From the IMG/VR virus record IMGVR_UViG_3300020577_007420, positions 12,380 through 76,379 of that record: a stretch of DNA of 64,000 nucleotides; one strand, given 5' to 3'. The notes under the pieces are model-generated. The model was not told where the DNA came from. It made no database searches and saw only the letters and a list, made by a program, of their open reading frames with translations. The translations under genes and the position numbers were made by a program. This document shows, one piece after another, positions 1 through 64,000 of the stretch. Positions within the stretch are counted from its first letter, which is position 1. The number at the start of each line of letters is the position of its first letter. The stretch is from a virus (lineage: Duplodnaviria; Caudoviricetes).

Positions 1-1
1 A

Positions 2-301
2 AAAGAAGATGAGGTAAAGAAGCAATTGTATGCTCTTTATCCTAACAAAGGTGGTAAAATCCTCAGTGAGGCAGAATTTAAGAAGAAAATTGCTTCTGCC
101 GTAAGTGATGCCTTGGTTGGAGAAGAAAGAACTATGGTTGGAAGACACTATGGTAGTCAGGACGAATTTGGAAGGATTCGTTTCATTGACATGGAAGAGA
201 AGAAAGATGACACAAAGGATTATGATACACGTCAACGATTGGTAGACCCTCGTACTATCCGTTGGCTCATTTTGAGAGGAGTTAAGTACAAGGTAAAGTA
301 A
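2..301 (+). CDS. hypothetical phage protein, 5'-truncated by window edge
   Basis: Frame is open from base 2 (KEDEVKKQLYALYP...) to TAA at 301; the TTG at 26 is internal. Confidence 0.75.
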   Translation, partial: KEDEVKKQLYALYPNKGGKILSEAEFKKKIASAVSDALVGEERTMVGRHYGSQDEFGRIRFIDMEEKKDDTKDYDTRQRLVDPRTIRWLILRGVKYKVK

Positions 302-302
302 A

Positions 303-334
303 TTTGGTAATTTCCTACATAATACTTATCTTTA
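303..334 (+). promoter_or_regulatory. Bacteroidota sigma-A type promoter (-33/-7)
   Basis: TTTG(303-306)-N20-TATCTTTA(327-334); consensus is TTTG-N19-21-TAnnTTTG. Confidence 0.6.
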
Positions 335-399
335 ATGCCCTAAGTGCCCCGTAAAAGGGGCCTCGGCCACAATGAAGTGGCAACTTAAAAACAAGTAAT

Positions 400-1335
400 A
401 TGGCAGTAAAAGGTAAACAAAGAGAACAAAAAGAGTTTGCAAAAAAGTTTTATGTAGGTTTCACAACTGTAAAAGTTGTAGCAGTAAATCCCTCAAGAGA
501 GGAAATTAACAAGCTGGTTGGTAAAGAAGATTCTCCTGATGACAAAGAAATGGTCTATCTTGGAGAAGACCAAGAAGGTAACGAAAGGCTGAGATTGGCT
601 TTCTGGCTTAAGGATGTTAAAACTGGGGAATTGTATCCCTATTCCTTTAACCTCACTAATAAGGAGAGGAGAAATAAGGATAACACCAAGGTTCAGATTA
701 TCAATAGCACCTGTGGTACAACTTGGGTACCTGTAGACGAGAACGGAAAAGTAGACGAGTCTGCTATTCCTAACTGGTTTACTACATTTACTGACAGAGA
801 AAATCAGGTTCTTGGAACTAAGAAGTGGAGAAAAGCACTTGCTGGTGAAGAGGAACTGGGAACTCTGCTGAGAAGCTGGCTTGGTAAGCTCAACTTTATG
901 GATGCTGACACAGAAGTACTCGTTGATACGAAGAAACTGTTTAAGGAAAACTATAAAGAACTGAGAGAATTAATCACCCTTGACGAGAAGGATGAATTTA
1001 CAGGAGAAGGATATGATACTCCATTTGTTGCATTGCTTGGTGTGAGAACAGATGAAACTGACTCTACTAAGAAGTATCAGCAAGTATGGGGTAAAGGATT
1101 CCTCTCTGAGAGCTTTATGAAGTATATTAACAACGGTGGCGAGAACGGTCCTAAGTTCAGCTCCGAATATACTAAGAAAGTTTGGAAGAAATTCAAAGAT
1201 GAGGTCACTGGTGATTATGGATTTGATGGCTACACTGAGTTGGTAGCTCTTAAGGAGTATGATGAAAGTAAGGATATCTCTGGTGGTCTAAAGACTGGCA
1301 AAGAGGTTCCTGCACCGACATCTAGTGATTACTAA
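400..1335 (+). CDS. putative ssDNA-binding/replication protein (crAss-like family)
   Basis: 311 aa; N-terminal YVGFTTVKVVAVNP resembles a conserved crAss-like replication-module protein; acidic tail; lies upstream of the primase. Function inferred. Confidence 0.5.
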   Translation: MAVKGKQREQKEFAKKFYVGFTTVKVVAVNPSREEINKLVGKEDSPDDKEMVYLGEDQEGNERLRLAFWLKDVKTGELYPYSFNLTNKERRNKDNTKVQIINSTCGTTWVPVDENGKVDESAIPNWFTTFTDRENQVLGTKKWRKALAGEEELGTLLRSWLGKLNFMDADTEVLVDTKKLFKENYKELRELITLDEKDEFTGEGYDTPFVALLGVRTDETDSTKKYQQVWGKGFLSESFMKYINNGGENGPKFSSEYTKKVWKKFKDEVTGDYGFDGYTELVALKEYDESKDISGGLKTGKEVPAPTSSDY

Positions 1336-1356
1336 ATTGTTATCTTGACTGAACAG

Positions 1357-1388
1357 AAGGAGGGCACAGAAATGTGTCCTCCTTTTTT
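1357..1388 (+). terminator. rho-independent terminator
   Basis: AAGGAGGGCACA-GAAA-TGTGTCCTCCTT followed by a T tract. Confidence 0.85.
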
Positions 1389-1421
1389 GTTTTAAATTAT
1401 TTAACCTACAAATTAATTGTT

Positions 1422-1820
1422 ATGTGTTTTGATGTAACAAATCCAAAAAGAAAGAAAGCAAGATATGATATAATCTGCTTTAAGCTTGTAGATGATGACT
1501 CTACTATTCCGGTAGCTAAATCCCCAATTCAAGGTTTTAAATGGACTGCAGGTGAAGAATATGAATGTGAATTAGATATGTCCACGTATAATGAAATACA
1601 TCAAGGTTTTCATGCATGTAAAACAATAAGGGGATGTAGAAATCTCCAAAGACAATGGGGTGACGGAGATGATTTGAGTTATAACATTGGTATATTTGTA
1701 ATCCCTAAGGGTGCAGAATACTACGAGAACGATACACAATATGTATCTAATAGGATGAAGATGCTCATCGGTGATTACAGATATGCTAAACAAATAATCA
1801 AGGCGTTAACTACAAAATAA
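1422..1820 (+). CDS. hypothetical protein (MCF...GFH...IPKG.YY family), paralog of next gene
   Basis: Likely start is ATG 1422 (MCFDV); the track start at 1374 lies inside the terminator. Confidence 0.7.
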   Translation: MCFDVTNPKRKKARYDIICFKLVDDDSTIPVAKSPIQGFKWTAGEEYECELDMSTYNEIHQGFHACKTIRGCRNLQRQWGDGDDLSYNIGIFVIPKGAEYYENDTQYVSNRMKMLIGDYRYAKQIIKALTTK

Positions 1821-1827
1821 AAATACT

Positions 1828-2226
1828 ATGTGTTTTACAAGAAAACCTTATGACAAAGTTCGTGCAAATATTGCAAAAGAAGATATATTTGCATATAAGT
1901 GGTTAAGTAGAAGTAATTCAAATAAACCACCTCATTCTCCAGTCTATTTTCAACACTGGGTTGAGGGTAAGGTATATTCAGAGAAAGACTTCCAAAAGGA
2001 GTTAAAAGAAAATGAGAGAACTATAGAAGCTGGATTTCATAGCCTTAGAGACATAAATGGAGCAGTAGAATATAAAGACAGTAATATTCATCACATTGAT
2101 GTTAATATACATCTTTATAAAGTCTGTATTCCAAAAGGTTCATATTATTATATGAACGGTTCTCAAATTGTATCTAATAAGTGTTATTTAGTTAGTAGTA
2201 AGGCAGTTAGGATAAGAAAGAAATAA
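1828..2226 (+). CDS. hypothetical protein (MCF...GFH...IPKG.YY family)
   Basis: 132 aa; shares MCF, DI..YK/FK, GFH, IPKG.YY.N and VSN motifs with 1422-1820. Confidence 0.7.
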   Translation: MCFTRKPYDKVRANIAKEDIFAYKWLSRSNSNKPPHSPVYFQHWVEGKVYSEKDFQKELKENERTIEAGFHSLRDINGAVEYKDSNIHHIDVNIHLYKVCIPKGSYYYMNGSQIVSNKCYLVSSKAVRIRKK

Positions 2227-2237
2227 AATATTATCAT

Positions 2238-3272
2238 ATGATTAAGGGAAAGGTTAAACAAACTCTGACAAAGGAAGCAATTCTGGAGAGGATATCTACA
2301 TATGATATCTATCGCTTTTATCAGGGTCCGTTTATTATAAATAGACCTTGTGTAAATAGACACCGTGGAGAGAAAGACCCCTCCCTTATCATTGGTAATA
2401 AGGTCAGCAATGATTTGACACACAAGGACTTTGGAGACTATAGTTGGAGGGGAGATGCATTTGCATTTGTTAAGAAGATACACAATTGTGATTTTCAGAC
2501 AGCTCTTCGAATTATAGACAGAGACTTTGGATTGGGTCTATGTTCTGGTGTAAAAACAAATAAGAAGCCTGAGGTTATTGTTTGGAAGGAGCCAAATATA
2601 GAGATTAAGAGACCTCCTCTTATTCAGGTCGTATACTACTCAAAAATGTCCAAAAGAGCACTAGATTACTGGGCTAAATTTGGGCAGGGAGAAGATGACT
2701 TGAAGATGGAGAAAATCTACCAACCAAAGGAGATATGGAGAAATAGGAAGAGGATTCCTATGGGTGATTTACTCACCTTTGCTTATCATTATGAGGATAT
2801 AGATAAATGGAAGATATATCGTCCATTTGCTCCTAAAAAGACAGAGACTACTTCTATAAACCAATGGAAATGGGATAGCAATGTTCCATTTGATTATGTA
2901 GATAACTTACAGGGAATTCATCCCTCTTGTGATAGGGTATATATGACCAAATCCAAGAAGGATAGAATGGTTCTGATGACTGCCTTACAGACTAACTGCA
3001 TAGCAGACGTTCAGGCAGAGGACCCTGCATGTATATCTTCGGAGGTTTTAGATTTGTATGTTGCTGTTGAGAATAGGTATATTATATCTGATAATGATAA
3101 AAAGGGCAAAGAATTTAGCTGGTGGTTAACAAAACACCATGGCTTTAAGCATGTAAATGTCCCTGATAAGTATCTATCTGAGGAACCTAAGTGTACAGAT
3201 TTTGCTGACCTCTGTTATCATCATGGGATAGAGGCAGTTATTAATCACTTTAAAAGAAAGAAGTTAATATGA
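2238..3272 (+). CDS. DNA primase (crAss-like, TOPRIM type)
   Basis: N-terminal RGEKDPSL and HKDFG domain; TKSKKD and SDNDKKG TOPRIM-like motifs; C-terminal CTDFADL. Confidence 0.8.
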   Translation: MIKGKVKQTLTKEAILERISTYDIYRFYQGPFIINRPCVNRHRGEKDPSLIIGNKVSNDLTHKDFGDYSWRGDAFAFVKKIHNCDFQTALRIIDRDFGLGLCSGVKTNKKPEVIVWKEPNIEIKRPPLIQVVYYSKMSKRALDYWAKFGQGEDDLKMEKIYQPKEIWRNRKRIPMGDLLTFAYHYEDIDKWKIYRPFAPKKTETTSINQWKWDSNVPFDYVDNLQGIHPSCDRVYMTKSKKDRMVLMTALQTNCIADVQAEDPACISSEVLDLYVAVENRYIISDNDKKGKEFSWWLTKHHGFKHVNVPDKYLSEEPKCTDFADLCYHHGIEAVINHFKRKKLI

Positions 3273-3571
3273 TTGACCCTAAACATTTGCAATACGCACA
3301 GGATGCAATAAACAGAGTTGCAAAAAGTTCCGAAAAGCTTTATATGGCATTTTATAACGGAAGACTTTTAGATGTGGGAAAAATAGGATACATCAGAAGA
3401 GGGGACCTTATATTATCCTTATCTAAGACTTTTATGTCTAATGTATATACTGACTTAAGTAGAGCTACTGCTGGCTACAAACCAGAAAACTGGAGAATTG
3501 CACAGGGAAAGTGCAAAGAAGTAATCGAAGAGATGATAAAAGATAATATTATAGAAATCAAACACATATGA
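3269..3571 (+). CDS. hypothetical protein
   Basis: 100 aa ORF with 4-nt overlaps to both neighbours. Confidence 0.65.
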   Translation: MIDPKHLQYAQDAINRVAKSSEKLYMAFYNGRLLDVGKIGYIRRGDLILSLSKTFMSNVYTDLSRATAGYKPENWRIAQGKCKEVIEEMIKDNIIEIKHI

Positions 3572-4266
3572 ATTATCAGATAGTAAAAGACGAGAAGTTG
3601 CTTAAGGATTTTATAGATTGGTTGCCAGAATTAGCTCCTCAGGAACGCTACTACCTGTGCTTATTTGCACGGAATAAATACTGCAAGGAGTTAACTCACA
3701 TTAAGAGTGATAAGGCTCAGTTAAAGAGGTTTGTTACGGATAAGGAGCGTATGTTCCAGAAAATCAAGCAGTTAGAGATAGAAGTGGGTGGGTATAAACA
3801 AAAGCACATGGACGTTCCTGAGGAGGCATTAGCTCTCTATATTACTCCTAACCCAAGAGATATGTTCAAGGCTACAGTAAATACTATGGTCAAATTGGCC
3901 CAAAGTATACGTGACCAAAATATATCCATGAATCCTCATCAGGAGGCCATGTCTGAGATACAGAAAGCCAAGAGTCGTAATTGCTGGATAGATTTTGATA
4001 TTGATACAAAAGGTGTATCCCCTGACTATTCTCATTACTTAAAGGAAAGTGTATATAATATAGTTGGTAAGGACACCGAGGTAAAATTTCTTGAAACTAG
4101 AGGAGGATATCATGTTCTAGTTAATCCAGAAACTGTACCTTTAGAGTTTAAGAGAACATTCTATGTATCAATGATGGAGGTGCCACATTGTGACCAAGCT
4201 GGTGAGAATATGATACCTGTTCCCGGCTGTACCCAAGGGATGTTTGTGCCACACTTTATAAACTAA
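3568..4266 (+). CDS. putative AEP/PrimPol-superfamily protein
   Basis: WIDFDID (DxD), ETRGGYHV and MIPVPG motifs in AEP order. Confidence 0.45.
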   Translation: MNYQIVKDEKLLKDFIDWLPELAPQERYYLCLFARNKYCKELTHIKSDKAQLKRFVTDKERMFQKIKQLEIEVGGYKQKHMDVPEEALALYITPNPRDMFKATVNTMVKLAQSIRDQNISMNPHQEAMSEIQKAKSRNCWIDFDIDTKGVSPDYSHYLKESVYNIVGKDTEVKFLETRGGYHVLVNPETVPLEFKRTFYVSMMEVPHCDQAGENMIPVPGCTQGMFVPHFIN

Positions 4267-4271
4267 TAACT

Positions 4272-4517
4272 ATGACATTAGATAAAAAGATTGAAGAAGT
4301 TGCTACTCTCTTAGGTTTTGAGGTAGAGAGTCAGAACTGGTCAGACAAAAGTAAAGGCTGGATGCGATTAAGGCACATGAAGGCTACACAGGAAAGAGAA
4401 TGGGCACTAATCATCTATAAGGAAGATGGTTGGGACGGAGCCGTAGGAAAGATGGGAGAAATGCTATTAAAAGTAGGACAACTAATTAAAATTCAACACA
4501 TAAACTCAATTTTATGA
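4272..4517 (+). CDS. hypothetical protein
   Basis: 81 aa ORF within the operon. Confidence 0.6.
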   Translation: MTLDKKIEEVATLLGFEVESQNWSDKSKGWMRLRHMKATQEREWALIIYKEDGWDGAVGKMGEMLLKVGQLIKIQHINSIL

Positions 4518-4681
4518 CGACTTGGAACACTAATCCTTTTCTGAAAAAGAAAACCAAGATTGCTACAGAAGCAAAACTCAACTCTCAAGTAAAGGGAGAA
4601 AATCCCAATAAACAAGAGTATAAGAAATCTCTTCTTGAGATGTCTTTATCACAACTTAAAAAATATTTCAAATGCGTGTAA
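4514..4681 (+). CDS. small hypothetical protein (55 aa, not in ORF track)
   Basis: MTTWNTNPFLKKKTKIATEAKLNSQVKGENPNKQEYKKSLLEMSLSQLKKYFKCV; fills the gap with ATGA overlap. Confidence 0.55.
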   Translation: MTTWNTNPFLKKKTKIATEAKLNSQVKGENPNKQEYKKSLLEMSLSQLKKYFKCV

Positions 4682-5130
4682 CACCTGAAAATATGACAAA
4701 GGAAGATATAGATAATAAGAGTATCTTTGTCTTCGGAAGTAATGAGGGAGGTGTACATGGTGCAGGAGCTGCACGTTTTGCTATGTCTCTCGGTGCAAGT
4801 ATGGGGCAAGGCTTTGGGCAAAGTGGTAATACATTTGCAATACCTACTAAAGATTGGACTATACAGCAGCTTGATTTACAGACAATTAAATTCTATGTTG
4901 ATAGATTTATTGTCTATGCAAAGGAGATGTGGAATAGATATCCTCCCTTATTTAAGGATGTTAAGTTCTATGTCACAAAGATTGGATGCGGTTTGGCTGG
5001 ATATACGCCAGAAGATATTGCTCCTCTCTTTACTGAGTGTATAGACATGGAGAATGTATATCTTCCTCAGGAATTTATTGATATTATTAACTCTGAAAAA
5101 GAAGTGACTGTGAGTCACGCAAACATATGA
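4672..5130 (+). CDS. A1S_2505-like / macrodomain-like phage protein
   Basis: IFVFGSNEGGVHGAGAA, GNTFAIPT and FYVTKIGCGLAGY signature motifs. Confidence 0.7.
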   Translation: MRVTPENMTKEDIDNKSIFVFGSNEGGVHGAGAARFAMSLGASMGQGFGQSGNTFAIPTKDWTIQQLDLQTIKFYVDRFIVYAKEMWNRYPPLFKDVKFYVTKIGCGLAGYTPEDIAPLFTECIDMENVYLPQEFIDIINSEKEVTVSHANI

Positions 5131-5870
5131 CAGAAAAGCTTGATTTTAATAGCTTTGCTGGGAAGTTCGGAGAATGGGCTGATAAATTCAGACCCTTTAT
5201 AGAGGGGAAGGAGATGTGGGACATTATGCAGAAGATAAAGGCAGACAGTGCAAAGGAAACAATTGTTCCTGCAAGCAAGGATACCTTTAGAGCTTTTGCT
5301 ACCACATCTCCCTCCAATCTGAAGGTTGTATTTTACTTACTTGACCCATATCCTCGCAAATATTCTAATGGTAATTTTCAAGCAGACGGTATAGCAATGA
5401 GTTGCTCAAATACTCCAGATAATAAGTTGCAACCTTCTCTTACTCAGTGGTATGATGCCATAAGTAGGAGTGAGGGAAGAAAAGTAAATTATAGTCCATC
5501 TTTAGAGTACCTTCACCAGCAAGGAGTTATGCTGTTAAATACAGATTTAACATGCAAACTAAATAAGACACAATCTCATGAAGGATTATGGGAACCATTC
5601 CAGAAGTACTTTCTGGAGGAGGTTGTTGGCAGTGATACAGGAATAGTTTATGTATTATGTGGAAAGGCTTCTCTAAAGATGGAGAGGTATATTAATCCTT
5701 TCTGCAAAATATATAAGTTAGCACATCCTGCAGCAGCTGCACATACCAATACGGATTGGGACGACAAAGGTATTTTTAAGACAATTAATAGAATCCTTGG
5801 AGAGAACAATGGGTATACAATCTATTGGGACAAGGATAAATGGGACGAAATAAATGAGCCACCTTTTTAA
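5127..5870 (+). CDS. ung: uracil-DNA glycosylase, family 1-like
   Basis: LDPYP (GQDPY equivalent), ADGIAMS, GVMLLNTDLT, HEGLWEPF and AHPAA motifs. Confidence 0.85.
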   Translation: MTEKLDFNSFAGKFGEWADKFRPFIEGKEMWDIMQKIKADSAKETIVPASKDTFRAFATTSPSNLKVVFYLLDPYPRKYSNGNFQADGIAMSCSNTPDNKLQPSLTQWYDAISRSEGRKVNYSPSLEYLHQQGVMLLNTDLTCKLNKTQSHEGLWEPFQKYFLEEVVGSDTGIVYVLCGKASLKMERYINPFCKIYKLAHPAAAAHTNTDWDDKGIFKTINRILGENNGYTIYWDKDKWDEINEPPF

Positions 5871-5878
5871 CTAAAACT

Positions 5879-6109
5879 ATGACAACTAAACAATTGAGAA
5901 AGAGCGCACTTAAAAGAGTACCTTGGCACTTCTGGTTCTGTATTGGATGGTGGAAATATCTCTTAGATAGTAAAACAAAGCGTGCTAGTTACGCTACTTG
6001 GTGGCATCGGTTATGGTGCCGTGCAGCAGGTCATCCCGAAGGCCCTTGGTGGTATAGTTGGGGACCAGAACCAGATATGACATGTAAAGGTTGTGGTGAT
6101 GAACTTTAA
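5879..6109 (+). CDS. Trp-rich hypothetical protein with C-terminal CxxC
   Basis: 76 aa ORF within the operon. Confidence 0.6.
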   Translation: MTTKQLRKSALKRVPWHFWFCIGWWKYLLDSKTKRASYATWWHRLWCRAAGHPEGPWWYSWGPEPDMTCKGCGDEL

Positions 6110-6119
6110 TTATAATTAT

Positions 6120-6377
6120 ATGGAAAAATTACAAAAGATTATAAGAACTATCGACTATACTTTAGAAACTGGAAATCCTGATTTCTATGAGTGTAATGAA
6201 GAAGATGTCAAAGAGTTTCTAGATATATCTGTAGACGCATATGCACTTATTCAATGGCCTGAGTCTCAGGAGTATATGGAAAAAGAATGGTTTGATGATG
6301 AAGCTATTCTTGCATTAGGTTCAGAAGATAAAACTGGAGGAAGTGCTTATTTTATACCAATTAAATATTTGATATGA
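6120..6377 (+). CDS. acidic hypothetical protein
   Basis: ATG 6120 follows an AT-rich spacer and is preferred over GTG 6093. Confidence 0.6.
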   Translation: MEKLQKIIRTIDYTLETGNPDFYECNEEDVKEFLDISVDAYALIQWPESQEYMEKEWFDDEAILALGSEDKTGGSAYFIPIKYLI

Positions 6378-6868
6378 GATTTATACTGAAAGTAAAAGAT
6401 AAAGGTCCCAATGTAAAGGGCCCTCGTTATATCCATACAGTTGAGGATGATACTGGAAAAGTTCATGCTACAAGAAAATCAATGAACAGAAAGTATGTAG
6501 CATGTTTGTTAAAGCCGTTTAAAAATGGAGAATACGTAGCAGAAATGTACTTTGGGAGACCAGATTTGGTAGGTAGAGGATGGAACAGTACATATTTTAA
6601 ATGGCTAAATAAGAATAACATTCCTCACTATGTAGTATATACTAAAGAGGTTATTGAGCAATTAGTTAGACGTGCATACGATGATATATGTATACAAGCT
6701 GCTATAAATGAGGCAGATAAGCATGCTACTGTGATTGATAAATATTGCAGTGGCTGTGATAATTATCATCCTGCCTTTAAGGATGAGGAATTTTGTCTTA
6801 TATGTGGAGGTGCTCATACCAAAAGAAAGGACCCAGATTTATTAATACCTTTAGAAAATAAAGAATAA
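6374..6868 (+). CDS. hypothetical protein with C-terminal CxxC...CxxC zinc ribbon
   Basis: 164 aa; CSGC...CLIC. Confidence 0.65.
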   Translation: MRFILKVKDKGPNVKGPRYIHTVEDDTGKVHATRKSMNRKYVACLLKPFKNGEYVAEMYFGRPDLVGRGWNSTYFKWLNKNNIPHYVVYTKEVIEQLVRRAYDDICIQAAINEADKHATVIDKYCSGCDNYHPAFKDEEFCLICGGAHTKRKDPDLLIPLENKE

Positions 6869-6887
6869 AGTAAATTTGGTAGTTTGA

Positions 6888-7208
6888 ATATCTTTTGTTA
6901 AGGGAACTTTACTAAAAGCCTTAATTATAGGATTTATTGATGGTGACGGATTTATATCAAAACAGTACAAAAGGGATAGCTGTTTTATATCAATCAAGTG
7001 TCATAAGGTTTGGAAAGATAATCTTGATATATTTTCACAATTTCTACTTAAAAGAAAGCAATCCTATATAAACAAAAGAGGATATGTAGTTCTTAATATA
7101 GGCACAATGAAGATTATTCAAGACCTTAGGCGATTTATTATTAATGAAAATATCCCTGTACTAGAAAGAAAATGGAAACTAGTAAAACTGATAAAGGAGG
7201 CAGTCTGA
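6888..7208 (+). pseudogene. 5'-truncated LAGLIDADG homing endonuclease remnant
   Basis: Start-less open frame ISFVKGTLLKALIIGFIDGDGFISK...PVLERKWKLV ending TGA 7208; only one LAGLIDADG motif with its downstream half. Confidence 0.75.
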
Positions 7209-7808
7209 AGGAGGGTAAACTAGGTGTTTATTTCTCTTCAGACTTTCCATTTAGGCCATGTCAATATACTTAAGTATGATAAGCGTCCATTCAAAACCAT
7301 AACGGAAATGGATGAGACAATTATCAAGAATGTAGTCGGAAGGCTAAAGAAAGGAGATGATTTGTATTATCTTGGAGATTTCTCTCTAACTAAGAGTCAT
7401 GGAGAAATGGAGGGTTATATGCTTGCGTTAGCATTAACTGGAGCAAATCTGTTCTTCATAAAGGGGAATCATGATAAGCGTGATATTATTAAACTGTACC
7501 AGAAATATGGTATATATCTTGGAGAACAGAAGACCATACAAGTTCTTGATGGTGACGCAAGAGATGGAATACAGAATATAGTTCTGAATCACTATGCTAT
7601 GAGGGTGTGGGACAGAAGTCACCACGGAACATGGCATTTATATGGACATTCTCATCATACATTACCTGAATTAAGTGATAGTTTATCATTTGATGTAGGT
7701 ATAAATGGTTGGAATTATGAACTTCTTAGCTATCAACAAGTTAAGGAGAAAATGTCCAAGAAAACATATAAACCTATTGACCATCACGGAAAAACTGGAA
7801 GAGTATGA
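7172..7808 (+). CDS. calcineurin-like metallophosphoesterase with a +1 frameshift at 7244-7247
   Basis: ATG 7172 frame reads ...YFSSDF; the +1 frame continues HLGHVNIL...YLGDF...GNHD...LNHY...LYGHSH...FDVG. One extra T splits the SDFH motif. Confidence 0.75.
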
Positions 7809-8014
7809 TTAACCCTGAAAAACAAAGACTCGAAGCCAAACTGAAGTTGTGGGAAACTCCCGGATTTCTTCAGTTCATACAAGACCTAGCTGATTATTCT
7901 GGTCCAGTGATTAATACATGGAATAATGTTAATGTGCTGAAAAGAAAATATGAAAAAAAGCTAGAAGACTTAAAACCCAAATCTAAATTTAAACAAGGAA
8001 AATTACCGTTATGA
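7805..8014 (+). CDS. hypothetical protein
   Basis: 69 aa, ATGA-coupled. Confidence 0.6.
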   Translation: MINPEKQRLEAKLKLWETPGFLQFIQDLADYSGPVINTWNNVNVLKRKYEKKLEDLKPKSKFKQGKLPL

Positions 8015-8304
8015 GCTATTGTAAAGACTTGAAGGCAGGTGACCTTATAATGGTTGCCTACTCTAATAAGATGCACCCAGCTGTTTTTTCGAGTGTTGGT
8101 ATTAGACAAAACCCACGATTTTATCTAATGTCACAGGGAAAAATAGATTATCTCAGACAGCATGGTACAATATATAGGGATTATCTTACTAGAGATAACT
8201 GGCAAAAATCTATAGTAAAGGTTAACCCTAACGATATGGATGATTCTGTTAGGCATATGTATGATGAATTTATTAATTTATTACAGGAAAAAGGTAAACT
8301 ATGA
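8011..8304 (+). CDS. hypothetical protein
   Basis: 97 aa, ATGA-coupled. Confidence 0.6.
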   Translation: MSYCKDLKAGDLIMVAYSNKMHPAVFSSVGIRQNPRFYLMSQGKIDYLRQHGTIYRDYLTRDNWQKSIVKVNPNDMDDSVRHMYDEFINLLQEKGKL

Positions 8305-11300
8305 TTATACAGGAGCAAGTAAAGGATGTAGTAGTTATTGGAGAGGATACCTCAAAGAAGGCTAAGATAAGCCAAGATAAGCTGGCAAAGCTACAGTACC
8401 TGCTCACTAAGGGGTTATATAAGGACCCAATTACAGCAGTGATAGCTGAGTGGACTAACAATGGAATTGATAGTGTTGTTCAGGCAGGAAAGGACCCTAT
8501 TGAGAATCCGGTTTTGGTAAAGATTGAGAAAGATATAGCTGGTCAACATATATTCTCTGTAGAGGATAAAGGTGTCGGATTGGATAACCACGACTTCGAG
8601 GATATCTGTATGAACTATCTGGAGAGTACCAAAGAGAACGATAATGATACTATTGGTCATTTCGGTAAACCTATGCCGACTTGGGGAGTAATCCCCTCGA
8701 TTAAACTGGAAGAATTTTTGGAAATCCCTTGCAAATGTCAATAATTTTCCGTATATTGTAGTATGGAAAAACAATGTATAAACTGTAAAAAGGTCTTTGA
8801 ATGTAAAACTTCAAAGGCAAGATATTGTTCTGATAAATGTAGATATTCTTATAAGTATACAAACTATAAAAATCACACCTTTACATGTAAAGGATGTGGT
8901 AAAGAAGTTAAATCTAATAGGAATGGTTTACAATATTGTTCAAAAAAATGTTCTAAGATTGGTAATAAGGAAGTTACATTAGAAAAAATAGTAGAAGAAA
9001 TTGAGAAAAACCCTCAAATTTCTGCTAAGAAACTGTGTACAAAATTAAAGACTTCTTTGAGAAACTTATACTACTTAATGGAATCCTCTGGATACAGGTC
9101 CTACAAGGAACTTATAGGAGTAGTAAAAGGAGTGTACTTGGAAAAACAGAGAAGTGATACTTCAATAGCTGCCTTAAATTGTTTTGATTATATTTCATCC
9201 CTCATAGGTGAACCATACAAAACTGAGATTACTTTTGAAGGACTTATAAATCCAAGAACTGGAAGAGAATTAAGAGTAGATTGTTTGTTTGAAAAGGAGA
9301 ATCTTGTAATTGAGTATCATGGTATTCAACATTACAAAATTATCCCTTATTTTCACAAGGAGCAAAATACTCTTGAATATCAACAATTTAAAGATAGTGT
9401 AAAAGAACAATATTTTAAGGAAAGAAAGATGAAATACATTGTGATACCATATTGGTATACAGAAAAAGACATTTATGCCGAGACAATCAAAAGCCGAGCC
9501 TCAGGGAAGACTGAGGAAGGTTTAGAGACTAAGGACACTACGGTGAGCCTACAGCCTCCAGCCCCTATTTTATAGGGTGATGATATAGTCCGACACTCTG
9601 GGAAACCAGAGATAACAATTCCGATAGGAATGAAGAGTTTTTTGAGTTTAGAGAGGTCTGCTTCCTTTATTTGTAGGAAGAATGGAGTAGAGAGGAAGTA
9701 TCTGGTATATGAGGGTGCAGAGTTTGTTAATTATGACCTTGTATATGAGAAACCTACAACCGAGGAAAATGGTGTAAAAGCAGAATTAGTAATTAATGGA
9801 TGGTCCGAGAAAAACTTATTCGTAGATAAGGCAAAGCAAAAGCTGGCATATTATGATACTGCTGTTCTAATTATTGATGGAAATATTATAGAGAGCAAAA
9901 TCTTTAGAAGTGAGGATTTTCAGTACTCTTCCCTTAGTACCAGCAGCAATATACATATATGTCTTAAGGATGTATACTACGCTATAGACTGGGAAGCTCT
10001 TGGAATTAAGCCAATTGATGTGAGAATTGGATTGAGGATGTCACTTAGTGACGGAATTACTCCTACTCCTTCTAGAGAAAGCTATATTACCAACGAGAAG
10101 ACTAAGCAGCTGATTCTGGATAAAATTCAGAAGGTAGCTAACTGGTTTGTAGAGAAGTATAATGATAATGTAAAGGAGTTTGATACATTCCTTGATGCAT
10201 ATGAGCATTTAGGAGTATCTACCTATAATGTAAAAGTAGGAGATAGTTCATTCTGTATCAATCCTTTAGTTAATTATGCTACTACGAAGATAGTCACCCC
10301 AAAGGTAAAAGGGATAACTCAAAGAGATGCTGTATTCTATAAGAAGGAGAAGGACCATCTTCTTACAGGTTATCAGATTTCTGCCTATCTGGATGACTAT
10401 GGGACAATGAAGAATGCTGGAAGGAGATTATGGGTAAGTAAGGATAACTATATTATGAATCATAAAGGTAAGACCATATTGGTAAAGTCTCCTTTTGCAG
10501 GAAATGTTAAGGAATTCTTAAAGCAGAAGTATAAGAAAAGTGCATTATTTGTCTCAGATAGCGGATTTAGGAGAAAGCTAGGTGGTAAAAAAGGAGTAAC
10601 CGATTATGAGTCCTACTATAGTATTTTGCAACTCTATTCTGTTAAAAAGCACCTTTGGAGAAAGCATATAGATGAGTTTAATTTTGTTACCTCAACAATT
10701 GTTAGTACCTTTATAGATGAAACAGATGTCACTTCTGACCCAGCTTTTATCAAGTGGATGGATGACAAGAAGGAAGCACAGAAGCAGAAGAGACTTCTTG
10801 GTATTAAGAATGGCACATATAAGGGATTAAACAAGCAGTTAGGAGATGTCACGTTAGCATACTCGTATAAGAGTATAAGGGGTATATCCTTCAAGAAAGA
10901 AGCTTTCCCTATAGCAAATCTACATAAGAATCACTTTGTAACAGTACTGATTGAAGAAGGGGATGATATTGAGAAGCTCAAAGAGATTATTCCGGGATTC
11001 AACTTTACTGGTTCTACTGTAAAGTTTGCTACAGTTGGTAAGAAAGAGAGTAAAAAGATTCCAGAATGTTCACAATTCATTAATGTTAAGAAATTTATGA
11101 GCAGAGATTGTAAACCGTTTTCCAGATTGGCATCAGCCATTGTATTCCAGAAAGCTCTGGAAGAGCTAGATAGTGTAAAGAAGTATAAGTCTGAGGTATT
11201 TAGGAAGTTTGTTAGTCACTTACATAAGGATGAGATTGCCTTGAGGGGTTATGTCAACATAAATATGGCATATCTTGACGATAAGGCAAAGACTGCAATC

Positions 11301-11531
11301 CTTGAAGTGGCAGATGAGAACAAACTTTATGACTATTCTCTTTGGGATGTATATACTCGTATTAAAGAGGGAGCAAAGAAATATGACTTTATTAATCTTT
11401 TAGCAGAACCTCCTTACTATAATAAGGAAATGCAGGAAAGATACCAAAAGTTAATAAATCAGATACTCCTTTTTAGGATGAAGTATTATAATGACTTACC
11501 TGAGGGAACAAAAATTGTAATTGAAAATTAA
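8301..11531 (+). CDS. rIIA: rIIA-like protein (GHKL/HATPase N-terminus), spliced join(8301..8666,9624..11531), 757 aa
   Basis: EWTNNGIDS, VEDKGVG and STKE motifs; splicing restores IGHFG-IG-MKS; followed by an rIIB-like gene. Confidence 0.8.
8728..8759 (+). promoter_or_regulatory. intron-internal promoter for the homing endonuclease
   Basis: CTTG-N20-TATATTGT, 3 nt upstream of ATG 8763. Confidence 0.55.
8763..9575 (+). CDS. intron-encoded homing endonuclease (zinc-ribbon repeats + Vsr/EDxHD-like nuclease)
   Basis: Two CxxC...YCSxxC repeats; LRVDC...VIEYHGIQHY...KD..K...IVIPYW C-terminal domain. Confidence 0.75.
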   Translation: MEKQCINCKKVFECKTSKARYCSDKCRYSYKYTNYKNHTFTCKGCGKEVKSNRNGLQYCSKKCSKIGNKEVTLEKIVEEIEKNPQISAKKLCTKLKTSLRNLYYLMESSGYRSYKELIGVVKGVYLEKQRSDTSIAALNCFDYISSLIGEPYKTEITFEGLINPRTGRELRVDCLFEKENLVIEYHGIQHYKIIPYFHKEQNTLEYQQFKDSVKEQYFKERKMKYIVIPYWYTEKDIYAETIKSRASGKTEEGLETKDTTVSLQPPAPIL

Positions 11532-11542
11532 AAATAAAAACT

Positions 11543-13974
11543 ATGAATTGGTTTAAAACACTGTGGCTTTCCTCTGAGGAAAGAGAAATCCTTAGAAAAG
11601 CAAAAAACAACGAGTTAGTAGAGAAACCTTCTCCACTCTCAGCACTTATACCTGAGGATATGTATAAGAAACCGTACCAGAAGATTATCTATTCTAATGG
11701 TACTGTGACAGTTATCTTTAATGATGGGACTACAATTAGTAAGTCCGGGGTGGATGCTCTCTTTCTGGATAGGGTAAAGAATGCATATTCTCAATATGCA
11801 ATTGAGGAAATGATGGTGAATAAGCAGCCTGAGCCTACTAAACAGAATATTGAGACTGAGGAAGAGAGGAAGATTGTCTCAAACAATCTTGGAATATTTG
11901 ATAAGAATCCTGATTTCACGGTATCTGGTAATCAAGTATTTCTGAAAGGTGTAAATCTGGCAATGCCAGCAGTTGTTGCTGCAAGTTTTATTGAGATTCT
12001 TGAAAAGATGCAGTATGGAACACCGACTCCTACTCTTACAGACCAGCTTCAGGCTCTGAAGATGTTTTGGCTTAAGCTGGCACTGAACAGTCTTCCTCAA
12101 AGCAGGGAGGATTTGCTTGCATTTGTAAGGAAGAATGATGTAAGAATTACCAGAAATGGTAACCTTATTCTGTACAGAAGAATTGTTAGTAAGGGGAATA
12201 CCGATAAGGAACTGGTTACCTATGTAACTCAGGAGTACTATCGTATTAAGAAGAACGGTCTTGACCCTCGTGAGTACGCAATCTATAAGCTTGATGGTAA
12301 GTATGGAACTATTGATTTGAAGACATATGACCCCTTCAATAAGCCTACTGATATCATTCCTTTCTGCAATCTGCAGCAGATGTATCTTGAGTTACCTACT
12401 TACGATAGCAATGACTTTACTGCATGGCATGGTAGAGGTACATCAATTAAGTTGGGTGGCATTTACCGCATTCCTGAGGACGAAATTAATCTAGATAATA
12501 GTATCTGCGCTGCTGGTGGGCTAAGATGTGTGGCCTCTCTATAAGTAATTATGGAGTAATAAATCGAGCAAATTCGATGAAGTCTAAAAATAAATTTGTT
12601 TATGTGGTGGTAATTATGTATATTTAATTATGAAAAAATATACAAAAATTACTAAAGAATTAATAGATAAAGTCGTTCTTTTAAATAAAAATGGTCATTC
12701 CTATAGTGAAATAGGAAAGATTTTAGAATTATCCTCAGTAAGGGGAATTCAAAATTTTATAAGAAAGAATAAGATAAAGTTTGTTAACAATTCCTCTCTT
12801 ATAACAATAAGGGATAAAAAATACAAAAGCCAAGATGATTATTTTGATATAATAGATAATCATAAAAAGGCATATATATTAGGATTTATTTATAGTGATG
12901 GGTGTGTTTATGACAATAAAAGATTTGGATTTTGTATATCCGAACAAGATTCTGAAATCTTAGATTTTATAAGACAAGAAGTTTGTCCAAATAAACCCTA
13001 TAAAGTAATAAATCACTTAAATAAAAAACCTCAGGTTGTATTAAGAATAGGAAATAAAAGAATTGTTAAAACACTTATTGAGAAGTGGGGAGTTGTTCCT
13101 AATAAAACAAAGAATCCAAAATTGGTATTCCCAAAAATAGAGGATTCTTTTATATGGTCTTTTTTACGAGGAATTGTTGATGGAGATGGTCATATAAGAA
13201 TTAGAACAACTAAATCATTTTATGTAGAAATATGCATGTCAGACTTAAATTTTCTATCTGATTTACAAAAATTTCTAGATAAGAATAATATGAAATCTAA
13301 AATAAAAACAATAGTTGGTAAAACTTGTAATTATTATAGAATATATATTCCAAACTCAATAACTTTTTTGAATAAACTTTATGAAAACAAAGACTTTTTC
13401 TGTTTAAAAAGAAAACTTCATAAATATTTAATTATTCACGATAATATCGAGCTAACTTCTTCAATTACGAAAGGTGAAGAAGTAGTGTAACGCATAGAGG
13501 ATGAATAAATATAATTCCTCCACGAGTGTTCGACATCCTTATAAATAGGATGAAAATATATGCTGAACTTTAGAGAAATCTAAAGAACTAAAGGATAAAA
13601 AGCCTTTAGGTTAACAAATTTGACATGCTGCAGCTGTAGATTATGATTATTCTGGATTTGGAGACGTTCCTGTTGTAGTACTGGTAAATCCCTCAAAGGC
13701 TATTACTGTTCCTCTTGGGGAAACAGGAAAGCTGAGAACTACTGAGATGTTTGTTGCTTGTGTAAACGACAAACCCCATGGTACTCACTTTGATGAGAGT
13801 GCTATTGCTGCATTTGATGAAGAATATCATGATTTGACACTGGAAGAACTTGAGGAAGCTGCAAAGACAAAGAACTTTAGCAACCTGTCTGTTCAGGATA
13901 AAGTTCCTGCAATTTCTCTTGTAGACCTTAACCAAATCAGACAACTTCTGAGGAGCAGGATACAGAAGGTTTAA
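11543..13974 (+). CDS. rIIB: rIIB-like protein, spliced join(11543..12522,13623..13974), 443 aa
   Basis: DLLAFV...ITRNGNLILYRRI motif; splicing restores CAAGG-L-H, matching the rIIB C..GLH motif, followed by VVLVNP. Confidence 0.78.
12595..12626 (+). promoter_or_regulatory. intron-internal promoter for the LAGLIDADG endonuclease
   Basis: TTTG-N20-TATATTTA, 3 nt before ATG 12630. Confidence 0.6.
12630..13490 (+). CDS. intron-encoded double-motif LAGLIDADG homing endonuclease
   Basis: AYILGFIYSDG and SFLRGIVDGDG. Confidence 0.9.
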   Translation: MKKYTKITKELIDKVVLLNKNGHSYSEIGKILELSSVRGIQNFIRKNKIKFVNNSSLITIRDKKYKSQDDYFDIIDNHKKAYILGFIYSDGCVYDNKRFGFCISEQDSEILDFIRQEVCPNKPYKVINHLNKKPQVVLRIGNKRIVKTLIEKWGVVPNKTKNPKLVFPKIEDSFIWSFLRGIVDGDGHIRIRTTKSFYVEICMSDLNFLSDLQKFLDKNNMKSKIKTIVGKTCNYYRIYIPNSITFLNKLYENKDFFCLKRKLHKYLIIHDNIELTSSITKGEEVV

Positions 13975-13982
13975 TGATTAAG

Positions 13983-14015
13983 AAGTGCCCATGGTTATTC
14001 TGTGGGCACTTTTTT
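13983..14015 (+). terminator. rho-independent terminator
   Basis: AAGTGCCCATGG-TTATT-CTGTGGGCACTT plus T tract after the rIIB stop. Confidence 0.75.
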
Positions 14016-14027
14016 AAATTTAATATT

Positions 14028-14741
14028 ATGAGAATCATAGCATTAGGTGATATACATGGTCACAAATCGTGGAAGGATATTGTAAACAATGAGCAATTTG
14101 ATAAGATTGTATTTGTTGGAGATTACTTTGATAGTTTTACAGTGAAAACTGAAGACCAAGTAAATAACTTCCTTGATATAATTGAGTTTAAGAAATCTAG
14201 ACCAGATGACGTGATTCTCTTAATAGGAAATCATGACCATCATTATTTTCCCTTTGTAGGATATACTGGTACATCTGGTTATCAACAAGCAGGTAAGTTC
14301 TTAATAGAACCTGTACTTAACGAGAATAAGGACTATCTACAAATGGCTTATCAATTTGATAATGTGCTATTTACACATGCTGGGTTTAGCCCTCTGTGGG
14401 CAGGTGCTGTTTTAGGAGACGATTGGGAAAAAGAATTGACAGGAAATTATGCGGATTTGATTAACGATATATGGCTACATAAGCCAAAAGCATTCTGTCA
14501 TAACGGAAGGGACCCATATGGGGATGATAAATACCAGACTCCTATCTGGATACGTCCAAGAGCATTGATGTATATAGCAAGACCTATTAGCAGGAAGATA
14601 ATTCAGATAGTAGGTCATACTTACCAGAACCAGATTGACATAAAGGGAAAATCTACAGGAGGAAGATACTATTTTATTGACTGTCTGCCAAAAGAATACC
14701 TTATCATAGATAATGGTAAGTTTGAGGTAGGAAAATTATAA
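14028..14741 (+). CDS. calcineurin-like metallophosphoesterase
   Basis: GDIHG, GDYFD, GNHD, THAG and GHT motifs; start at ATG 14028 (the track start crosses the terminator). Confidence 0.85.
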   Translation: MRIIALGDIHGHKSWKDIVNNEQFDKIVFVGDYFDSFTVKTEDQVNNFLDIIEFKKSRPDDVILLIGNHDHHYFPFVGYTGTSGYQQAGKFLIEPVLNENKDYLQMAYQFDNVLFTHAGFSPLWAGAVLGDDWEKELTGNYADLINDIWLHKPKAFCHNGRDPYGDDKYQTPIWIRPRALMYIARPISRKIIQIVGHTYQNQIDIKGKSTGGRYYFIDCLPKEYLIIDNGKFEVGKL

Positions 14742-14743
14742 CT

Positions 14744-15847
14744 ATGAGTAAGAAATCGTTTCCAATTTTATTTAAATATGATACAAGAGGGAGAATACAG
14801 CAGTGGCAAATTCATGTAAAGGATGACCATTTTTGGACAGAAGAGGGTATAAAGGGAGGTGCAATAACTACCTCTCTACCAACCTATTGTAAAGCAAAGA
14901 ATATAGGAAGGGCAAATGAGACTACTCCTCAGGAACAGGCACTAGCTGAAGCCCAATCTAAGTGGCAGAAGAAAGTAGATAAGGGATATAATGAAGTCCT
15001 GACAGATAAGAAGAAGTTTTTCGAGCCTATGCTGGCTCATGAGGTAAGCAAGTATGAGAAGCTACTGTTTACTGTACCTACTTTTATACAGCCAAAATTA
15101 GATGGACTTAGATGTATTTCACAAGATAATACACTGATGTCCAGAAATGGGAAGCCGTATTTGGCATGTCCACATCTACATCAGGATAGGTTTACGTTGG
15201 ATGGTGAACTGTATAATCATGAGTTCCACGACGACTTTAATAAGATTGTGAGCCTGTGTAAGAAGCAGAAACCCACAGCCGAGGACCTAAAGGAAAGTAT
15301 GCAGAAGGTACAGTTCTGGGCCTATGATATGCCTGAGATTGAGGGAGAGTTCTCTGAGAGATATAAGGCTCTTGAGAAGGCTATCAATGAGTTAAAGAAG
15401 GCACAAGGAAAGTGTCCCTATAAGTTGGTTCCTACATATCGTGTTCATAATCAAGCGGATGTGGAGAAATATCACGAGAAGTTCCTTGAAGATGGATACG
15501 AGGGTTCTATCTTACGTCTTGATTTGGGAGAATATGAGAATAAGAGAAGTAAGCAGTTATTGAAGAAAAAGGACTTTGTGGATGAAGAATTTACAATCGT
15601 AGGGGCAGAAGAAGGCGAAGGAGGCAGAGCTGGAACAATTGGTTACTTTATTATGGCACACGATAAGATTAAGGATAAGACCTTTAAGTCAAATGTCAAG
15701 GGAGACTTTGAGTATCTGGCAGAGGTTTGGAAGGACAGGAAGAAATATATAGGCACAAAAGCTACAGTAAAGTACTTTAACAGGACTCCAGATGATGTTC
15801 CTCGGTTTCCGTATATTATCAAACTAAACAGAGAAGAATATGAATAG
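14744..15847 (+). CDS. ATP-dependent DNA ligase with N-terminal WGR-like domain
   Basis: Motif I QPKLDGLRC; LDGELY; FWAYD; YEGSILR; KRSKQLLKKK; OB-fold tail VKYFNRTPDDVPRFP. Confidence 0.9.
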   Translation: MSKKSFPILFKYDTRGRIQQWQIHVKDDHFWTEEGIKGGAITTSLPTYCKAKNIGRANETTPQEQALAEAQSKWQKKVDKGYNEVLTDKKKFFEPMLAHEVSKYEKLLFTVPTFIQPKLDGLRCISQDNTLMSRNGKPYLACPHLHQDRFTLDGELYNHEFHDDFNKIVSLCKKQKPTAEDLKESMQKVQFWAYDMPEIEGEFSERYKALEKAINELKKAQGKCPYKLVPTYRVHNQADVEKYHEKFLEDGYEGSILRLDLGEYENKRSKQLLKKKDFVDEEFTIVGAEEGEGGRAGTIGYFIMAHDKIKDKTFKSNVKGDFEYLAEVWKDRKKYIGTKATVKYFNRTPDDVPRFPYIIKLNREEYE

Positions 15848-16268
15848 TGTAATAGCAGCCGATGTTAATTCTCTACTACAGACAACGGGAGGTACTATAG
15901 TATCTCCCGTTTACGTTGGTACAGTTAGTACGAGTTTACAGTATGTTGTTCCTCAACCAACAACTACGCCTCCGCCCAAAAGAAGGTTGACGGGTAAACC
16001 TAAAGGTAAAACGGAAGAACAACAGAAGGAAAACATAAGGAAAAGAGTAAGCTATAGATGGATTGTACAAGAAGCTCAGTATTTTAGAAGTAAAGGAGTC
16101 CCTCTGCACTCAATTTCTGTAGTAATGAAGTATATCATTGAACTAAGATGTTCGTACAAAGGAGGATTTGCCTATAATTCTAATAGGCATTGGGCAAGAC
16201 AGAGTCTTTATTTGTTCCTTGGGGATATTAAAGACCATAAAATGGTAGAAGAACTTAAACTTAATTAA
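15840..16268 (+). CDS. hypothetical protein
   Basis: 142 aa; Pro/Thr linker followed by a basic region. Confidence 0.55.
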   Translation: MNSVIAADVNSLLQTTGGTIVSPVYVGTVSTSLQYVVPQPTTTPPPKRRLTGKPKGKTEEQQKENIRKRVSYRWIVQEAQYFRSKGVPLHSISVVMKYIIELRCSYKGGFAYNSNRHWARQSLYLFLGDIKDHKMVEELKLN

Positions 16269-16270
16269 AT

Positions 16271-16543
16271 ATGAATAATTTAAAAGTAGGAGATTTAATA
16301 TACTTTAAGGATTACTTCTGTGAGATTTTTGCTATACAACCTGATAAAAGTGGTGAGTCTCGTTTTGATATACTTAAAATTCACAGAAAGTATAGAAGTG
16401 ATGGCACAAAAATGATGTCCATTTGGACATCATGGGTATATAGGTGCTGGGTAAAGTCACCTGATGAGAAGTTTGACGATGAAATTAAAGAACGTATTCA
16501 ATTATTAGAAATCTATAAAAATTTAACAAGTAAAAAATTGTAG
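16271..16543 (+). CDS. hypothetical protein
   Basis: 90 aa ORF. Confidence 0.6.
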   Translation: MNNLKVGDLIYFKDYFCEIFAIQPDKSGESRFDILKIHRKYRSDGTKMMSIWTSWVYRCWVKSPDEKFDDEIKERIQLLEIYKNLTSKKL

Positions 16544-16544
16544 T

Positions 16545-16664
16545 ATGAGTACAAAATTATATATAGTAGTAAAAGCTGATACAAAGTTTTGGAAAGGAAA
16601 AAAGTTTTCTGAAGAACATAAACAAAACTTAAGAAAACCAAAAATAAGAAAGAATGCAAAATAG
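16545..16664 (+). pseudogene. 39-aa mini-ORF carrying a NUMOD3-like DNA-binding motif (endonuclease remnant)
   Basis: MSTKLYIVVKADTKFWKGKKFSEEHKQNLRKPKIRKNAK. Confidence 0.45.
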
Positions 16665-17844
16665 ATATGTCAAACTTATTATGGTTGATGAAAATAATCG
16701 AAATAAATACTATGAGATGAATTGGGATGGTGGCAGTAATTTTACAGTAAAGTACGGCAGAGTTGAGAGCACTACGCAGACTGCCACCTACCCCTATAGT
16801 AAGTGGTCATCCAAGTATAATGAGAAGATTAGGAAGGGGTATAAGGATGTTACAGATTTAGTTTCTGTAAAAGTTGAAGAGAAGAAACAGGAGAAGGAGA
16901 CATTTGCAGCTATCAAGGATAGGTTGGTAAATGAATTCCTCAACTTGATGAAGAGCTACACAGATAAGCTCGTAAAGGCTACGTATAGTGTTAAGGCTGA
17001 GGCAGTTAGCCAAAAGCAGGTAGATGAGGCACAGAAGCTCATTGATGAAATTAATGCTATGGATGCCAAGCTGGTTAGTAATATTAACCAGAAGTTAACA
17101 GAACTGTATATGGTTATTCCAAGATATATGGGACATGTAAGAGATTACTTGCTTCCTAATATCAGTCTGGCCAAACATATGCAACAGGAGCAGGATAATT
17201 TAGATGCCATGGCTGCTCAGGTTAGCATGATTAAACCTAAGACCAAGAAGGAGTTAACTGCCGAGAAAAAGAAGGCACAGACTCTTCTTGATAAGTTAGG
17301 TATTACTAATATGAAGGAGTGTAGTGGTGTTCCTAAAGAGGTGGAATATCTTATTAAGCAAAATCATGGTAGAAAGGTAAATGCCATATTTGAGTTGGAA
17401 AAACCAACAGAAGATGCTATCTTTGAGAGCTGGATGAAGAAACAGAAGAATAAGAGTACTCGTATTCTTATTCACGGTACACGCTGTACCTCTGTCATTC
17501 CTATTCTAGAGATAGGATTGAAGATTCGTCCTACTGGTAATTTCCAGTTTAGTGGTAAGGCATATGGAGACGGTAACTACTTCTCAGAACATATGCACAA
17601 ATCATTAGGGTATACGGGTTACGACGCTGATAAGGTCATACTTGTATATGAAGTACATACAGGTAATCCCTTTACATATGATGGATGGTTTAGAGGAAAC
17701 TCTTTCCCATTGAATTATAAGGAGCTATCTAGTAGAGGATATGATTCTACTTATGTAAAAGCTGGTCATGGTCTTATGAATAGTGAGATTATTGCATACA
17801 AAGAGGAACAAGCAAGAATTAAATTTATCATTTGGTTAACCTGA
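16654..17844 (+). CDS. PARP-family ADP-ribosyltransferase (WGR + regulatory helical + catalytic domains)
   Basis: NRNKYY...KYGRV...EKIRKGY (WGR); LTELYMVIP (regulatory); ILIHGT, GKAYGDGNYFS...KSLGY, NSEIIAY (H-Y-E triad). Confidence 0.85.
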   Translation: MQNRYVKLIMVDENNRNKYYEMNWDGGSNFTVKYGRVESTTQTATYPYSKWSSKYNEKIRKGYKDVTDLVSVKVEEKKQEKETFAAIKDRLVNEFLNLMKSYTDKLVKATYSVKAEAVSQKQVDEAQKLIDEINAMDAKLVSNINQKLTELYMVIPRYMGHVRDYLLPNISLAKHMQQEQDNLDAMAAQVSMIKPKTKKELTAEKKKAQTLLDKLGITNMKECSGVPKEVEYLIKQNHGRKVNAIFELEKPTEDAIFESWMKKQKNKSTRILIHGTRCTSVIPILEIGLKIRPTGNFQFSGKAYGDGNYFSEHMHKSLGYTGYDADKVILVYEVHTGNPFTYDGWFRGNSFPLNYKELSSRGYDSTYVKAGHGLMNSEIIAYKEEQARIKFIIWLT

Positions 17845-17847
17845 TTA

Positions 17848-17879
17848 TTTGGTAAATTCAAATAATTTTCGTATATTTG
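17848..17879 (+). promoter_or_regulatory. Bacteroidota sigma-A promoter, perfect consensus
   Basis: TTTG(17848-51)-N20-TATATTTG(17872-79). Confidence 0.8.
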
Positions 17880-17898
17880 TCCTATAAATATTCAGGAT

Positions 17899-18552
17899 AT
17901 GTACAAAAAGAAAATTACCAGTAAACTATCAGATTTAACAGGTCAAACCTTTGGAAGACTTACAGTTATAGGAATAACCTACTCAGAAACTCTTAAACAT
18001 AGAGTTTGGGAATGTAAATGTAAGTGTGGAAAAATAGTAGGTGTTCCTTCAACTTCTCTTACCAAAGGTAGAACTATGTCTTGTGGGTGTTTGAGAAACG
18101 AAAATGCACCTAACATCAACCGTTCTCATGCAGATACAGGAAAGGCTATCTACAATAGGTGGCTTGCAATGAGAAATCGTTGTAAGCACAACAAAAAATA
18201 CTATGTTGATAGAGGTATTACAGTCTGTAAAGAATGGAATGACTATCTGAACTTCAGGAAAGATATGGTTGAGAGCTTCTTGGTTCACAGTAGGGAACAT
18301 GGTGAGAGAAATACAACTCTTGAAAGGATAGATTCTAACAAAGGATACTACCTTGAGAATTGCAGGTGGGCTACTCCAACTGAGCAAAACCAGAATACAA
18401 GGACTCCCTACAAAATCACCAATTACAAGAAGCTAAAAGTTTTCCTACAAGAGTTAGGAAAGCTAAAAGGTATACAAATAACCCTCTCAGAAGAGGAATT
18501 TTTAACACTTTCTTATAACATAAGGAAGAAAATTTATAAAGAGAAGAATTAA
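17899..18552 (+). CDS. free-standing HNH-type homing endonuclease
   Basis: DLTGQTFGRLTV, WECKCKCG, SCGC, RGITVCKEW, TLERIDSNKGY.LENCRWAT..EQNQN. Confidence 0.85.
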   Translation: MYKKKITSKLSDLTGQTFGRLTVIGITYSETLKHRVWECKCKCGKIVGVPSTSLTKGRTMSCGCLRNENAPNINRSHADTGKAIYNRWLAMRNRCKHNKKYYVDRGITVCKEWNDYLNFRKDMVESFLVHSREHGERNTTLERIDSNKGYYLENCRWATPTEQNQNTRTPYKITNYKKLKVFLQELGKLKGIQITLSEEEFLTLSYNIRKKIYKEKN

Positions 18553-19248
18553 ATGAAAGTAAAAATTGGCACTGAGGTGCAAATAATGAGACCGTTCAAA
18601 ATATTCCGTCAACTTAATGATGGAAGCTATGATGCATGTGATGCACATGGAAATTGTCTCAAAGTAAACCCAAATGAAATTAACATTTTAACTAAAAATC
18701 AATCAGAAATGAAAGCAATGAAAGATGCAGTGCTCAAAGTAGCACGAGACTTAGCAAGGGCAAACAACACAGTTACTACTCTGGAAATCAAGACAGAATT
18801 GAGGAGAGATTATCCCTACTACTTCTGGGACCAAGCAACTGTAAGCAATTATATGGCTCAGTTGGCAGGTGATGGTATCTTTAACTACACAGACAATGGT
18901 ACATACCGCACCTATAGTCTGGCTAAGACCCCTGCAACTAAGACTATATCAAGTGCAAAAACACTTAATATAGTTGTTACAAAATCTCTTGGAGTGAGTG
19001 GTAGTGCAGGTGTAGTTGGTACGGCTGGTACTAAGAGTAAGAAGAAGTCTAAGAATGTAGTTACGAGAAATAGTGTTATACTTTTCTCATGTAGTCCAAA
19101 ATTTGAGTCAGTGACTCTGGCAAGTGGAAAGGTAGTGGATAAACACACTATCCGTGGCCAGAAGAAATCTCCTGAAGGATACATTACTCCTAAACTGCAT
19201 AATGTTACGGCAATTACAGTTAATGGAATTACTTATCAAGTTCAGTAA
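18553..19248 (+). CDS. hypothetical protein with possible winged-helix segment; an internal start at MKAMK is possible
   Basis: 231 aa; TTLEIKTELRRDYP...QATVSNYMAQL is helix-turn-helix-like. Confidence 0.55.
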   Translation: MKVKIGTEVQIMRPFKIFRQLNDGSYDACDAHGNCLKVNPNEINILTKNQSEMKAMKDAVLKVARDLARANNTVTTLEIKTELRRDYPYYFWDQATVSNYMAQLAGDGIFNYTDNGTYRTYSLAKTPATKTISSAKTLNIVVTKSLGVSGSAGVVGTAGTKSKKKSKNVVTRNSVILFSCSPKFESVTLASGKVVDKHTIRGQKKSPEGYITPKLHNVTAITVNGITYQVQ

Positions 19249-19270
19249 TCAATCTGACAACCAAGTTAAT

Positions 19271-19300
19271 AGAGGGGGCTATACACCCCCTCTTTTCTTT
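19271..19300 (+). terminator. rho-independent terminator
   Basis: AGAGGGGG-CTATACA-CCCCCTCT plus T tract. Confidence 0.8.
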
Positions 19301-19304
19301 TTAT

Positions 19305-20012
19305 ATGGATTTAAGTTATTTTGACAAAAAAGACCTATTAACTAGCGGAAAAAGTAATACTAAGACAGCTAAGAATAGCACACCTACGTATTATCTATCT
19401 CTCCAACCTACAAATTTGAATACAAAGAAAGAGAATTTATGTAAGTTCAGTACTAAGGAATGTCGTGCTGCCTGCCTTCAATTTGCAGGCAGACAATCAT
19501 TCTCTAATGTAGTACAGAGCAGAAGCAGAAAGACTGAGTTCTTTGTTAACCATAAAGGTTTGTTTATCAAGAAGTTATGGAAAGAGTTGGAAGAATTAAA
19601 TGAAGGTAAGGCTGCTATAAGATTAAATCTATTAAGTGATGTAGATTGGGAAATGGAGTTTTTATCTGTAGATAAGTCTTTTAAAATGGAAGATTTATCT
19701 AATATTCAATGGTACGATTATACAAAAGACCATTTTAAGATATACAGAGGTGTTCCTAAAAATTATAATTTAACCTTCTCATTTTCAGGACATAACTGGA
19801 AGCACGCTGACCATTTCCTTAAAAATAAGATGGCTAACGTGGCTGTAGTATTTAAAAATGCATTACCTTTGGTATGGCAGGGCTATTCCGTAATTAACGG
19901 TGACGAGAGTGATGAGAGGTTTTTAGACGATAGAGGTGTAATAGTCGGGCTCAAGTATAAAACTCCAAAAGGAGTTAAGTACGAGAAAACAAAGTTTGTA
20001 ATAGATGAGTAG
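19305..20012 (+). CDS. GP88-family phage protein (Cys cluster)
   Basis: NLCKFSTKECRAACL..AGR, IRLNLLSDV, YDYTK, YNLTFS, NVAVVF, NGDESDERFLD, IVGLKYK. Confidence 0.7.
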   Translation: MDLSYFDKKDLLTSGKSNTKTAKNSTPTYYLSLQPTNLNTKKENLCKFSTKECRAACLQFAGRQSFSNVVQSRSRKTEFFVNHKGLFIKKLWKELEELNEGKAAIRLNLLSDVDWEMEFLSVDKSFKMEDLSNIQWYDYTKDHFKIYRGVPKNYNLTFSFSGHNWKHADHFLKNKMANVAVVFKNALPLVWQGYSVINGDESDERFLDDRGVIVGLKYKTPKGVKYEKTKFVIDE

Positions 20013-20658
20013 AAAAACTAAAAAGAAATCAACAAGAAAAACTCCAACTAAAAGAATTAAGAAACCAACTGAGCCAAAGGTTGGAAAATATATAGGAGTA
20101 GAGTACGAGAGCTTTTGCGAATTATCATGTTTGTTCTTTGCAGAAGAATTGATGAAGGATGGATATGTAGAGAAAATAGAGAGGAGTCCTTCATATATGT
20201 TATGTGACCCTGTTCAGAGCACATATGCAGTACAATTAAAACGAGGAAGTAAGCATGAAACTCAAACAATCAGTAATGGTGTAACCTACACCCCAGACTA
20301 TGACATTTATTTTACAGCTAAAGCTTTAGATAAATTCTGTTGGGAGTTAGGTAGTGGGACAAAGTGGAATAAGAATTTACTTGTTGCACAAAAGCTTAAT
20401 GTTCATGGTAAGATTCTCTATAGAGCATGTATAGAGGTCAAACCAGATTTCAGTAGAAATTCAACAACTCCGAAGAGTGTGCAGAGCATGAAATGGCTTA
20501 TGCAGAGACATGGAGTATTTGTTAACCTATTCCGTCCGAACCGTATCTTTGAGGGACTGTTCACACCGGGGAAATATCTCATTACAGAGAGAGGTACTCC
20601 TCGTAAATTAAAGTTCCGTCCAAAGAGTTTAGGGGAATATTTAAAACATAAGAAATGA
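20005..20658 (+). CDS. PD-(D/E)XK endonuclease (resolvase-like)
   Basis: YTPDY...IEVKP motif. Confidence 0.6.
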   Translation: MSRKTKKKSTRKTPTKRIKKPTEPKVGKYIGVEYESFCELSCLFFAEELMKDGYVEKIERSPSYMLCDPVQSTYAVQLKRGSKHETQTISNGVTYTPDYDIYFTAKALDKFCWELGSGTKWNKNLLVAQKLNVHGKILYRACIEVKPDFSRNSTTPKSVQSMKWLMQRHGVFVNLFRPNRIFEGLFTPGKYLITERGTPRKLKFRPKSLGEYLKHKK

Positions 20659-20996
20659 GTGATGGAGATTTTCAGGTACCAGATGGATTAATGCCATGCA
20701 TTGAGAAACATTTTCATTATCCTATGTCTACACTAGGTACACATCTTATAAATCATGAGAGAATAAGACAAATCAATTATAAGAAAAGAACTATAGAAGA
20801 TGACTATAAGTTGAATGCCGATTATCAACTAGTTGATGCAGCAATTAAGCTATTAAAGGGTGGACAACATGAACCTCCTGAGGGATGGGATAGTGAGATG
20901 TGGAATAAGATGCTAGCTAAAGATGACTATAAAAGACTAGCTATAGCTGGTGCACTTATAGCTGCAGAGATTGATAGACTAAATTATACACAATGA
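20655..20996 (+). CDS. conserved phage hypothetical protein
   Basis: ERIRQI...AA...RLAIAGALIAAEIDRL pattern recurs in phage proteins. Confidence 0.6.
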   Translation: MSDGDFQVPDGLMPCIEKHFHYPMSTLGTHLINHERIRQINYKKRTIEDDYKLNADYQLVDAAIKLLKGGQHEPPEGWDSEMWNKMLAKDDYKRLAIAGALIAAEIDRLNYTQ

Positions 20997-22141
20997 TAAA
21001 AGGGAAGAAAGTTCAACCAAGGGTAATTGTTGATAAACCAAACGTGAATTATAGAAAGCTGGATGCCCTCAACCAGTCTATGATTAAGTTGTTTGACAGT
21101 GACCCTGTAAGATTCTATGAAGAATTTAAACTTGGTAAGAGAAGAAGAGATAAGAAGAATGTAGCTACTACAATTGGAGATTTAGTAGACTTCTATCTTC
21201 TTTCCTGTAAAGGTGACGAGTTAGAATTCAATAATAGACTTGAGGAGAAATTTGTACTATTTGAGGGAAATAAGGGAAGTGGACAAGTATTTGTTTTGGC
21301 TGATTATCTATTTGAGGAAGCAGAAAGTTGTATGAATGATAAGGGAGAAATAACCTGTTCGTTTGATACAATGTTTACTGTAGCCTTCAATAGAGTTCAG
21401 GCAGATGGCAAGTACAGAGGAAAGGATAAAGATAAAGTGCTGGAGGATTTTTATGAGAATGGTAAGTCTTACTATGACAAGAAGATTGAGAATATCGGTA
21501 AGACAGTTGTTGATGCAAGTCTTGTTGATAAAGCAAGATTTGTAGCTGACAGACTTAAATCAGATGACTTCACTAGGCATATCTTTACAGAACATGATGA
21601 TATTGAGAGACTTACGCACTTTGCTATAGAGTGGAAGTATCCTCTTCCAATGAATAAGTATTATCCATGTAAGAGTGAGTTGGATATTCTACTTATAGAC
21701 CATGACCATAGAATAATCCAACCAATGGACTTAAAAACTACATATGATAACGAGTCATTCGATTATATGTATATCAAGAATGCATACTATTTACAGAATG
21801 CATTTTATGTAAGAGCTGTAGAAGAGTGGGCAAAGACATCTGGATTAGATGGTTATGAGGTTCGTCCTATGAAGTTTGTTGTAGGAGATACCTCTGCAAA
21901 TAACAGACGACCTCTCATCTATGAAACATCTAATATGGATGTAGAGAATGGATTGCATGGATTTTCCCTAAGAGGTACCTACTATAAGGGTGTTGATGAG
22001 TTGATAAATGATATTGTGTGGGCTGAGGAACAAGACATCTGGAATTGTAGTAGGGATGCTTATGGGAATAATGGTAAAATGAAACTAAATATTCAGTACG
22101 ATGGAGAAGAGCAATATGAGGAGGATGGCCAATTAGTTTAA
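20993..22141 (+). CDS. PD-(D/E)XK exonuclease (RecE/Cas4-like)
   Basis: LNQSMIK; KSELDILL...MDLKTT; YYLQNAFY. The true stop may be earlier (see frameshift finding at 22101). Confidence 0.75.
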   Translation: MIKGKKVQPRVIVDKPNVNYRKLDALNQSMIKLFDSDPVRFYEEFKLGKRRRDKKNVATTIGDLVDFYLLSCKGDELEFNNRLEEKFVLFEGNKGSGQVFVLADYLFEEAESCMNDKGEITCSFDTMFTVAFNRVQADGKYRGKDKDKVLEDFYENGKSYYDKKIENIGKTVVDASLVDKARFVADRLKSDDFTRHIFTEHDDIERLTHFAIEWKYPLPMNKYYPCKSELDILLIDHDHRIIQPMDLKTTYDNESFDYMYIKNAYYLQNAFYVRAVEEWAKTSGLDGYEVRPMKFVVGDTSANNRRPLIYETSNMDVENGLHGFSLRGTYYKGVDELINDIVWAEEQDIWNCSRDAYGNNGKMKLNIQYDGEEQYEEDGQLV

Positions 22142-22304
22142 TACTAACTTTTATATTTATAACATTAAAGCTAGTTGGTGAGATTACTTGGAGTTGGTGG
22201 TGGGTATTTGCCCCATCTGGATACCGATAGCATTAGTTTTGTTTGGACTATTAATATTTGTAATATATGTTACTAGGGATAAATGGAAAAATTGGTTCAG
22301 GTAA
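22101..22304 (+). pseudogene. small two-TM membrane protein (WSWWWV.API family) with two compensating frameshifts
   Basis: MEKSN | GGWPISLILTFIFITLKLVGEITWSWWWVFAP | IWIPIALVLFGLL...WFR; one extra base near 22117 and one missing C at 22211-14. Confidence 0.6.
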
Positions 22305-22338
22305 TTTGCTAATTTGAGAAAATATAAATAATATTATT

Positions 22339-23034
22339 ATGTCAATAATAGGTATATCAGGTAGAATTAATAGCGGAAAGGATACTGTAGGTAAAATTAT
22401 ACAGTATCTAGATGCAAAATCAAAGAAAGAGAGAGAAAAAGAAATAGCACCAAAGTTATTTCTTCCTGATGTTGAGTATCCTACATTTGAAGATTGGTGT
22501 AAACCAAGACTTCATGAAAGTGGATATGATATAGGACACCTCTCAATGTATGAGATGCATTCTAACTCTTGGGTTATTAAGAAGTTTGCAGGAAAACTAA
22601 AGCAGATAGCAACAATTCTTACAGGTATCCCTATAGAAAAGTTTGAGGACCAAGAGTTTAAGAAGACTGAGATGGATGATGTGTGGGCAATCAATAGAAT
22701 ACCAGTTACTGTCAGACAATTTCTACAACGTCTTGGAACTGAAGCAATTAGAGATAATCTACATACAAATGCTTGGGTAAATGCACTACTTGCAGACTAT
22801 AAGGGTGATAATTGGATTATTACAGACTTGAGGTTCCCAAATGAGTTTGCTGCACTAAAGAGAAAGGATGCTCTTCTTATAAGAGTTATAAGACCCGGAT
22901 TAGAATGTGCAGACCATATCTCCGAAACAGCACTTGACTCATATGTATTTGATGAAGAAATAGTTAATGATGGAACAATAGATGATTTAATAAATAAGGT
23001 TAAAACGATGATGGAGAGAAGGAATTTACTCTGA
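22339..23034 (+). CDS. deoxynucleoside monophosphate kinase
   Basis: IIGISGRINSGKDT P-loop; FAGKLK; RQFLQRLGTE; ITDLRFPNE; HISET. Confidence 0.85.
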   Translation: MSIIGISGRINSGKDTVGKIIQYLDAKSKKEREKEIAPKLFLPDVEYPTFEDWCKPRLHESGYDIGHLSMYEMHSNSWVIKKFAGKLKQIATILTGIPIEKFEDQEFKKTEMDDVWAINRIPVTVRQFLQRLGTEAIRDNLHTNAWVNALLADYKGDNWIITDLRFPNEFAALKRKDALLIRVIRPGLECADHISETALDSYVFDEEIVNDGTIDDLINKVKTMMERRNLL

Positions 23035-23051
23035 AAAATTAACAATATTAT

Positions 23052-23083
23052 TTTGATAATTTGGGAGTAAGACCTTATCTTAG
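23052..23083 (+). promoter_or_regulatory. probable promoter upstream of RNR
   Basis: TTTG-N20-TATCTTAG. Confidence 0.5.
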
Positions 23084-23090
23084 TATTCCG

Positions 23091-23121
23091 AGCAGGGGTT
23101 AGCAATAGCCCCTGCTTTTTT
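23091..23121 (+). terminator. terminator-like hairpin between promoter and RNR start
   Basis: AGCAGGGG-TTAGCAATAG-CCCCTGCT plus T tract. Confidence 0.7.
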
Positions 23122-23140
23122 AATCTAAATACGTAAACAT

Positions 23141-26100
23141 ATGCAGAAAGGAAAGAAGTTTTTGAGTGATTTAAAGTTATATTCCGACTATTTTAAATGG
23201 AATGAAGAATTAGAGAGATACGAGAACTGGAACGAGGCTTGTGAGTCTATTATAGATGGTCATAGGAGAAAGTATCTAGGTCTGGATATCGAGAAATACC
23301 TTAATGAAGCTGAGAAAGGTATCAAAGAAATGCTGGTATTAGCCAGCCAGAGAAACCTACAGTATAGATATCCTCAAATTATGAGAAATAATGAGAGAAT
23401 GTATAACTGTTTTTCTGGTGATACTAGAGTTATTACACAATGTGGAGTTAAAACATTTGATGAATTATCAAAAGAACCAGCTGGTAATGAGATTAAAGTT
23501 TGGACACATAAAGGAAGGTGGATGAATGCTAATCTAGGTTACTACGGAAAACAAAAATTGCAGAGAGTAACTATAGCTTATGGTAATAATAGACAAGAAA
23601 TAAGAGTAACTCCTAACCATAGATGGCTATTGTCTGATAATACAGAAACCACCTCCTTAAAAGTTGGAGATAAACTATTGAAAGTTAATGATATATTTAA
23701 TTTTGACTTTGATACGGCCTCTCCTTTTCAAAAGTTATATTGGTGTTATGGTTATGTATATGGAGATGGAACAAAAGTAAAAAATGATGGAAAATATACA
23801 CATAGTATGGTAAGATTGTGTGGAGAACAAGTAAAATTTGCTAGTAGATTTGAAGAAATGGGATTTTCCTCATCGTCTTCATTATCTATTGATGGAGATT
23901 TAATATTTTATACAGGAAAATACCTAAAGACATTACCTTCTTTGAATGAAAACAACGATTTACTTCAGGCATTTATATGCGGATATCTTGATGCAGACGC
24001 TACAAAGAATAAAAGCAAAAGTAAAAAAGCTTATGATTATATACAATGCTCAGATATAGAAGGGATTGAGTTTCTCAGAAGGGCACTACCTTTATGTGGA
24101 TTTTTTATCTTAAAAGAAGATGACTTAACTGGTCAAGAAACAAATTTTGGAGTAAGACCTTATACTATTAAGTTTTCTATAACGAATACTTTTAATGGAA
24201 AAAATCCGAACATAGAAGTAGTCGATATTCAAGAAGATGTGATAGATGATGTTTACTGTTTTATGGTGGATGAAGATAAATCTTTTACTCTATCTGGAGG
24301 TATAGTTACTGGTAATTGTGTGGGTGTATTATTTGATAAGAACGATTACTTCCAGAAGTGTTTTCATGTACTCCTGAGTGGATGTGGATTGGATTTTTCT
24401 ATTAGGAGAATGTTTATAGATAAACTGTCTCCCATCTACAGAAGAACTCTTGGTACTAAGACGTTCGTAATAGATGATAGTATAGAGGGATGGTCTGATG
24501 CACTTGGAGTATTAATGAGTAGCTATCTTGGTGATAATCAACCATTTCCAGAATATGCAGGATATGAGATTAAGTTTGATTATTCTCTTATCCGTCCTAA
24601 AGGTTCCTATATTTCTGGTGGGTTTAAGGCTCCCGGACATGAAGGACTGAAGCAGAGTCTTGAGAGAATTGAGAGCCTTCTTGAGAAATGGATTACTAAT
24701 GAGGGTAGCGTAATCAGGCCCATCTTAGTATATGATATTATCATGCATGCAGCTAATGCTGTATTGAGTGGTGGTGTTAGAAGAAGTGCATGCAGTGTAC
24801 TTATAGATGAGGATGATGAGGAGATGATTTACGCAAAGATTGGAAACTGGAGAGTTGAGAATCCTCAGCGTGCCAGAAGTAATAACGCTGTAGGTTTAAT
24901 CAGAAGAGAGTTTTCATATGATAAGTTAAAGGAAATCATTGACTTAAATCAGGGAGATAACGATATATCCTTCATATTTGTATTTGATGAATATGAGGTA
25001 AGTAATCCTTGTAGAGAGATAACTTTCCGTCCAGTATTGGAGGACGGCAGAAGTGGCTTCCAAATGTGTAATCTAACCGAGATAAATGCCTCTAAGTGCA
25101 CAACAGAACAGGAGTTCTATAGAGCATGTAGAGTTGGTGCTATTTTGGGTACCTTACAGGCAGGATATACAGATTTCCCATATCTAGGAAGAGATACCGA
25201 AGAGATTGTTAGAAGAGAGGCTCTGCTTGGTGTGTCTATTACAGGATGGATGAATCAGCCATATCTCTTTGATGCTGAGATACTTAGAACTGGTGCACAC
25301 ATTGTTGTAGGAACAAATAAGGAAGTAGCTGCAGCTATAGGTATAAATCCTGCAGCCCGTACAACAACTGTTAAACCTTCTGGTAATGCATCTGTGGTAC
25401 TAGGTACAGCTAGTGGTATCCATCCTGAGCACAGTGAGCAGTATTTCAGAATAATGCAGCTAAATAAGGAGAGTGATACGGCTAAATATCTTGAGGAAAA
25501 TATGCCATTCCTACTTGAGGAAAGTGTATGGTCAGCTACAAACAGTGACTACGTTGTATTTGTGCCCATAGTTAATCCTAAGACTGGTCTCTTCAAGAAA
25601 GATATGAAGGGAGTTAAACATCTAGAGTTAATTAAGCTGGTACAGGAAAACTGGGTCAATGCTGGTACAAATGTAGAGGCATGTCTCAAACCTTGGCTAA
25701 GACATTCTGTATCATGTACAGTAATCATTGATAATCAGGATGAAATAACTAAGTACATTTATGATAATCAGGATTCCTTTAAGGCAGTTTCCTTCCTCTC
25801 AGATTATGGTGATAAGGACTTTAACCAAGCTCCCTTTACATCTGTTCTGACTATGGATGAGATTGTTAAGGAGTATGGAGATGGTGCACTATTGGCCTCA
25901 GGATTGATTGTAGATGGATTGCACGTATTTGACCAAAACCTGTGGGAAGCCTGTGACTTAGTATTAGATACTGATAAGAAGATTAAAATTACGGGCACAA
26001 GACAAGAGGTCTGGCTGAAGGGTGACTGGATTAAGAGGGCTAAGAAGTTTGCTAAGAATTACTTTAAGGGTGACTTAAGAAAACTTGTATACTGTCTCAA

Positions 26101-26257
26101 GGATATTCATCTCTTTCATAAGTGGAAAACTATTAATAGACAGATGAAAGACGTTGATTTCCAAGAGATTCTGAGTATGCCAACTTATAAGGAAGTTAGT
26201 GAATATTCTAGCATGGCTTGCTCTGGACAAGGAAGTTGTGAGATTGTAAGAATATAA
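23141..26257 (+). CDS. nrdJ: class II (B12-dependent) ribonucleotide reductase with one intein; 735 aa after splicing
   Basis: YN-C, SGGVRRSA, NPCREI, CNLTEIN, TTVKPSGNAS, C-terminal CSGQGSC; no adjacent beta subunit in the window. Confidence 0.88.
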   Translation: MQKGKKFLSDLKLYSDYFKWNEELERYENWNEACESIIDGHRRKYLGLDIEKYLNEAEKGIKEMLVLASQRNLQYRYPQIMRNNERMYNCFSGDTRVITQCGVKTFDELSKEPAGNEIKVWTHKGRWMNANLGYYGKQKLQRVTIAYGNNRQEIRVTPNHRWLLSDNTETTSLKVGDKLLKVNDIFNFDFDTASPFQKLYWCYGYVYGDGTKVKNDGKYTHSMVRLCGEQVKFASRFEEMGFSSSSSLSIDGDLIFYTGKYLKTLPSLNENNDLLQAFICGYLDADATKNKSKSKKAYDYIQCSDIEGIEFLRRALPLCGFFILKEDDLTGQETNFGVRPYTIKFSITNTFNGKNPNIEVVDIQEDVIDDVYCFMVDEDKSFTLSGGIVTGNCVGVLFDKNDYFQKCFHVLLSGCGLDFSIRRMFIDKLSPIYRRTLGTKTFVIDDSIEGWSDALGVLMSSYLGDNQPFPEYAGYEIKFDYSLIRPKGSYISGGFKAPGHEGLKQSLERIESLLEKWITNEGSVIRPILVYDIIMHAANAVLSGGVRRSACSVLIDEDDEEMIYAKIGNWRVENPQRARSNNAVGLIRREFSYDKLKEIIDLNQGDNDISFIFVFDEYEVSNPCREITFRPVLEDGRSGFQMCNLTEINASKCTTEQEFYRACRVGAILGTLQAGYTDFPYLGRDTEEIVRREALLGVSITGWMNQPYLFDAEILRTGAHIVVGTNKEVAAAIGINPAARTTTVKPSGNASVVLGTASGIHPEHSEQYFRIMQLNKESDTAKYLEENMPFLLEESVWSATNSDYVVFVPIVNPKTGLFKKDMKGVKHLELIKLVQENWVNAGTNVEACLKPWLRHSVSCTVIIDNQDEITKYIYDNQDSFKAVSFLSDYGDKDFNQAPFTSVLTMDEIVKEYGDGALLASGLIVDGLHVFDQNLWEACDLVLDTDKKIKITGTRQEVWLKGDWIKRAKKFAKNYFKGDLRKLVYCLKDIHLFHKWKTINRQMKDVDFQEILSMPTYKEVSEYSSMACSGQGSCEIVRI
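23408..24316 (+). mobile_element. intein (303 aa) with LAGLIDADG endonuclease
   Basis: Block A CFSGDTRV; VTPNHRW; YGYVYGDG and CGYLDADA; block F/G DVYCFMVDEDKSFTLSGGIVTGN followed by Cys+1. Confidence 0.92.
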
Positions 26258-26289
26258 TTTGATAATGATTCTAAAATTTAGTAACTTTG
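26258..26289 (+). promoter_or_regulatory. Bacteroidota sigma-A promoter, perfect consensus
   Basis: TTTG(26258-61)-N20-TAACTTTG(26282-89). Confidence 0.7.
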
Positions 26290-26481
26290 AAAGTAACAAT
26301 TCTTGAAAATGGACCTGCTATTATTGAGGCAGAAGGAAATTTAGAAATTTTGAGTCCAGTACCTCCTGCAAATGAGTTTGCCAAAAAGGTAGCTATCTGC
26401 AGATGTGGAAGGTCACAAAATGGTGTATGGTGTGATGGAAGTCACTCCAAAAAGAAGGAAGAAAATAAAACACAAGAGTAA
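26287..26481 (+). CDS. CDGSH-type iron-sulfur domain protein
   Basis: [11 protein letters not shown]-terminus and [16 protein letters not shown]; TTG start. Confidence 0.8.
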
Positions 26482-26482
26482 T

Positions 26483-27550
26483 ATGGCAAAAGCAAAAGAA
26501 CCAAAAAATGATGGAAAACTCTCAAAGATTGAGCTGATAAAGCAAAAACTTGAGAAAGATTACGGAAAGGGTGCTCTTATAGGAGCAAAGGATAAACCTG
26601 TAGCACATGACTTTGTATCTACAGGTTCTCTTGGATTGAATTTGGCACTTGGGATTGGTGGACTACCTAAGGGAAGAATCGTAGAGATTTATGGACCAGA
26701 GAGTAGTGGTAAAACTACACTGTGCCTTGAGGTAATTGCAGAAGCTCATAGAGCAGATGAAAATATTCACTGTGCTATTATAGATGCAGAGCATGCAATT
26801 GACTTGGGATATGCAGAGAAATTAGGTGTAGATTTGGATAGGTTAGAGATTGCTCAACCTGACCACGGTGAACAAGCCTTGGATATTGCAGAAAAGGTAA
26901 TTGCATCTGGAGAGTTCTCTGTAGTAGTTGTGGATAGTGTTGCCGCACTTGTTCCCAAAGCTGAGTTGGAGGGAGATATGGGAGATAGTAATATGGGTAA
27001 ACAAGCTCGTCTCATGTCTCAGGCAATGAGAAAGTTAACTGGGGTTGTAGCAAAAACCAATACTCTTCTTATCTTTACAAATCAGATGCGTGATAAGATT
27101 GGGGTTATGTTTGGTAGTCCTGAAACAACTACTGGAGGAAATGCCCTAAAGTATTATGCATCTGTAAGATTGGATGTACGAAGAAGTATTACTAAGGAAA
27201 ATAGTGTAATGGATGGTGAGACAAAGATTGGTAATCAGGTTACTGTAAAGGTTATCAAGAATAAGGTTGCACCTCCCTTTAGACAAGCACAATTTGATAT
27301 CTTATATGGAGAAGGAATTGATACAGCGGGTGAACTACTGGATATGGCAATTGAAGCAGATGTCATCTCCAAATCTGGAGCTTGGTTCTCTTACAATGAT
27401 ACTAATATTGCACAAGGTAGGGAAGCTGCTAGGACTCTCCTAAAAGATAATGAGGAGATGGCTGAGGAGATTAAGGAAAAGATTATTAATTCATTTAAAC
27501 CAGTAGAATTTAAGGCTACACAGAAGGAGGTTGAAGATGCAACAGTTTAA
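26483..27550 (+). CDS. recA: RecA recombinase
   Basis: [56 protein letters not shown]; start ATG 26483. Confidence 0.95.
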
Positions 27551-27559
27551 TGAGAAAAA

Positions 27560-27591
27560 TTTGGCAGTTTAATGATTATTTCGTATATTGG
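27560..27591 (+). promoter_or_regulatory. promoter for the GIY-YIG endonuclease
   Basis: TTTG-N20-TATATTGG, 4 nt before ATG 27596. Confidence 0.6.
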
Positions 27592-27595
27592 ACTT

Positions 27596-28138
27596 ATGGA
27601 AGTAATATATAAAATAACGAATATAGTTACACAGCAGTGTTATATTGGGTCAGCTATTAATTTTCAAAAAAGGAAGATAAAACACTTACATCACCTGAGA
27701 AAAGGTAATCATCATTCTTTATACCTACAAAATGCATGGAATAAGTATGGCGAGAGCAATTTTTTGTTCGAGGTTATTACAAAATGCCCAAAAGAATATC
27801 TGATAAAACTAGAACAATGGTTCATAGATACTTTGAAACCTGTTTATAATATGACAAATATAGCTGGTAAGAATATTAATACTGGTAGAAAGTTCTCAGA
27901 TGAACACAGAGATAGAATTTCAAAGGCAAGAAAAGGAAGTACAATTCCAAAAGCTCAGAGAATCAAGATGGCTGAGGTGAAGAAAAAACGAGTATTACAA
28001 TATGACAAAGTTGGAAACTTCATAAAAGAATGGCCAAGTATGAAAGAAGCCGAACAAACATTAGGTTTATATTCTATATCTAATGCTTGTTCAGGAAGAA
28101 ATAAAACAATAGGAGGATTTATATGGAAGAAAAAATAG
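27596..28138 (+). CDS. free-standing GIY-YIG homing endonuclease with NUMOD3/NUMOD1 motifs
   Basis: VIYKITN...YIGSA...R; FSDEHRDRISKA; VLQYDKVGNFIKEWPSMKEA. Confidence 0.88.
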   Translation: MEVIYKITNIVTQQCYIGSAINFQKRKIKHLHHLRKGNHHSLYLQNAWNKYGESNFLFEVITKCPKEYLIKLEQWFIDTLKPVYNMTNIAGKNINTGRKFSDEHRDRISKARKGSTIPKAQRIKMAEVKKKRVLQYDKVGNFIKEWPSMKEAEQTLGLYSISNACSGRNKTIGGFIWKKK

Positions 28139-28452
28139 AATTTTTCAATCAATATCAGGAATTTGTGAAAGGCATGAAGGTGTATCCTGAGAAATATGCT
28201 ATCATCTATCCAGCCTTAGGTATTGCAGGTGAAGGTGGAGAGGTAGCTGAGAAGGTGAAAAAGTGGCTTAGAGGAGACAGAGAGCTTGACAAGCTCGAAT
28301 TACTGAAGGAAGCAGGTGATGTACTTTGGTATCTGGCCAGTATGGCAGATGACTTAGGATATACCCTACAGGATTTAGTAAACGAAAATGTCAAAAAGCT
28401 AAGCAGCAGAAAGGAACGAGGAGTTCAGAAAGGTAATGGAGATAATCGCTAA
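28123..28452 (+). CDS. MazG-like nucleotide pyrophosphohydrolase
   Basis: LGIAGEGGEVAEKVKK...KEAGDVLWY...N..KL..R. Confidence 0.85.
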   Translation: MEEKIEFFNQYQEFVKGMKVYPEKYAIIYPALGIAGEGGEVAEKVKKWLRGDRELDKLELLKEAGDVLWYLASMADDLGYTLQDLVNENVKKLSSRKERGVQKGNGDNR

Positions 28453-28457
28453 ATAAA

Positions 28458-28488
28458 TTTGGAAATATCGGTTAATTTCCGACCTTTG
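28458..28488 (+). promoter_or_regulatory. probable promoter for the HNH endonuclease
   Basis: TTTG-N19-GACCTTTG, 4 nt before ATG 28493. Confidence 0.5.
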
Positions 28489-28492
28489 TCTT

Positions 28493-28987
28493 ATGGAAAA
28501 TTGGATATGGATACAAGGTTACAAGTATGATTACTATGTAAGTGATAAAGGTAATGTAACTAACCGACATGGAAAAGTTTTAACACCTGTTCTTGACAAA
28601 GATGGTTATTTCAGAATAAGATTAGTGGATAGTAATGGTGTCCGAAAGTTCAGAGCAATACATAGACTTGTAGCTCAGTACTTTATCGGGCACCATTGCT
28701 TTGATACTATGACTGTAAATCATAAGGATGGAAACAAGCAGAATAATATTGCTGAAAACCTTGAGATTATTACAAATTCTGAGAACATAAAACATGCATA
28801 TGCTAATAACTTAAAAAATAATAAAGGTGAGGCTCATGGTAAGGCTCGGTTTACAGAAGTTGATATTAACAATATCAGAGATATGTATGCTAACGGAAAG
28901 AAACAAGTAGAGATAGCCAAGTTGTTTAAGACAACACAACCTCGAATTTATGAAATAGTTAATAGGATAACATGGAGTCATCTATAA
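28493..28987 (+). CDS. free-standing NUMOD4-HNH homing endonuclease
   Basis: YYVSDKGNV; HRLVAQYF; VNHKDGNKQNNIAENLE; C-terminal HTH. Confidence 0.88.
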   Translation: MENWIWIQGYKYDYYVSDKGNVTNRHGKVLTPVLDKDGYFRIRLVDSNGVRKFRAIHRLVAQYFIGHHCFDTMTVNHKDGNKQNNIAENLEIITNSENIKHAYANNLKNNKGEAHGKARFTEVDINNIRDMYANGKKQVEIAKLFKTTQPRIYEIVNRITWSHL

Positions 28988-29000
28988 CAGATAAATAAAC

Positions 29001-29038
29001 ACTCCCTCTGGCTGAGAGGTCAGGGGGAGTTTTCTTTT
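29001..29038 (+). terminator. rho-independent terminator
   Basis: ACTCCCTCTGGC...GTCAGGGGGAGT plus T tract. Confidence 0.75.
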
Positions 29039-29041
29039 ATT

Positions 29042-29227
29042 ATGAATTGGGTACAAATAAATGAACGTCTCTTTGAGTTAGAGAAAAGAGAAAAATCCTC
29101 AAAGGAGATGGAAGAATGGAATAAGTTATTATCTTTGAATGTTGCGGGAATAATTAAAAGAAAGAAAATAAGTGAAGAAGATATCAGAAAAGCAAAAAAA
29201 GAAGAACGAGGAGAAAAAACGACTTAA
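29042..29227 (+). CDS. small hypothetical protein
   Basis: 61 aa ORF right after the terminator. Confidence 0.5.
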   Translation: MNWVQINERLFELEKREKSSKEMEEWNKLLSLNVAGIIKRKKISEEDIRKAKKEERGEKTT

Positions 29228-29537
29228 TCAGATTATGCTCTCTGTCTTTATGGATATATGGCACAAGAGAAGACACTATTCGGAGATATCTGGTAGATGG
29301 TTAGGTAAGGAACCTCTTACTATCTTCTTCCATCATATTCTTCCCAAAAGCAAATATCCTGATGCAGCATTCGATGAGGAGAATATTATTCTTCTCACAG
29401 GAGATGAGCACACAAAGGTCGAGAATGACCCAACCTTCTATCCTGAGATAAATGATAGAAGAGAAAAATTAAAGCAAAAGTATGGAAAAAATAATAGAGG
29501 TAATAAAGAAAGTGCCAGAGGGACAGTATTGGAGTAA
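29172..29537 (+). CDS. HNH/NinG-like small nuclease-fold protein
   Basis: FHHILPKS...ENIILLTGDEH; GTG start. Confidence 0.55.
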   Translation: MKKISEKQKKKNEEKKRLNQIMLSVFMDIWHKRRHYSEISGRWLGKEPLTIFFHHILPKSKYPDAAFDEENIILLTGDEHTKVENDPTFYPEINDRREKLKQKYGKNNRGNKESARGTVLE

Positions 29538-30114
29538 ATCCGAGAACTTTCTGCTTCCTCTGACAGGACTTTCTAAATCTCATAAGTTTCCAATAAAAAC
29601 ATACCTGTTTTGGAGAGACTACTCTATCGAAGATTATCAACTTATAGTTGTATTTTCTTATGACAAGTATGAGGAATTTCTTGTATATTGCAATAGGATA
29701 GTATTTCCTATTCTTGATAAAAATCTCTATTGCATAGAGTCTTATGACTTTGATAAAGAGAGCATATTTATACTAGATTTATCAGAGTGGGCTCTGGATA
29801 TAGAGATGTTCTTAAAGGGTAAATATTCTAAGTTCTCAAGAGATGCCAAGGAAAAGATTGTAGAGTATCATACATATTTTGATAAAGGTGCAAAGATTCC
29901 AATTGAAGTATCAGTTGTAATTGAGCCTAATGTAAAGTATGGATTACTTGGAGGAGTTACTGCACTGGAGTATGTATCAGATAAATATGGTATTCCTTAT
30001 GAGCACATTAAGGAAATTGGTGAGTTGGGGAATATTTATGAAAAAGAAAAAGAAACATTGAATGACTATCTTATTACAGAAGAAGGAAGTACACTTCAGC
30101 AATCCAACTCTTGA
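29482..30114 (+). CDS. hypothetical protein (crAss-like conserved)
   Basis: 210 aa; FLKGKYSKFS motif. Confidence 0.65.
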   Translation: MEKIIEVIKKVPEGQYWSKSENFLLPLTGLSKSHKFPIKTYLFWRDYSIEDYQLIVVFSYDKYEEFLVYCNRIVFPILDKNLYCIESYDFDKESIFILDLSEWALDIEMFLKGKYSKFSRDAKEKIVEYHTYFDKGAKIPIEVSVVIEPNVKYGLLGGVTALEYVSDKYGIPYEHIKEIGELGNIYEKEKETLNDYLITEEGSTLQQSNS

Positions 30115-30259
30115 GGAATTGGCTTATGGAGTAATGTACATTAGAAGCAAACCAGAATTTGATAATTTTAAAGTGATGATAGATGGATTTGACGAGAACA
30201 CAACTATTGAAGGGGGAATACATATATCCAAAGGACCTGATATACCTCAAACCGACTAA
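30062..30259 (+). CDS. small hypothetical protein
   Basis: 65 aa; overlaps both neighbours. Confidence 0.4.
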   Translation: MTILLQKKEVHFSNPTLEELAYGVMYIRSKPEFDNFKVMIDGFDENTTIEGGIHISKGPDIPQTD

Positions 30260-30497
30260 ACATTTTGTTGAGAGGCTTGAGCAAAGAGGTTTGGGATTAG
30301 AATGTATTCCAACAATGGTAAGAGTCACAAAAGATAATGTGCACTCTGCCAAAACAGATAATGGAAAGGAGTTGAGAAGTGTTGTGGTGAGACTTAAATA
30401 TAGCAGTACCAGATACATTTTTCTCTGCTTCAATCCATTTGACGGGAGCCTAAAAACCCTCTGGTTTAGGGACAAAAACAAAAAGGGGAGCCAATAG
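30183..30497 (+). CDS. small protein with TKHFVERLEQRG motif (possible BECR/RNase-like fold)
   Basis: 104 aa; last gene of the + strand arm. Confidence 0.5.
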   Translation: MDLTRTQLLKGEYIYPKDLIYLKPTKHFVERLEQRGLGLECIPTMVRVTKDNVHSAKTDNGKELRSVVVRLKYSSTRYIFLCFNPFDGSLKTLWFRDKNKKGSQ

Positions 30498-30513
30498 CTC
30501 CCCTTCTTTTTTT
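30481..30513. terminator. bidirectional terminator at the convergence of the two genome arms
   Basis: A tract - GGGGAGC-CAATA-GCTCCCC - T tract; coding strand flips here. Confidence 0.85.
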
Positions 30514-30574
30514 CCCCACAACTTCCGATTAAGGAGTTGTTGTAGTGGTAGTTGTTGATGAGGTTGATGTGGTA

Positions 30575-30698
30575 GTAGTTGTTTCTACAATCTCTGTGAT
30601 ATCTACCCAAACAGTACCGTTGTAGTGGTAGTTGTTGAGGTAGTAGTTGTAGTTGTTTCTACAATCTCTGTGATATCTACCCAAGCAGTACCGTTGTA
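30575..30698. repeat. 50-nt direct repeat (30575-30624 and 30649-30698), 49/50 identical, 74 nt apart
   Basis: GTAGTTGTTTCTACAATCTCTGTGATATCTACCCAA(A/G)CAGTACCGTTGTA occurs twice. Confidence 0.9.
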
Positions 30699-30941
30699 CT
30701 TCTCCATTCTCTTTAGAGACTCGTTCCATCTTACTGGATAGGTAATATCAGCAGCCTCTTCACAGCAATCGTCGTAAAACGGTACGTGAAGTTTGTTAAG
30801 ATATTCCCAGAACATCTTTCTGAAACCAAAAAAACCTTTTGTCCAACCTCTTTTGTTTCTATCAGAGGTATTAAACTCTCTGATTAGACCTTTGTCTAGA
30901 CCTTTGTCTTTCATAATTATAGCATGCATTTGTATCGCCAA
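30603..30941 (-). CDS. small protein with C-terminal Thr run (3' end duplicated out of frame)
   Basis: 112 aa; ...KYNGTAWVDITEIVETTTTTTSTTTTTTVLFG. Confidence 0.65.
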   Translation of the reverse strand: MAIQMHAIIMKDKGLDKGLIREFNTSDRNKRGWTKGFFGFRKMFWEYLNKLHVPFYDDCCEEAADITYPVRWNESLKRMEKYNGTAWVDITEIVETTTTTTSTTTTTTVLFG

Positions 30942-30973
30942 TGCAAGAAGCGTTTAAATTATTTATATTATAA

Positions 30974-31345
30974 TTATTCACATATTATTTCTACAAACAA
31001 TACCCATGTATCAGTAATATTAACTGCTGGATTAGTTGCAACTAAATTATCATTAACAATGCTAAAAGTAAATCCAGTATTTAAGAAGTGTGCATTTATA
31101 TCTACTAAGTAGTCTTCCCAAGTGGTTGAGCCATTACCTAGTGTTGATAATGGAACAATTGTCATACTATTTAGTTGCAATCTTATAATGATATAACACG
31201 GTGGTACAAATTCACCAAGATTTTCGGAATTAACCAAAGTGACAGGAATAGTTCTACAACTACAACATATTTTTCTTTTTAATTTGTTGATATATCTCTC
31301 TATATCTGCTCTTGTTGAGTTATATACATCTATTTTTGCTGCCAT
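30974..31345 (-). CDS. hypothetical protein
   Basis: 123 aa; CCSC motif. Confidence 0.6.
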   Translation of the reverse strand: MAAKIDVYNSTRADIERYINKLKRKICCSCRTIPVTLVNSENLGEFVPPCYIIIRLQLNSMTIVPLSTLGNGSTTWEDYLVDINAHFLNTGFTFSIVNDNLVATNPAVNITDTWVLFVEIICE

Positions 31346-31346
31346 T

Positions 31347-31898
31347 TTACGGAATTATACTTTCGTATTTAATAAGTATTTGAGCTATGGCACGGGCTAA
31401 TTCCTTCTTTCTACTATTATACTTGGCTAAATCATCCTCATTAGAGATGAATGCCAATTCAAGAAGACATACTAATCCATCTTCCTTCATTAGAGCAAGA
31501 CGTTTGTGACGTGTGTCAGCTTCTGTTTTTACACCTCTATTTTTAATACCCAAGATGGATGATGTGGTATCAACCAGTTCTTTGGCAAAAGCTTTGTCTA
31601 AACGGTCAGCATCTATCTCTATAAGAGAAGTAGAACCTGTAGCCGTTGATGGACCAGCATCGAAGTGAAATTCTAATACTACAGAACCGTTACCTGTTTG
31701 AATACGGTTTACGTACTGTTGCAGGGTTTCAGTATCAATATCCTTCTTATGAGGAGCTCCTAATATTGTAAGCTCGTGGCTTACTAAATCTCTAAATTCA
31801 ATAGTCAAATCACCCTCTTTAACCCCATTTTGGGAGATTGCCCCGGGGTCAGGATTTACCGGATGTTTACTATGATGTCCTGCTGATATAAATAACAT
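31347..31898 (-). CDS. endolysin, N-acetylmuramoyl-L-alanine amidase (Amidase_3)
   Basis: ISAGH, EGDLT, LEFHFDA, LLELAFISN zinc/catalytic motifs. Confidence 0.88.
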   Translation of the reverse strand: MLFISAGHHSKHPVNPDPGAISQNGVKEGDLTIEFRDLVSHELTILGAPHKKDIDTETLQQYVNRIQTGNGSVVLEFHFDAGPSTATGSTSLIEIDADRLDKAFAKELVDTTSSILGIKNRGVKTEADTRHKRLALMKEDGLVCLLELAFISNEDDLAKYNSRKKELARAIAQILIKYESIIP

Positions 31899-31946
31899 AT
31901 ATTTAACTTTTAAATTTCCAAATATATCCTCCTGCTGATATAAAAA

Positions 31947-32195
31947 TCATACGTCTCCTCCTTCTTGTTTTTCTTCTGTTTTTGTGATTTCTGGCTTATT
32001 TATTCCTAGCCACTTCTCTACAAACTTCTCAATACTTCGAGGAGTATAAAGTAGTATGGTTCCCATTACGAAACCAGCTATGCCTTCCCAGATGAATGGG
32101 ATAGCAGAAGCAAATACCAGTAATAATGTTGCCAATAATACTAATATTCCGATTAAGGACGATATCCATCCTTTTATTACATTAAGTACTTTCAT
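31947..32195 (-). CDS. holin-like two-TM protein
   Basis: Two hydrophobic helices and a charged tail; next to the amidase. Confidence 0.6.
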   Translation of the reverse strand: MKVLNVIKGWISSLIGILVLLATLLLVFASAIPFIWEGIAGFVMGTILLYTPRSIEKFVEKWLGINKPEITKTEEKQEGGDV

Positions 32196-32205
32196 ATATA
32201 AAAGT

Positions 32206-32493
32206 TTATTCTATCAGCTTTGCCAGCTTTTCCTGTAAGTGCTCAATTTCTTGTCTAAGTCTATCATTTTCAGACCTTAATTCATTTACTAAAATCCTCA
32301 GTTCATCAACCTCTCTTTTAAGGTCTTCTGCCAGATTTCTCCAGATAGCAACAGCTTTTTCTGTTGCGTCTAGCTCACTAAATTGAGCCTGTGCAGCAGT
32401 AACTCTTGTTTCTGCGTCCTGTTTTTTCTTCCCAAGAAAATAGCCTACTACCATGGTGGCAATGCTGACTGCCCCACTAACGATTAGTTCCAT
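32206..32493 (-). CDS. membrane-anchored coiled-coil protein (holin/lysis accessory)
   Basis: N-terminal TM followed by a heptad repeat. Confidence 0.55.
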   Translation of the reverse strand: MELIVSGAVSIATMVVGYFLGKKKQDAETRVTAAQAQFSELDATEKAVAIWRNLAEDLKREVDELRILVNELRSENDRLRQEIEHLQEKLAKLIE

Positions 32494-32522
32494 TCGATTG
32501 TAATTTAGAGGTTAATGATACT

Positions 32523-32553
32523 ATAATATAAGCTATTTCAACGATTTGTCAAA
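32523..32553 (-). promoter_or_regulatory. probable promoter of the lysis cassette
   Basis: Minus strand TTTG-N19-TATATTAT. Confidence 0.45.
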
Positions 32554-32567
32554 AATAACCTATTAAG

Positions 32568-33563
32568 TTATTTTACCTCTTTCATTGCCTCGACATAGAA
32601 CCAAGATGCACTATCCTTCTTTACAGCATGATTTTTTCCCAGTGGAGATTTATCTATCCAGTCTCCTTTATAAAATAATCCCGGATGTCCTTTTGTGGCC
32701 CCAGCATTATGAAAGATGGGTTTCTTGTGGTACGTTTCTGCAGAATCTGTAGCCCAGCTAAAATCAAGCTCTGGTGTTACATCTGTAATCTTATTGCGTG
32801 ACCATAGAGCCATATTAACGGCCCACATATCTGCACACCAGCTTTGGAATCCTTCAGCTTCAGACTTAAAGTATTTTTTATTTATGGAGTTGGGAACACT
32901 AAACGAGAAGGCTTTCCTAATCTCAACACATTGTCTTTCTACATCTCTCCAGAAATCTCCATCTATCCCTTTTAGTATATATTGTGCTCCACCTGTCCTT
33001 CCTGTATAGGATTTTATTATATCTACTGTTACGTTTCCTATCTTAGCCAAGGTCTCTATTGCCTCATGTTCTGGGATATTTCCCTGTTGCTCTTTTCTTC
33101 TTAGGTAATCGTAATCAAGATAGTGAGAGGTATCTGATTGCCAGTTTATTGCACCTTCTGCAAGTGATTGAAAATCAGGAAGATAGTTAAATATGATGTC
33201 ACTATCGTGGTAAAATATGACCTCATTTTTAAGATGAGGATACATATCAAAGTGCTTAGCTAGTATCTGAGGTCTAAGCTGTGGAATATATAATCCCAAA
33301 TCTACTCCCGTATCCTTATAGAAGGAAAAACTTACCTCTGGATATTTTCTAGCTAAAGCTACCCACTCATCAATCTTTATTTTCACAGGAGAGTGTCCCT
33401 GCTTTTGGAGCATTTCATTATCTGGATACCAGACTAGTACATGCATGAGATGGGATATCTTATGCTTTCTAAAGTTTACTATATTTACCTCCACTTGCCA
33501 TATAAAATATAAGTCATGAGGACATGCTTGTATAAATTTTATATTAGATATATTTCCAGTCAT
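32568..33563 (-). CDS. GT-A fold glycosyltransferase, peptide O-glycosyltransferase (HPAT/SGT)-like
   Basis: YHDSDIIF (DxD), GGAQY, WCADMWAVNMALW, IFHNAG; start ATG 33563 preferred over TTG 33590. Confidence 0.6.
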   Translation of the reverse strand: MTGNISNIKFIQACPHDLYFIWQVEVNIVNFRKHKISHLMHVLVWYPDNEMLQKQGHSPVKIKIDEWVALARKYPEVSFSFYKDTGVDLGLYIPQLRPQILAKHFDMYPHLKNEVIFYHDSDIIFNYLPDFQSLAEGAINWQSDTSHYLDYDYLRRKEQQGNIPEHEAIETLAKIGNVTVDIIKSYTGRTGGAQYILKGIDGDFWRDVERQCVEIRKAFSFSVPNSINKKYFKSEAEGFQSWCADMWAVNMALWSRNKITDVTPELDFSWATDSAETYHKKPIFHNAGATKGHPGLFYKGDWIDKSPLGKNHAVKKDSASWFYVEAMKEVK

Positions 33564-34125
33564 ATCCTCCTGCAAAGAATTTTTCTCCATTCTTGTTGAT
33601 TTTATTTGTTAAGGTAAGATGAATAGTTGAACGAGGTATTTTTAAAAATTTAGAAGCCTCAGATAATGTATCAAAAATTAATTCTTCACCTGTTAATATA
33701 TTTATTGCTTTTGTTTTCTTTGAAATACTTTTATATGAACCTTTTAATATTTTTGTTTGTTTTGTTTTAAGTATTTCCTCTTTTGTTCTTTTAAACCCTT
33801 TTAAAGAATTAGAAGTTTTTATTCTACTTTCTATTGAAGGAATATAACCAGTACTACCATCTCCACCATCTGTTAAATTTACTAATGTACCTTTTTTTAA
33901 ATTTCTTCTCCCATAAAAAGATATTAGATATTTCTCTATAACACAAGCTTCTTCCCATATTAAGTCTTTATGAGTTATTTCTACATCATAATCATATTTA
34001 TTTACTATAAATTTCCACCATCTATTTCTACTATCTTTACTATATGCTCTTTTTTCAAATTCTCCTATTCCAACATAGAATACTTCATTAGAATTTTTCT
34101 TTTTATGTATATATACTATTGCCAT
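33544..34125 (-). CDS. free-standing GIY-YIG-like homing endonuclease
   Basis: IVYIH...FYVGIG...R; EKYLI..YGR; LVNLTDGGDG; C-terminal FDTLSEASKFL HTH; very AT-rich. Confidence 0.75.
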   Translation of the reverse strand: MAIVYIHKKKNSNEVFYVGIGEFEKRAYSKDSRNRWWKFIVNKYDYDVEITHKDLIWEEACVIEKYLISFYGRRNLKKGTLVNLTDGGDGSTGYIPSIESRIKTSNSLKGFKRTKEEILKTKQTKILKGSYKSISKKTKAINILTGEELIFDTLSEASKFLKIPRSTIHLTLTNKINKNGEKFFAGGYDWKYI

Positions 34126-34844
34126 TATACTTTATAATAATGTTCTGCCCAAGATTTTGAGACTGGAGTTATTATTCCATCTCCAATATCCTTAGAATAA
34201 CTTGCATAATTATTAAAATTTTCAGGATTATGGGGATTACCAGATGTCTTAAATGTTGGGATTTCCTGACTCCAGTCACATATATAAGTAGGTACTCCAT
34301 CTGGGTCTACGAATATCTGCTTATCATATATAAGAGGATTTAACCATTTATGATGCTGGGCTACACTCTCATCTCCGAATCCATGCTCCTTTATATGCTT
34401 TGCATCTACAAAGATAGATGGTTCAAGTGTGTTCTCAACTAAAGTAAGTCTATTTCCAGTTTGCTTATAGTAGGACCTTTGTGGCTTATATGCCTTTTTT
34501 CCTCCCTTTATATACCCTTTTACTCCTTCTTCTACATGATTTGGGAGAAATATATCGTCATCATCCATAAAGTTTACGATATCTACATCATCTGGAATAA
34601 ACCTAATGGCATCATTATAAATCTCACCCAACGTCCTATATGCTCTTCTTTCCTTTAAATGTGTATGATTGTTTATTAAAATAAACTTATTTGCAGGAAG
34701 ATTAGTATTAAGTCTCTGTTGCTGAGGAGCATTATTATATATTAGATGCACATAGTTCTCATAAGTCTGCTCTAATACAAACCTAACAAGTCTTTCTAGC
34801 TGCTTGTGTCTATTCTTTGTTGCTGTGATGAGACATACTTTCAT
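34125..34844 (-). CDS. glycosyltransferase family 2
   Basis: VCLITATKNR...EQTYEN; FMDDDDIFLPNHV. Confidence 0.82.
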   Translation of the reverse strand: MKVCLITATKNRHKQLERLVRFVLEQTYENYVHLIYNNAPQQQRLNTNLPANKFILINNHTHLKERRAYRTLGEIYNDAIRFIPDDVDIVNFMDDDDIFLPNHVEEGVKGYIKGGKKAYKPQRSYYKQTGNRLTLVENTLEPSIFVDAKHIKEHGFGDESVAQHHKWLNPLIYDKQIFVDPDGVPTYICDWSQEIPTFKTSGNPHNPENFNNYASYSKDIGDGIITPVSKSWAEHYYKV

Positions 34845-35266
34845 TGTATAGTAATAATATTTGAAGTTAAATCAATCTTCATTCCTACCGATGCCATATG
34901 GTCAATACCTAAAATACCTCCTATTGGTAAATCTTTTACAATATACTCAATATCAGTAACATATATATCTCCATCCATCTTATGCTTGCCAAGTTTTATT
35001 GTAGATTGGTCAACTAACATAATCTTCTTTGCTCCACCATAACCTGTTATCTCCTTTCCCCAAGATAACTTCTTGATATTCAATTTATTAACCACATCAT
35101 CATCTAAGATAGTTATAGCTCCTCCTGTATCTAATATCATTTCAATAGGAACACCATCTATAGTTACAACTATTGTTGGTAAATGATATTGTCTATTTAT
35201 CTGATGAGTATAGGTATCAGATTTACAGGCTACAAATAGTAGCAATATTAGTAGTAGTTTTTTCAT
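34841..35266 (-). CDS. retropepsin-like aspartic protease with lipoprotein signal peptide
   Basis: MKKLLLILLLFVAC lipobox; MILDTGG; GILGID. Confidence 0.8.
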   Translation of the reverse strand: MKKLLLILLLFVACKSDTYTHQINRQYHLPTIVVTIDGVPIEMILDTGGAITILDDDVVNKLNIKKLSWGKEITGYGGAKKIMLVDQSTIKLGKHKMDGDIYVTDIEYIVKDLPIGGILGIDHMASVGMKIDLTSNIITIQ

Positions 35267-36969
35267 TATAAGCAGTTACCATCGTTTACAGTAAGGGTTA
35301 AAGGAGATGGACCAGTCATATCTACATTTGTCCAAGTTGCATTAGGTGAAGGGTCACCTGCTCCAACTGGTTCACATGTCAGAGGTGTTCCATATGTATC
35401 AACAAGTGTAATATTCTGACCACCTATTGCATTTGACCAAACCACATATACATCAACTAATCCATCATTTGCTAAAGTATGGTTACTATCTGGGTCACCG
35501 GGACCAGCATAGCTTCCCGGAACAGTAACTCCATCCAATTCAAATGTAGTGACAGTAACATCAAGAGATGTATTAGATACCACTATATTCTCATTTATAC
35601 CAGATGTTGTAGTTGTAGTCGTAGAAGTTGTTGCAGGTTCTTGTGTAGTTGTAGTCGTAGTCGATGTTGTTGCCTCAGTTGTTGTTGTTGTTGTTGAGGT
35701 AGTAGCATCTGGTCCACAAGGCCCCATATTTGTTATTACAGGGTCACCACATGTAACATTAAGTGTTCCAGTTCTTGCACAAATTAGTGTAACACTTACT
35801 ACAAAAATAGAGAATGGTGCTCCACTTTCACAATCTTCCCACTCTATACATGAACCACCATTGCCCTGAACTTGATAAGATGTACAATCAAGCGGAGCTT
35901 GTGTTGTTGTAGTTGAGGTAGAGGTTGTCGTAGATGTTGAAGTAGTTGTAGTTGTGGTAGTTGTTGTAGGCTCCTCAGTTGTGGTTGTAGTTGTTGAGGA
36001 TGTAGTTGTAGTGGTTGTACCAGCACAAGGATATCCACCTACTCCATTATCAGTAACAGTAACTCCCGGAATCACAGTTATATTAAAATGCTCAGGACAG
36101 CTACACAAATAGTATGTAGAACCTGCACCTAATGTAACATAAGTTATTACATCTGAACCACATGTCTTAAAGTTGAATGAGATAGGAACAGATGTCTCTA
36201 TAAAGTAACCATGGCATTCACATGGAGCAGCAGTAGTAGTTGTAGTGGTAGATGAAGTTGTAGTCGTAGATGTGGATGTAGAAGTAGACGTGGTAGATGT
36301 CGTAGTGGTTGTTGTCGTATCTGGACAAAAAGAACCACAATCTGCAGAGTAAACTCCCGTATTTATTGTAACAAATGGTAAACTATAAGTTGTTAAGCCA
36401 ACTATCTTATAGTAAGAAGTAGGAACTGTTACCCCTTGATAATAATAAAGTGGGCTATATATAAATCCAGAAGGTACCTGAATAACTACGTTCTTTGCAA
36501 CTAATTGACAATCACCATCTAAGCAAGAATACTCATCCGCATAGTAATATGTAAATTCAGGAACAGTTGTAGTAGTTGTTGTAGAGGTCGTTGTAGTTGT
36601 TCCACAACAGTCACATTTTGCATTTATAATTGCCTGTAGCTTCTCTTCGAAGGTTAAAGCTTGCCACGCTTCCTGACTCATCAGGCACTTGGGGTCAACG
36701 TCATCCAGCACATCGTTTAATGCAACGGTTACATCGACAGTTGAGGTAGTTAAAAATCCATCTTCATCTCTATACTCTATAATGAGATTGTTTCCCTGAA
36801 AACGGAAACCTGACATGAAGGTAAGTGTCTCACAATCTTTAACCCATTTACATAAATCGGGTTGTTGTTCAAATATGAGACATAATGCCTTAACTATACC
36901 AACTCTCCATTCGAATGGTATATCGCATAGATAGGCATGCAAGTCTTTATGGCAATTACAAATTTTCAT
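35266..36969 (-). CDS. mucin-like structural protein: Cys-rich modules separated by four Thr/Ser runs
   Basis: 567 aa; four long Thr/Ser tracts encoded by mixed ACT/ACA/ACC/ACG codons. Confidence 0.8.
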   Translation of the reverse strand: MKICNCHKDLHAYLCDIPFEWRVGIVKALCLIFEQQPDLCKWVKDCETLTFMSGFRFQGNNLIIEYRDEDGFLTTSTVDVTVALNDVLDDVDPKCLMSQEAWQALTFEEKLQAIINAKCDCCGTTTTTSTTTTTTVPEFTYYYADEYSCLDGDCQLVAKNVVIQVPSGFIYSPLYYYQGVTVPTSYYKIVGLTTYSLPFVTINTGVYSADCGSFCPDTTTTTTTSTTSTSTSTSTTTTSSTTTTTTAAPCECHGYFIETSVPISFNFKTCGSDVITYVTLGAGSTYYLCSCPEHFNITVIPGVTVTDNGVGGYPCAGTTTTTTSSTTTTTTEEPTTTTTTTTTSTSTTTSTSTTTTQAPLDCTSYQVQGNGGSCIEWEDCESGAPFSIFVVSVTLICARTGTLNVTCGDPVITNMGPCGPDATTSTTTTTTEATTSTTTTTTQEPATTSTTTTTTSGINENIVVSNTSLDVTVTTFELDGVTVPGSYAGPGDPDSNHTLANDGLVDVYVVWSNAIGGQNITLVDTYGTPLTCEPVGAGDPSPNATWTNVDMTGPSPLTLTVNDGNCL

Positions 36970-37364
36970 GAAGGATGTGCTATTGTTGTAGTTGTTGTAG
37001 AAGTCGAACAGCAGTCACAGTGACTATCTATAAGCAATTGAATCTGCTGAGATAAAGTCAGGTTACTCCAAGTTGTTTCATCTGTTAAACAGTTGGGGTC
37101 CAAATCAAGGGACTGTTTTATTATCTCAGATAATGAGAAACAACGATTTACTGGCACACTATCTTCTCCAGTATATGTAATACATACTGTCTCACCCGAT
37201 ATGGTGAAGTTCGATAGAGTGGTAAGCGTCTCACAATCCTTAACAATATTACAGTCAGGTTCTACTTTCTCCTCTTTTATCTCACAGAGTAACTGAACCA
37301 GCTGATTTTTCCACTTCGAGGGAATATCACTTAGATATTCTTCTATTTGTTGCTTGAATGTCAT
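36966..37364 (-). CDS. short paralog of the N-terminal domain of the mucin-like protein
   Basis: Shared DIP.W, VKDCETLT, DP.CL...W..LT...Q......CDCC + Thr run. Confidence 0.8.
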   Translation of the reverse strand: MTFKQQIEEYLSDIPSKWKNQLVQLLCEIKEEKVEPDCNIVKDCETLTTLSNFTISGETVCITYTGEDSVPVNRCFSLSEIIKQSLDLDPNCLTDETTWSNLTLSQQIQLLIDSHCDCCSTSTTTTTIAHPS

Positions 37365-37471
37365 TTTATTATTATTTTAGTCCTAATTTTTGTTTTAATA
37401 TTTCTGCATCATCCTGAATATTATTACAGCCATAAGGATTTGGACCTTATGTTTTTTAAATGGTTTCTCTC

Positions 37472-37891
37472 TCATCTAATAAAAATTGTATATAATGATG
37501 TAAATAATATAATTAATGTCCACTTTATGACCATTTGTTCTTTTGGAGAAAATTGTTGCAGGAAGTTATCAGATTTGGCATCATCTGCATCATCACTTCC
37601 ATTATATCTCCAAGAGTATCCTCTCATCTTGTTTAGCCATCCATCAAAGAATTCCCACCACCAAGCTGCCATCATAGCAGCAGTAATTAATATTTTTATC
37701 ATTACTGTTGGTATAGATTCATCATCAACTGGTAGCATAAAACATGCAAAAGACGGAAGAAGGGCAAGTATTCTAAGTACCTGCCCTCTTCCGTGAGATA
37801 CTCTGCCTGTAGGAATTCTTTTATAGTCTGATTTTACATCAAAATACATAACAGTCACAAAAGTCAATATGCCGAGTATTACTCCTAACAT
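37472..37891 (-). CDS. multi-TM membrane protein
   Basis: 139 aa; 3-4 hydrophobic segments; WWWEFFDG. Confidence 0.7.
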   Translation of the reverse strand: MLGVILGILTFVTVMYFDVKSDYKRIPTGRVSHGRGQVLRILALLPSFACFMLPVDDESIPTVMIKILITAAMMAAWWWEFFDGWLNKMRGYSWRYNGSDDADDAKSDNFLQQFSPKEQMVIKWTLIILFTSLYTIFIR

Positions 37892-38322
37892 TATTTAGGG
37901 TTTTGTAATTTAATAATATCTTCTGCTGACATTCTTGTTGAATCAATCTTGGCAGGAACAGGACGACCCTTACCTGCAGTCACACCATCATTTACTTTAT
38001 CTGTACAAGCTTTGCCCCAAGCTATTGCTATAAATATTATGATTGGTAAAAATATGTTTAGTGAAACTCCATATCCACCAACACTCTTTATATACTTAAC
38101 TATAAAATACATGCCAACAGCAGATAAGGCTGTCAATCCAATTGCCCATACCCAAAAATCTCCAGTTTGCTGCTGCAGAGCTTGGAGTCCTGTAATAGCA
38201 CCTTCATCATCTTCCTTTGTGAAGAGAAATGTATAAATGGCAATACCTACCATTATTACAATGGCTGATAATACTCCAAACATGAATTTGTTTTCCTTAA
38301 TCCAATTTACTAAATTTTTCAT
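37891..38322 (-). CDS. three-TM membrane protein
   Basis: 143 aa; hydrophobic helices. Confidence 0.7.
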   Translation of the reverse strand: MKNLVNWIKENKFMFGVLSAIVIMVGIAIYTFLFTKEDDEGAITGLQALQQQTGDFWVWAIGLTALSAVGMYFIVKYIKSVGGYGVSLNIFLPIIIFIAIAWGKACTDKVNDGVTAGKGRPVPAKIDSTRMSAEDIIKLQNPK

Positions 38323-38334
38323 ATATTTTCAATT

Positions 38335-40116
38335 TTAATTAATGATTTGTTTTAAACTATCTATCACTCTTGATGAGGATATGAATCTTGAACACTCAAA
38401 CTGTCTAGGTGTTCCTTTGTGGTCTGGACACCACCACCAATCCTGTGATTCTAACTTATGTCTGTTAAAGCAACCTCGGCACTTTCCTACTGGTGCATCT
38501 ATTCTTATACAGGATTGCATTTCCGTATAGCTCTCGGAGAATCCTGAGACTAAAATAACAGGAATATTGCATGCCCAAGCTACCCAACTTAATCCGGTAC
38601 CTACTCCTACATATGCCTTACATGCACAGATTTCTTTTATTAGTGTCTCCAGATTTCCTTCTGGAAGCTGTACAGCATTTTGTGGATTACTGTTTCCATT
38701 ATGCCCGTCAGCTTCTTTACTTAATAGAAGAGGTGTATATCCTATGTTATTTATATAATCTACTACATCTTGCCATCCTGTTGGATTATTCCAGTACTTT
38801 GCTTGAGTAGTGGAATGCATCCCAATTCCTATAGTATTTGTTTTCTGCACATCTGGTAAATCCAGCATTGGCTTTATCTCTATATAAGGAAGCCCAAGTA
38901 TATCACTTGCAGTCTTCTGCATAGGTTGGGTACGTGGGTCAAGCGGATGCTTATTGAAATCAATTCTATCATCCTTATAGTACCAGCTTATATTATATTG
39001 AGCCTCAAGGTCATATAGAGGTTGTCCTATTTCTGAAAACTGAATGTCAGGATAATGTTTCCTAAAGAGACTATTGTGCCTTGTTGTACAAATCATATGA
39101 CACTTATGTCTCTTTCTGAATTCCTCTATATATGGGAACCAAGCCACCGTGTCACCTAAACTATTCGACTCTATCCTAACATGAATCCTCTTTCCCTCAA
39201 AGTCAGTTTTGTATTCTGCACGATACTCTCCCTTCTGTATACGAATCTTCCATTTTACGAAATACTCAGGATTGGCTCTTGCCCATTCACCTGTTGCGAT
39301 GGATGATGAGTAAACTATCTCATCTGTGTCTTCATTTATGAACTGGATATCATACTTACCAAGTCCAGCCGTCATATCAACTCTACATCCGTTGACATAA
39401 CTTATTGTAAATGAAGGCTCTATATCAAATTTTGAGGATGGTAATATAAAGAATATGATTTCTCTATAGTAGTCTAGCTTTGATTCTAGCTCTTCTCTAG
39501 TCATCATTCTCCCATCTACAGAGGTAAGTATTACATCCATATTGTAATCTTCAAGCATCTGCATCATATACATTATATATGCTTTATGCTTTCTGCTATG
39601 AATATGTAATTCTCCAGTTATCTTTCTTACATTTTCCTTTATCCAAGGCATGTTCTCTCTTGTGAAGATATCGTACTCTCCTCCCTCGCAATCTACTTTT
39701 AAGAAATCTATCCTTTGGATATTGTTTTTCTCTATAAATGACTTAAATGTCATTGTTGAGATTTCTATATCTCCATTACCAATCTCATTTGCGTGTCCAT
39801 CAGATGTAATAACTGATGTACCATCTTTTCCAGATATAGCAGAGCCGATTACTACTAGTTTTTCATCATTAAGCTTTTTTAAATCCTCGATGAACATGGG
39901 GTCTGGTTCTAAAGCATACACCTTAGATGCTTTCTTTATGGCCAGCTTTGATAATATTCCAACATGAGCACCCACATCTACGACTACATCTCCATCTTCT
40001 ATTTCAAAGAACTTTTCGTAAATACCTTCTTCTTCTATTTCTCTCTTGGCAACATCAACCATCAGTTGATAGTTTCCCTCAACTGTGTCTCTCTTCTTGA
40101 GATTTTTATAAATCAT
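38335..40116 (-). CDS. FkbM-family methyltransferase fused to Aah/TibC-type (autotransporter) O-heptosyltransferase
   Basis: N-terminus: VDVGAHVG, ALEPD, FLKVDCEGGE. C-terminus: SLGDTVAWFPY, AKYWNNPTGW, GTGLSWVAWA...VILVSGFS, CRGCFN...CP...FEC Cys set. Confidence 0.82.
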   Translation of the reverse strand: MIYKNLKKRDTVEGNYQLMVDVAKREIEEEGIYEKFFEIEDGDVVVDVGAHVGILSKLAIKKASKVYALEPDPMFIEDLKKLNDEKLVVIGSAISGKDGTSVITSDGHANEIGNGDIEISTMTFKSFIEKNNIQRIDFLKVDCEGGEYDIFTRENMPWIKENVRKITGELHIHSRKHKAYIMYMMQMLEDYNMDVILTSVDGRMMTREELESKLDYYREIIFFILPSSKFDIEPSFTISYVNGCRVDMTAGLGKYDIQFINEDTDEIVYSSSIATGEWARANPEYFVKWKIRIQKGEYRAEYKTDFEGKRIHVRIESNSLGDTVAWFPYIEEFRKRHKCHMICTTRHNSLFRKHYPDIQFSEIGQPLYDLEAQYNISWYYKDDRIDFNKHPLDPRTQPMQKTASDILGLPYIEIKPMLDLPDVQKTNTIGIGMHSTTQAKYWNNPTGWQDVVDYINNIGYTPLLLSKEADGHNGNSNPQNAVQLPEGNLETLIKEICACKAYVGVGTGLSWVAWACNIPVILVSGFSESYTEMQSCIRIDAPVGKCRGCFNRHKLESQDWWWCPDHKGTPRQFECSRFISSSRVIDSLKQIIN

Positions 40117-40125
40117 ATGTTGGTT

Positions 40126-41013
40126 TTATATATAAGTAACTAATGGATTATTGTCATAATCGCTTCCATATGTTAGAAACTTTCTTATCTTGCATGGTAA
40201 TCCATAAGATAATGCTTCTTTTATACAGATTGGGTTTAGTTCGAATGTGCTTGGGAAATAAAACTCATCACAAGCCTGATAAAATAAATCTACATCGTCC
40301 TTTTCTCCCCAAACTACACAGTTAGCTGGCTTATTCTGCATAAGAGGTCCCCAGTAATTCTCAAAGTTAGGTGCCTGATTCCCAACAAAATGATAGGTAT
40401 TTTGAGGATTTACTCTAGCAATCTCAAATAATTCTCCTTGATTCTTGCCCGGAGTAAATAATCCCACATTTAGGATATGTTTTCTATTAATATCCATTCC
40501 CAGTTCTAGCTTCTTCTGTATCTTCTGTTCTGGTGTAACTTCCTTACTTTCAATAGGAAATTCCCATATATCACAGGGAACAGTAGGCAACTGGGTTAAG
40601 AATAGATTCTTTTGCCAGTTATTTACTGCAACTAGCTTATCTGGGTATCTATCAAATGACTGCCCGTATGTTAAAGAGCTATGAGATGTAACTACTACAA
40701 ACCAAGTTCTATCCTGTTTGTATAGATACTCTAAGTTTGGCTGGTCTAGGAATTTCTCTGGAAGTTCCTGACAATGAATGACTTCTGGACTTATTTGCTC
40801 TATTTTGCTCTGTAGAAGTGCTTGATTTCCATATAGAGAATCAAACGTACACATAGCTTGTAGTCTGTTTCTCTGGACTACATACTGCTCTCCATAAAAG
40901 TCTACTTCCAGTACAAATATCTCGTTTCCCTCAAGAAAATCCTGAACCTGTCTTACGACATATTGGGGCATTCCTCCTGTCGAACAATGTGGTAATAGAT
41001 ATAATATTCTCAT
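40126..41013 (-). CDS. GT-B glycosyltransferase (GT4/Glycos_transf_1-like)
   Basis: RILYLLPHCSTGGMPQ; NVGLFTPGKNQ; FPSTFELNPICIKEALSYGLP. Confidence 0.82.
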   Translation of the reverse strand: MRILYLLPHCSTGGMPQYVVRQVQDFLEGNEIFVLEVDFYGEQYVVQRNRLQAMCTFDSLYGNQALLQSKIEQISPEVIHCQELPEKFLDQPNLEYLYKQDRTWFVVVTSHSSLTYGQSFDRYPDKLVAVNNWQKNLFLTQLPTVPCDIWEFPIESKEVTPEQKIQKKLELGMDINRKHILNVGLFTPGKNQGELFEIARVNPQNTYHFVGNQAPNFENYWGPLMQNKPANCVVWGEKDDVDLFYQACDEFYFPSTFELNPICIKEALSYGLPCKIRKFLTYGSDYDNNPLVTYI

Positions 41014-41017
41014 TACG

Positions 41018-41049
41018 CAAATATATGAAATTATATATTATTCTCCAAA
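41018..41049 (-). promoter_or_regulatory. perfect Bacteroidota promoter heading the glycosyltransferase cassette
   Basis: Minus strand TTTG(41049-46)-N20-TATATTTG(41025-18), 4 nt before ATG 41013. Confidence 0.75.
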
Positions 41050-41337
41050 TTAATAAAATGTTGGGCCACTCCTATAGTAATGTGCACCAGTTGGGGAGAA
41101 ATAATCATCCTGACAGTACTTAATTATTACCATTCCATCACCACCCGGAGCACCGCCATTTCCAAATTGATAAAAGTCACCACCGCCACCGTATGCGATG
41201 AATGTTGTTGCAAATGATGTGTTTCCACCAACAGCACCAGAACCAAGATTTGTTCTTGCTGTTGTTGTATTTGTTAAATCAGACAAATTATTTGTCTTGA
41301 TGAGTTCTCTTGAATTGATTGAGTTATTTGTTGCCAT
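41050..41337 (-). CDS. short tail-fibre-like fragment with Gly-rich C-terminus
   Basis: MATNNSIN, NNLSDLTNTTTARTNLG, GGDGMVIIKY. Confidence 0.55.
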   Translation of the reverse strand: MATNNSINSRELIKTNNLSDLTNTTTARTNLGSGAVGGNTSFATTFIAYGGGGDFYQFGNGGAPGGDGMVIIKYCQDDYFSPTGAHYYRSGPTFY

Positions 41338-41338
41338 A

Positions 41339-42937
41339 TTATGTTATTGTTATATTACCTTGACTACTTAATACCATCCACTCTGTATCAGCCACGATAC
41401 AAAGTAATTCAACTGCATCATTTGTATCTGTCGAATCAAGTCTTCCGCCAACACCAGTAGTTGTGTCTACATTTCCAAAATGAATTATTTCAGATGCGTT
41501 TTGTGCAATTCTCCAACCACCTGCACCCTTACCAGCAACACGCACAACAGAACCAACAGCAGCTGTATCTGGTAGTGTTACTGTGACGAGTGAAGCATTG
41601 TTGCATATATATCCATTGTTTACAGAAGCAGCCTGACTTGTTCCAGTAACCTCATTCCAAGTAAAACCACCAGCAGACATTGACTCTATTTTATCTCGTA
41701 TAGCATTTTTGGTTGGAACTTCTAATGAACCATTCCAGTTTGTTGCGTCATACGCTTCATCTGCTACTTCTAGGTCTGTATAAGCACTGTCATCAGCAAG
41801 TCTAGCTTGTAGAATTGTCGAGCTTCTTTTAATTGCAGGAAATGAAGACGTTGTCCCATGAAATTGTATCAAACCAGATGTATTTATTTGTAAATAACCA
41901 GCAGTATTCCCAGAACCAAGCATTAGAGGAACACCTGCAGATGGATATATACTCCATGTTGAACCAAGTTTTAAATAACCAGTATTTCCACCATAAATAA
42001 CATTAAAGTCTGTTGATACTCCTGCATTTGGGTTAATGGTTAAGCCCTGAGAACCAGAAAATAGTCTAATCACACCACCATGACTACCAGCACCATTGTT
42101 CGTTGTTATATATATTCCAGTAGTATTACCAGTTCTTGATGTATCATTATATATTTCAGATGCAGTTCCATAATCTCTTATATCAAAAGTTGGTGTTCTA
42201 ACTTTTCCAGAACCACCCAATGTAATATCTGTTCCATCAAAAGTAAGGTTAGCACTTGTTTGTAATGTATTTGAATCAGAACCATAGGGGATACGATTAG
42301 ATACCATTGTTCCGTCTATCTTTCCGTCTATTTGTGTTTGGATTCCAGATGTAACACCTTTAACGTAAGCTACTTCTGCAAGTGAAGGATACGTTGCGGT
42401 ATCTAGGTATGAAATTGTATCAACATCTGTCCAGTAAGTTAGTCGGTTTGAAACACCAGAACCATCAATAGTTCCACCTCCAGAAGTACCTGATGTACCT
42501 GTTGACCCCGATGTACCACTTGTTCCATTAGAACCATTAGCACCACTTGTACCAGAAGTACCGTTGGTTCCAGAGGTTCCGCTTACACCACTTGTACCAG
42601 ATGTACCAGAAGCTCCAGAAGAACCTGTGGCTCCAGAAGTACCAGAAGTGCCTGATAATCCGCTAGTTCCAGAGGTGCCTGAGGCACCTGAGGAACCAGT
42701 AGCACCACTTGTCCCGGATGTACCGGATTGACCTGAGGTACCTGATGTTCCAGATGTTCCAGCTACTCCACTTCCCTGAGAGCCAACCTTTTCACATATT
42801 TTATTTAAAATAGAAGACAAAGGCTCCCCTTTTGTAGCGGGAACGCACAAATCAGAACAGTCATTGACAACTCCAGAAAGAGGTATCTTTGACTTGTTTA
42901 CGAGAATATATTTCTTTTGGTCATTTGTTTCTGCCAT
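41339..42937 (-). CDS. collagen-like tail fibre / virion decoration protein
   Basis: 31 consecutive Gly-X-Y triplets; DEAYDATNWNGSLEVPTKNAIRDKI; C-terminal TVTLP...GGWRIAQNA domain. Confidence 0.75.
   Translation of the reverse strand: MAETNDQKKYILVNKSKIPLSGVVNDCSDLCVPATKGEPLSSILNKICEKVGSQGSGVAGTSGTSGTSGQSGTSGTSGATGSSGASGTSGTSGLSGTSGTSGATGSSGASGTSGTSGVSGTSGTNGTSGTSGANGSNGTSGTSGSTGTSGTSGGGTIDGSGVSNRLTYWTDVDTISYLDTATYPSLAEVAYVKGVTSGIQTQIDGKIDGTMVSNRIPYGSDSNTLQTSANLTFDGTDITLGGSGKVRTPTFDIRDYGTASEIYNDTSRTGNTTGIYITTNNGAGSHGGVIRLFSGSQGLTINPNAGVSTDFNVIYGGNTGYLKLGSTWSIYPSAGVPLMLGSGNTAGYLQINTSGLIQFHGTTSSFPAIKRSSTILQARLADDSAYTDLEVADEAYDATNWNGSLEVPTKNAIRDKIESMSAGGFTWNEVTGTSQAASVNNGYICNNASLVTVTLPDTAAVGSVVRVAGKGAGGWRIAQNASEIIHFGNVDTTTGVGGRLDSTDTNDAVELLCIVADTEWMVLSSQGNITIT
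42482..42760 (-). repeat. (Gly-Thr-Ser)n collagen-like repeat, 31 triplets, with a 24-aa higher-order unit
   Basis: G[QLV]S-GTS-GTS-GAT-GSS-GAS-GTS-GTS repeated; no Pro; codons diversified. Confidence 0.9.
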
Positions 42938-42988
42938 TTCTCGAAGACGGGAGATAGTAATCCCCTCTATTTAGGGTTATAGATATTG

Positions 42989-43019
42989 TTAATATAATCA
43001 GAAATCCTGAAAATACAAA
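42989..43019 (-). promoter_or_regulatory. probable promoter upstream of the collagen fibre gene
   Basis: Minus strand TTTG-N19-TATATTAA. Confidence 0.45.
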
Positions 43020-43061
43020 ATAATATAAGCTAATTTACGGAAATTAGGATAATATACCTAA

Positions 43062-43304
43062 TCAGGAAGATAGCTCACCATCCATGTATTTAACAGATTC
43101 GTCCTCTATTTCAGGGACTTCCTCCTCTACTTCTAGCTTTCCGGGGACTACCCTTTGAGAAAAGGGGTCATCTACAAATGAGCCTAAATCATCAGCCATA
43201 CAGGACTGAAAGAACTCGTCTACGTCCTTTTCCTCTAGCTGGAAGTAGTATTCGTAGGTTGATACGTAGATAACCTTTCCATTTGGTAATGAGATATTTG
43301 GCAT
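43062..43304 (-). CDS. small acidic hypothetical protein
   Basis: 80 aa; TAATG-coupled to the upstream giant gene. Confidence 0.65.
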   Translation of the reverse strand: MPNISLPNGKVIYVSTYEYYFQLEEKDVDEFFQSCMADDLGSFVDDPFSQRVVPGKLEVEEEVPEIEDESVKYMDGELSS

Positions 43305-46300
43305 TATCGTACTTTATTTTGTATTTGAGTAAATGTCATTATATATGGTGCAGGTTCAAATGTATATCCTGTATAACCAATTGTGTTCCAAAGAGTTGCC
43401 ATTAATTTAGAGTCACCCTTATCTTTAATAGCACCTATTCCGTCCCACCAGTAGTTGTACTTTTTCTTATTCTTATAGTATAGGTCATTGGTATCTCCCA
43501 TAAGGTGCTGAAAACTATACTTAAGTATAGCGGACATGTTATCTACTGCAGATTTTGGAGCACCAAATGGGTCAAATATTGCTCTCTTCATCTCCATATA
43601 TCCCAATCCCCATACAGGAAGAGGTATAAATGTGCCCAACTCTCCCTGAACTCTCAGTGCTATAGTTATGGCTACTTGTTTTTCCCAAGACATTTTTGAT
43701 AACTTCTTGTTTCTTTCATCATCATCATCATCATATCCAAACACCATAGGAATTAATATACCCATTAAAATCAATAGTGCAATCTCAGTTATACTTCTTC
43801 TTGCAGCATGCTTATATAAAGGATTGGATGCCATCCATTTATAGTATTCTTTCTCCTCGTCTTTTCCAAATATAAACCCTTTAACAAAAGCTGCCAGAAG
43901 TTTTCCAAAAGCTCTATGATTTCCTATTCTCTCCCTTTCAAGGAAAACGTCCATTACTCTTCCTTGATATCTATTTAAAAGCATAGGAATCATGTACTTT
44001 TTCATCATTTCAAATGCTCTACCAACAGAATATCTTGAAATCCAAGACTGCATATGGTCATAGTAGTTACCATGTAAAAGGGTATAGAATTGTAGTACTG
44101 CAGAACGTAATTTCTTAACTTGTTCACCATTTACTGGGTCCCAATCATTTTTCATATAAGAATATTCATCCTTTAGTGCAATAACTCCATCTTTAAGTGT
44201 ATACAAATCGTAGAATTCTAATTTTCTTCCATTATTATCTACAATATTTGACTTTCTCATTATGATAGTTATTGCTGTCTGTATACCTAATGCATTTTCA
44301 GGCTCGCTCCTAATCTTCATTAGGTAGGTTCTAACTCCGCTAGCCATATTCTTCCAAGATAGAAGACTTTGAAGATTTCTTGCACCCGGTAACATATTGA
44401 ATGCCATTATCATCTGGCTATGAAGTCCATGCTCCCCTGCATTAAAATAATCTTTCTCATATGCCGAGAAGAATTCAAGTGACTTTGTACTAGCCTTTCT
44501 AAATGTATCCATAGCACCATCACCTATCATAGATTCAATTATCAACTGGGCTTCTCCACTAAGTACGTTTACAGCAGAACCAACTATATCACCAGCCAGT
44601 TTTAACCCAGCTATTGACATTGCAAAGTTTACAAAATTGGCAACTTGTGGAAGGTTAAATATACTTTCTGGAATCTTATCTAAGATAAGTCCATCGTACA
44701 ACATCTTAGTAAGATTTGCTCTATTTTTTCCAGCAAGAGACCTTTCGTGTATAGATATATACATGTCTCTTATTGCTTTAACGATAGGTTTTGCAAAGTT
44801 CTTTTGTTTATATACATTTAAATCTGTAATAAACATTGTAAGTGCTGCTATAGCATCTGCGGATGTTTCATCTATAGGAATATTTCTTATAGATTGAAGC
44901 TTTACATCATCGTCTTCTGTTCTTGATTTAGCCCCACCACTGAATCTATCATATACCTGTTGAGTAGCCAAGCCAATGTTTTCTAGTTCAGCTCTTGCTT
45001 CTTTCTCTGCATTAAACCATCCTGAAAAAGGAGTTCTACCAGCTGCATACTTAGCTGCCTTTTTTGGATTTTTAAGAAGCTTTATTTCCTCATACTCATC
45101 TATTCTCATAGCAGGAATTCTTAAATCAAATCTATCCTGCTCAAGTAATTCTTGTTGTCTTTGTAGAGAATATAACTTGAGTTTTTCAAGCAATTCAAAT
45201 ACAGGTCTTTTTGATGGGTTATTCTTTAACTCATGATATTTATCATTCCAGTATTTTCCTTTTTTAGGTAATGGTAACCAGTTTCCATTAATATCTACAG
45301 TTGCAGATACTTGTCCGCTAATAACTCTAGGGTCAGTATCATATATCTTCTCAGTTCTATGTTCATCCTTTACAACCCTATATGTTAAAAATTTTGGATA
45401 TTCTTCTGTATAATACTTTTCATCTGTGGGTTCAAATTTTGTAACAAGTCTTAAAGGACTAAATTGTTCATATCCATCAGGATTCATATCATCTCTTACA
45501 ATCCTTGTAGTATGTAAATCATTATAAAACTCTATCAGTTTTGCTAGGTTTTTTGCAGATAATTCTTCTAATTTATATTCTCTCTCCACACTTTCCTCAT
45601 ACCCATCTATAAACTTATTAACTTCTTGTTCTACTTTCTCCTTTAATTCTTTTTGGTTTCTTAAATTATCACGAATAATAGTAGCAAGTTTATTAACATG
45701 ACTTTTGTCATATTCATCATTACTTAGATACTCACCAAAAATATTAAAATAGTTCTGTCTTGTTTCCTCTTTTGGATTATTTAAATACTCTGTAAGTGCA
45801 GATAGTAGATTACTCTTATATTCAGATTTAATCTTTTCGAACCCTTCCAGTTTTTCAGTTCTCTTATTACTTGCATCACTTACTCTTTCAGAAGAAACAT
45901 TTGCCATATAATTTACTACAGCAACAAATAATCCATCCTCTCTTCCGCCTAAAAGTTTTTCCCAATCGTACACAGCTGCCCTAAGAGTATCACCCTTACC
46001 TTTCATAAATGTATCATATGCCTCTTGATGAGCAGTCTTATATGAAGAATATGCAGTATCATCTTTTAAATATTGGTCAGCATAAGCCAAGAAAGATTGC
46101 ATCATCATAGTATAATTATGTGTTACATTTCTTCCTGCCATTTCATCTAACTGAGCAAATAATTCATTTAATCTATCTTCATTTTCTCTACGGGCATTAC
46201 TTTTTATATAAGGTACATTGCTTAAAAGAATATCAATAATTGATTGAACTCCCTCTAATAGAGGTACATCTGCAATAGTTTGAGTATTAGCATATTGTGC

Positions 46301-49300
46301 TAGAAGTGCTCTTGCTTGTCCGATTCCAGCTTGTTGTTCAAATGTCTTCGGTCCAAAATTTATGGTATTAAGCTTATCACCCAATTCACCAAGATTTGGA
46401 GACGAACGTACTATATCTATTAGCTTCTTTAACTCAACATCAGATATATCCCCTGTTGCTTTAAATATCTCTTTTATCTTATCTTCAATATTCTTTATGT
46501 TTGCTTTAGCAAAATCTATACTCTCTCCATTTTTTAAATAGTTCTCATATTTAGTAAGAGCATCAGACATATATGAAATATATTGCAGTCCTGCAAGTAT
46601 AGAGAACCCAGCTACTGCAGCCGGATTTCCAGCTGTAGCATTTATATATGTCATTATATTTCTGGCATTAGCTCTAAACCAAGAAGAATCCTGTTCCAAT
46701 TGTTTGAACTCACTAATAAGAGTTTTATCAGAATCTAATTCTATAAACATTGCAGAGAACAGGTCAATCTCTCCTGATTCGGTATATAGATTTTTCTTTA
46801 GTCTTTTTTCAGTCTCTCTGATGTCTTCTAGTAAAAACTTATATGGAGTAAATTCTCCTGCACTAAACATCAGTTCAGAAATTTCATTATAAATCTCCTC
46901 TCTAACTTTCCAAAATTCCTCAGTAGGTCTATTTATCTTATAAATTGCATTATATGATTTCTCTAAATCATTTCTTATTTCTGAATCGGTTTTATTAGCA
47001 TAAAGTCTTGCCTCTTTAATTTTTGCAAGAGCATCGGATATTACCTTTTCTTTATGGTTAGCTCTGATTCTCTCTGTACCCTTCTCATCTACTGTATATA
47101 GTGCATCTACTTCTTCCATGAGTGCCTTATCCATAGGAGGCAAATCTTGTTGTAGACGACTTAGTTTTCTCTCAAGCATAGCCAACTCCATGGAATCCTT
47201 TATAAATGATTCTAAGTCCGAGAAATCAATATTTACACTATCCTCTATATTGAGCATAAATATTGATGAGTGTCTATTTCTAAGAGTTCTTATTCTTTGT
47301 TTCAGTATTTTTACCTGCTTTAATGTTTCTGAGTCACCTCTGTTTTCATTAAGTTTAGCAATAGTATCGTAATAGTAGTTAGTGTATGGCCTATTTGACC
47401 ATTCTTTCAAGAAGTTATTAAGTTCTTCTTTTTTATCGGCTATTTCTTTTTGTTTTTCTTTTATTTTAGCTACTATTTCTGCATCTCCGGGCTTCTCCAA
47501 CCAAGCTCTATTAAGGTTTCCTAAATCAGATTGCAGAGTACTTAATTCGTTTTGTATTACAGACTTGTCAAAAAAGAATTGAAACCTCTTTGTTTCAGAA
47601 AGAAATACACGAACCTCTCTCATTTTATCTTTAGCAGAAGGTGAGAATATAGGTTGCACATCTTGGAGCATATTATTTAAATCATACCACTCCATTCCTG
47701 TCTTCTTTTGTAGGGGTGTTATATCTCTCAGGAAAGAGATAGATTCTCCATATGCTATTGTTTTTCCCTTCAATATACTTTCGATAATAAACTTTACTGT
47801 AGTTGTTACAAGAGGGTCTTTCAATAAAGCTGGAGATGAACCAAAGAATATACCCATGTCTATATTATCTGTATCCAGTATGGGGCTCATATCTACTTTT
47901 AGACCTCCTCTCAACACCTCAAAATCTTTAAGATTTTCATCAAGCTTTCCTGTAGGATTAACATGAACAAATCTATTTAACCTATTTGTTAACATCTTCC
48001 AAACAGCTTCTTTATTAAGGAGTGGGTCAGAATATATTTGTTTTAATAGTGTATCTTTTAGCTTGCCATGTTCTGCCTCGTTGTATCCCTTAATAGTATT
48101 TTTTAATACATCTTCTGTCCAAGTTCCTGCATACTTTTGGATAAATGTAGTATAAAATCTCTTAAATTCCTCCTCTACTGTTGCTTCTACTTCCTTAAAA
48201 GTCAAGACCCCTTTCTCAATTACAGACTTAACCAAGTCGAGAAGTCTTTCTTTTTTTCTCATATCTTCGTCGGTTTCACCGGGAAACTTTAGCTTTAGGT
48301 CTCTAAGTAATACCTGCAACTCTTTGGTTAGCTTATCAAAATTCTGAGCCATGTTGGAGTAATCAGCTAACTCTCTCATGTTATTAAGAAAATCATCAGC
48401 TCCATTTTGTTTTGATAACATTACTTTTACTGCCTCTTTTATAGCATGAGGCAATACCTCAAATGCCTTATAAGATGCTGCTACATTCTCAAGAGCATTG
48501 ATAATTGATATATAACTGAATGTAGTATCAGAAAGCATTAACTTAAGAATATCATCTGCTGCCTTCATTCTATCAATAATAGCATATGCTTTATTAATAT
48601 CTCCATCCTGAAGCTCTTGTCTAAAAGCATCATATTTACTGTCCTTTAAATCTTCATTGAAAAGACGGCCAAGTCTATTCTTCATGGCAGATGTGAAGAT
48701 TTGGAGCTGCTTTACTACAGGTCCAAGTTCGTGGCCCTCTTCTTTATTATCTTCTACTATTGAGAAGAATATTGAATCATATGGAGTTGGAGCCCTTTTT
48801 AAGTCAAGCTGAGAGATGTCTTGGTTGATAATCTGCTGGGCAGCTTCCTTGAATGGGTTCTGGGTATGTTCATAGTATACAGGAACCTTTATGAAGAGCA
48901 GTTTTCTTATTGCCTTAAGGATACCATTTACCAATCTCTTTATAAAAGACCTTTTCTTACCATATTTTTCATCAGCTTTATCGGTAAATGCAGCATTTAC
49001 ATAATCTCCTATTAACTGGGCAGCTGCTTCTCTTTTGATTTTATCAATATCAGGTTTCCCGTTCTTTTGATAAAAGATATTATCCTTGTACTTTCTGTAT
49101 ACTTCAGCATATTTAGGAAGGTCTATTATAGACTTTAGCATCTCCTTCTTAAGAGGATGAGAATCTGGAAGCAATTCTAAAAAGAAGTGGGCAACTTCGT
49201 GTGGAATTTCCTCAAAAGTATCCCCAGCCTTTAGCATTATTATATAATCTGATATAAGTGAGACAGCCTTTGCATCTAAATCTGCAAACATTGAGACTCT

Positions 49301-49939
49301 TGCCTTAGGATTAAGCTTCTTCATAAACTTCATGAGCGTCTGAAGCTTTGGGTCTGCAAGCTCTCTGAAGTTTACCCAGTTATGCTCCTCGATAAGGTTT
49401 ACAGATATACCCATCTTTTTAATGTACTCCTCTCTTGCGTAAGCTGCAACTGTCTCAAAACCATCAGGGTCCATTGCAGCATATGCCATAGATAGATGTT
49501 TTGGGACATCCATCTTCCACTTATTAGGAGCAATTCTTACGAGTACATCTGCTTTAAAATCCTTATTTATTTTGTTTATAAAAGAAATATGAGGGGATTC
49601 CTTTCCTTCATACGGGAATAACTTCTTTGCAAGTCCTACTATATAGGGACTAGCTACATCAAGAGCCTCTGTCTCATCAACAGAAGCAGAATATGCCAGT
49701 TGTTTCAAGAACATAACTGGTTCATTTTCAAGGTATTCTCTATGACTTTCCTTTACTTCTCCAGAAAATTTCACAGCCTCATTTACAATATCCATGTTTG
49801 GCTCAAACATTACTTCTCCTATATCTTCGGAGGGTACAAGTGTATCTCCCTGAATAGAGAAAAGGTTCGTAGGAACCTGAGTTGCTATCTTTTCCTTTAT
49901 AGCGGAAGTAATTTTATCTATGTTAATTGAACACTTCAT
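43304..49939 (-). CDS. giant virion/ejection protein (2211 aa) with HExxH zincin-like motif
   Basis: IPHEVAHFF at 49187-49201; long helical body; third of the consecutive giant genes. Confidence 0.65.
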   Translation of the reverse strand: MKCSINIDKITSAIKEKIATQVPTNLFSIQGDTLVPSEDIGEVMFEPNMDIVNEAVKFSGEVKESHREYLENEPVMFLKQLAYSASVDETEALDVASPYIVGLAKKLFPYEGKESPHISFINKINKDFKADVLVRIAPNKWKMDVPKHLSMAYAAMDPDGFETVAAYAREEYIKKMGISVNLIEEHNWVNFRELADPKLQTLMKFMKKLNPKARVSMFADLDAKAVSLISDYIIMLKAGDTFEEIPHEVAHFFLELLPDSHPLKKEMLKSIIDLPKYAEVYRKYKDNIFYQKNGKPDIDKIKREAAAQLIGDYVNAAFTDKADEKYGKKRSFIKRLVNGILKAIRKLLFIKVPVYYEHTQNPFKEAAQQIINQDISQLDLKRAPTPYDSIFFSIVEDNKEEGHELGPVVKQLQIFTSAMKNRLGRLFNEDLKDSKYDAFRQELQDGDINKAYAIIDRMKAADDILKLMLSDTTFSYISIINALENVAASYKAFEVLPHAIKEAVKVMLSKQNGADDFLNNMRELADYSNMAQNFDKLTKELQVLLRDLKLKFPGETDEDMRKKERLLDLVKSVIEKGVLTFKEVEATVEEEFKRFYTTFIQKYAGTWTEDVLKNTIKGYNEAEHGKLKDTLLKQIYSDPLLNKEAVWKMLTNRLNRFVHVNPTGKLDENLKDFEVLRGGLKVDMSPILDTDNIDMGIFFGSSPALLKDPLVTTTVKFIIESILKGKTIAYGESISFLRDITPLQKKTGMEWYDLNNMLQDVQPIFSPSAKDKMREVRVFLSETKRFQFFFDKSVIQNELSTLQSDLGNLNRAWLEKPGDAEIVAKIKEKQKEIADKKEELNNFLKEWSNRPYTNYYYDTIAKLNENRGDSETLKQVKILKQRIRTLRNRHSSIFMLNIEDSVNIDFSDLESFIKDSMELAMLERKLSRLQQDLPPMDKALMEEVDALYTVDEKGTERIRANHKEKVISDALAKIKEARLYANKTDSEIRNDLEKSYNAIYKINRPTEEFWKVREEIYNEISELMFSAGEFTPYKFLLEDIRETEKRLKKNLYTESGEIDLFSAMFIELDSDKTLISEFKQLEQDSSWFRANARNIMTYINATAGNPAAVAGFSILAGLQYISYMSDALTKYENYLKNGESIDFAKANIKNIEDKIKEIFKATGDISDVELKKLIDIVRSSPNLGELGDKLNTINFGPKTFEQQAGIGQARALLAQYANTQTIADVPLLEGVQSIIDILLSNVPYIKSNARRENEDRLNELFAQLDEMAGRNVTHNYTMMMQSFLAYADQYLKDDTAYSSYKTAHQEAYDTFMKGKGDTLRAAVYDWEKLLGGREDGLFVAVVNYMANVSSERVSDASNKRTEKLEGFEKIKSEYKSNLLSALTEYLNNPKEETRQNYFNIFGEYLSNDEYDKSHVNKLATIIRDNLRNQKELKEKVEQEVNKFIDGYEESVEREYKLEELSAKNLAKLIEFYNDLHTTRIVRDDMNPDGYEQFSPLRLVTKFEPTDEKYYTEEYPKFLTYRVVKDEHRTEKIYDTDPRVISGQVSATVDINGNWLPLPKKGKYWNDKYHELKNNPSKRPVFELLEKLKLYSLQRQQELLEQDRFDLRIPAMRIDEYEEIKLLKNPKKAAKYAAGRTPFSGWFNAEKEARAELENIGLATQQVYDRFSGGAKSRTEDDDVKLQSIRNIPIDETSADAIAALTMFITDLNVYKQKNFAKPIVKAIRDMYISIHERSLAGKNRANLTKMLYDGLILDKIPESIFNLPQVANFVNFAMSIAGLKLAGDIVGSAVNVLSGEAQLIIESMIGDGAMDTFRKASTKSLEFFSAYEKDYFNAGEHGLHSQMIMAFNMLPGARNLQSLLSWKNMASGVRTYLMKIRSEPENALGIQTAITIIMRKSNIVDNNGRKLEFYDLYTLKDGVIALKDEYSYMKNDWDPVNGEQVKKLRSAVLQFYTLLHGNYYDHMQSWISRYSVGRAFEMMKKYMIPMLLNRYQGRVMDVFLERERIGNHRAFGKLLAAFVKGFIFGKDEEKEYYKWMASNPLYKHAARRSITEIALLILMGILIPMVFGYDDDDDERNKKLSKMSWEKQVAITIALRVQGELGTFIPLPVWGLGYMEMKRAIFDPFGAPKSAVDNMSAILKYSFQHLMGDTNDLYYKNKKKYNYWWDGIGAIKDKGDSKLMATLWNTIGYTGYTFEPAPYIMTFTQIQNKVR

Positions 49940-49942
49940 ATT

Positions 49943-50662
49943 TTAACATTTGATTTCAATAGAAGGAAGGTCACCCTCCTGCTCTGTATTATTTATTTGT
50001 GTATTAGTAATAGGAATGGTTGGTTCAGAAGGAACAGCTAGCAATTCATATCTTTCTTCTCCTTTGACGGCAAGTCCTGCTCTTACGAGCTTGTCCCACA
50101 TTCCAGTAGCTGAATCAGTCATTCTTTCTGCAAATTTATCACTTCTTAGGATTAATCCCAATTTATTTAATTCTGCCCCAGCTTTTATATAAGAAATTGC
50201 ACCAATTCCTCTGCCAGTATATCTGCTATCAATATTGCTCATCTCTACGTTGAAGTTACTACCATCAATGCTTCCGTAGATGTGACCTATCTTTTCTCCC
50301 AGATATGATATAAGCATGGTCCCCTCCTCACCAAGTTCTGTGATATTTATATCAATTTTGCTATCTAAATTATAAGGAATATTTACTATATTCTGAAATT
50401 CAGATACATCATCTATGGCAGAAAATGCACCCTCATTGGGAATTAGTTTCACAACATATCCATCTTTTGGGGATATATCTTGCCTCATAGAGAACAAGGA
50501 GCCATAATCTACAAAATAATTGGTTTTTGCAAGAGCTGTAAGCTTTTTTATTGCAGCTGAAACCTTATCAGTAGATGATGTTACGGTCATATTTTTATCA
50601 ATAAGACCCTTCTTCATGAGATATTTCTTTGCTGTATTTAATGAACAACTACTCATTAGCAC
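49943..50662 (-). CDS. protein with GNAT acetyltransferase-like domain
   Basis: IGHI...VEMSNIDSRYTGRGIG...Y...A..MWDKL. Confidence 0.55.
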   Translation of the reverse strand: MLMSSCSLNTAKKYLMKKGLIDKNMTVTSSTDKVSAAIKKLTALAKTNYFVDYGSLFSMRQDISPKDGYVVKLIPNEGAFSAIDDVSEFQNIVNIPYNLDSKIDINITELGEEGTMLISYLGEKIGHIYGSIDGSNFNVEMSNIDSRYTGRGIGAISYIKAGAELNKLGLILRSDKFAERMTDSATGMWDKLVRAGLAVKGEERYELLAVPSEPTIPITNTQINNTEQEGDLPSIEIKC

Positions 50663-53600
50663 TTAAGATTATCGTTTTTAGTAATTCTAAAACTGTTAAC
50701 ACCTCTTATTCCTCCCATTATTTTGGCAAGATTACTTCTAAACTGCTCAATTACAGGTGAGCTTCCGTAGCCTTTTTCTCCATAGATTGCACCAGTATAG
50801 TACTTATAGTAGTTATCTGGTACCTCTTTTTGTCTTGGATTCTTTGCCTTGAAAGAGGAAAGGGGGTCAAAATCTTCACCCATTGGATTTTCGATATATT
50901 GGTCAATATCATTATATGGAGAATAATCTTCCGTAATTTCCTCACCCTCCTCTGCCATTCTCTCCATTGCCTCTTGTCTCTTTTCTTCTGATTTTCTTTC
51001 CCAAACAGTTTGCTTGGTATACCATTCTATATCAGGATTCATTGCACGGAAAGCCTTTTTAAATCCATCCATAAATTGGTCGAGAAGAATAGCTTTTGCC
51101 TTTGCATCCAAAGGAACACTCACTGTGCCGTATTCTAGATATCTATGGAAATTATCAATAGAAGTTTCTATTATATGCTTCTTTAAATTAAAAGGAATTA
51201 GGTGTGAAAAAGATGAACCACCTCTATGTAGAATAGATGATTGGGCCACCAATCTAAGAGATAGTACTCGTATAAACTCTCTTATTTCTGCAATATTATC
51301 TCCATTCTTATATACATCCATTCTATCCTCACTTAAGAAGTCATTGATTTCTGGATACAGAGATATATCAAAGTCAATCAATTTCTCAAAATCTTCTCTG
51401 ATTGTTCTTTCTTCTATACTTCTTGTTACAGGGTCTGAGTTGATATTAAACTTTAGGAAGTACTGAGGAAGAGCATTTAATTTCTCAGCCAACGTATCTC
51501 TTTTCTTAGAAAATATTATAGGATGAGATATCTCTGTTGAAAGTAGTGAGAATATTTTTAAATCTCTTAATTCTGGATACTTTGCTTTAAATATATCAAT
51601 CTGCTCAGAGAACAGGTCACTGGACATCATCTTGCTGATTTTGATATGCTCTGGTAAATCTTTGAAATCTTTTCCTTCAAGTACATCTCTAAGTGATTCT
51701 TTTGCTCTTTGCTGATTGCTATCAGCAAGTCTCCATAGAGGAGTAATATCAAATTTAAATAGATTATATATAGTATCTACAGAGTTTCCAATTCTTGTAA
51801 CATAGAAATTCTTTACTATATTATCCATAAAGTCAACAAGTATCTTTTCTTCGATTCTTTTCTTTTCAACCTGAGAACCTCTAGTATCAAGCAGTACGTC
51901 TTTTACAATCTCATCATATCTCTTCATTAAGGGTATGTTACCTCTAAATAATTCAGGTGTTCTATTATCCAAAATTGCAGCCAACTGCTTGTCCTTATAG
52001 AACATGCTGTATATACTTTCATTCTTTAGCTTCTCTTCAAATTCTGGAGTAGAGAAATTACTTCCTAATCTTATAGCATCACCTAATACAACTCTTTGTA
52101 GGTCTGCTCTGGTTCCCATTTTAGAAGAAGCTCTATCTAATCTTGTTATCATAGATGAATAGAAAGCAGTTCCTGTTTGGTTTATTATACCATAATAGGC
52201 AACAATTGCCTTGGCCAAATCTGCATATTTAGGATTTTCCTGTAAGAATGATACAAGAGTTGCGTCCTTCTTCTTTCCTTTATATTCAACATAATCTCTT
52301 GTAAATTCTGTCATTTGTGTCTCATCAAGCTTCTCATCTCTTCCTAAATATTTACCAAAATAAGCAGCTGGAGATTTCAACATGAAATTAAAGTTGTTAT
52401 CTTGGTCATAGATATCTACATCCTCTGGAAGAAGTTTTTTAGTATAATCTCCAAAGAACTGTATATCTTTAGCTACTTGAATTATAGCATGCTTTGGCAT
52501 TGCAGATTGTCCAAATGATGCATATAAATTATGTATCTCCTGAACAACTGGGGTATTTAGGAATGTCAGAATTCTATCATTTGGAACCCCTTGGAATAAG
52601 AGGAATATCCAAGCATCAAGTGACATAGGAGCAACCCTTAAAGAAGGAAGAACTTCTGGTTTATTTATAGAGTCAATTGCTGCAGAAGCTATTTCTTGGA
52701 AGATTTTTGATATATATCCTCCATTTTCATCATATAAAGTAACTCTAAATCCTTCTGCCTCAGGGTTCTTATATAGAAGAGGTGTGCTTGTCACTACTTC
52801 GTATACATTTCCCTTTTTAACAGTAAACATTCCAGAGTGAGCAGCCATATCCTTAAAGGAACCAAGTTGGTACTTTGCTGGGAATGGATATCCCAAGTAA
52901 GCCAAGTTAGGCAAAACAGACCTACTCTTAACTGCCTTACCTAAGAATAACGCTCTCAATCTCATAAGACCATGGTCGTCGTAATTTTTGACTAATTTTA
53001 AATTATCTGAAGGGTCAAGAGGTGGCCTTGAATCAGAAACTTTTACATCTTTTCCTTGGACTAAACTCTGTATAGAGCTTCCAAATTTTTCAAGCTTTGC
53101 TGTAGAGTCAGATGTAACAAGATAGAGGAACATCTCTGGTCTTGTCCAGTAGTCTATTCCTGTACTTAGTATATCATTCAGAACTCCTTTTTTGTACAAT
53201 CTAACTCTCTTACGAAGGTCAAGTTGCTTACTTTTTAAGTCAGACGTAGGTTTACTTTTTGAATTCTTTCTGTCAAGATACTCATATAGTTGTTCTATCA
53301 ATTCTGGCTCTATTGATTTTTTTACCAGAGTTGCCAGCTTTGATTTTCCTTTTGAGAGACCTGCTATCTCATATACTCCATCTTGGAGCAGAAGCGTTAA
53401 ATCTTCATCTAGCTCATCTTCTGTCCAGCCTCTATTTGTATATACTCTCTTTTCTTTGAAAGCATCCTTTATTTTTGATAGCTCTACATCAGTACTCTGT
53501 ATATTTTCATCAGACTGTGTAGATTCTTCTTCTATCTTTTGTGTAACTTCTTCCAGCTCTTTTATTAGGTCAAAGTACCCCTTCTCATCTTTCTTTATAA

Positions 53601-56600
53601 GTTTTCCATTCTTAAGCTGTGGGAACTGAGTAATAATCTTATCAATGTCATTATCAGCACCACTGAATACATAAAACTCAGGTGGTAATACAATTACATC
53701 ACCCATACTTTCTGGAAGGAACTCGACAATTGTCATTGGTCCACCGAAGTTCAGTGCTTGGAAAGGAAGACGAATACCCATAAATGTAAGTGCTTCTTCA
53801 TTCTTCTTTCTCCATTCCTCATCTCTAAGGGCTTCATTTAATCTTCTTAATTCAAAGATTTGTCTTAGGTGGAAATTTTCTTTTGTTATTCCAATATCTC
53901 TTATCTTTTTTCCATCAGGATGCTCCAAATCAAGAAGAGAATAGAATTCTTTTCTAAATGAAATTTTTGCTTCCCAAGGATTTATACCTGTAACCTTTCC
54001 ATTCTTATCATACTTTAATGATATTGGTTTTAGTTTGTATGAGTATTTTATACCCCCTGTACCTACCTCAGAAGTCTGCACCAATCCTGAACCAGATATC
54101 TCGATTTCTCTGAAATTATCATCAATTATACCAACCAATAGGTCTGCAATTTCTTTCTGGAATGGAAGTGCCTCTAGATAGTTTATAAATGTTCCATCCA
54201 AGTTTGTATCGAGCTTTACTAATTCATCTTCTATCTCAATATTATTCTCAAGGAGTCTTTCTCTTATATAATCAGCAAACAGTGCTTTATCAAGAATTCT
54301 TCCATCGCTTGATAGTCCCATTCTTGACATAGCAGATGATGAATTGATACCAATAAGCTCTACAAGATTACCTATGTATTTACTATATGTTTTCTTTAAT
54401 CCAGCTAATTTTTGGAACTTATTATCACTTGAAGGTGCTAACTCTTCTACAATTTGTATTATTTCTGACATCAATGCTCTCAACTGTACAGCATACTTTA
54501 CAGAAGATTTTGGTGTTGTTGTATTCAGCTGAAGTTTATGGAAAGCTCCTGCGTGTTCAGAATAAGATAATTGTGCTCCTGTTTTTGGAACACTGATAAA
54601 TCCATTTTCATCTACCAGTTTTAATTTTTCTTTTACATAAACCTTACTACCTGTATCCATTACAGCATAGTCGATACCTTGTGATATCATTTTAAGGAAT
54701 AAGTCTCTCATCTCAGAATCTGCATCAAATTCTGCAAGAAGCATTCTTAATCCCATTTTATCAAAAACTGGCTGATAAGGAGCACCTTCTTCGTGGTATA
54801 CTGGGCCAGTTGTAGCATCCTTTAATGCAGAAAACTTAGAGTGAGTTCTTGACATTATTGTCTTCTCTTCATCACTAAGTTGTGGTCTATTGAAGAAGAA
54901 ATACTTAAATAGTATCATTTGTCTTTGGAACTCGTAGCTGGCCTCTTCACTCCACAATGAGTCTTTCATTCTCATAAGACGAGCGGTATCTGGGTTTATC
55001 CACCCTGCAGCATCAGCTAGCTTCATCTTCTCAAGTCCCTTTAGAGATGAGGTATACATTGGGTCTTCTTTAATTTGTTCCTCTGTAAGCTCTAATCCAT
55101 AAATATCCTTGAATACCTGTTGTAAGTTCTTAACTAATTGATTACCAGTAAGTAATGAACTTTGTGCTTCTTTATCTTGTATTACAATCTTTCTTATTAA
55201 ATCATATCTATCTTTACCCTTATTCTTAGCATCTTTATTGATTTGATTCCAAATAGCTTGGTGTGAAGAAACATTCATAAGATGAGTATAAAACTCAGAT
55301 ACTGTTTCTCCAAATAGGGCAATTGACCCATTATTTGCTACAATCTTTCTTCTCTTAAGTGGGTCAGCATAGTAATGATATTCACCAAAGAACAATATAG
55401 AGTCTTCCATGACTTGGATGAAGTCGTTGGCTATAATGTCTATTACAGCCTTTTTGGTAAGACGAATTTCATTTCCTTCTCTTGTTGTGATTCCCATCAA
55501 TCTTCTGTTAGCCTCAGAGTTGATATTAGAAATCGTATCAAGAGCTTTTAAGCTATTATTAGATAAGATTTTATAGATTTCCTTAGAGTAAGCATCCTCG
55601 TTACTAAATGCAACTCCTTCAAAATAATCGTTTATCTCGCTCTCTATTTTATAGTAAAGAGTAGGGTTATCAACCTTAAGTTGATATGATAGGGTATTAA
55701 GGTCTCCCTTAAATGATTTTATAAACTCTTTAAGTTCTTTTACACTATTAGGAATCATCTTATCAAAGACTCCTAGGTTGTTTCTAAGGGTCTCTGATTG
55801 CTTGAATTGTCCTGCTTCATCAGGATTATCTTGGTAATATTTATATCCCCACGCTGCATGTTGGATATATGCCCATACCCTGTTTGTAAACTGTACATCA
55901 GAAAATGACTCAAGATTATCTACTGGTTTTATGAATCTTCTCTGACCACTTGTTTTATCAACAAGACCAACTCTCCAAGAGCTAGTAGATATCTCAACTC
56001 TTCTGGTTTCTGTCCATCCTTCTGATAAGGACATTAGGATATCTACTAGAAGTTTTTTATCTACATCCTGCTCTACAAGATTAAAGTTCTCAATAACCTT
56101 TGCTCCAGTATCCAGTTCATCTATTATATGAACTACTCCAATTGTAGATAATCCTAATCCACGGGTATCTGATTTTTCCCCACTAAATGGATTAAATATA
56201 TTAGAGAATATATATGAGTTAAGAATTGCAGGATTCTTTATTGGGTCAAGGTGAGACAGAGAGGGATACTTTGCAAAGTCACTAAAAGATACTACATGGT
56301 TATTTAAAAGATTGGACACATGAGAATATAAGCTAGGTCTAAAGTATCCCCAGCTCCTGTCTTCTCCAACAATCAGAGAACCTGATGAAAAGTTCTTATG
56401 ATAGGACTTCTGAATCTTTGCTAATTCCTTGAATACTCTGAATGCAGATGCCATTGGTCTGTATCTTTTTACAGATAAGATAGCCGGGTCCTTTCCATCA
56501 AGAAGTATTTTATTTACGGGATTATCATAAAATAGTCTGCTTACATATGGTTTCAGTTGTTCCTCAATATCTACAAGTTGAACTGATAATCTTGGAGTAT

Positions 56601-59600
56601 CTACACTCTTCTCGTTTATTTTTTGTATTATAGCTTTTCTTTCTGCAAGAAGTGCCTTTATATTAGGCACACTTCTGTCATTGTAGTTATCATTATATAA
56701 CGTAACTGCTCTATCAATGAGAAGCTTTTGAGATGCTTCCATTACATTCTTGATAATAGGAAGAACTCTTCTATTAATAATATCTATATTCTTACTATGA
56801 AGAACTATGTTTTCATTTAGATTTACACCTAATGTTTTGAACAGATTTAATATCTCATCACCTACTAGCGAGGTTCTTGTCTTTAACCACTCTAGAGAGA
56901 AAGGATTGAAATAGTATGTCTGATAAACATAGTCGTATAAAAGGACATCAGAACCAAGTGCCTTTTTTATTGATTCCTCAGAGAAGTTTTCACGCTTTTG
57001 TATAAAAATATCAGATAATAGGTCATATATTGAAACCTTTTTGCGTGTATCCTTTGCAGAATTTGTCTGAAATCCTCTGGAGAATTCATCAATTATAGAG
57101 TAGATTATAGCCTCCTCGTTGTCTATTGTATAGACTGCGGGTGCGGTTGCCTTTACTTCGTTACCAGATTCCGTAAATGTAGACTCTACTGTCTTATTGA
57201 TAATAAAGTTGTCACTATCTACAAAAGTAGACTGGAACAGACTTTCGAAGTGAAATAAGAATTTAAGGAGTTGCTCGTATTTAACCTTATCTACAATCTT
57301 ACTGTTTATATCCAGCTTTTCCTTCATCTCCCTCATTCTGGGAATTAAACCTCTTTTGACGTAGGGAGAACTCTCGGATGTACCTATAAGTCTATCTATT
57401 ATCTGAAAAGCCTCAGGAAACTTTGCAAAGTTTTCTGGATTTTCTAATCTCTTGATTATATCATCTATAGAAATTGCCCCATTTACAAGCTCAAGGGTCT
57501 TATAGAATGCTTCTCTTGGAGAAAGAGTTTCTGGAAAACCAGATTTTGTAAAATCAAATATTGCATTTCGTGCATCTCTTATATCCTCCTCAGATGTATA
57601 ATTCTTATGAGCAAGCATAGCAGTATCTCTTTGAGTTATAGATACTGTTGGTAATACTCTTCTTATTCCAACAAAGAAGTCTAAAATCTCATCACTTGCC
57701 AGAGCATGGATTGCATACTTATTACCGGGATTATTAAAATCACCATCCTTACTGTTTGCTTCGTCAAATTCTTCAGAAATATCTCCTTCTGTGTTTTCAG
57801 CTATAAGTTTATCAATCTCAACCTCTTCTAGAAGAAGTTCTCTTATTTCTTCTGAGTAGTCTTTACTTAATACATTAAACGTCTTAAACTGAGAGTACTT
57901 CATATAATAGTATACAAAGTCTCCAAATATTTTACTTTCTTGCCCGTCTTTTATTACACTATCTATTGCGTCTATGGCAATCTGCAAACCGCTCTTCCCT
58001 TTTTTATCCTCGGTTACACTAAGTTCGTCAGATAAAATATCTCTGTATAACTCTAGGCTTTTATATATTTCTGGTCGTATTGTTTCTTTAATACCTTTTT
58101 CATTAGCAAGCTCCTGAGCAATATATCCATTTTCTGATAAGAACTGAGAGATTCTTGTATCCGATAAGTTTCTCAACTCAATGAACATCTCATTGCTCAT
58201 TTCTTGACCCTTAAATAAGGAAGCAAGTTTGTTGAAGAATACGTTATCCGATGAGTAGTTATTTCTACTAAATGAATTATTATACAGATTTTGGAACAAT
58301 TCTATAACAAACTGCTCACCTCTTGTTTCATAAAATCCAAATAATCTCTTTAGAAAATCCCACATCTTCTGGAAGATATTCTTTACCTTTTTGTTTTCAG
58401 GTCTCGAATACTTTACTCCAGACAGAAGATTATATGCAGATGGGTTTTTGGCAAACTTACGGAATTCTTCAGCTAAGAATTCTTCTATATGAAAGAAGGA
58501 TGCGTCTTTTGTATTCATTTTTCTTCCATCTCTTGATGTAAATGGAATTTCTGCATCCTGAACTGCTTTATATAAAGCTGTCTTTTCTTGTTTTGTAAGA
58601 TAGAATTGAGAAAATCTATGCCACCCTTCATGGAAGTGGGCACCCTTATTAACCTTACTATAAAAGTTAATAGCATCCATTAACATCTCAGCACCATTAG
58701 ATGAGTTGATACTTCTTATGATATTAACTCTACCCTTTAGTTCTGGAAATCTCTCCTCTACCCATTCAACATATGAGTCAAGGTCTTCCTCACTAGCAAT
58801 AGGTTCTTTATCGGAGAAAGACATAAATAACTTTCTACGAGTAGCAGCTCTTATAGTAGAAGGTTGAATTTTTTCATAATGCTTTTTAAATATCTCCTCA
58901 AAACTATTTCTTCTTTCCTTGAGCTTATCCTCAGAGATAGTATTAAATTCTTTTTTAGAGAACAAAGAAAGGGATAGTCTATATGCTTGTTTTAGACCAG
59001 TTGCATCTTTATGTGTTTCTGTAATAAAGTAATTAACCACAAATGCAGCAGTCTTTCCAGATGATTTTAATCCCGGAACATTTGATAAAGCATTATCGTA
59101 GTAAGAAGTTTGAAGTGCAAAACTCTCTCCCTTAATAGAGGTATACTTGTTTGTTAACTTAATATCAATTACTGTATATGTTCCGTCTGGTTTTATAGCC
59201 AGCAAGTCAAGTTCACCCACAATTCCCATTGATTGAGAATAAAGACGAACAGTTTTTTCATCTTTGGATAGGTCTGTTATGTATGAATCTGGAAATTCGT
59301 TCCTGATTTTATTTATAAGAATAATAGTATTATCTATTATCTCATTTAGATAGTTCAATTGAAGGTCTGTTAATTGTGACATTTCCTCGTCTTCTACCAC
59401 ACGTTTCTTAACATCTTCATCTACAGGAATTAGCTCTTTTGGATTATTTGAGAAGGTCTTGAATAGTTCACGAATTTTATCATCTATGAACATATCCTTT
59501 TTAAATTCCTCATAATCCTTTGGATTTCTGAAGAAATTTCTAACCAGTCTATCTACAATGTTACCTGCAATGATATTTGCAGTATCAGAAGTAGCCGTAG

Positions 59601-60177
59601 AAACTTCTTTTCTAACTACTTCAGTAACTCTTGTCAATCTTACCTCACCTGCTGCAGTAGATATAACATCATAAGTAAGCTCTCTGTTTACTCCTTTCAT
59701 TGGAGTTATTGGGGCATATTTTGCATTAGATGTTATCTTTGGGAATGCCTTCTCGATATTATCTAAGTGCTTTTGCACACTCTCCATTGTTACAGAAGAG
59801 GGTACATATGGAACAGGAACGGTTCTTCCGATTGCTTCTCTGAAACCTTCCTCTGTGCTAAGTTTTACAATCTCCTTTTCAGGAAACTCAATTAGGGAAA
59901 CAGGAAGTCCATCTTTCTCCAACTTCTCTACATCTTCGGAGAAAACCTCCTTTCTTATATCTTGAAGAAATGGAACAATGTGCTTAGTATAGGCATATGC
60001 ATAGTCATAGGCAAACTCTTTGGTACTACTTTGAGTTAACATCTTGTCAACCAATACGTTATATACCTGCTTGGTCACTTTCTCTGCACTCCACTCTTTA
60101 GGAGATTGCTTTATTACTTGAGAAGTAATACCTCGTATAATTTGCTTTTGACCATCTGATATTGTACAAGTTTTCAT
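50656..60177 (-). CDS. putative virion-packaged single-chain (double-psi barrel) RNA polymerase polyprotein, 3173 aa
   Basis: GIRLPFQ followed by SGADNDIDK (DxDxD, 53638-53661); also HEGWH (58618-32) and GELDLL...IDIK motifs; size and position typical of crAss-like vRNAP. Confidence 0.75.
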   Translation of the reverse strand: MKTCTISDGQKQIIRGITSQVIKQSPKEWSAEKVTKQVYNVLVDKMLTQSSTKEFAYDYAYAYTKHIVPFLQDIRKEVFSEDVEKLEKDGLPVSLIEFPEKEIVKLSTEEGFREAIGRTVPVPYVPSSVTMESVQKHLDNIEKAFPKITSNAKYAPITPMKGVNRELTYDVISTAAGEVRLTRVTEVVRKEVSTATSDTANIIAGNIVDRLVRNFFRNPKDYEEFKKDMFIDDKIRELFKTFSNNPKELIPVDEDVKKRVVEDEEMSQLTDLQLNYLNEIIDNTIILINKIRNEFPDSYITDLSKDEKTVRLYSQSMGIVGELDLLAIKPDGTYTVIDIKLTNKYTSIKGESFALQTSYYDNALSNVPGLKSSGKTAAFVVNYFITETHKDATGLKQAYRLSLSLFSKKEFNTISEDKLKERRNSFEEIFKKHYEKIQPSTIRAATRRKLFMSFSDKEPIASEEDLDSYVEWVEERFPELKGRVNIIRSINSSNGAEMLMDAINFYSKVNKGAHFHEGWHRFSQFYLTKQEKTALYKAVQDAEIPFTSRDGRKMNTKDASFFHIEEFLAEEFRKFAKNPSAYNLLSGVKYSRPENKKVKNIFQKMWDFLKRLFGFYETRGEQFVIELFQNLYNNSFSRNNYSSDNVFFNKLASLFKGQEMSNEMFIELRNLSDTRISQFLSENGYIAQELANEKGIKETIRPEIYKSLELYRDILSDELSVTEDKKGKSGLQIAIDAIDSVIKDGQESKIFGDFVYYYMKYSQFKTFNVLSKDYSEEIRELLLEEVEIDKLIAENTEGDISEEFDEANSKDGDFNNPGNKYAIHALASDEILDFFVGIRRVLPTVSITQRDTAMLAHKNYTSEEDIRDARNAIFDFTKSGFPETLSPREAFYKTLELVNGAISIDDIIKRLENPENFAKFPEAFQIIDRLIGTSESSPYVKRGLIPRMREMKEKLDINSKIVDKVKYEQLLKFLFHFESLFQSTFVDSDNFIINKTVESTFTESGNEVKATAPAVYTIDNEEAIIYSIIDEFSRGFQTNSAKDTRKKVSIYDLLSDIFIQKRENFSEESIKKALGSDVLLYDYVYQTYYFNPFSLEWLKTRTSLVGDEILNLFKTLGVNLNENIVLHSKNIDIINRRVLPIIKNVMEASQKLLIDRAVTLYNDNYNDRSVPNIKALLAERKAIIQKINEKSVDTPRLSVQLVDIEEQLKPYVSRLFYDNPVNKILLDGKDPAILSVKRYRPMASAFRVFKELAKIQKSYHKNFSSGSLIVGEDRSWGYFRPSLYSHVSNLLNNHVVSFSDFAKYPSLSHLDPIKNPAILNSYIFSNIFNPFSGEKSDTRGLGLSTIGVVHIIDELDTGAKVIENFNLVEQDVDKKLLVDILMSLSEGWTETRRVEISTSSWRVGLVDKTSGQRRFIKPVDNLESFSDVQFTNRVWAYIQHAAWGYKYYQDNPDEAGQFKQSETLRNNLGVFDKMIPNSVKELKEFIKSFKGDLNTLSYQLKVDNPTLYYKIESEINDYFEGVAFSNEDAYSKEIYKILSNNSLKALDTISNINSEANRRLMGITTREGNEIRLTKKAVIDIIANDFIQVMEDSILFFGEYHYYADPLKRRKIVANNGSIALFGETVSEFYTHLMNVSSHQAIWNQINKDAKNKGKDRYDLIRKIVIQDKEAQSSLLTGNQLVKNLQQVFKDIYGLELTEEQIKEDPMYTSSLKGLEKMKLADAAGWINPDTARLMRMKDSLWSEEASYEFQRQMILFKYFFFNRPQLSDEEKTIMSRTHSKFSALKDATTGPVYHEEGAPYQPVFDKMGLRMLLAEFDADSEMRDLFLKMISQGIDYAVMDTGSKVYVKEKLKLVDENGFISVPKTGAQLSYSEHAGAFHKLQLNTTTPKSSVKYAVQLRALMSEIIQIVEELAPSSDNKFQKLAGLKKTYSKYIGNLVELIGINSSSAMSRMGLSSDGRILDKALFADYIRERLLENNIEIEDELVKLDTNLDGTFINYLEALPFQKEIADLLVGIIDDNFREIEISGSGLVQTSEVGTGGIKYSYKLKPISLKYDKNGKVTGINPWEAKISFRKEFYSLLDLEHPDGKKIRDIGITKENFHLRQIFELRRLNEALRDEEWRKKNEEALTFMGIRLPFQALNFGGPMTIVEFLPESMGDVIVLPPEFYVFSGADNDIDKIITQFPQLKNGKLIKKDEKGYFDLIKELEEVTQKIEEESTQSDENIQSTDVELSKIKDAFKEKRVYTNRGWTEDELDEDLTLLLQDGVYEIAGLSKGKSKLATLVKKSIEPELIEQLYEYLDRKNSKSKPTSDLKSKQLDLRKRVRLYKKGVLNDILSTGIDYWTRPEMFLYLVTSDSTAKLEKFGSSIQSLVQGKDVKVSDSRPPLDPSDNLKLVKNYDDHGLMRLRALFLGKAVKSRSVLPNLAYLGYPFPAKYQLGSFKDMAAHSGMFTVKKGNVYEVVTSTPLLYKNPEAEGFRVTLYDENGGYISKIFQEIASAAIDSINKPEVLPSLRVAPMSLDAWIFLLFQGVPNDRILTFLNTPVVQEIHNLYASFGQSAMPKHAIIQVAKDIQFFGDYTKKLLPEDVDIYDQDNNFNFMLKSPAAYFGKYLGRDEKLDETQMTEFTRDYVEYKGKKKDATLVSFLQENPKYADLAKAIVAYYGIINQTGTAFYSSMITRLDRASSKMGTRADLQRVVLGDAIRLGSNFSTPEFEEKLKNESIYSMFYKDKQLAAILDNRTPELFRGNIPLMKRYDEIVKDVLLDTRGSQVEKKRIEEKILVDFMDNIVKNFYVTRIGNSVDTIYNLFKFDITPLWRLADSNQQRAKESLRDVLEGKDFKDLPEHIKISKMMSSDLFSEQIDIFKAKYPELRDLKIFSLLSTEISHPIIFSKKRDTLAEKLNALPQYFLKFNINSDPVTRSIEERTIREDFEKLIDFDISLYPEINDFLSEDRMDVYKNGDNIAEIREFIRVLSLRLVAQSSILHRGGSSFSHLIPFNLKKHIIETSIDNFHRYLEYGTVSVPLDAKAKAILLDQFMDGFKKAFRAMNPDIEWYTKQTVWERKSEEKRQEAMERMAEEGEEITEDYSPYNDIDQYIENPMGEDFDPLSSFKAKNPRQKEVPDNYYKYYTGAIYGEKGYGSSPVIEQFRSNLAKIMGGIRGVNSFRITKNDNLKC

Positions 60178-60179
60178 AA

Positions 60180-63100
60180 TTATTCACAGATATCTTTAAA
60201 GAATGAATCCCAATCTACGTTAATTTTATATTCATTAATAGTCTCCTCCTCTTCAGTTGGAGCAGGGGTAGACACAGCCTTATCTGGAGATTCATCCACG
60301 ACATCTACAGTAGCTGCAGCTTTTACCTCTTTCTGCATTTCTGCATTTTTTATCATTTCATCTATTCCCATATCAAGCTTAATTCCTAATCTTTTGTTAA
60401 TAGTATTATAACCCATTTTACCATCTACCTCAATTGGTAGTGTCGAAGATACGACATTTTTGTTTATAAACCTAGAATAATTATCCTCACCTGTTCCAAA
60501 GATGTCATCTACCCTTAATACTTCGTTAGAACTTGTATAATTTACAATATTTATATTAAGAGGGCTGTCATATACATCGGATGGCTTGGTTATAGACATC
60601 AACTGTTCATATGAGATAGGTTTCCCATTCTTTAGTAATTTCTTTAGATTTGCCAGATTAATTACCATGATATGGGTACCTGTATTCAGAACTAAGAATT
60701 TATCAGGACGAAGGAGTCTCTGCAGTCTATCATAGTGGTCAAGACTATATAGGAGATTTCCAGTAACTGCTGCCTCTATTAAATCCTTGCCATCTTGTGT
60801 TTTCAGAACATCCAAAAGCTTTGTACCATTTGCTGTTACCACATCTTTTATTGCAACTGGTCTGAATTCAACGGTCATATATCCCTTACTTGGGTTAGAG
60901 ATATCTTGTAACATATTGAAATTCAATCTGTAAGGTTGGATATGTCTACCCTGACTAGAACCAGTTTGAGTAATGATACCCTTTTGTTCTAGTATATGTC
61001 CTTCAGAGAATAGTTGCTCTGCTGTCTTAAACTGTGTAGGTTTTGGTAAACTCTTGGCATCCAACGAGTTAGTTACTCCTTCTCTGAACAACATACCCTG
61101 AGTAATAAACTCAATAGATGCAAGTACTTTGGTTGTTCTTATTAGTGATTTCAGTATCTCTATTGGATTAACTGTCAGAAATGAAGGGTGAATTGTTTCC
61201 TTAGCTAACATTACCATCTGTCCGGGAGCAACCTTTCCCTTTTTATAGACTACTTCTTCTCTTCTCTTTAGGATATTCTCAGCAGAGTACAAGTCCCAAT
61301 CTACTCCCATAAGTAGTGGTTGTCCACCCTTTTCCAGTGGCATTCCTTCGTTATCAAATCCAATTAGTTCACCATTATTATCAGCAACCCAAGCCATAAT
61401 CTCACCGCTTTTTAGCGTTAAGATTAATTTAAAATCAGCCGTATTCAGTTTTCTATTTGCTATATTGTTTAGAAACTTAAATCTGATATTGTTATAGTGC
61501 TTATCTTTTACCTTTCCATCCTCCAAATCCTTAGGGTTTGAAGTTATCAGATTGAGTGTGCCATCTAACTTTCCTTGGTTAGAAAAGTCACTAATCATAT
61601 TTGTTTCTATGACATAGCCCTCACTTCTAGCTAATTCCTCAAATGTTATATCCAAAGCAAGTGCTCTCTCATGCATTCTGTATACTTCCTCTAGTTCCAT
61701 CTGAAGCTTTGATGGTAAATCACCACCTTCCTGAGGATTAGTAGAAACTGGTGGTGCCGGAGGAGCCGGAGGAGGTGTTGGTACAACTGGAGCAGGAGGC
61801 TCAGTAGATGCCATAGGTGCTATAGGAGCAGGTGGAGCTGGGGGAGGTGGAGTAGCTCTCTTTTCCTTCTCTGTCATTTTATCCAACTTGCTCTGAATTT
61901 CAAATACCTGTTTATTTATCTTGGCTAATCTGCCAGTAATTTCAGCTATTCTGTTCTTTATAGCCTCTATATCCTCTGGAGTAATAGGCTCATTATTGTC
62001 TCTTTTCTTCCTAATCATAGCAAGAAGTAGAGACATTATAGTGATATTTGGCACACTTCCTTTAGAAGGACCACTTTCTGGCATAGGAATTAAAAGGTTT
62101 CCACCAGTCCACCCAGTATTATTATAACCAGAATACTGGGATGGATATATTTTTCCATCTTTTGCTTTTGGCTTTGCACTAAATGAACCAACATCATGAT
62201 AACCAAGTATGAGTTCTTCCGAACTTACTCCGTATTCACGTTGTATTCTGTTTATCTCATTTCTTATCATATTGAGAGACCCAGCAAAATCAATAACGAT
62301 TTCATTATTGTTTTTGGTGAATATGAATACAACACTTCCTCCACTGAATCTAGAATATCCGTCTCTGTCCTTAAATATCAGATAGGTACCAGTTCCGTCC
62401 TTTTTCTTTATCTCTTTTATCTTATAGGTAAATCCTACAGATTTTCCTTCTGTATTCCAGTCTATATCTGATACCTTAAATTGACGAAGAGGGGTAATCA
62501 CTATGTCATCTTTCTCAATATTTATAGGTCTCTTATATTTTAAGAGAACTCTGCCATTTGGTAGTCTTCTAAATGCTGGTATATATTCATTTTTACGCTT
62601 AGCCTGTTCGACAAAGTTCAGGCTATATTCGTGAGCATATGGAGTAGACTCATATAGGGAGGCATCTAATAAGAAGTGCCCCACACCTATAACATTAGGA
62701 ATTGATTCTACATTCTTACCCTGTGTTAGATTTGGGCCGGGAACATATTCAAATCCATCTATATTATTCCACGTACTTCTATACATCAGTAAGCTATCCT
62801 TTGGACTATAAGAGTCTGCTACAGAACCAATTATCTCTAAGGTAGGAGTAACTTTATTATTTTGTAGAACTTGAGGGTTAGCTGTGTCAAGACTATCTGT
62901 AATCTTTACAATATTATCTTTGCTTTCGTATATTCCGTTTTTCTCCAGATATCTCTTAGCCCACTGTTCTTGTTGTTCAGGTAATACAGATACAGTTCTC
63001 TCGATGAGAACATCTTTACTCCAGCTTATAGAGCCTTTATTTATAGTAGTTCCACCAATACCTGTCCACAGAGTACCTGTTGCAAATAAAGCAAGAATTA

Positions 63101-63998
63101 TCTTCTTAATCTTGTCTATAATTCTTCTGAATACTGACTTTCCTTTTGTGTTCCTTGTCTTTCCTTCTGCTAACTCTTCAGTTACGGCCTCAGCTACTAC
63201 TGAGATAACTTGTGCTTCTGCAATACTCAGTTCGTTTGCAATCTCCTTTTTCTCCTGCTCGGTTACTTCTTTTTCAGCTTCCTCCTTAGCTTTTTGCTCA
63301 AGTTGTCTCTTCTTTTCTATATCCTCTAATTCCTTTTGAAGACTTTTCTTTTCCTCAGAAAGCTCTTCCTTCTCCTTAAGAAGATTATCTCTCTTCTCTA
63401 CAAGAGCTTCTTTTGTCTCTTCTACTGCAGTAGGAGCAGGTGTTGGTATAGACGCATCATATAGAACATTGCCATCTTTATCAGTAACTCTTTGTACATC
63501 TTCTAACTTTAAATGACGACCCAATCTTATACCAGTATCATCATTTTGTTGACCAGATTCTGTACTTGACTTGTCTATTGCTTCTGGTTTAAATTCAACT
63601 AATACTCCGTCTTCATTTGCCTTTAAATATTCTTCAGCATATTCTTTTTTATCTGAGACCCATGTAGTTTTATTAGGATTATCACCAAATCCTGTTTCAC
63701 TTTCAAAATATCCACCATTCTTTACCGATTCCCATTCTTCTCTAGATGTACCACGATATGTAGGACGTAGTGGTTCTAGTCCATATTCTTCTCTCTTCTT
63801 ATTATCAGCTAAATCTTGTTCTCCTGTTGTTGCTGCTGGAGGAACTTCGGTTTGTTCTGCTGATTGACCTTGTTGGTTTTGTGTTTGTTGTTTAGAAGCT
63901 GTGTGGTTATTTAAAGCATCTAATTCTGCATCATATTTAGCATTGATTTTAACCCCTAATTCACTCTCTGTTGTTACACCTTGCTTTTTAAGTGTGTT
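60180..63998 (-). CDS. giant virion/ejection protein, 5'-truncated by window edge (>1270 aa)
   Basis: Frame is open from 63998 (NTLKKQGV...INAKYDAELDAL...) through the track ORF; contains a Pro-rich linker and a TM-like segment. Confidence 0.7.
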   Translation of the reverse strand, partial: NTLKKQGVTTESELGVKINAKYDAELDALNNHTASKQQTQNQQGQSAEQTEVPPAATTGEQDLADNKKREEYGLEPLRPTYRGTSREEWESVKNGGYFESETGFGDNPNKTTWVSDKKEYAEEYLKANEDGVLVEFKPEAIDKSSTESGQQNDDTGIRLGRHLKLEDVQRVTDKDGNVLYDASIPTPAPTAVEETKEALVEKRDNLLKEKEELSEEKKSLQKELEDIEKKRQLEQKAKEEAEKEVTEQEKKEIANELSIAEAQVISVVAEAVTEELAEGKTRNTKGKSVFRRIIDKIKKIILALFATGTLWTGIGGTTINKGSISWSKDVLIERTVSVLPEQQEQWAKRYLEKNGIYESKDNIVKITDSLDTANPQVLQNNKVTPTLEIIGSVADSYSPKDSLLMYRSTWNNIDGFEYVPGPNLTQGKNVESIPNVIGVGHFLLDASLYESTPYAHEYSLNFVEQAKRKNEYIPAFRRLPNGRVLLKYKRPINIEKDDIVITPLRQFKVSDIDWNTEGKSVGFTYKIKEIKKKDGTGTYLIFKDRDGYSRFSGGSVVFIFTKNNNEIVIDFAGSLNMIRNEINRIQREYGVSSEELILGYHDVGSFSAKPKAKDGKIYPSQYSGYNNTGWTGGNLLIPMPESGPSKGSVPNITIMSLLLAMIRKKRDNNEPITPEDIEAIKNRIAEITGRLAKINKQVFEIQSKLDKMTEKEKRATPPPPAPPAPIAPMASTEPPAPVVPTPPPAPPAPPVSTNPQEGGDLPSKLQMELEEVYRMHERALALDITFEELARSEGYVIETNMISDFSNQGKLDGTLNLITSNPKDLEDGKVKDKHYNNIRFKFLNNIANRKLNTADFKLILTLKSGEIMAWVADNNGELIGFDNEGMPLEKGGQPLLMGVDWDLYSAENILKRREEVVYKKGKVAPGQMVMLAKETIHPSFLTVNPIEILKSLIRTTKVLASIEFITQGMLFREGVTNSLDAKSLPKPTQFKTAEQLFSEGHILEQKGIITQTGSSQGRHIQPYRLNFNMLQDISNPSKGYMTVEFRPVAIKDVVTANGTKLLDVLKTQDGKDLIEAAVTGNLLYSLDHYDRLQRLLRPDKFLVLNTGTHIMVINLANLKKLLKNGKPISYEQLMSITKPSDVYDSPLNINIVNYTSSNEVLRVDDIFGTGEDNYSRFINKNVVSSTLPIEVDGKMGYNTINKRLGIKLDMGIDEMIKNAEMQKEVKAAATVDVVDESPDKAVSTPAPTEEEETINEYKINVDWDSFFKDICE

Positions 63999-64000
63999 TA

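Follow-up and report, generated by a model that had tools for sequence, protein, structure and literature searches.

The PARP gene and its domains

The window, a stretch of 64,000 nucleotides, belongs to a 76-kb IMG/VR virus record of an estimated 60% completeness (some 40% of the genome is absent), which bears out the view that the gene studied here is phage-encoded. Its plus strand carries a block headed by a calcineurin-like metallophosphoesterase and including an ATP-dependent DNA ligase, a poly(ADP-ribose) polymerase (PARP), an exonuclease VIII-like protein, a dNMP kinase, and RecA. The PARP reading frame opens with ATG and, in the open reading frame listing of the window, occupies exactly the interval given in Table 1. 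An HNH homing-type endonuclease gene separates it from a gene for a winged-helix protein, referred to below as the partner; the genome of this phage carries many homing endonucleases. The hairpin following the partner gene has an 8-bp stem with 6 GC pairs and, like the promoter calls, is a match to a consensus only.

Table 1. Features of the PARP locus, with positions in the window
Feature	Position	Strand	Basis
Calcineurin-like metallophosphoesterase, head of the co-directional block	13974..14741	+	Pfam Metallophos 4.8e-11
ATP-dependent DNA ligase, three genes upstream of PARP	14744..15847	+	Pfam DNA_ligase_A_M 4.9e-15; PHROG 114 7.5e-76
PARP gene, WGR-HD-ART, 396 aa	16654..17844	+	Pfam, PHROG 23333, profile, predicted fold
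WGR domain, residues about 1-68, YGR (Y34 G35 R36) replacing WGR	16654..16857	+	Model, conservation, Pfam in relatives
Helical domain (HD), regulatory/autoinhibitory type, residues about 85-215	16906..17298	+	Model, phmmer, profile
ART catalytic domain, residues about 216-396	17299..17841	+	phmmer, profile, column counts
H274	17473-17475	+	LIHGTR aligned to PARP1 LWHGSR (phmmer)
Y309	17578-17580	+	GNYF aligned to PARP1 GIYF (phmmer)
K316/S317/Y320	17599-17613	+	KSLGY aligned to PARP1 KSANY (phmmer)
E378	17785-17787	+	Aligned to catalytic Glu of PARP2 motif NEYIVY (profile A1)
HNH homing-type endonuclease gene, between PARP and partner	17899..18552	+	PHROG 374 HNH endonuclease 3e-53
Partner gene, winged helix, 231 aa	18553..19248	+	Linkage to PARP, AF2 model
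Terminator-like hairpin followed by a T run, directly after the partner gene	19271..19293	+	Consensus scan, pattern match only

Pfam recognized the PARP catalytic domain in this frame (E = 3.5e-15; 56.5 bits against a cutoff of 26.7). For the single sequence the WGR model remained below threshold (17.8 bits; cutoff, 22), while it matched 62 of 80 family members, with a best E value of 1.2e-10; the PARP_reg model matched only 1 of the 80. In a phmmer search of the PDB, residues 117-341 aligned with a helical and ART fragment of PARP1 (E = 1.4e-8). A profile of the phage family (A1) covered the WGR, HD, and ART domains of PARP2 and PARP1 at E values of about 4e-38 to 1e-34, with its positions 11-72 aligned to the PARP2 WGR and the PARP2 HD aligned from position 75.

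An AF2 model of the protein (pLDDT, 92.8; pTM, 0.90) matched WGR-HD-CAT chains of PARP1 and PARP2 on DNA breaks (Foldseek, E = 2e-19). Residues 1-396 of the model superposed on residues 543-1006 of human PARP1 with a Z score of 26.6 and an rmsd of 3.4 Å over 352 residues (VIA), and the structure search gave a Z score of 23.3 for PARP2 on a DNA break. The modeled WGR region consists of four strands and one helix. Helices at residues 90-110, 120-135, 141-154, and 172-192 make up the HD, and residues 85-396 match PARP1 662-1006, HD included. Across the 80 sequences, N17, K18, Y20, G35, R36, K58, and Y63 of the WGR domain are invariant; at position 34, 53 sequences have Y, 19 have W, and 5 have F.

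Sequence and model together confirmed that the 396-aa frame encodes a PARP with WGR, helical regulatory, and H-Y-E ART domains, as originally predicted. The comparison by profile and structure that had been proposed alongside that prediction matched PARP1 and PARP2 by profile and PARP1 and PARP3 by fold, with the triad aligned. What marks the PARP1-3 type was found here, namely, an H-Y-E ART fold (Z, 23-27) with the nicotinamide-site Ser and Tyr, an N-terminal WGR domain, and an intervening HD. On balance, and jointly with the role proposed below, we consider it probable that the protein is an ADP-ribosyltransferase of this type, reduced to a minimal WGR-HD-ART core and predicted to be catalytically competent.

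The claimed resemblance to PARP2/3 and to bacterial PARPs likewise stood, as the domains and their order are the same. With human PARP2, PARP3, and the PARP1 core the phage protein shares three domains in that order, the H-Y-E triad, and the K-S-x-x-Y motif, yet it is only 21-22% identical to human PARPs. Unlike these, it lacks zinc fingers, BRCT, and an N-terminal tail, has YGR in place of WGR, and contains an HD too divergent for Pfam PARP_reg; the phage system is also without HPF1, and its genetically linked eraser is of the TARG1 type, not PARG. A compact WGR-HD-ART layout is shared with bacterial PARPs (Herpetosiphon aurantiacus; Clostridioides difficile CD160; the Cytophagales/Clostridiales "clade 1" with WGR and PARP_cat). 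Bacterial PARPs, too, show YGR and conserve these three WGR patches, and in many of them the HD is likewise invisible to PARP_reg (PMC5966428). The Herpetosiphon enzyme has DNA-dependent activity in vitro, and the C. difficile enzyme is active in vitro (PMC8120803).

Active site and predicted chemistry

The active-site residues were assessed by column counts over the 80 aligned relatives, which are 29-60% identical. H274, Y309, and Y320 are each present in 80/80 and E378 in 78/80; G275 is also invariant, and conservation of K316, S317, and E378 lies at 93-98%. Between the Tyr and Glu regions, the alignment with profile A1 showed the ART domain to be about 25 residues shorter than that of PARP2. 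Because this shortening lies near the acceptor side, acceptor-site chemistry may differ. A domain shorter than those of PARP1 and PARP2 could also suggest that the PARP fold has been kept as a non-catalytic protein that binds DNA breaks; the conservation of the catalytic residues argues against this, as does the dedicated TARG1-type eraser linked genetically to PARP in related phages (see below), and we regard such a loss of catalysis as highly improbable.

The original prediction took the catalytic Glu in the motif NSEII (residues 376-380) to suggest poly- or DNA-ADP-ribosylation. The residue itself is supported, as E378 aligns with the PARP2 Glu. The step to poly-ADP-ribosylation does not follow: PARP3 and PARP4 carry the H-Y-E triad and are nonetheless mono-transferases, so the triad alone is no predictor of chain formation. 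The catalytic domains of PARP3 and PARP4 also scored about as well as PARP1 against the phage model. From its sequence, the enzyme could be either a mono- or a poly-transferase.

Spread of the family and conserved neighbors

The phage PARP matched PHROG 23333 over almost its full length (residues 1-395 on profile positions 1-382/383; E = 4.5e-71), and relatives are present on 192 IMG/VR contigs. Cellulophaga phage phi4:1 encodes a relative, gp031, that is 34% identical over 100% coverage (tblastn, E = 5e-62); its GenBank entry (AGO49444.1) has carried the annotation poly(ADP-ribose) polymerase since 2013, and the protein was included in the survey of Perina 2014 (PMC4245714). A review of viral ARTs counts the PARP type with the most frequent ones (PMC9503650). 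As a caveat to the original prediction, which named R-S-E ARTs as the kind usually found in phages, published surveys, a PHROG of its own, and the 192 contigs show that a phage PARP is not unusual. Such genes are already catalogued, and what is added here is their genomic context. A megablast search of window positions 10000-30000 against 50,697 phage records returned no match; therefore, a close cultured relative of this phage is absent from that set. A single-protein query of species-representative bacterial genomes found no relative of the phage PARP. Among papers available without subscription, we found no functional or biochemical study of any phage PARP.

In 29 of 52 lineages the partner gene directly adjoins PARP in the same orientation; in a reciprocal search that started from the partner, 25 of 26 loci had PARP as the adjacent gene. 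The gap between the two genes in most relatives is -37 to +22 nt. The AF2 model of the partner (pLDDT, 80) has a small N-terminal beta region, a winged helix at about residues 50-125, a disordered linker rich in Ser, Thr, and Lys (residues 124-168), and a small C-terminal domain (residues 169-231). Its fold was identified as a winged helix (Z, 10.6; rmsd, 1.8 Å over 71 residues); every one of the 50 best matches was a winged helix. For the C-terminal domain, a weak match to WYL_2 (PF10902) was seen in 3 of 29 family members (best E, 7e-4); the window protein itself gave no WYL_2 match, and its structure search was dominated by the winged-helix domain. The partner profile had no sequence match in the PDB, and a search of the ESM Atlas yielded no usable match. 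The possibility that the partner is akin to an upstream 141-aa family was rejected (hhalign probability, 0.1). Among papers available without subscription, our search found no description of the PARP-partner pair and no link of WYL_2/DUF2693 to PARP.

The ligase is often close to PARP: among the 52 lineages, 13 have it within four genes and 19 within 10 kb. Where the two are close, gene order varies and adjacency is kept: ligase, PARP, and partner are contiguous in one lineage (L003), and phi4:1 has the order PARP-partner-ligase, compared with ligase-x-x-PARP-HNH-partner here. In phi4:1, gp031 resembles the phage PARP in family and length class, gp030 belongs to the partner family (E = 7.4e-28), and an ATP ligase is adjacent (gp029); gp030 is shorter (154 aa) than the window partner (231 aa), and phi4:1 is a different phage. 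In the three near-complete relatives a distance of 16 to 45 kb separates ligase and PARP. Linkage of the two is not general, which counts against the role that we favor below, and the 52 lineages are not independent samples, phage genomes being modular in any case. An association of a metallophosphoesterase with PARP was seen at this locus and at L015. Other recurrent neighbors in relatives are Pol III alpha, DnaG, PD-(D/E)XK, ERCC4, and RNA ligase.

This setting bears on a comparison with T4 Alt, ModA, and ModB, which are also phage-encoded, NAD+-using ADP-ribosyltransferases. These are mono-transferases of the R-S-E clade that lack WGR and HD and are aimed at host proteins, and T4 Alt is packaged in the virion. 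The phage PARP has the H-Y-E rather than the R-S-E triad, and its best matches are all PARPs; the distinction drawn in the original prediction therefore holds. A takeover of the host in the manner of the T4 enzymes, with host RNA polymerase, translation factors, or other proteins modified, possibly with chains and independently of DNA breaks, draws on the precedent of phage ARTs, whose mode of action has been suggested for jumbo-phage PARPs (PMC7824862). We consider it unlikely, as the protein retains a WGR and an autoinhibitory helical domain, both strongly conserved, the gene lies within a DNA-metabolism block and not beside head or packaging genes, and PARP is paired with a predicted DNA-binding protein. 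In addition, neither PARP (gp031) nor gp030 is among the virion proteins of phi4:1 flagged by MS/MS.

Erasers, NAD+ salvage, and a probable role

In 11 of 52 lineages the position directly before PARP is occupied by a family that proved to be a TARG1-type macrodomain (human TARG1, E = 1.5e-33). Searches for erasers covered this record and four relatives, three of which are 97-100% complete. Pfam Macro (PF01661) matched none of these, a null that proved to be a false negative: with profile A4, each of the three near-complete relatives gave a TARG1-like macrodomain (E = 1e-34 to 1e-45), and a reading of these systems as writers without erasers was rejected. Such macrodomains are encoded, for example, at 7994-8515 in L014 and at 6427-6969 in L015. 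Neither the bacterial-type PARG (PF10021), which was the PARG family covered, nor the ARH3 type (PF03747) had a match in the same set. For characterized bacterial PARPs, a joint action with cognate PAR glycohydrolases has been reported (PMC8120803); the genes linked to the phage PARP are instead the winged-helix protein and, in relatives, the TARG1-like macrodomain. Neither this macrodomain nor NAMPT was found in the 76 kb of this phage, about 60% of its genome, and this counts against the reading favored below.

NAD+ salvage genes were found in some relatives. In one complete relative, macro, NADAR, deoxyribosyltransferase-like, NAMPT, PARP, and partner genes form a single run. NAMPT stands directly upstream of PARP only at L015 and is not a general neighbor; a PRPP-synthetase-like gene was likewise found directly upstream alongside NAMPT in a relative. 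Such genes, together with an eraser, speak for supply and turnover of NAD+ and against a drain, in which runaway consumption triggered by breaks would shut down host metabolism or exclude superinfecting phages. Hyperactivation of PARP1 does drain NAD+ in animal cells, and a drain was among the roles listed in the original prediction; it fits the context poorly, given the retained autoinhibitory domain and the TARG1-like erasers and NAD+ salvage genes of relatives, and we judge it very unlikely. The phage ligase, being ATP-dependent, is neutral on this point. Of the roles on the same list, the best fit is one connected with DNA ends or nicks.

One such role would be anti-defense or end protection, with PARP recognizing the ends or nicks of phage DNA, or host nucleases at work on them, ADP-ribosylating the DNA termini or the host nucleases (RecBCD-like, restriction, or other defense enzymes), and so shielding the phage genome; the salvage genes of relatives would then belong to the same arms race. 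The end-sensing WGR architecture is in keeping with this, as are TARG1 and DarG-type macrodomains, whose ADP-ribosylated substrates include nucleic acids in addition to proteins. NAMPT, NADAR, and macro genes adjoin PARP in a relative, and these families have been discussed as counter-defense tools of phages (PMC9503650). On the other side, the conserved neighbors are repair and replication genes and not known anti-defense genes, and a co-encoded eraser speaks for a reversible signal over a permanent cap. Neither PARP nor partner matched a PADLOC model, in a library that covers defense and not anti-defense proteins. Taken together, we find anti-defense unlikely.

The most likely role, which we consider probable on balance, is that of a reversible ADP-ribosylation module that is activated by DNA breaks and serves phage DNA metabolism. 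By analogy with PARP1-3 and the two bacterial PARPs assayed in vitro, the WGR domain would bind a DNA nick or end, this binding would loosen the helical domain that otherwise blocks access of NAD+, and the ART domain would then ADP-ribosylate itself, nearby proteins, or DNA termini. The winged-helix partner may be a dedicated DNA-bound cofactor, substrate, or reader of PARP, although it could also be an ordinary transcription factor, which counts against this proposal. The nearby ligase would act on the same nicks, the TARG1-type macrodomain beside PARP in related phages would remove the mark, and NAMPT and PRPP-synthetase genes in related phages would supply NAD+. Such a module would mark or manage breaks in replicating and recombining phage DNA rather than simply poison the host.

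A more far-reaching version, which we put forward as rather doubtful, is a self-contained, reversible ADP-ribosylation circuit that large phages would apply to their own DNA. It would have the PARP-partner pair as its conserved core, with a minimal break-sensing PARP and a dedicated DNA-binding partner whose Ser/Thr/Lys-rich tail would let it serve, like a linker histone, as substrate or reader. A TARG1-type eraser and NAD+ salvage would complete the circuit, which would be a viral counterpart, and possibly the evolutionary source, of eukaryotic PARP1-3 damage signaling.

Outside eukaryotes, only two PARPs, both bacterial, have been assayed. Should the module indeed manage DNA breaks, damage signaling in the style of PARPs would extend to the viruses of bacteria, and this would bear on proposals of a phage or bacterial origin for eukaryotic PARPs. 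The phage PARP represents a large phage family in a clean and minimal form. The pair in the cultured phage phi4:1 (gp031 and gp030), together with the linked TARG1-type eraser, offers concrete candidates for the substrate, the reader, and the eraser of the system.

Domain architecture and conservation of the phage PARP

ORF calling placed the gene on the + strand, with an ATG start and a product of 396 residues. Searched as a single sequence, this protein matched the Pfam PARP catalytic domain above threshold (E 3.5e-15) and the WGR domain slightly below it, and it matched PHROG 23333 across its entire length (E 4.5e-71). A phmmer search of the PDB aligned residues 117-341 with a PARP1 fragment comprising the helical and catalytic ADP-ribosyltransferase (ART) domains, pairing the motifs LIHGTR, GNYF and KSLGY with LWHGSR, GIYF and KSANY of PARP1.

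Conservation was evaluated in an alignment of 80 diverse full-length relatives (29-60% identical), drawn from a metagenome search that yielded 291 representative clusters at E < 1e-30. H274, G275, Y309 and Y320 were invariant among the 80 sequences, while K316, S317 and E378 were conserved in 78, 74 and 78, respectively. Within the WGR region, N17, K18, Y20, G35, R36, K58 and Y63 were invariant, and position 34 was occupied by Tyr (53 sequences), Trp (19) or Phe (5); bacterial PARPs likewise display a "YGR" variant and three conserved WGR patches (PMC5966428). A profile of the alignment covered all three domains of PARP2 and PARP1 chains (E 4e-38 to 1e-34) and placed the catalytic Glu inside the PARP2 motif NEYIVY. 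Compared to PARP2, the phage ART domain is approximately 25 residues shorter between the Tyr and Glu regions.

An AlphaFold2 (AF2) model built with this alignment reached a pLDDT of 92.8 and a pTM of 0.90. Top-ranked in Foldseek were WGR-helical-catalytic chains of PARP1/PARP2 on DNA double-strand breaks (E 2e-19), and VIA-align superposed model residues 1-396 on PARP1 543-1006 (Z 26.6, rmsd 3.4 A, 352 residues). The helical domain is clear in this model; Pfam PARP_reg detects it in 1 of the 80 members, and García-Saura et al. reported that Pfam misses it in many bacterial PARPs too (PMC5966428). Because profile, conservation and fold evidence agree with PARP1/2, these results confirm the original prediction of a phage PARP with WGR, regulatory and H-Y-E catalytic domains, and we conclude that the ORF encodes a genuine PARP, which is probably enzymatically active. 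The H-Y-E triad is necessary yet insufficient for poly, as opposed to mono, activity.

Genomic setting and the winged-helix partner

The window derives from a 76-kb IMG/VR virus record with an estimated completeness of 60%. No tRNA genes were found in the window, and megablast of positions 10000-30000 against 50,697 phage records returned no nucleotide-level relative. By Pfam and PHROG, the + strand arm carrying PARP encodes DNA-metabolism genes typical of phages, among them an exonuclease VIII-like protein, a dNMP kinase, RecA and several homing endonucleases. The block from phosphoesterase to partner is bracketed by promoter-like and terminator-like sequences (table).

Features of the PARP region in the window, and macrodomain genes at two related IMG/VR loci
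Feature	Location	Strand	Remarks
Promoter-like site	13620-13647		Consensus match only
Metallophosphoesterase	13974-14741	+	Upstream of ligase
ATP-dependent DNA ligase	14744-15847	+	
PARP	16654-17844	+	
HNH endonuclease, free-standing	17899-18552	+	PHROG 374, E 3e-53; between PARP and partner
Partner gene	18553-19248	+	231 aa; no Pfam match
Terminator-like hairpin	19271-19293		Consensus match only
GP88-family protein	19305-20012	+	PF17338, E 3e-32; directly past the partner's terminator-like hairpin
TARG1/OARD1-type macrodomain	L074 9546-9971		
TARG1/OARD1-type macrodomain	L014 7994-8515		

Further homing-type endonuclease genes lie in the same arm at 12630-13490, 27572-28138 and 28493-28987 (LAGLIDADG, GIY-YIG, HNH/NUMOD4). 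With so many such genes, self-inflicted DNA breaks should be frequent in this genome. Inspection by eye showed a 39-codon ORF at 16545-16664 that shares 11 nt with the start of PARP. Its stretch GKKFSEEHKQNL is similar to NUMOD3, a motif found in homing endonucleases, and the ORF may be what is left of such an enzyme. The metallophosphoesterase weakly matched PADLOC family PDC-S10 (E 5e-5).

Gene context was surveyed by calling and clustering ORFs within ±10 kb of PARP at 80 IMG/VR loci plus the window; loci were merged into 52 lineages at ≥85% PARP identity, and gene families were extended by iterated HMMs. In 29 of the 52 lineages the partner adjoins PARP and shares its strand, mostly as the next gene, with a spacing of -37 to +22 nt. 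The window is an exception, where the stop of the intervening HNH gene abuts the partner start codon. In the reverse direction, a search with the partner alignment recovered 26 IMG/VR loci, 25 with PARP directly adjacent; the remaining locus has just ~940 nt of contig on PARP's usual side. The gp030 "hypothetical protein" directly downstream of the PARP of Cellulophaga phage phi4:1 also belongs to the partner family (E 7.4e-28). Together, these data demonstrate tight genetic coupling between PARP and the partner, a winged-helix protein. Its AF2 model (pLDDT 80) places the winged helix at ~50-125; beyond this lie a linker that is disordered and rich in Ser/Thr/Lys and then a small domain at the C terminus, for which 3 of 29 members gave weak WYL_2 matches. 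VIA-wide aligned the winged helix to FurB (Z 10.6, rmsd 1.8 A, 71 residues), with winged helices filling the top 50, and Foldseek matched BlaI, MecI, ArsR and Fur. The partner HMM also weakly matched an open frame at window 2-298 (E 2.9e-4, 16 bits), which may encode a winged-helix paralogue.

Of the 52 lineages, 13 have an ATP-dependent ligase at most four genes from PARP, and 19 have one within 10 kb. The closest relative (L003) has the arrangement ligase-PARP-partner, and phi4:1 has PARP-partner-ligase. Because 16-45 kb separate ligase and PARP in three near-complete relatives, the link is genuine for some lineages without being universal. Other recurrent neighbors were RNA ligase, Pol III alpha, DnaG, PD-(D/E)XK nuclease, ERCC4 nuclease and dUTPase. 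An RNA-ligase-family gene (PF09414 plus a PHA02142 OB domain; for example, L051 7023-8111) occurred a few kb from PARP in 11 of 52 lineages, and the GP88 family (PF17338) near PARP in 8 of 52.

A different role, takeover of the host as by T4 Alt/Mod, is unlikely: the enzyme keeps its regulatory domains, and both the location of its gene and its predicted DNA-binding partner speak against it.

Macrodomain and NAD+ genes

Mostly directly upstream of PARP (position -1), 11 of 52 lineages encode a 141-aa family (members 135-220 aa) whose profile matched human TARG1 over its full length (E 1.5e-33), identifying it from sequence as a TARG1/OARD1-type macrodomain. A search for erasers with PF01661 in this record and four relatives was negative because the family scores below the Pfam Macro threshold; Pfam-based surveys would therefore miss phage members. 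A family-specific profile detected it in all three near-complete relatives (E 1e-34 to 1e-45) and not in the sequenced part of two incomplete records, including that of the window. No bacterial PARG or ARH members (PF10021, PF03747) were found in this record and four relatives. NAMPT-like genes were present in three of the four relatives and NADAR in two. The 100% complete record IMGVR_UViG_3300012286_000299 (L015) carries a co-directional NAD+/ADP-ribose island at 4755-11795, in the order metallophosphoesterase, PRPP-synthetase-like, TARG1-like macrodomain, NADAR, unassigned ORF, nucleoside deoxyribosyltransferase-like, NAMPT, PARP and partner. Beyond the window and this locus, association of the phosphoesterase with PARP was not supported. 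Overall, coupling of PARP to a TARG1-type eraser is frequent, and coupling to ATP ligase and NAD+ salvage occurs in some lineages. An eraser of this type would suit ester-linked (Glu/Asp) protein marks or phosphate-linked nucleic acid marks.

The linked salvage and eraser genes argue against simple NAD+ drain, which we consider very improbable. There is equally little chance that the PARP fold has a noncatalytic role, as the active site is invariant and an eraser is genetically linked. End protection or anti-defense, which overlaps with the break-activated module described below, draws support from the NAD+/ADP-ribose genes that keep company with PARP, and we regard it as a credible if rather doubtful role.

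Distribution and proposed function

PARPs of this kind are not unusual in phages. By tblastn, seven records of Cellulophaga phages contain the family at 34% identity over the full length, annotated "poly (ADP-ribose) polymerase," and Xanthomonas, Klebsiella and Stenotrophomonas phages carry more distant versions. A word-indexed search yielded 602 metagenome relatives, many bearing the JGI name PARP, and 192 IMG/VR contigs, mostly 100-430 kb, carry a relative. The viral PARPs compiled by Perina et al. (2014) include that of phi4:1 (PMC4245714), and Iyer et al. mentioned PARPs in jumbo phages (PMC7824862) and ranked the family with the most frequent viral ARTs (PMC9503650). The gene thus joins a family with existing annotations and surveys, which makes finding it unremarkable. 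Papers readable without subscription were searched, and none was found to report experiments on a phage PARP.

The PARP1-3-type core is intact, with the NAD+ site and WGR surface conserved; the gene sits in a DNA-metabolism module, and the phi4:1 PARP (gp031) carries no virion-protein flag. By analogy with PARP1-3 and the Herpetosiphon and C. difficile enzymes (PMC8120803), the WGR domain would bind a DNA break, binding would lift autoinhibition by the helical domain, and the ART domain would then ADP-ribosylate PARP itself, the partner or DNA termini. A DNA-break-activated, reversible ADP-ribosylation module in phage DNA metabolism is thus the reading we favor, with confidence slightly above even.

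What is added here is a conserved pairing of PARP with a winged-helix protein, found in a cultured phage as well, and a linked TARG1-type macrodomain, recognized although Pfam misses it. Together, they provide a testable model in which large phages would possess a reversible, break-linked ADP-ribosylation module.

Follow-up and report, generated by a model that had tools for sequence, protein, structure and literature searches.

A wastewater phage carries two gene sets, each made up of one or more glycosyltransferases and the Ser/Thr-repeat proteins that are their presumed targets. Both sets lie in one minus-strand island of the 64,000-nt stretch of DNA analysed here (the window), taken from a 76-kb source record of ~60% completeness (CheckV). 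The best reading, which we consider likely, is that the island enzymes O-glycosylate the phage's own proteins. The core inference of a sequence-only reading of this DNA, self-glycosylation of Ser/Thr-repeat proteins, is supported by the co-occurrence of glycosyltransferase and repeat genes, for which the test across phage genomes that it had proposed was run and passed, and by cultured phages. That reading had also described a single four-enzyme island. The enzymes and repeat genes are real, but rather than one pathway acting on shared substrates, gene neighbourhoods indicate two separable modules, namely, TibC/GT4/FkbM with a collagen-like fibre and a GT-A enzyme with poly-Thr proteins.

Gene content of the island

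An ORF check of the window found every gene that had been claimed, each at the position given earlier and all on the minus strand (Table 1). The four transferases are interleaved with genes for Ser/Thr-repeat proteins and also with a homing-endonuclease-like gene, an aspartyl protease whose N-terminus has a lipoprotein-type signal (L-F-V-A-C) and two small, probably membrane, proteins, the 139-aa one having a homolog in the relative L219. The island is flanked by giant proteins on one side and by lysis genes on the other, and since the lysis genes adjoin it, it is placed in the late region. The giant proteins match neither PHROG nor Pfam and no hallmark gene was found, so that the earlier label 'crAss-like' is not retained. 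RNA-library contigs from three libraries cover parts of the island, which indicates presence and is not proof of transcription. One such contig skips 256 nt across the gene for the 95-aa Gly-rich protein.

Table 1. Features of the island and of the adjoining genes (positions in the window)
Feature	Position	Strand	Evidence
Thr-tailed protein, 112 aa	30603-30941	-	ORF; last gene of minus-strand operon
Endolysin, amidase-type	31347-31898	-	PHROG endolysin E 7e-34
Spanin-like protein	32206-32493	-	Rz-like spanin E 3e-8
GT-A-fold glycosyltransferase, phrog_4417, 340 aa	32568-33590	-	phrog_4417 E 1.6e-50; AlphaFold; DxD
Homing-endonuclease-like gene, inserted between GT2 and GT-A	33544-34125	-	phrog_314 E 6e-12; weak NUMOD1
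GT2-family glycosyltransferase, 239 aa	34125-34844	-	PF00535 37.6 bits; D-D-D-D motif
Retropepsin-like aspartyl protease, 141 aa	34841-35266	-	Pfam Asp_protease_2 E 4e-11
Thr-run protein, 567 aa	35266-36969	-	ORF and composition; same N-domain as 132-aa paralog
Paralog of the 567-aa protein N-terminus, 132 aa	36966-37364	-	Alignment with relatives L219-L225; tblastn
Two small hydrophobic, probably membrane, proteins (143 aa, 139 aa)	37472-38322	-	No significant family
FkbM methyltransferase-TibC/Aah-family protein O-glycosyltransferase fusion	38335-40116	-	FkbM E 1e-12; 4rap; TIGR04414
GT4-like (GT-B) glycosyltransferase, 295 aa	40126-41013	-	PF00534 (Glycos_transf_1); phrog_2170
Gly-rich small protein, 95 aa	41050-41337	-	ORF only; no family match
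Collagen-like fibre protein, 532 aa	41339-42937	-	Pfam Collagen 48 bits; PHROG tail-fibre families

The TibC-type module and the collagen-like fibre

The fusion protein consists of an FkbM domain (~residues 40-200) and a TibC/Aah domain (~residues 237-590). The latter matches the TibC structure (PDB 4rap) with E 2.6e-53 and NCBIfam TIGR04414 with 257 bits (curated equivalog cut-off 200). It retains equivalents of the catalytic D110, of T226, K230 and W305, which contact phosphate and sugar, and of the four iron-finger cysteines; the residues equivalent to Asp110 and Trp305 do not vary across 81 phage homologs. Such conservation of catalytic residues implies activity, and the island enzymes look active. 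The Arg that contacts adenine in TibC (R286) is Leu in the fusion and P300 is Gly, so the donor may differ from ADP-heptose, and heptose, the sugar suggested previously, is not upheld. The Arg286 position is occupied by another residue in 28 of the 81 phage homologs. The GT4-like protein matches Glycos_transf_1 with 27.0 bits (cut-off 26.4), and its PHROG match is likewise a glycosyltransferase. A GT4 homolog is present in 57/80 phage TibC loci, in many cases as a fusion with FkbM or TibC domains. The fusions seen among phage loci (GT4-FkbM, GT4-TibC, GT4-TibC-methyltransferase and FkbM-TibC) indicate that GT4, FkbM and TibC are tied together as partners.

Residues 57-152 of the collagen-like protein form 32 uninterrupted, proline-free Gly-X-Y triplets, followed by a non-collagen C-terminal part. 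X is Thr in 19 triplets and Y is Ser in 25, with exact GTS in 18; the collagen repeat reported earlier as '(GTS)31' is therefore real, but the figure is approximate. The length of the repeat differs in another sample. We propose this protein as the acceptor of the TibC-type module. Indeed, a Ser/Thr collagen gene is found in 35 of 80 phage TibC loci and, after dereplication at 70% identity, in 14 of 23 clusters; the strand is almost always shared, with Thr at X and Ser at Y. None of the 17 endolysin control loci has such a gene. Among loci sampled via the unrelated GT-A gene, TibC presence is associated with Ser/Thr-collagen presence ([[54,8],[7,11]]; odds ratio 10.6, p = 1e-4). The linkage counts are dereplicated, with incomplete correction for phylogeny.

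All 80 phage TibC sequences, including that of the window, form a single clade with support of 1.0. A Ser/Thr collagen gene occurs in only 1/52 bacterial TibC loci; the gene adjoining the bacterial TibC homolog encodes an AIDA-repeat protein in 4/4 loci tested, in one case with an autotransporter beta-domain. Judging by these neighbourhoods, the adjacent gene marks the substrate in the TibC family, which we count in favour of self-glycosylation. Counted against the pairing, a TibC gene lies inside the stored flank in only 5/80 Gly-Thr-Ser repeat loci. Furthermore, in the relatives L224 and L226, collagen genes directly follow the GT-A gene with no TibC nearby, hence the enzyme-repeat pairs are not strictly exclusive.

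The GT-A module and the poly-Thr proteins

The GT-A protein, which probably starts at Met10 (33563), contains a DxD motif (D129-x-D131) that is invariant in 19 homologs. Its AlphaFold model (pLDDT 91) has a GT-A fold, and Foldseek matched the model to WbbM, UGGT, alpha-1,3-galactosyltransferase and glycogenin (E 7e-7 to 4e-5, TM 0.40-0.55). The protein falls in no Pfam or NCBIfam family. The previous description as 'peptide-O-GT-like' is not supported, since the match to HPAT is below the Pfam cut-off (19.5 vs 23.9 bits) and the fold fits retaining GT-A families in general. Taking gene neighbourhood as the only guide to the acceptor, we propose that phrog_4417 GT-A is a poly-Thr O-glycosyltransferase. 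In L219, L223, L224 and L226, the gene immediately upstream of GT-A is a GT2 homolog, and the GT2 probably belongs to this module.

The Thr-run protein, its short paralog and the Thr-tailed protein at 30603 named in the sequence-only reading are all real. In the 567-aa protein, the proposed acceptor of the GT-A module, the N-domain is followed by Cys-rich domains split by seven Thr/Ser runs (130 Thr and 28 Cys in all, Thr codons mixed), and similar Thr-run proteins are found at the same place in relatives. The 132-aa paralog has a conserved N-domain of ~118 aa that ends in C-x-C-C and precedes a short tail of Ser and Thr. At the 112-aa gene, a tandem duplication of 74 bp (30539-30698) has left an extra, out-of-frame copy of the Thr tail; homologs of this protein with C-terminal Thr tails are present in L220 and L225.

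A Thr run of at least 8 residues is found in 52/80 GT-A loci, compared with 0/80 TibC loci and 0/17 controls. The Thr-run ORFs near GT-A are all on the strand of the transferase (98/98), the median gap being 209 bp, and in 9 of 11 dereplicated clusters such an ORF is within 1 kb of the GT-A gene. Counted against the pairing, L223 has both GT-A and GT2, yet the 21 kb examined contain no Thr run. By tblastn, the GT-A homolog is present in 77 phage records, and poly-Thr adjoins it in all seven phages inspected. Poly-Thr is carried by annotated major tail proteins in phiFL1A, VPE25 and a Staphylococcus phage, and by both the major capsid and the major tail protein in Lactobacillus phage iLp84; poly-Thr neighbours of GT-A also occur in phiCTP1 (gp18), Semele and Chryseobacterium phage MA9V-3.

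Proposed mechanism

We infer the enzyme-substrate pairs from gene neighbourhood; step order, sugar methylation, a place on the virion for this phage's repeat proteins and any biological role, such as the shielding or adhesion suggested earlier, belong likewise to the scheme as we envisage it. In each module, cytoplasmic glycosyltransferases would be paired with a phage-encoded protein that is tagged by a repeat. In the first, the phage-clade TibC-type enzyme would add the first sugar to Ser/Thr in the collagen-like fibre with its proline-free Gly-Thr-Ser repeat, the GT4-like enzyme would extend the glycan and the fused FkbM domain would O-methylate a sugar. In the second, phrog_4417 GT-A would initiate O-glycosylation on the poly-Thr tracts of the 567-, 132- and 112-aa proteins, and the neighbouring GT2 would probably extend the glycan. 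The host would supply the donor sugars; consistent with the earlier statement that sugar-nucleotide synthesis genes are lacking, NTP_transferase, Epimerase and CTP_transf_like had no match in the 76-kb, ~60% complete record. The modified proteins would probably be exposed virion parts. As no capsid or tail genes were identified in this incomplete record, the placement of the collagen and Thr-run proteins on the virion draws on other phages and on PHROG tail-fibre matches, which are driven by the collagen repeat.

Alternative explanations

The GT2 and GT4 families act mostly in polysaccharide synthesis. Moreover, glycosyltransferases near tail-fibre genes, as in pelagimyophages, are usually read as remodelling host envelope glycans (PMC7029224). 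By analogy, the island transferases might remodel host LPS, capsule or exopolysaccharide, e.g. against superinfection, with the repeat genes being mere fibre-gene neighbours; the weak NCBIfam matches of the GT4-like protein to glycolipid enzymes and the two small membrane proteins fit such a role. We nevertheless regard it as unlikely. The best-defined enzyme belongs to the TibC family, known only as protein O-glycosyltransferases (PMC4358343), and host-glycan remodelling does not predict that every enzyme family goes with a particular repeat type, nor that the GT-A homolog lies inside head/tail modules of Gram-positive phages, adjoining poly-Thr-tailed capsid/tail proteins. Flippase, GtrA-like and polymerase families were not detected in family searches, and none of the four transferases has a membrane-span-type hydrophobic stretch. 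The repeat proteins could instead be glycosylated but act off the virion, as released or cell-associated decoys or as matrix-binding or lysis-related factors. Indeed, the 567-, 132- and 112-aa proteins match no structural family, the Thr proteins adjoin lysis genes and the lipoprotein protease, and very small (60-96 aa) Thr-tailed proteins are encoded at distant loci. However, the poly-Thr tails of cultured phages are carried by proteins annotated as major capsid or major tail protein, the N-termini of all repeat-protein translations lack a signal peptide, and the collagen-like protein resembles tail fibres in PHROG searches, albeit through its repeat, making an off-virion role quite improbable.

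The variability of the region among relatives and samples, together with the homing-endonuclease-like gene, would also suit a mobile 'host-range' island in which the repeats are unmodified flexible linkers and the linkage reflects this mobility or shared late regulation; linkage by itself is no proof that an enzyme acts on its neighbour. The linker reading is very improbable, however, given a repeat-type-specific linkage that extends across distantly related phages and across host phyla, the gaps often being ~30-45 bp, conserved catalytic residues implying active enzymes, and a bacterial TibC branch in which the adjacent gene is the known substrate type. Phage glycosyltransferases of several folds modify DNA, and glycosylation of hypermodified bases against restriction can be envisaged here too, but we judge it extremely unlikely. 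A thymidylate-synthase-like hydroxymethylase gene was not found in the 76-kb record, the TibC family acts on proteins, and the genes lie in the late, lysis-proximal region and not with replication genes; the linkage to repeat proteins would also be left unexplained. Self-glycosylation of the phage's own repeat proteins remains our preferred reading.

Relation to known glycosylation systems

The closest known systems are TibC-TibA and Aah-AIDA-I of E. coli, the bacterial autotransporter heptosyltransferases (BAHT; PDB 4rap/4rb4; PMC4358343). The window enzyme is homologous to TibC, retains its catalytic and iron-finger residues, and is similarly a cytoplasmic enzyme encoded beside a repetitive Ser/Thr protein, the presumed multi-site acceptor. 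By contrast, the presumed phage acceptor encoded next door is collagen-like, where the bacterial systems have an AIDA-repeat beta-helix. Furthermore, the phage enzyme carries an FkbM methyltransferase domain and has a GT4-like partner, its Leu/Gly replacements leave room for a different donor, and the phage sequences form a clade of their own.

Mycobacteriophages such as Che8 are said, in work by Freeman et al. in 2023, to O-glycosylate their own capsid/tail proteins by phage-encoded glycosyltransferases. To our knowledge, glycosylation of a phage's own virion proteins has so far been shown experimentally only in mycobacteriophages. GT-A-carrying phages resemble the Che8 type in the short C-terminal acceptor-like tails on their major capsid/tail proteins. 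However, the enzyme families are different: none of the 77 phage records found with GT-A by tblastn is from Mycobacterium, and the carriers either infect Firmicutes or Bacteroidota or are uncultured phages of aquatic or wastewater origin. The proposed acceptors are poly-Thr tracts and collagen-like repeats. Retaining GT-A enzymes (GT8-like WbbM, 6u4b; the UGGT catalytic domain, GT24; glycogenin; alpha-1,3-galactosyltransferase, GT6) share fold and DxD with the 340-aa protein, although identity is only 10-14%; among them, glycogenin is a GT-A enzyme directed at protein, and the substrates of UGGT are glycoproteins. Finally, BclA of the Bacillus anthracis exosporium has collagen-like Gly-Pro-Thr repeats that are O-glycosylated on Thr. 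BclA is a bacterial spore protein and not a phage fibre, has proline in its repeats and is glycosylated by enzymes of other than the TibC type. The likeness lies in a repeat of the collagen triple-helix kind, most of whose triplets include a hydroxy-amino acid and which may likewise provide a scaffold for dense O-glycosylation in a surface 'nap'.

Gene order and setting of the island

The source record is a single linear IMG/VR virus contig of 76,379 bp (CheckV completeness ~60%, GC ~35%), in which the coding strand switches at ~30.5 kb from plus-strand genes to the minus-strand late block that contains the island. A Megablast search with the island found no match among 50,697 phage records. 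For the giant proteins of this fragmentary record (2211, 3173 and >1272 aa), PHROG and Pfam searches were empty and the same phage records held almost nothing similar, so that no structural or polymerase hallmark of Crassvirales was recognised and the 'crAss-like' label of the sequence-only reading is tentative; PHROG and Pfam likewise returned nothing informative for the small membrane proteins and the Thr-tailed proteins.

Features of the minus-strand late block, in transcription order (window coordinates)
Feature	Position	Strand	Remark
Three giant ORFs		−	First in the block; >1272 aa, 3173 aa and 2211 aa
Island	~32568–42937	−	After the giant ORFs, ahead of the spanin-like gene
Collagen-like protein	41339–42937	−	First island gene
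95-aa Gly-rich ORF		−	Between the collagen-like and GT4-like genes
GT4-like enzyme	40126–41013	−	295 aa
FkbM-TibC fusion	38335–40116	−
Two small hydrophobic proteins		−	Between the FkbM-TibC fusion and the 132-aa gene
132-aa protein	36966–37364	−
567-aa Thr-run protein	35266–36969	−
Retropepsin-like aspartyl protease	34841–35266	−	Lipoprotein type
GT2	34125–34844	−	239 aa
Homing-endonuclease-like gene	33544–34125	−	phrog_314, weak NUMOD1
GT-A protein	32568–33590	−	340 aa; last island gene
Spanin-like gene and amidase endolysin		−	After the island
Two small genes		−	After the endolysin; the second is the 112-aa Thr-tailed gene
Hairpin with T-run	~30480–30525		Resembles an intrinsic terminator; end of the block

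The protease in the middle of the island carries the lipobox L-F-V-A-C and is unusual for a phage late region. The homing-endonuclease-like gene is inserted between the GT2 and GT-A genes, which are adjacent or nearly so in relatives, and overlaps the start annotated for the GT-A ORF, which probably begins at Met10 (33563). On the plus strand, a 1038-aa class II ribonucleotide reductase is encoded at 23141–26257. Phage records match it in two or three pieces located beside homing endonucleases, suggesting an insertion (intein or intron remnant) within the first ~390 residues.

Glycosyltransferases of the island

The fusion protein, which the sequence-only reading had likened to the E. coli protein O-heptosyltransferases TibC and Aah (BAHT), belongs to this family: its TibC domain scores 257.3 bits against the NCBIfam equivalog TIGR04414 (cut-off 200), and fusion residues 237–585 align with TibC (PDB 4rap) over 349 residues with an E-value of 2.6e-53. 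In the TibC structure, Asp110 is catalytic, Thr226, Lys230 and Trp305 make contacts, four cysteines form an iron finger, Arg286 touches adenine N1, a contact on which ADP-sugar use rests, and Pro300 sets heptose stereoselectivity (PMC4358343). Asp110, Thr226, Lys230 and Trp305 are all kept in the window protein (D322, T436, K440 and W511, respectively), as are all four iron-finger cysteines (Cys339/342/358/370, aligned with C546, C549, C563 and C575). Judging by these catalytic and contact residues, the enzyme is very probably active. By contrast, the BAHT donor residues are not matched, as Arg286 corresponds to L492 and Pro300 to G506. Among 81 phage homologs, the equivalents of Asp110 and Trp305 are invariant, and the Arg286 position is occupied by Arg in 53 and by Val, Thr, Leu or Ile in 28, the latter including the closest relatives of the window protein. 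BAHT are autotransporter O-heptosyltransferases that form dodecameric rings, take ADP-heptose as donor and modify the passenger of an adjacent AIDA-type autotransporter; unlike this acceptor pattern, the island has no AIDA or autotransporter domain detectable by Pfam search. The GT4-like protein passes the PF00534 cut-off marginally (27.0 versus 26.4 bits), and longer homologs from other phages score 41–53 bits. Searches of the phage records with TibC and GT4 retrieved five and two records, respectively, with no actinophages among them.

The 340-aa protein is assigned to phrog_4417 (E 1.6e-50), annotated as 'unknown function', and matches no Pfam or NCBIfam family above threshold. Its earlier description as peptide-O-GT-like finds no support in the family of plant hydroxyproline O-arabinosyltransferases (HPAT/GT95, PF23452), the match reaching 19.5 of the required 23.9 bits and covering only 51 residues. 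An alignment-based AlphaFold model (pLDDT 91.2, pTM 0.89) gave 258 PDB matches at E ≤ 0.001, the top-ranked of which are all GT-A enzymes; the matches include WbbM, the UGGT catalytic domain, alpha-1,3-galactosyltransferase and glycogenin (E 7e-7 to 4e-5, TM 0.40–0.55). Moreover, the motif D129-x-D131 is invariant in 19 homologs. The predicted structure is that of a GT-A fold with a conserved DxD metal/nucleotide-sugar motif. In tblastn searches, this protein found relatives in 77 phage records, none of them from Mycobacterium phages. The remaining transferase had been read as a GT2, and this is confirmed by a PF00535 match (37.6 bits, cut-off 23.3) together with a D-D-D-D acidic motif read in its translation. 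A pattern scan of IMG/VR for GT2 relatives found none; they were encountered only inside loci fetched through the GT-A gene. None of the four island transferases contains a membrane-span-like hydrophobic stretch.

Repeat proteins

The collagen-like protein contains 32 uninterrupted Gly-X-Y triplets (residues 57–152) with no proline and matches the collagen family PF01391 with 48 bits. The X position is Thr in 19 of the 32 triplets and the Y position is Ser in 25. The collagen-like character of what had been described as a (GTS)31 fibre is thus retained, but the repeat comprises 32 triplets, only 18 of which are exactly GTS. Seven Thr/Ser runs are present in the 567-aa protein, initially portrayed as mucin-like; it has 28 Cys residues and 130 Thr residues, for which all four codons are used. 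Its N-terminal domain (N-domain) of ~120 residues is common to the 132-aa protein, as expected of the short paralog proposed earlier, and to genes at the same position in relatives. A protein-atlas look-up with the N-domain returned unnamed viral clusters only, with TM < 0.4; an AlphaFold model of this domain from a nine-sequence alignment (pLDDT 48.5) was not used.

The C-terminus of the 112-aa protein is a 13-residue Thr/Ser run. The last ~25 codons of its gene are spanned by a 74-bp tandem duplication (30539–30698), the first copy of which encodes the Thr run followed by V-L-F-G and a stop, whereas the second, in the −1 frame, would encode the same motif and a Thr tail with a terminal T-P like that of relatives. 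The duplication either arose recently and truncated the gene or serves as a substrate for frameshifting. In addition, paired cysteines directly precede the Thr run in two unrelated families, as C-x-C-C in the N-domain family and as E-C-C in a family of 60–96-aa proteins from more distant GT-A loci (L227–L298), and could be part of a recognition signal; the tags on capsid and tail proteins of Gram-positive phages lack them.

Phage TibC genes and collagen-like genes

Scanning IMG/VR, we found at least 88 phage contigs with a TibC-like gene, 80 loci of which were analysed. A GT4-like gene is present in 57 of the 80, and the ORFs near phage TibC genes combine domains of the GT4, FkbM, TibC/GT9, GT25 and TylF-type methyltransferase families, fused in a wide variety of arrangements. 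A Ser/Thr collagen-like ORF, in which Thr dominates at X and Ser at Y, lies in the fetched flank of 35 of the 80 loci, nearly always on the same strand, many of the collagen-negative loci being contigs that end early on the relevant side. After dereplication (single-linkage, 70% identity), 14 of 23 clusters are collagen-positive within 10 kb. An endolysin-anchored control set gave 0/17 loci. Since this control comprises only 17 loci, the TibC and GT-A sets also served as controls for each other. In loci anchored on the unrelated GT-A gene, TibC and Ser/Thr-collagen presence were associated ([[54,8],[7,11]], odds ratio 10.6, p = 1e-4), so that the co-occurrence check suggested by the sequence-only reading came out positive for this pair. 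In the reverse search, TibC was found in 5–7 of 80 loci with Gly-Thr-Ser repeats, a count that is a lower bound rather than evidence of independence because the stored flanks are short and uneven.

Bacterial TibC loci have different neighbours. Only one of 52 contains a Ser/Thr collagen gene, and the adjacent large ORF carries AIDA repeats in all four cases tested, one of which also has an autotransporter beta-domain. In the known branch of the family, the neighbouring gene therefore identifies the substrate. In the FastTree phylogeny, all 80 phage TibC sequences, including that of the window, form a single clade with three MAG contigs (support 1.0), to the exclusion of 47 other bacterial homologs. 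The neighbour in this phage branch is a different one, often a collagen-like gene.

In the cultured Microcystis cyanophage Mel-JY01 (PP395634.1, 3065–8430), GT4 and TibC are fused in a 1226-aa protein whose sole annotation is 'methyltransferase FkbM'. Its gene directly follows that of a 'structural protein' that is rich in Ser but not collagen-like, and 3 kb downstream there is a cytidylyltransferase-like gene.

GT-A genes and poly-Thr proteins

Relatives of the 340-aa protein are encoded by at least 284 IMG/VR stretches, 80 loci of which were kept. A Thr-dominated run of at least eight residues occurs in an ORF of 52/80 GT-A loci, versus 0/80 TibC loci and 0/17 endolysin controls. All 98 Thr-run ORFs are on the strand of the glycosyltransferase gene (median gap 209 bp, lower quartile 34 bp), and 9 of 11 dereplicated GT-A clusters have such an ORF within 1 kb; the anticipated co-occurrence of the GT-A gene with Thr-run genes is thus also found. 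In the distant GT-A group, the next downstream gene typically encodes 60–96 aa, with a conserved N-terminal domain of ~47 residues ending in C-C and a Thr tail, and is often present as two tandem copies.

The hosts of the 77 GT-A-bearing phage records include Lactobacillus, Enterococcus, Staphylococcus, Lactococcus, Clostridium and Chryseobacterium, and poly-Thr adjoins the GT-A gene in all seven cultured phages inspected. The major tail protein of phiFL1A, gp50, has a C-terminal Thr/Ser run of 23 residues and is encoded directly upstream of the glycosyltransferase gene gp51. Thr runs likewise terminate the major tail proteins of VPE25 and a Staphylococcus phage; the GT-A homolog is also carried by Staphylococcus phage vB-SscS-F1. 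In iLp84, both the major capsid and the major tail protein have a C-terminal tail of seven Thr plus Ser-Lys, and the glycosyltransferase is preceded by a poly-Thr protein of 125 aa. The same pattern is seen in phiCTP1 (gp18), Semele and Chryseobacterium phage MA9V-3. These poly-Thr-tailed major capsid and tail proteins, by analogy, are the main reason to regard the acceptors as probable virion proteins.

Relatives and natural populations

The eight IMG/VR relatives of the window phage (L219–L226, contigs of 21–165 kb) have in common the giant protein, GT2, GT-A, members of the N-domain family, the small Thr-tailed protein and genes on the plus strand; what lies between the giant-protein gene and the lysis genes differs among them. 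Thr-run proteins lie beside GT-A in seven of the eight, the exception being L223, with none in the 21 kb fetched. TibC and GT4 are present only in L225, with a Ser/Thr collagen protein upstream. In L224 (10939–13731) and L226 (10944–14036), the start of a large collagen-like gene coincides or overlaps with the GT-A stop codon, and there is no TibC within 10 kb. The pairing of enzyme and repeat is therefore not strictly exclusive, and the GT-A family may also serve some collagen-like acceptors. A second collagen-like gene of L224 (18694–20937) has Gly-Tyr-Thr-type triplets at its end.

Between 87 and 99% of the sampled words of the island are found in metagenomes of wastewater, activated sludge, digesters and aquatic sites, spanning at least 11 studies, and 19–49% in six RNA-library runs. 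Contigs from three RNA libraries cover parts of the island, which indicates its presence but does not prove that it is transcribed. In one DNA run from activated sludge, a stretch of 311 nt replaces 86 nt of the Gly-Thr-Ser repeat (42499–42586), which would lengthen the collagen repeat of that strain by ~75 residues. One wastewater RNA-library contig joins 38377 to 42891, with 67 letters on its shorter side, and depth in the same sample is zero or near zero over most of this interval; this hints at a strain from which a single 4.5-kb cassette, comprising TibC, GT4, the collagen gene and the 95-aa ORF, is missing. Another RNA-library contig skips 256 nt (41040–41297), most of the 95-aa Gly-rich ORF. 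As its flank is divergent (14 differences in 218 nt), this skip is probably a strain variant and not the result of splicing.

Proposed modules and comparison with known systems

Taken as a whole, gene content and context make it likely that the island encodes two cytoplasmic modules for tag-directed O-glycosylation of the phage's own proteins: one comprising TibC, GT4 and FkbM with the collagen-like protein, the other comprising GT-A, probably GT2, and the poly-Thr proteins. The glycosylation steps would follow an order in which GT4 and GT2 may extend the glycan and the FkbM domain may methylate sugars. The modified proteins of the window phage would reside in its virion, with a possible role such as shielding, stability or adhesion. 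An alternative target of the transferases would be DNA. Three nucleotide-sugar families are absent from the 76-kb fragment of this incomplete record, which for these families bears out the earlier remark that no sugar-nucleotide synthesis genes are present, and thymidylate-synthase-like enzymes are absent from the same fragment. Within the limits of an incomplete record, these absences fit donor sugars of host origin, as the protein-directed modules would presumably use, and argue against DNA glycosylation.

Beyond the window, we lean, with some reservation, towards tag-directed sugar-coating of phage particles being widespread and modular. One branch of the TibC family would have switched targets, from the beta-helices of autotransporters to collagen fibres of proline-free Gly-Thr-Ser type, producing methylated oligosaccharides with GT4 and FkbM; the unnamed GT-A family would recognise poly-Thr tags on capsids, tail tubes and fibres of Firmicutes, Bacteroidota and uncultured-host phages; the wastewater phage would have both, and its TibC-collagen cassette may be a presence/absence polymorphism. 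If so, phages with sugar-coated virions would be common on Gram-negative and Gram-positive hosts alike, among them Enterococcus, Lactobacillus and Staphylococcus phages that matter for therapy and dairying. The TibC family would gain a second substrate class, and simple portable tags (poly-Thr, Gly-Thr-Ser) would direct glycosylation and could aid engineering. Cultured phages with GT-A beside poly-Thr-tailed capsid or tail proteins make the idea directly testable.

To our knowledge, experimental proof of phage-particle glycosylation by phage enzymes is confined to mycobacteriophages, in which it alters immune recognition. A limited literature search covering TibC in phages, collagen-like fibres with glycosyltransferases and Thr-rich glycosylated structural proteins found neither pairing described. 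Phage-encoded virion glycosylation is thus known from mycobacteriophages, and what appears to differ here, as far as sequences tell, are the enzyme families, the acceptor tags and the host range; the GT-A, TibC and GT4 searches revealed no homologous glycosyltransferase link to the mycobacteriophage system. Compared with BAHT, the TibC-type enzyme of the window exceeds the family cut-off and keeps the catalytic base, the contacts and the iron finger, but it has Leu and Gly in place of Arg286 and Pro300 and is not accompanied by an adjacent AIDA autotransporter.
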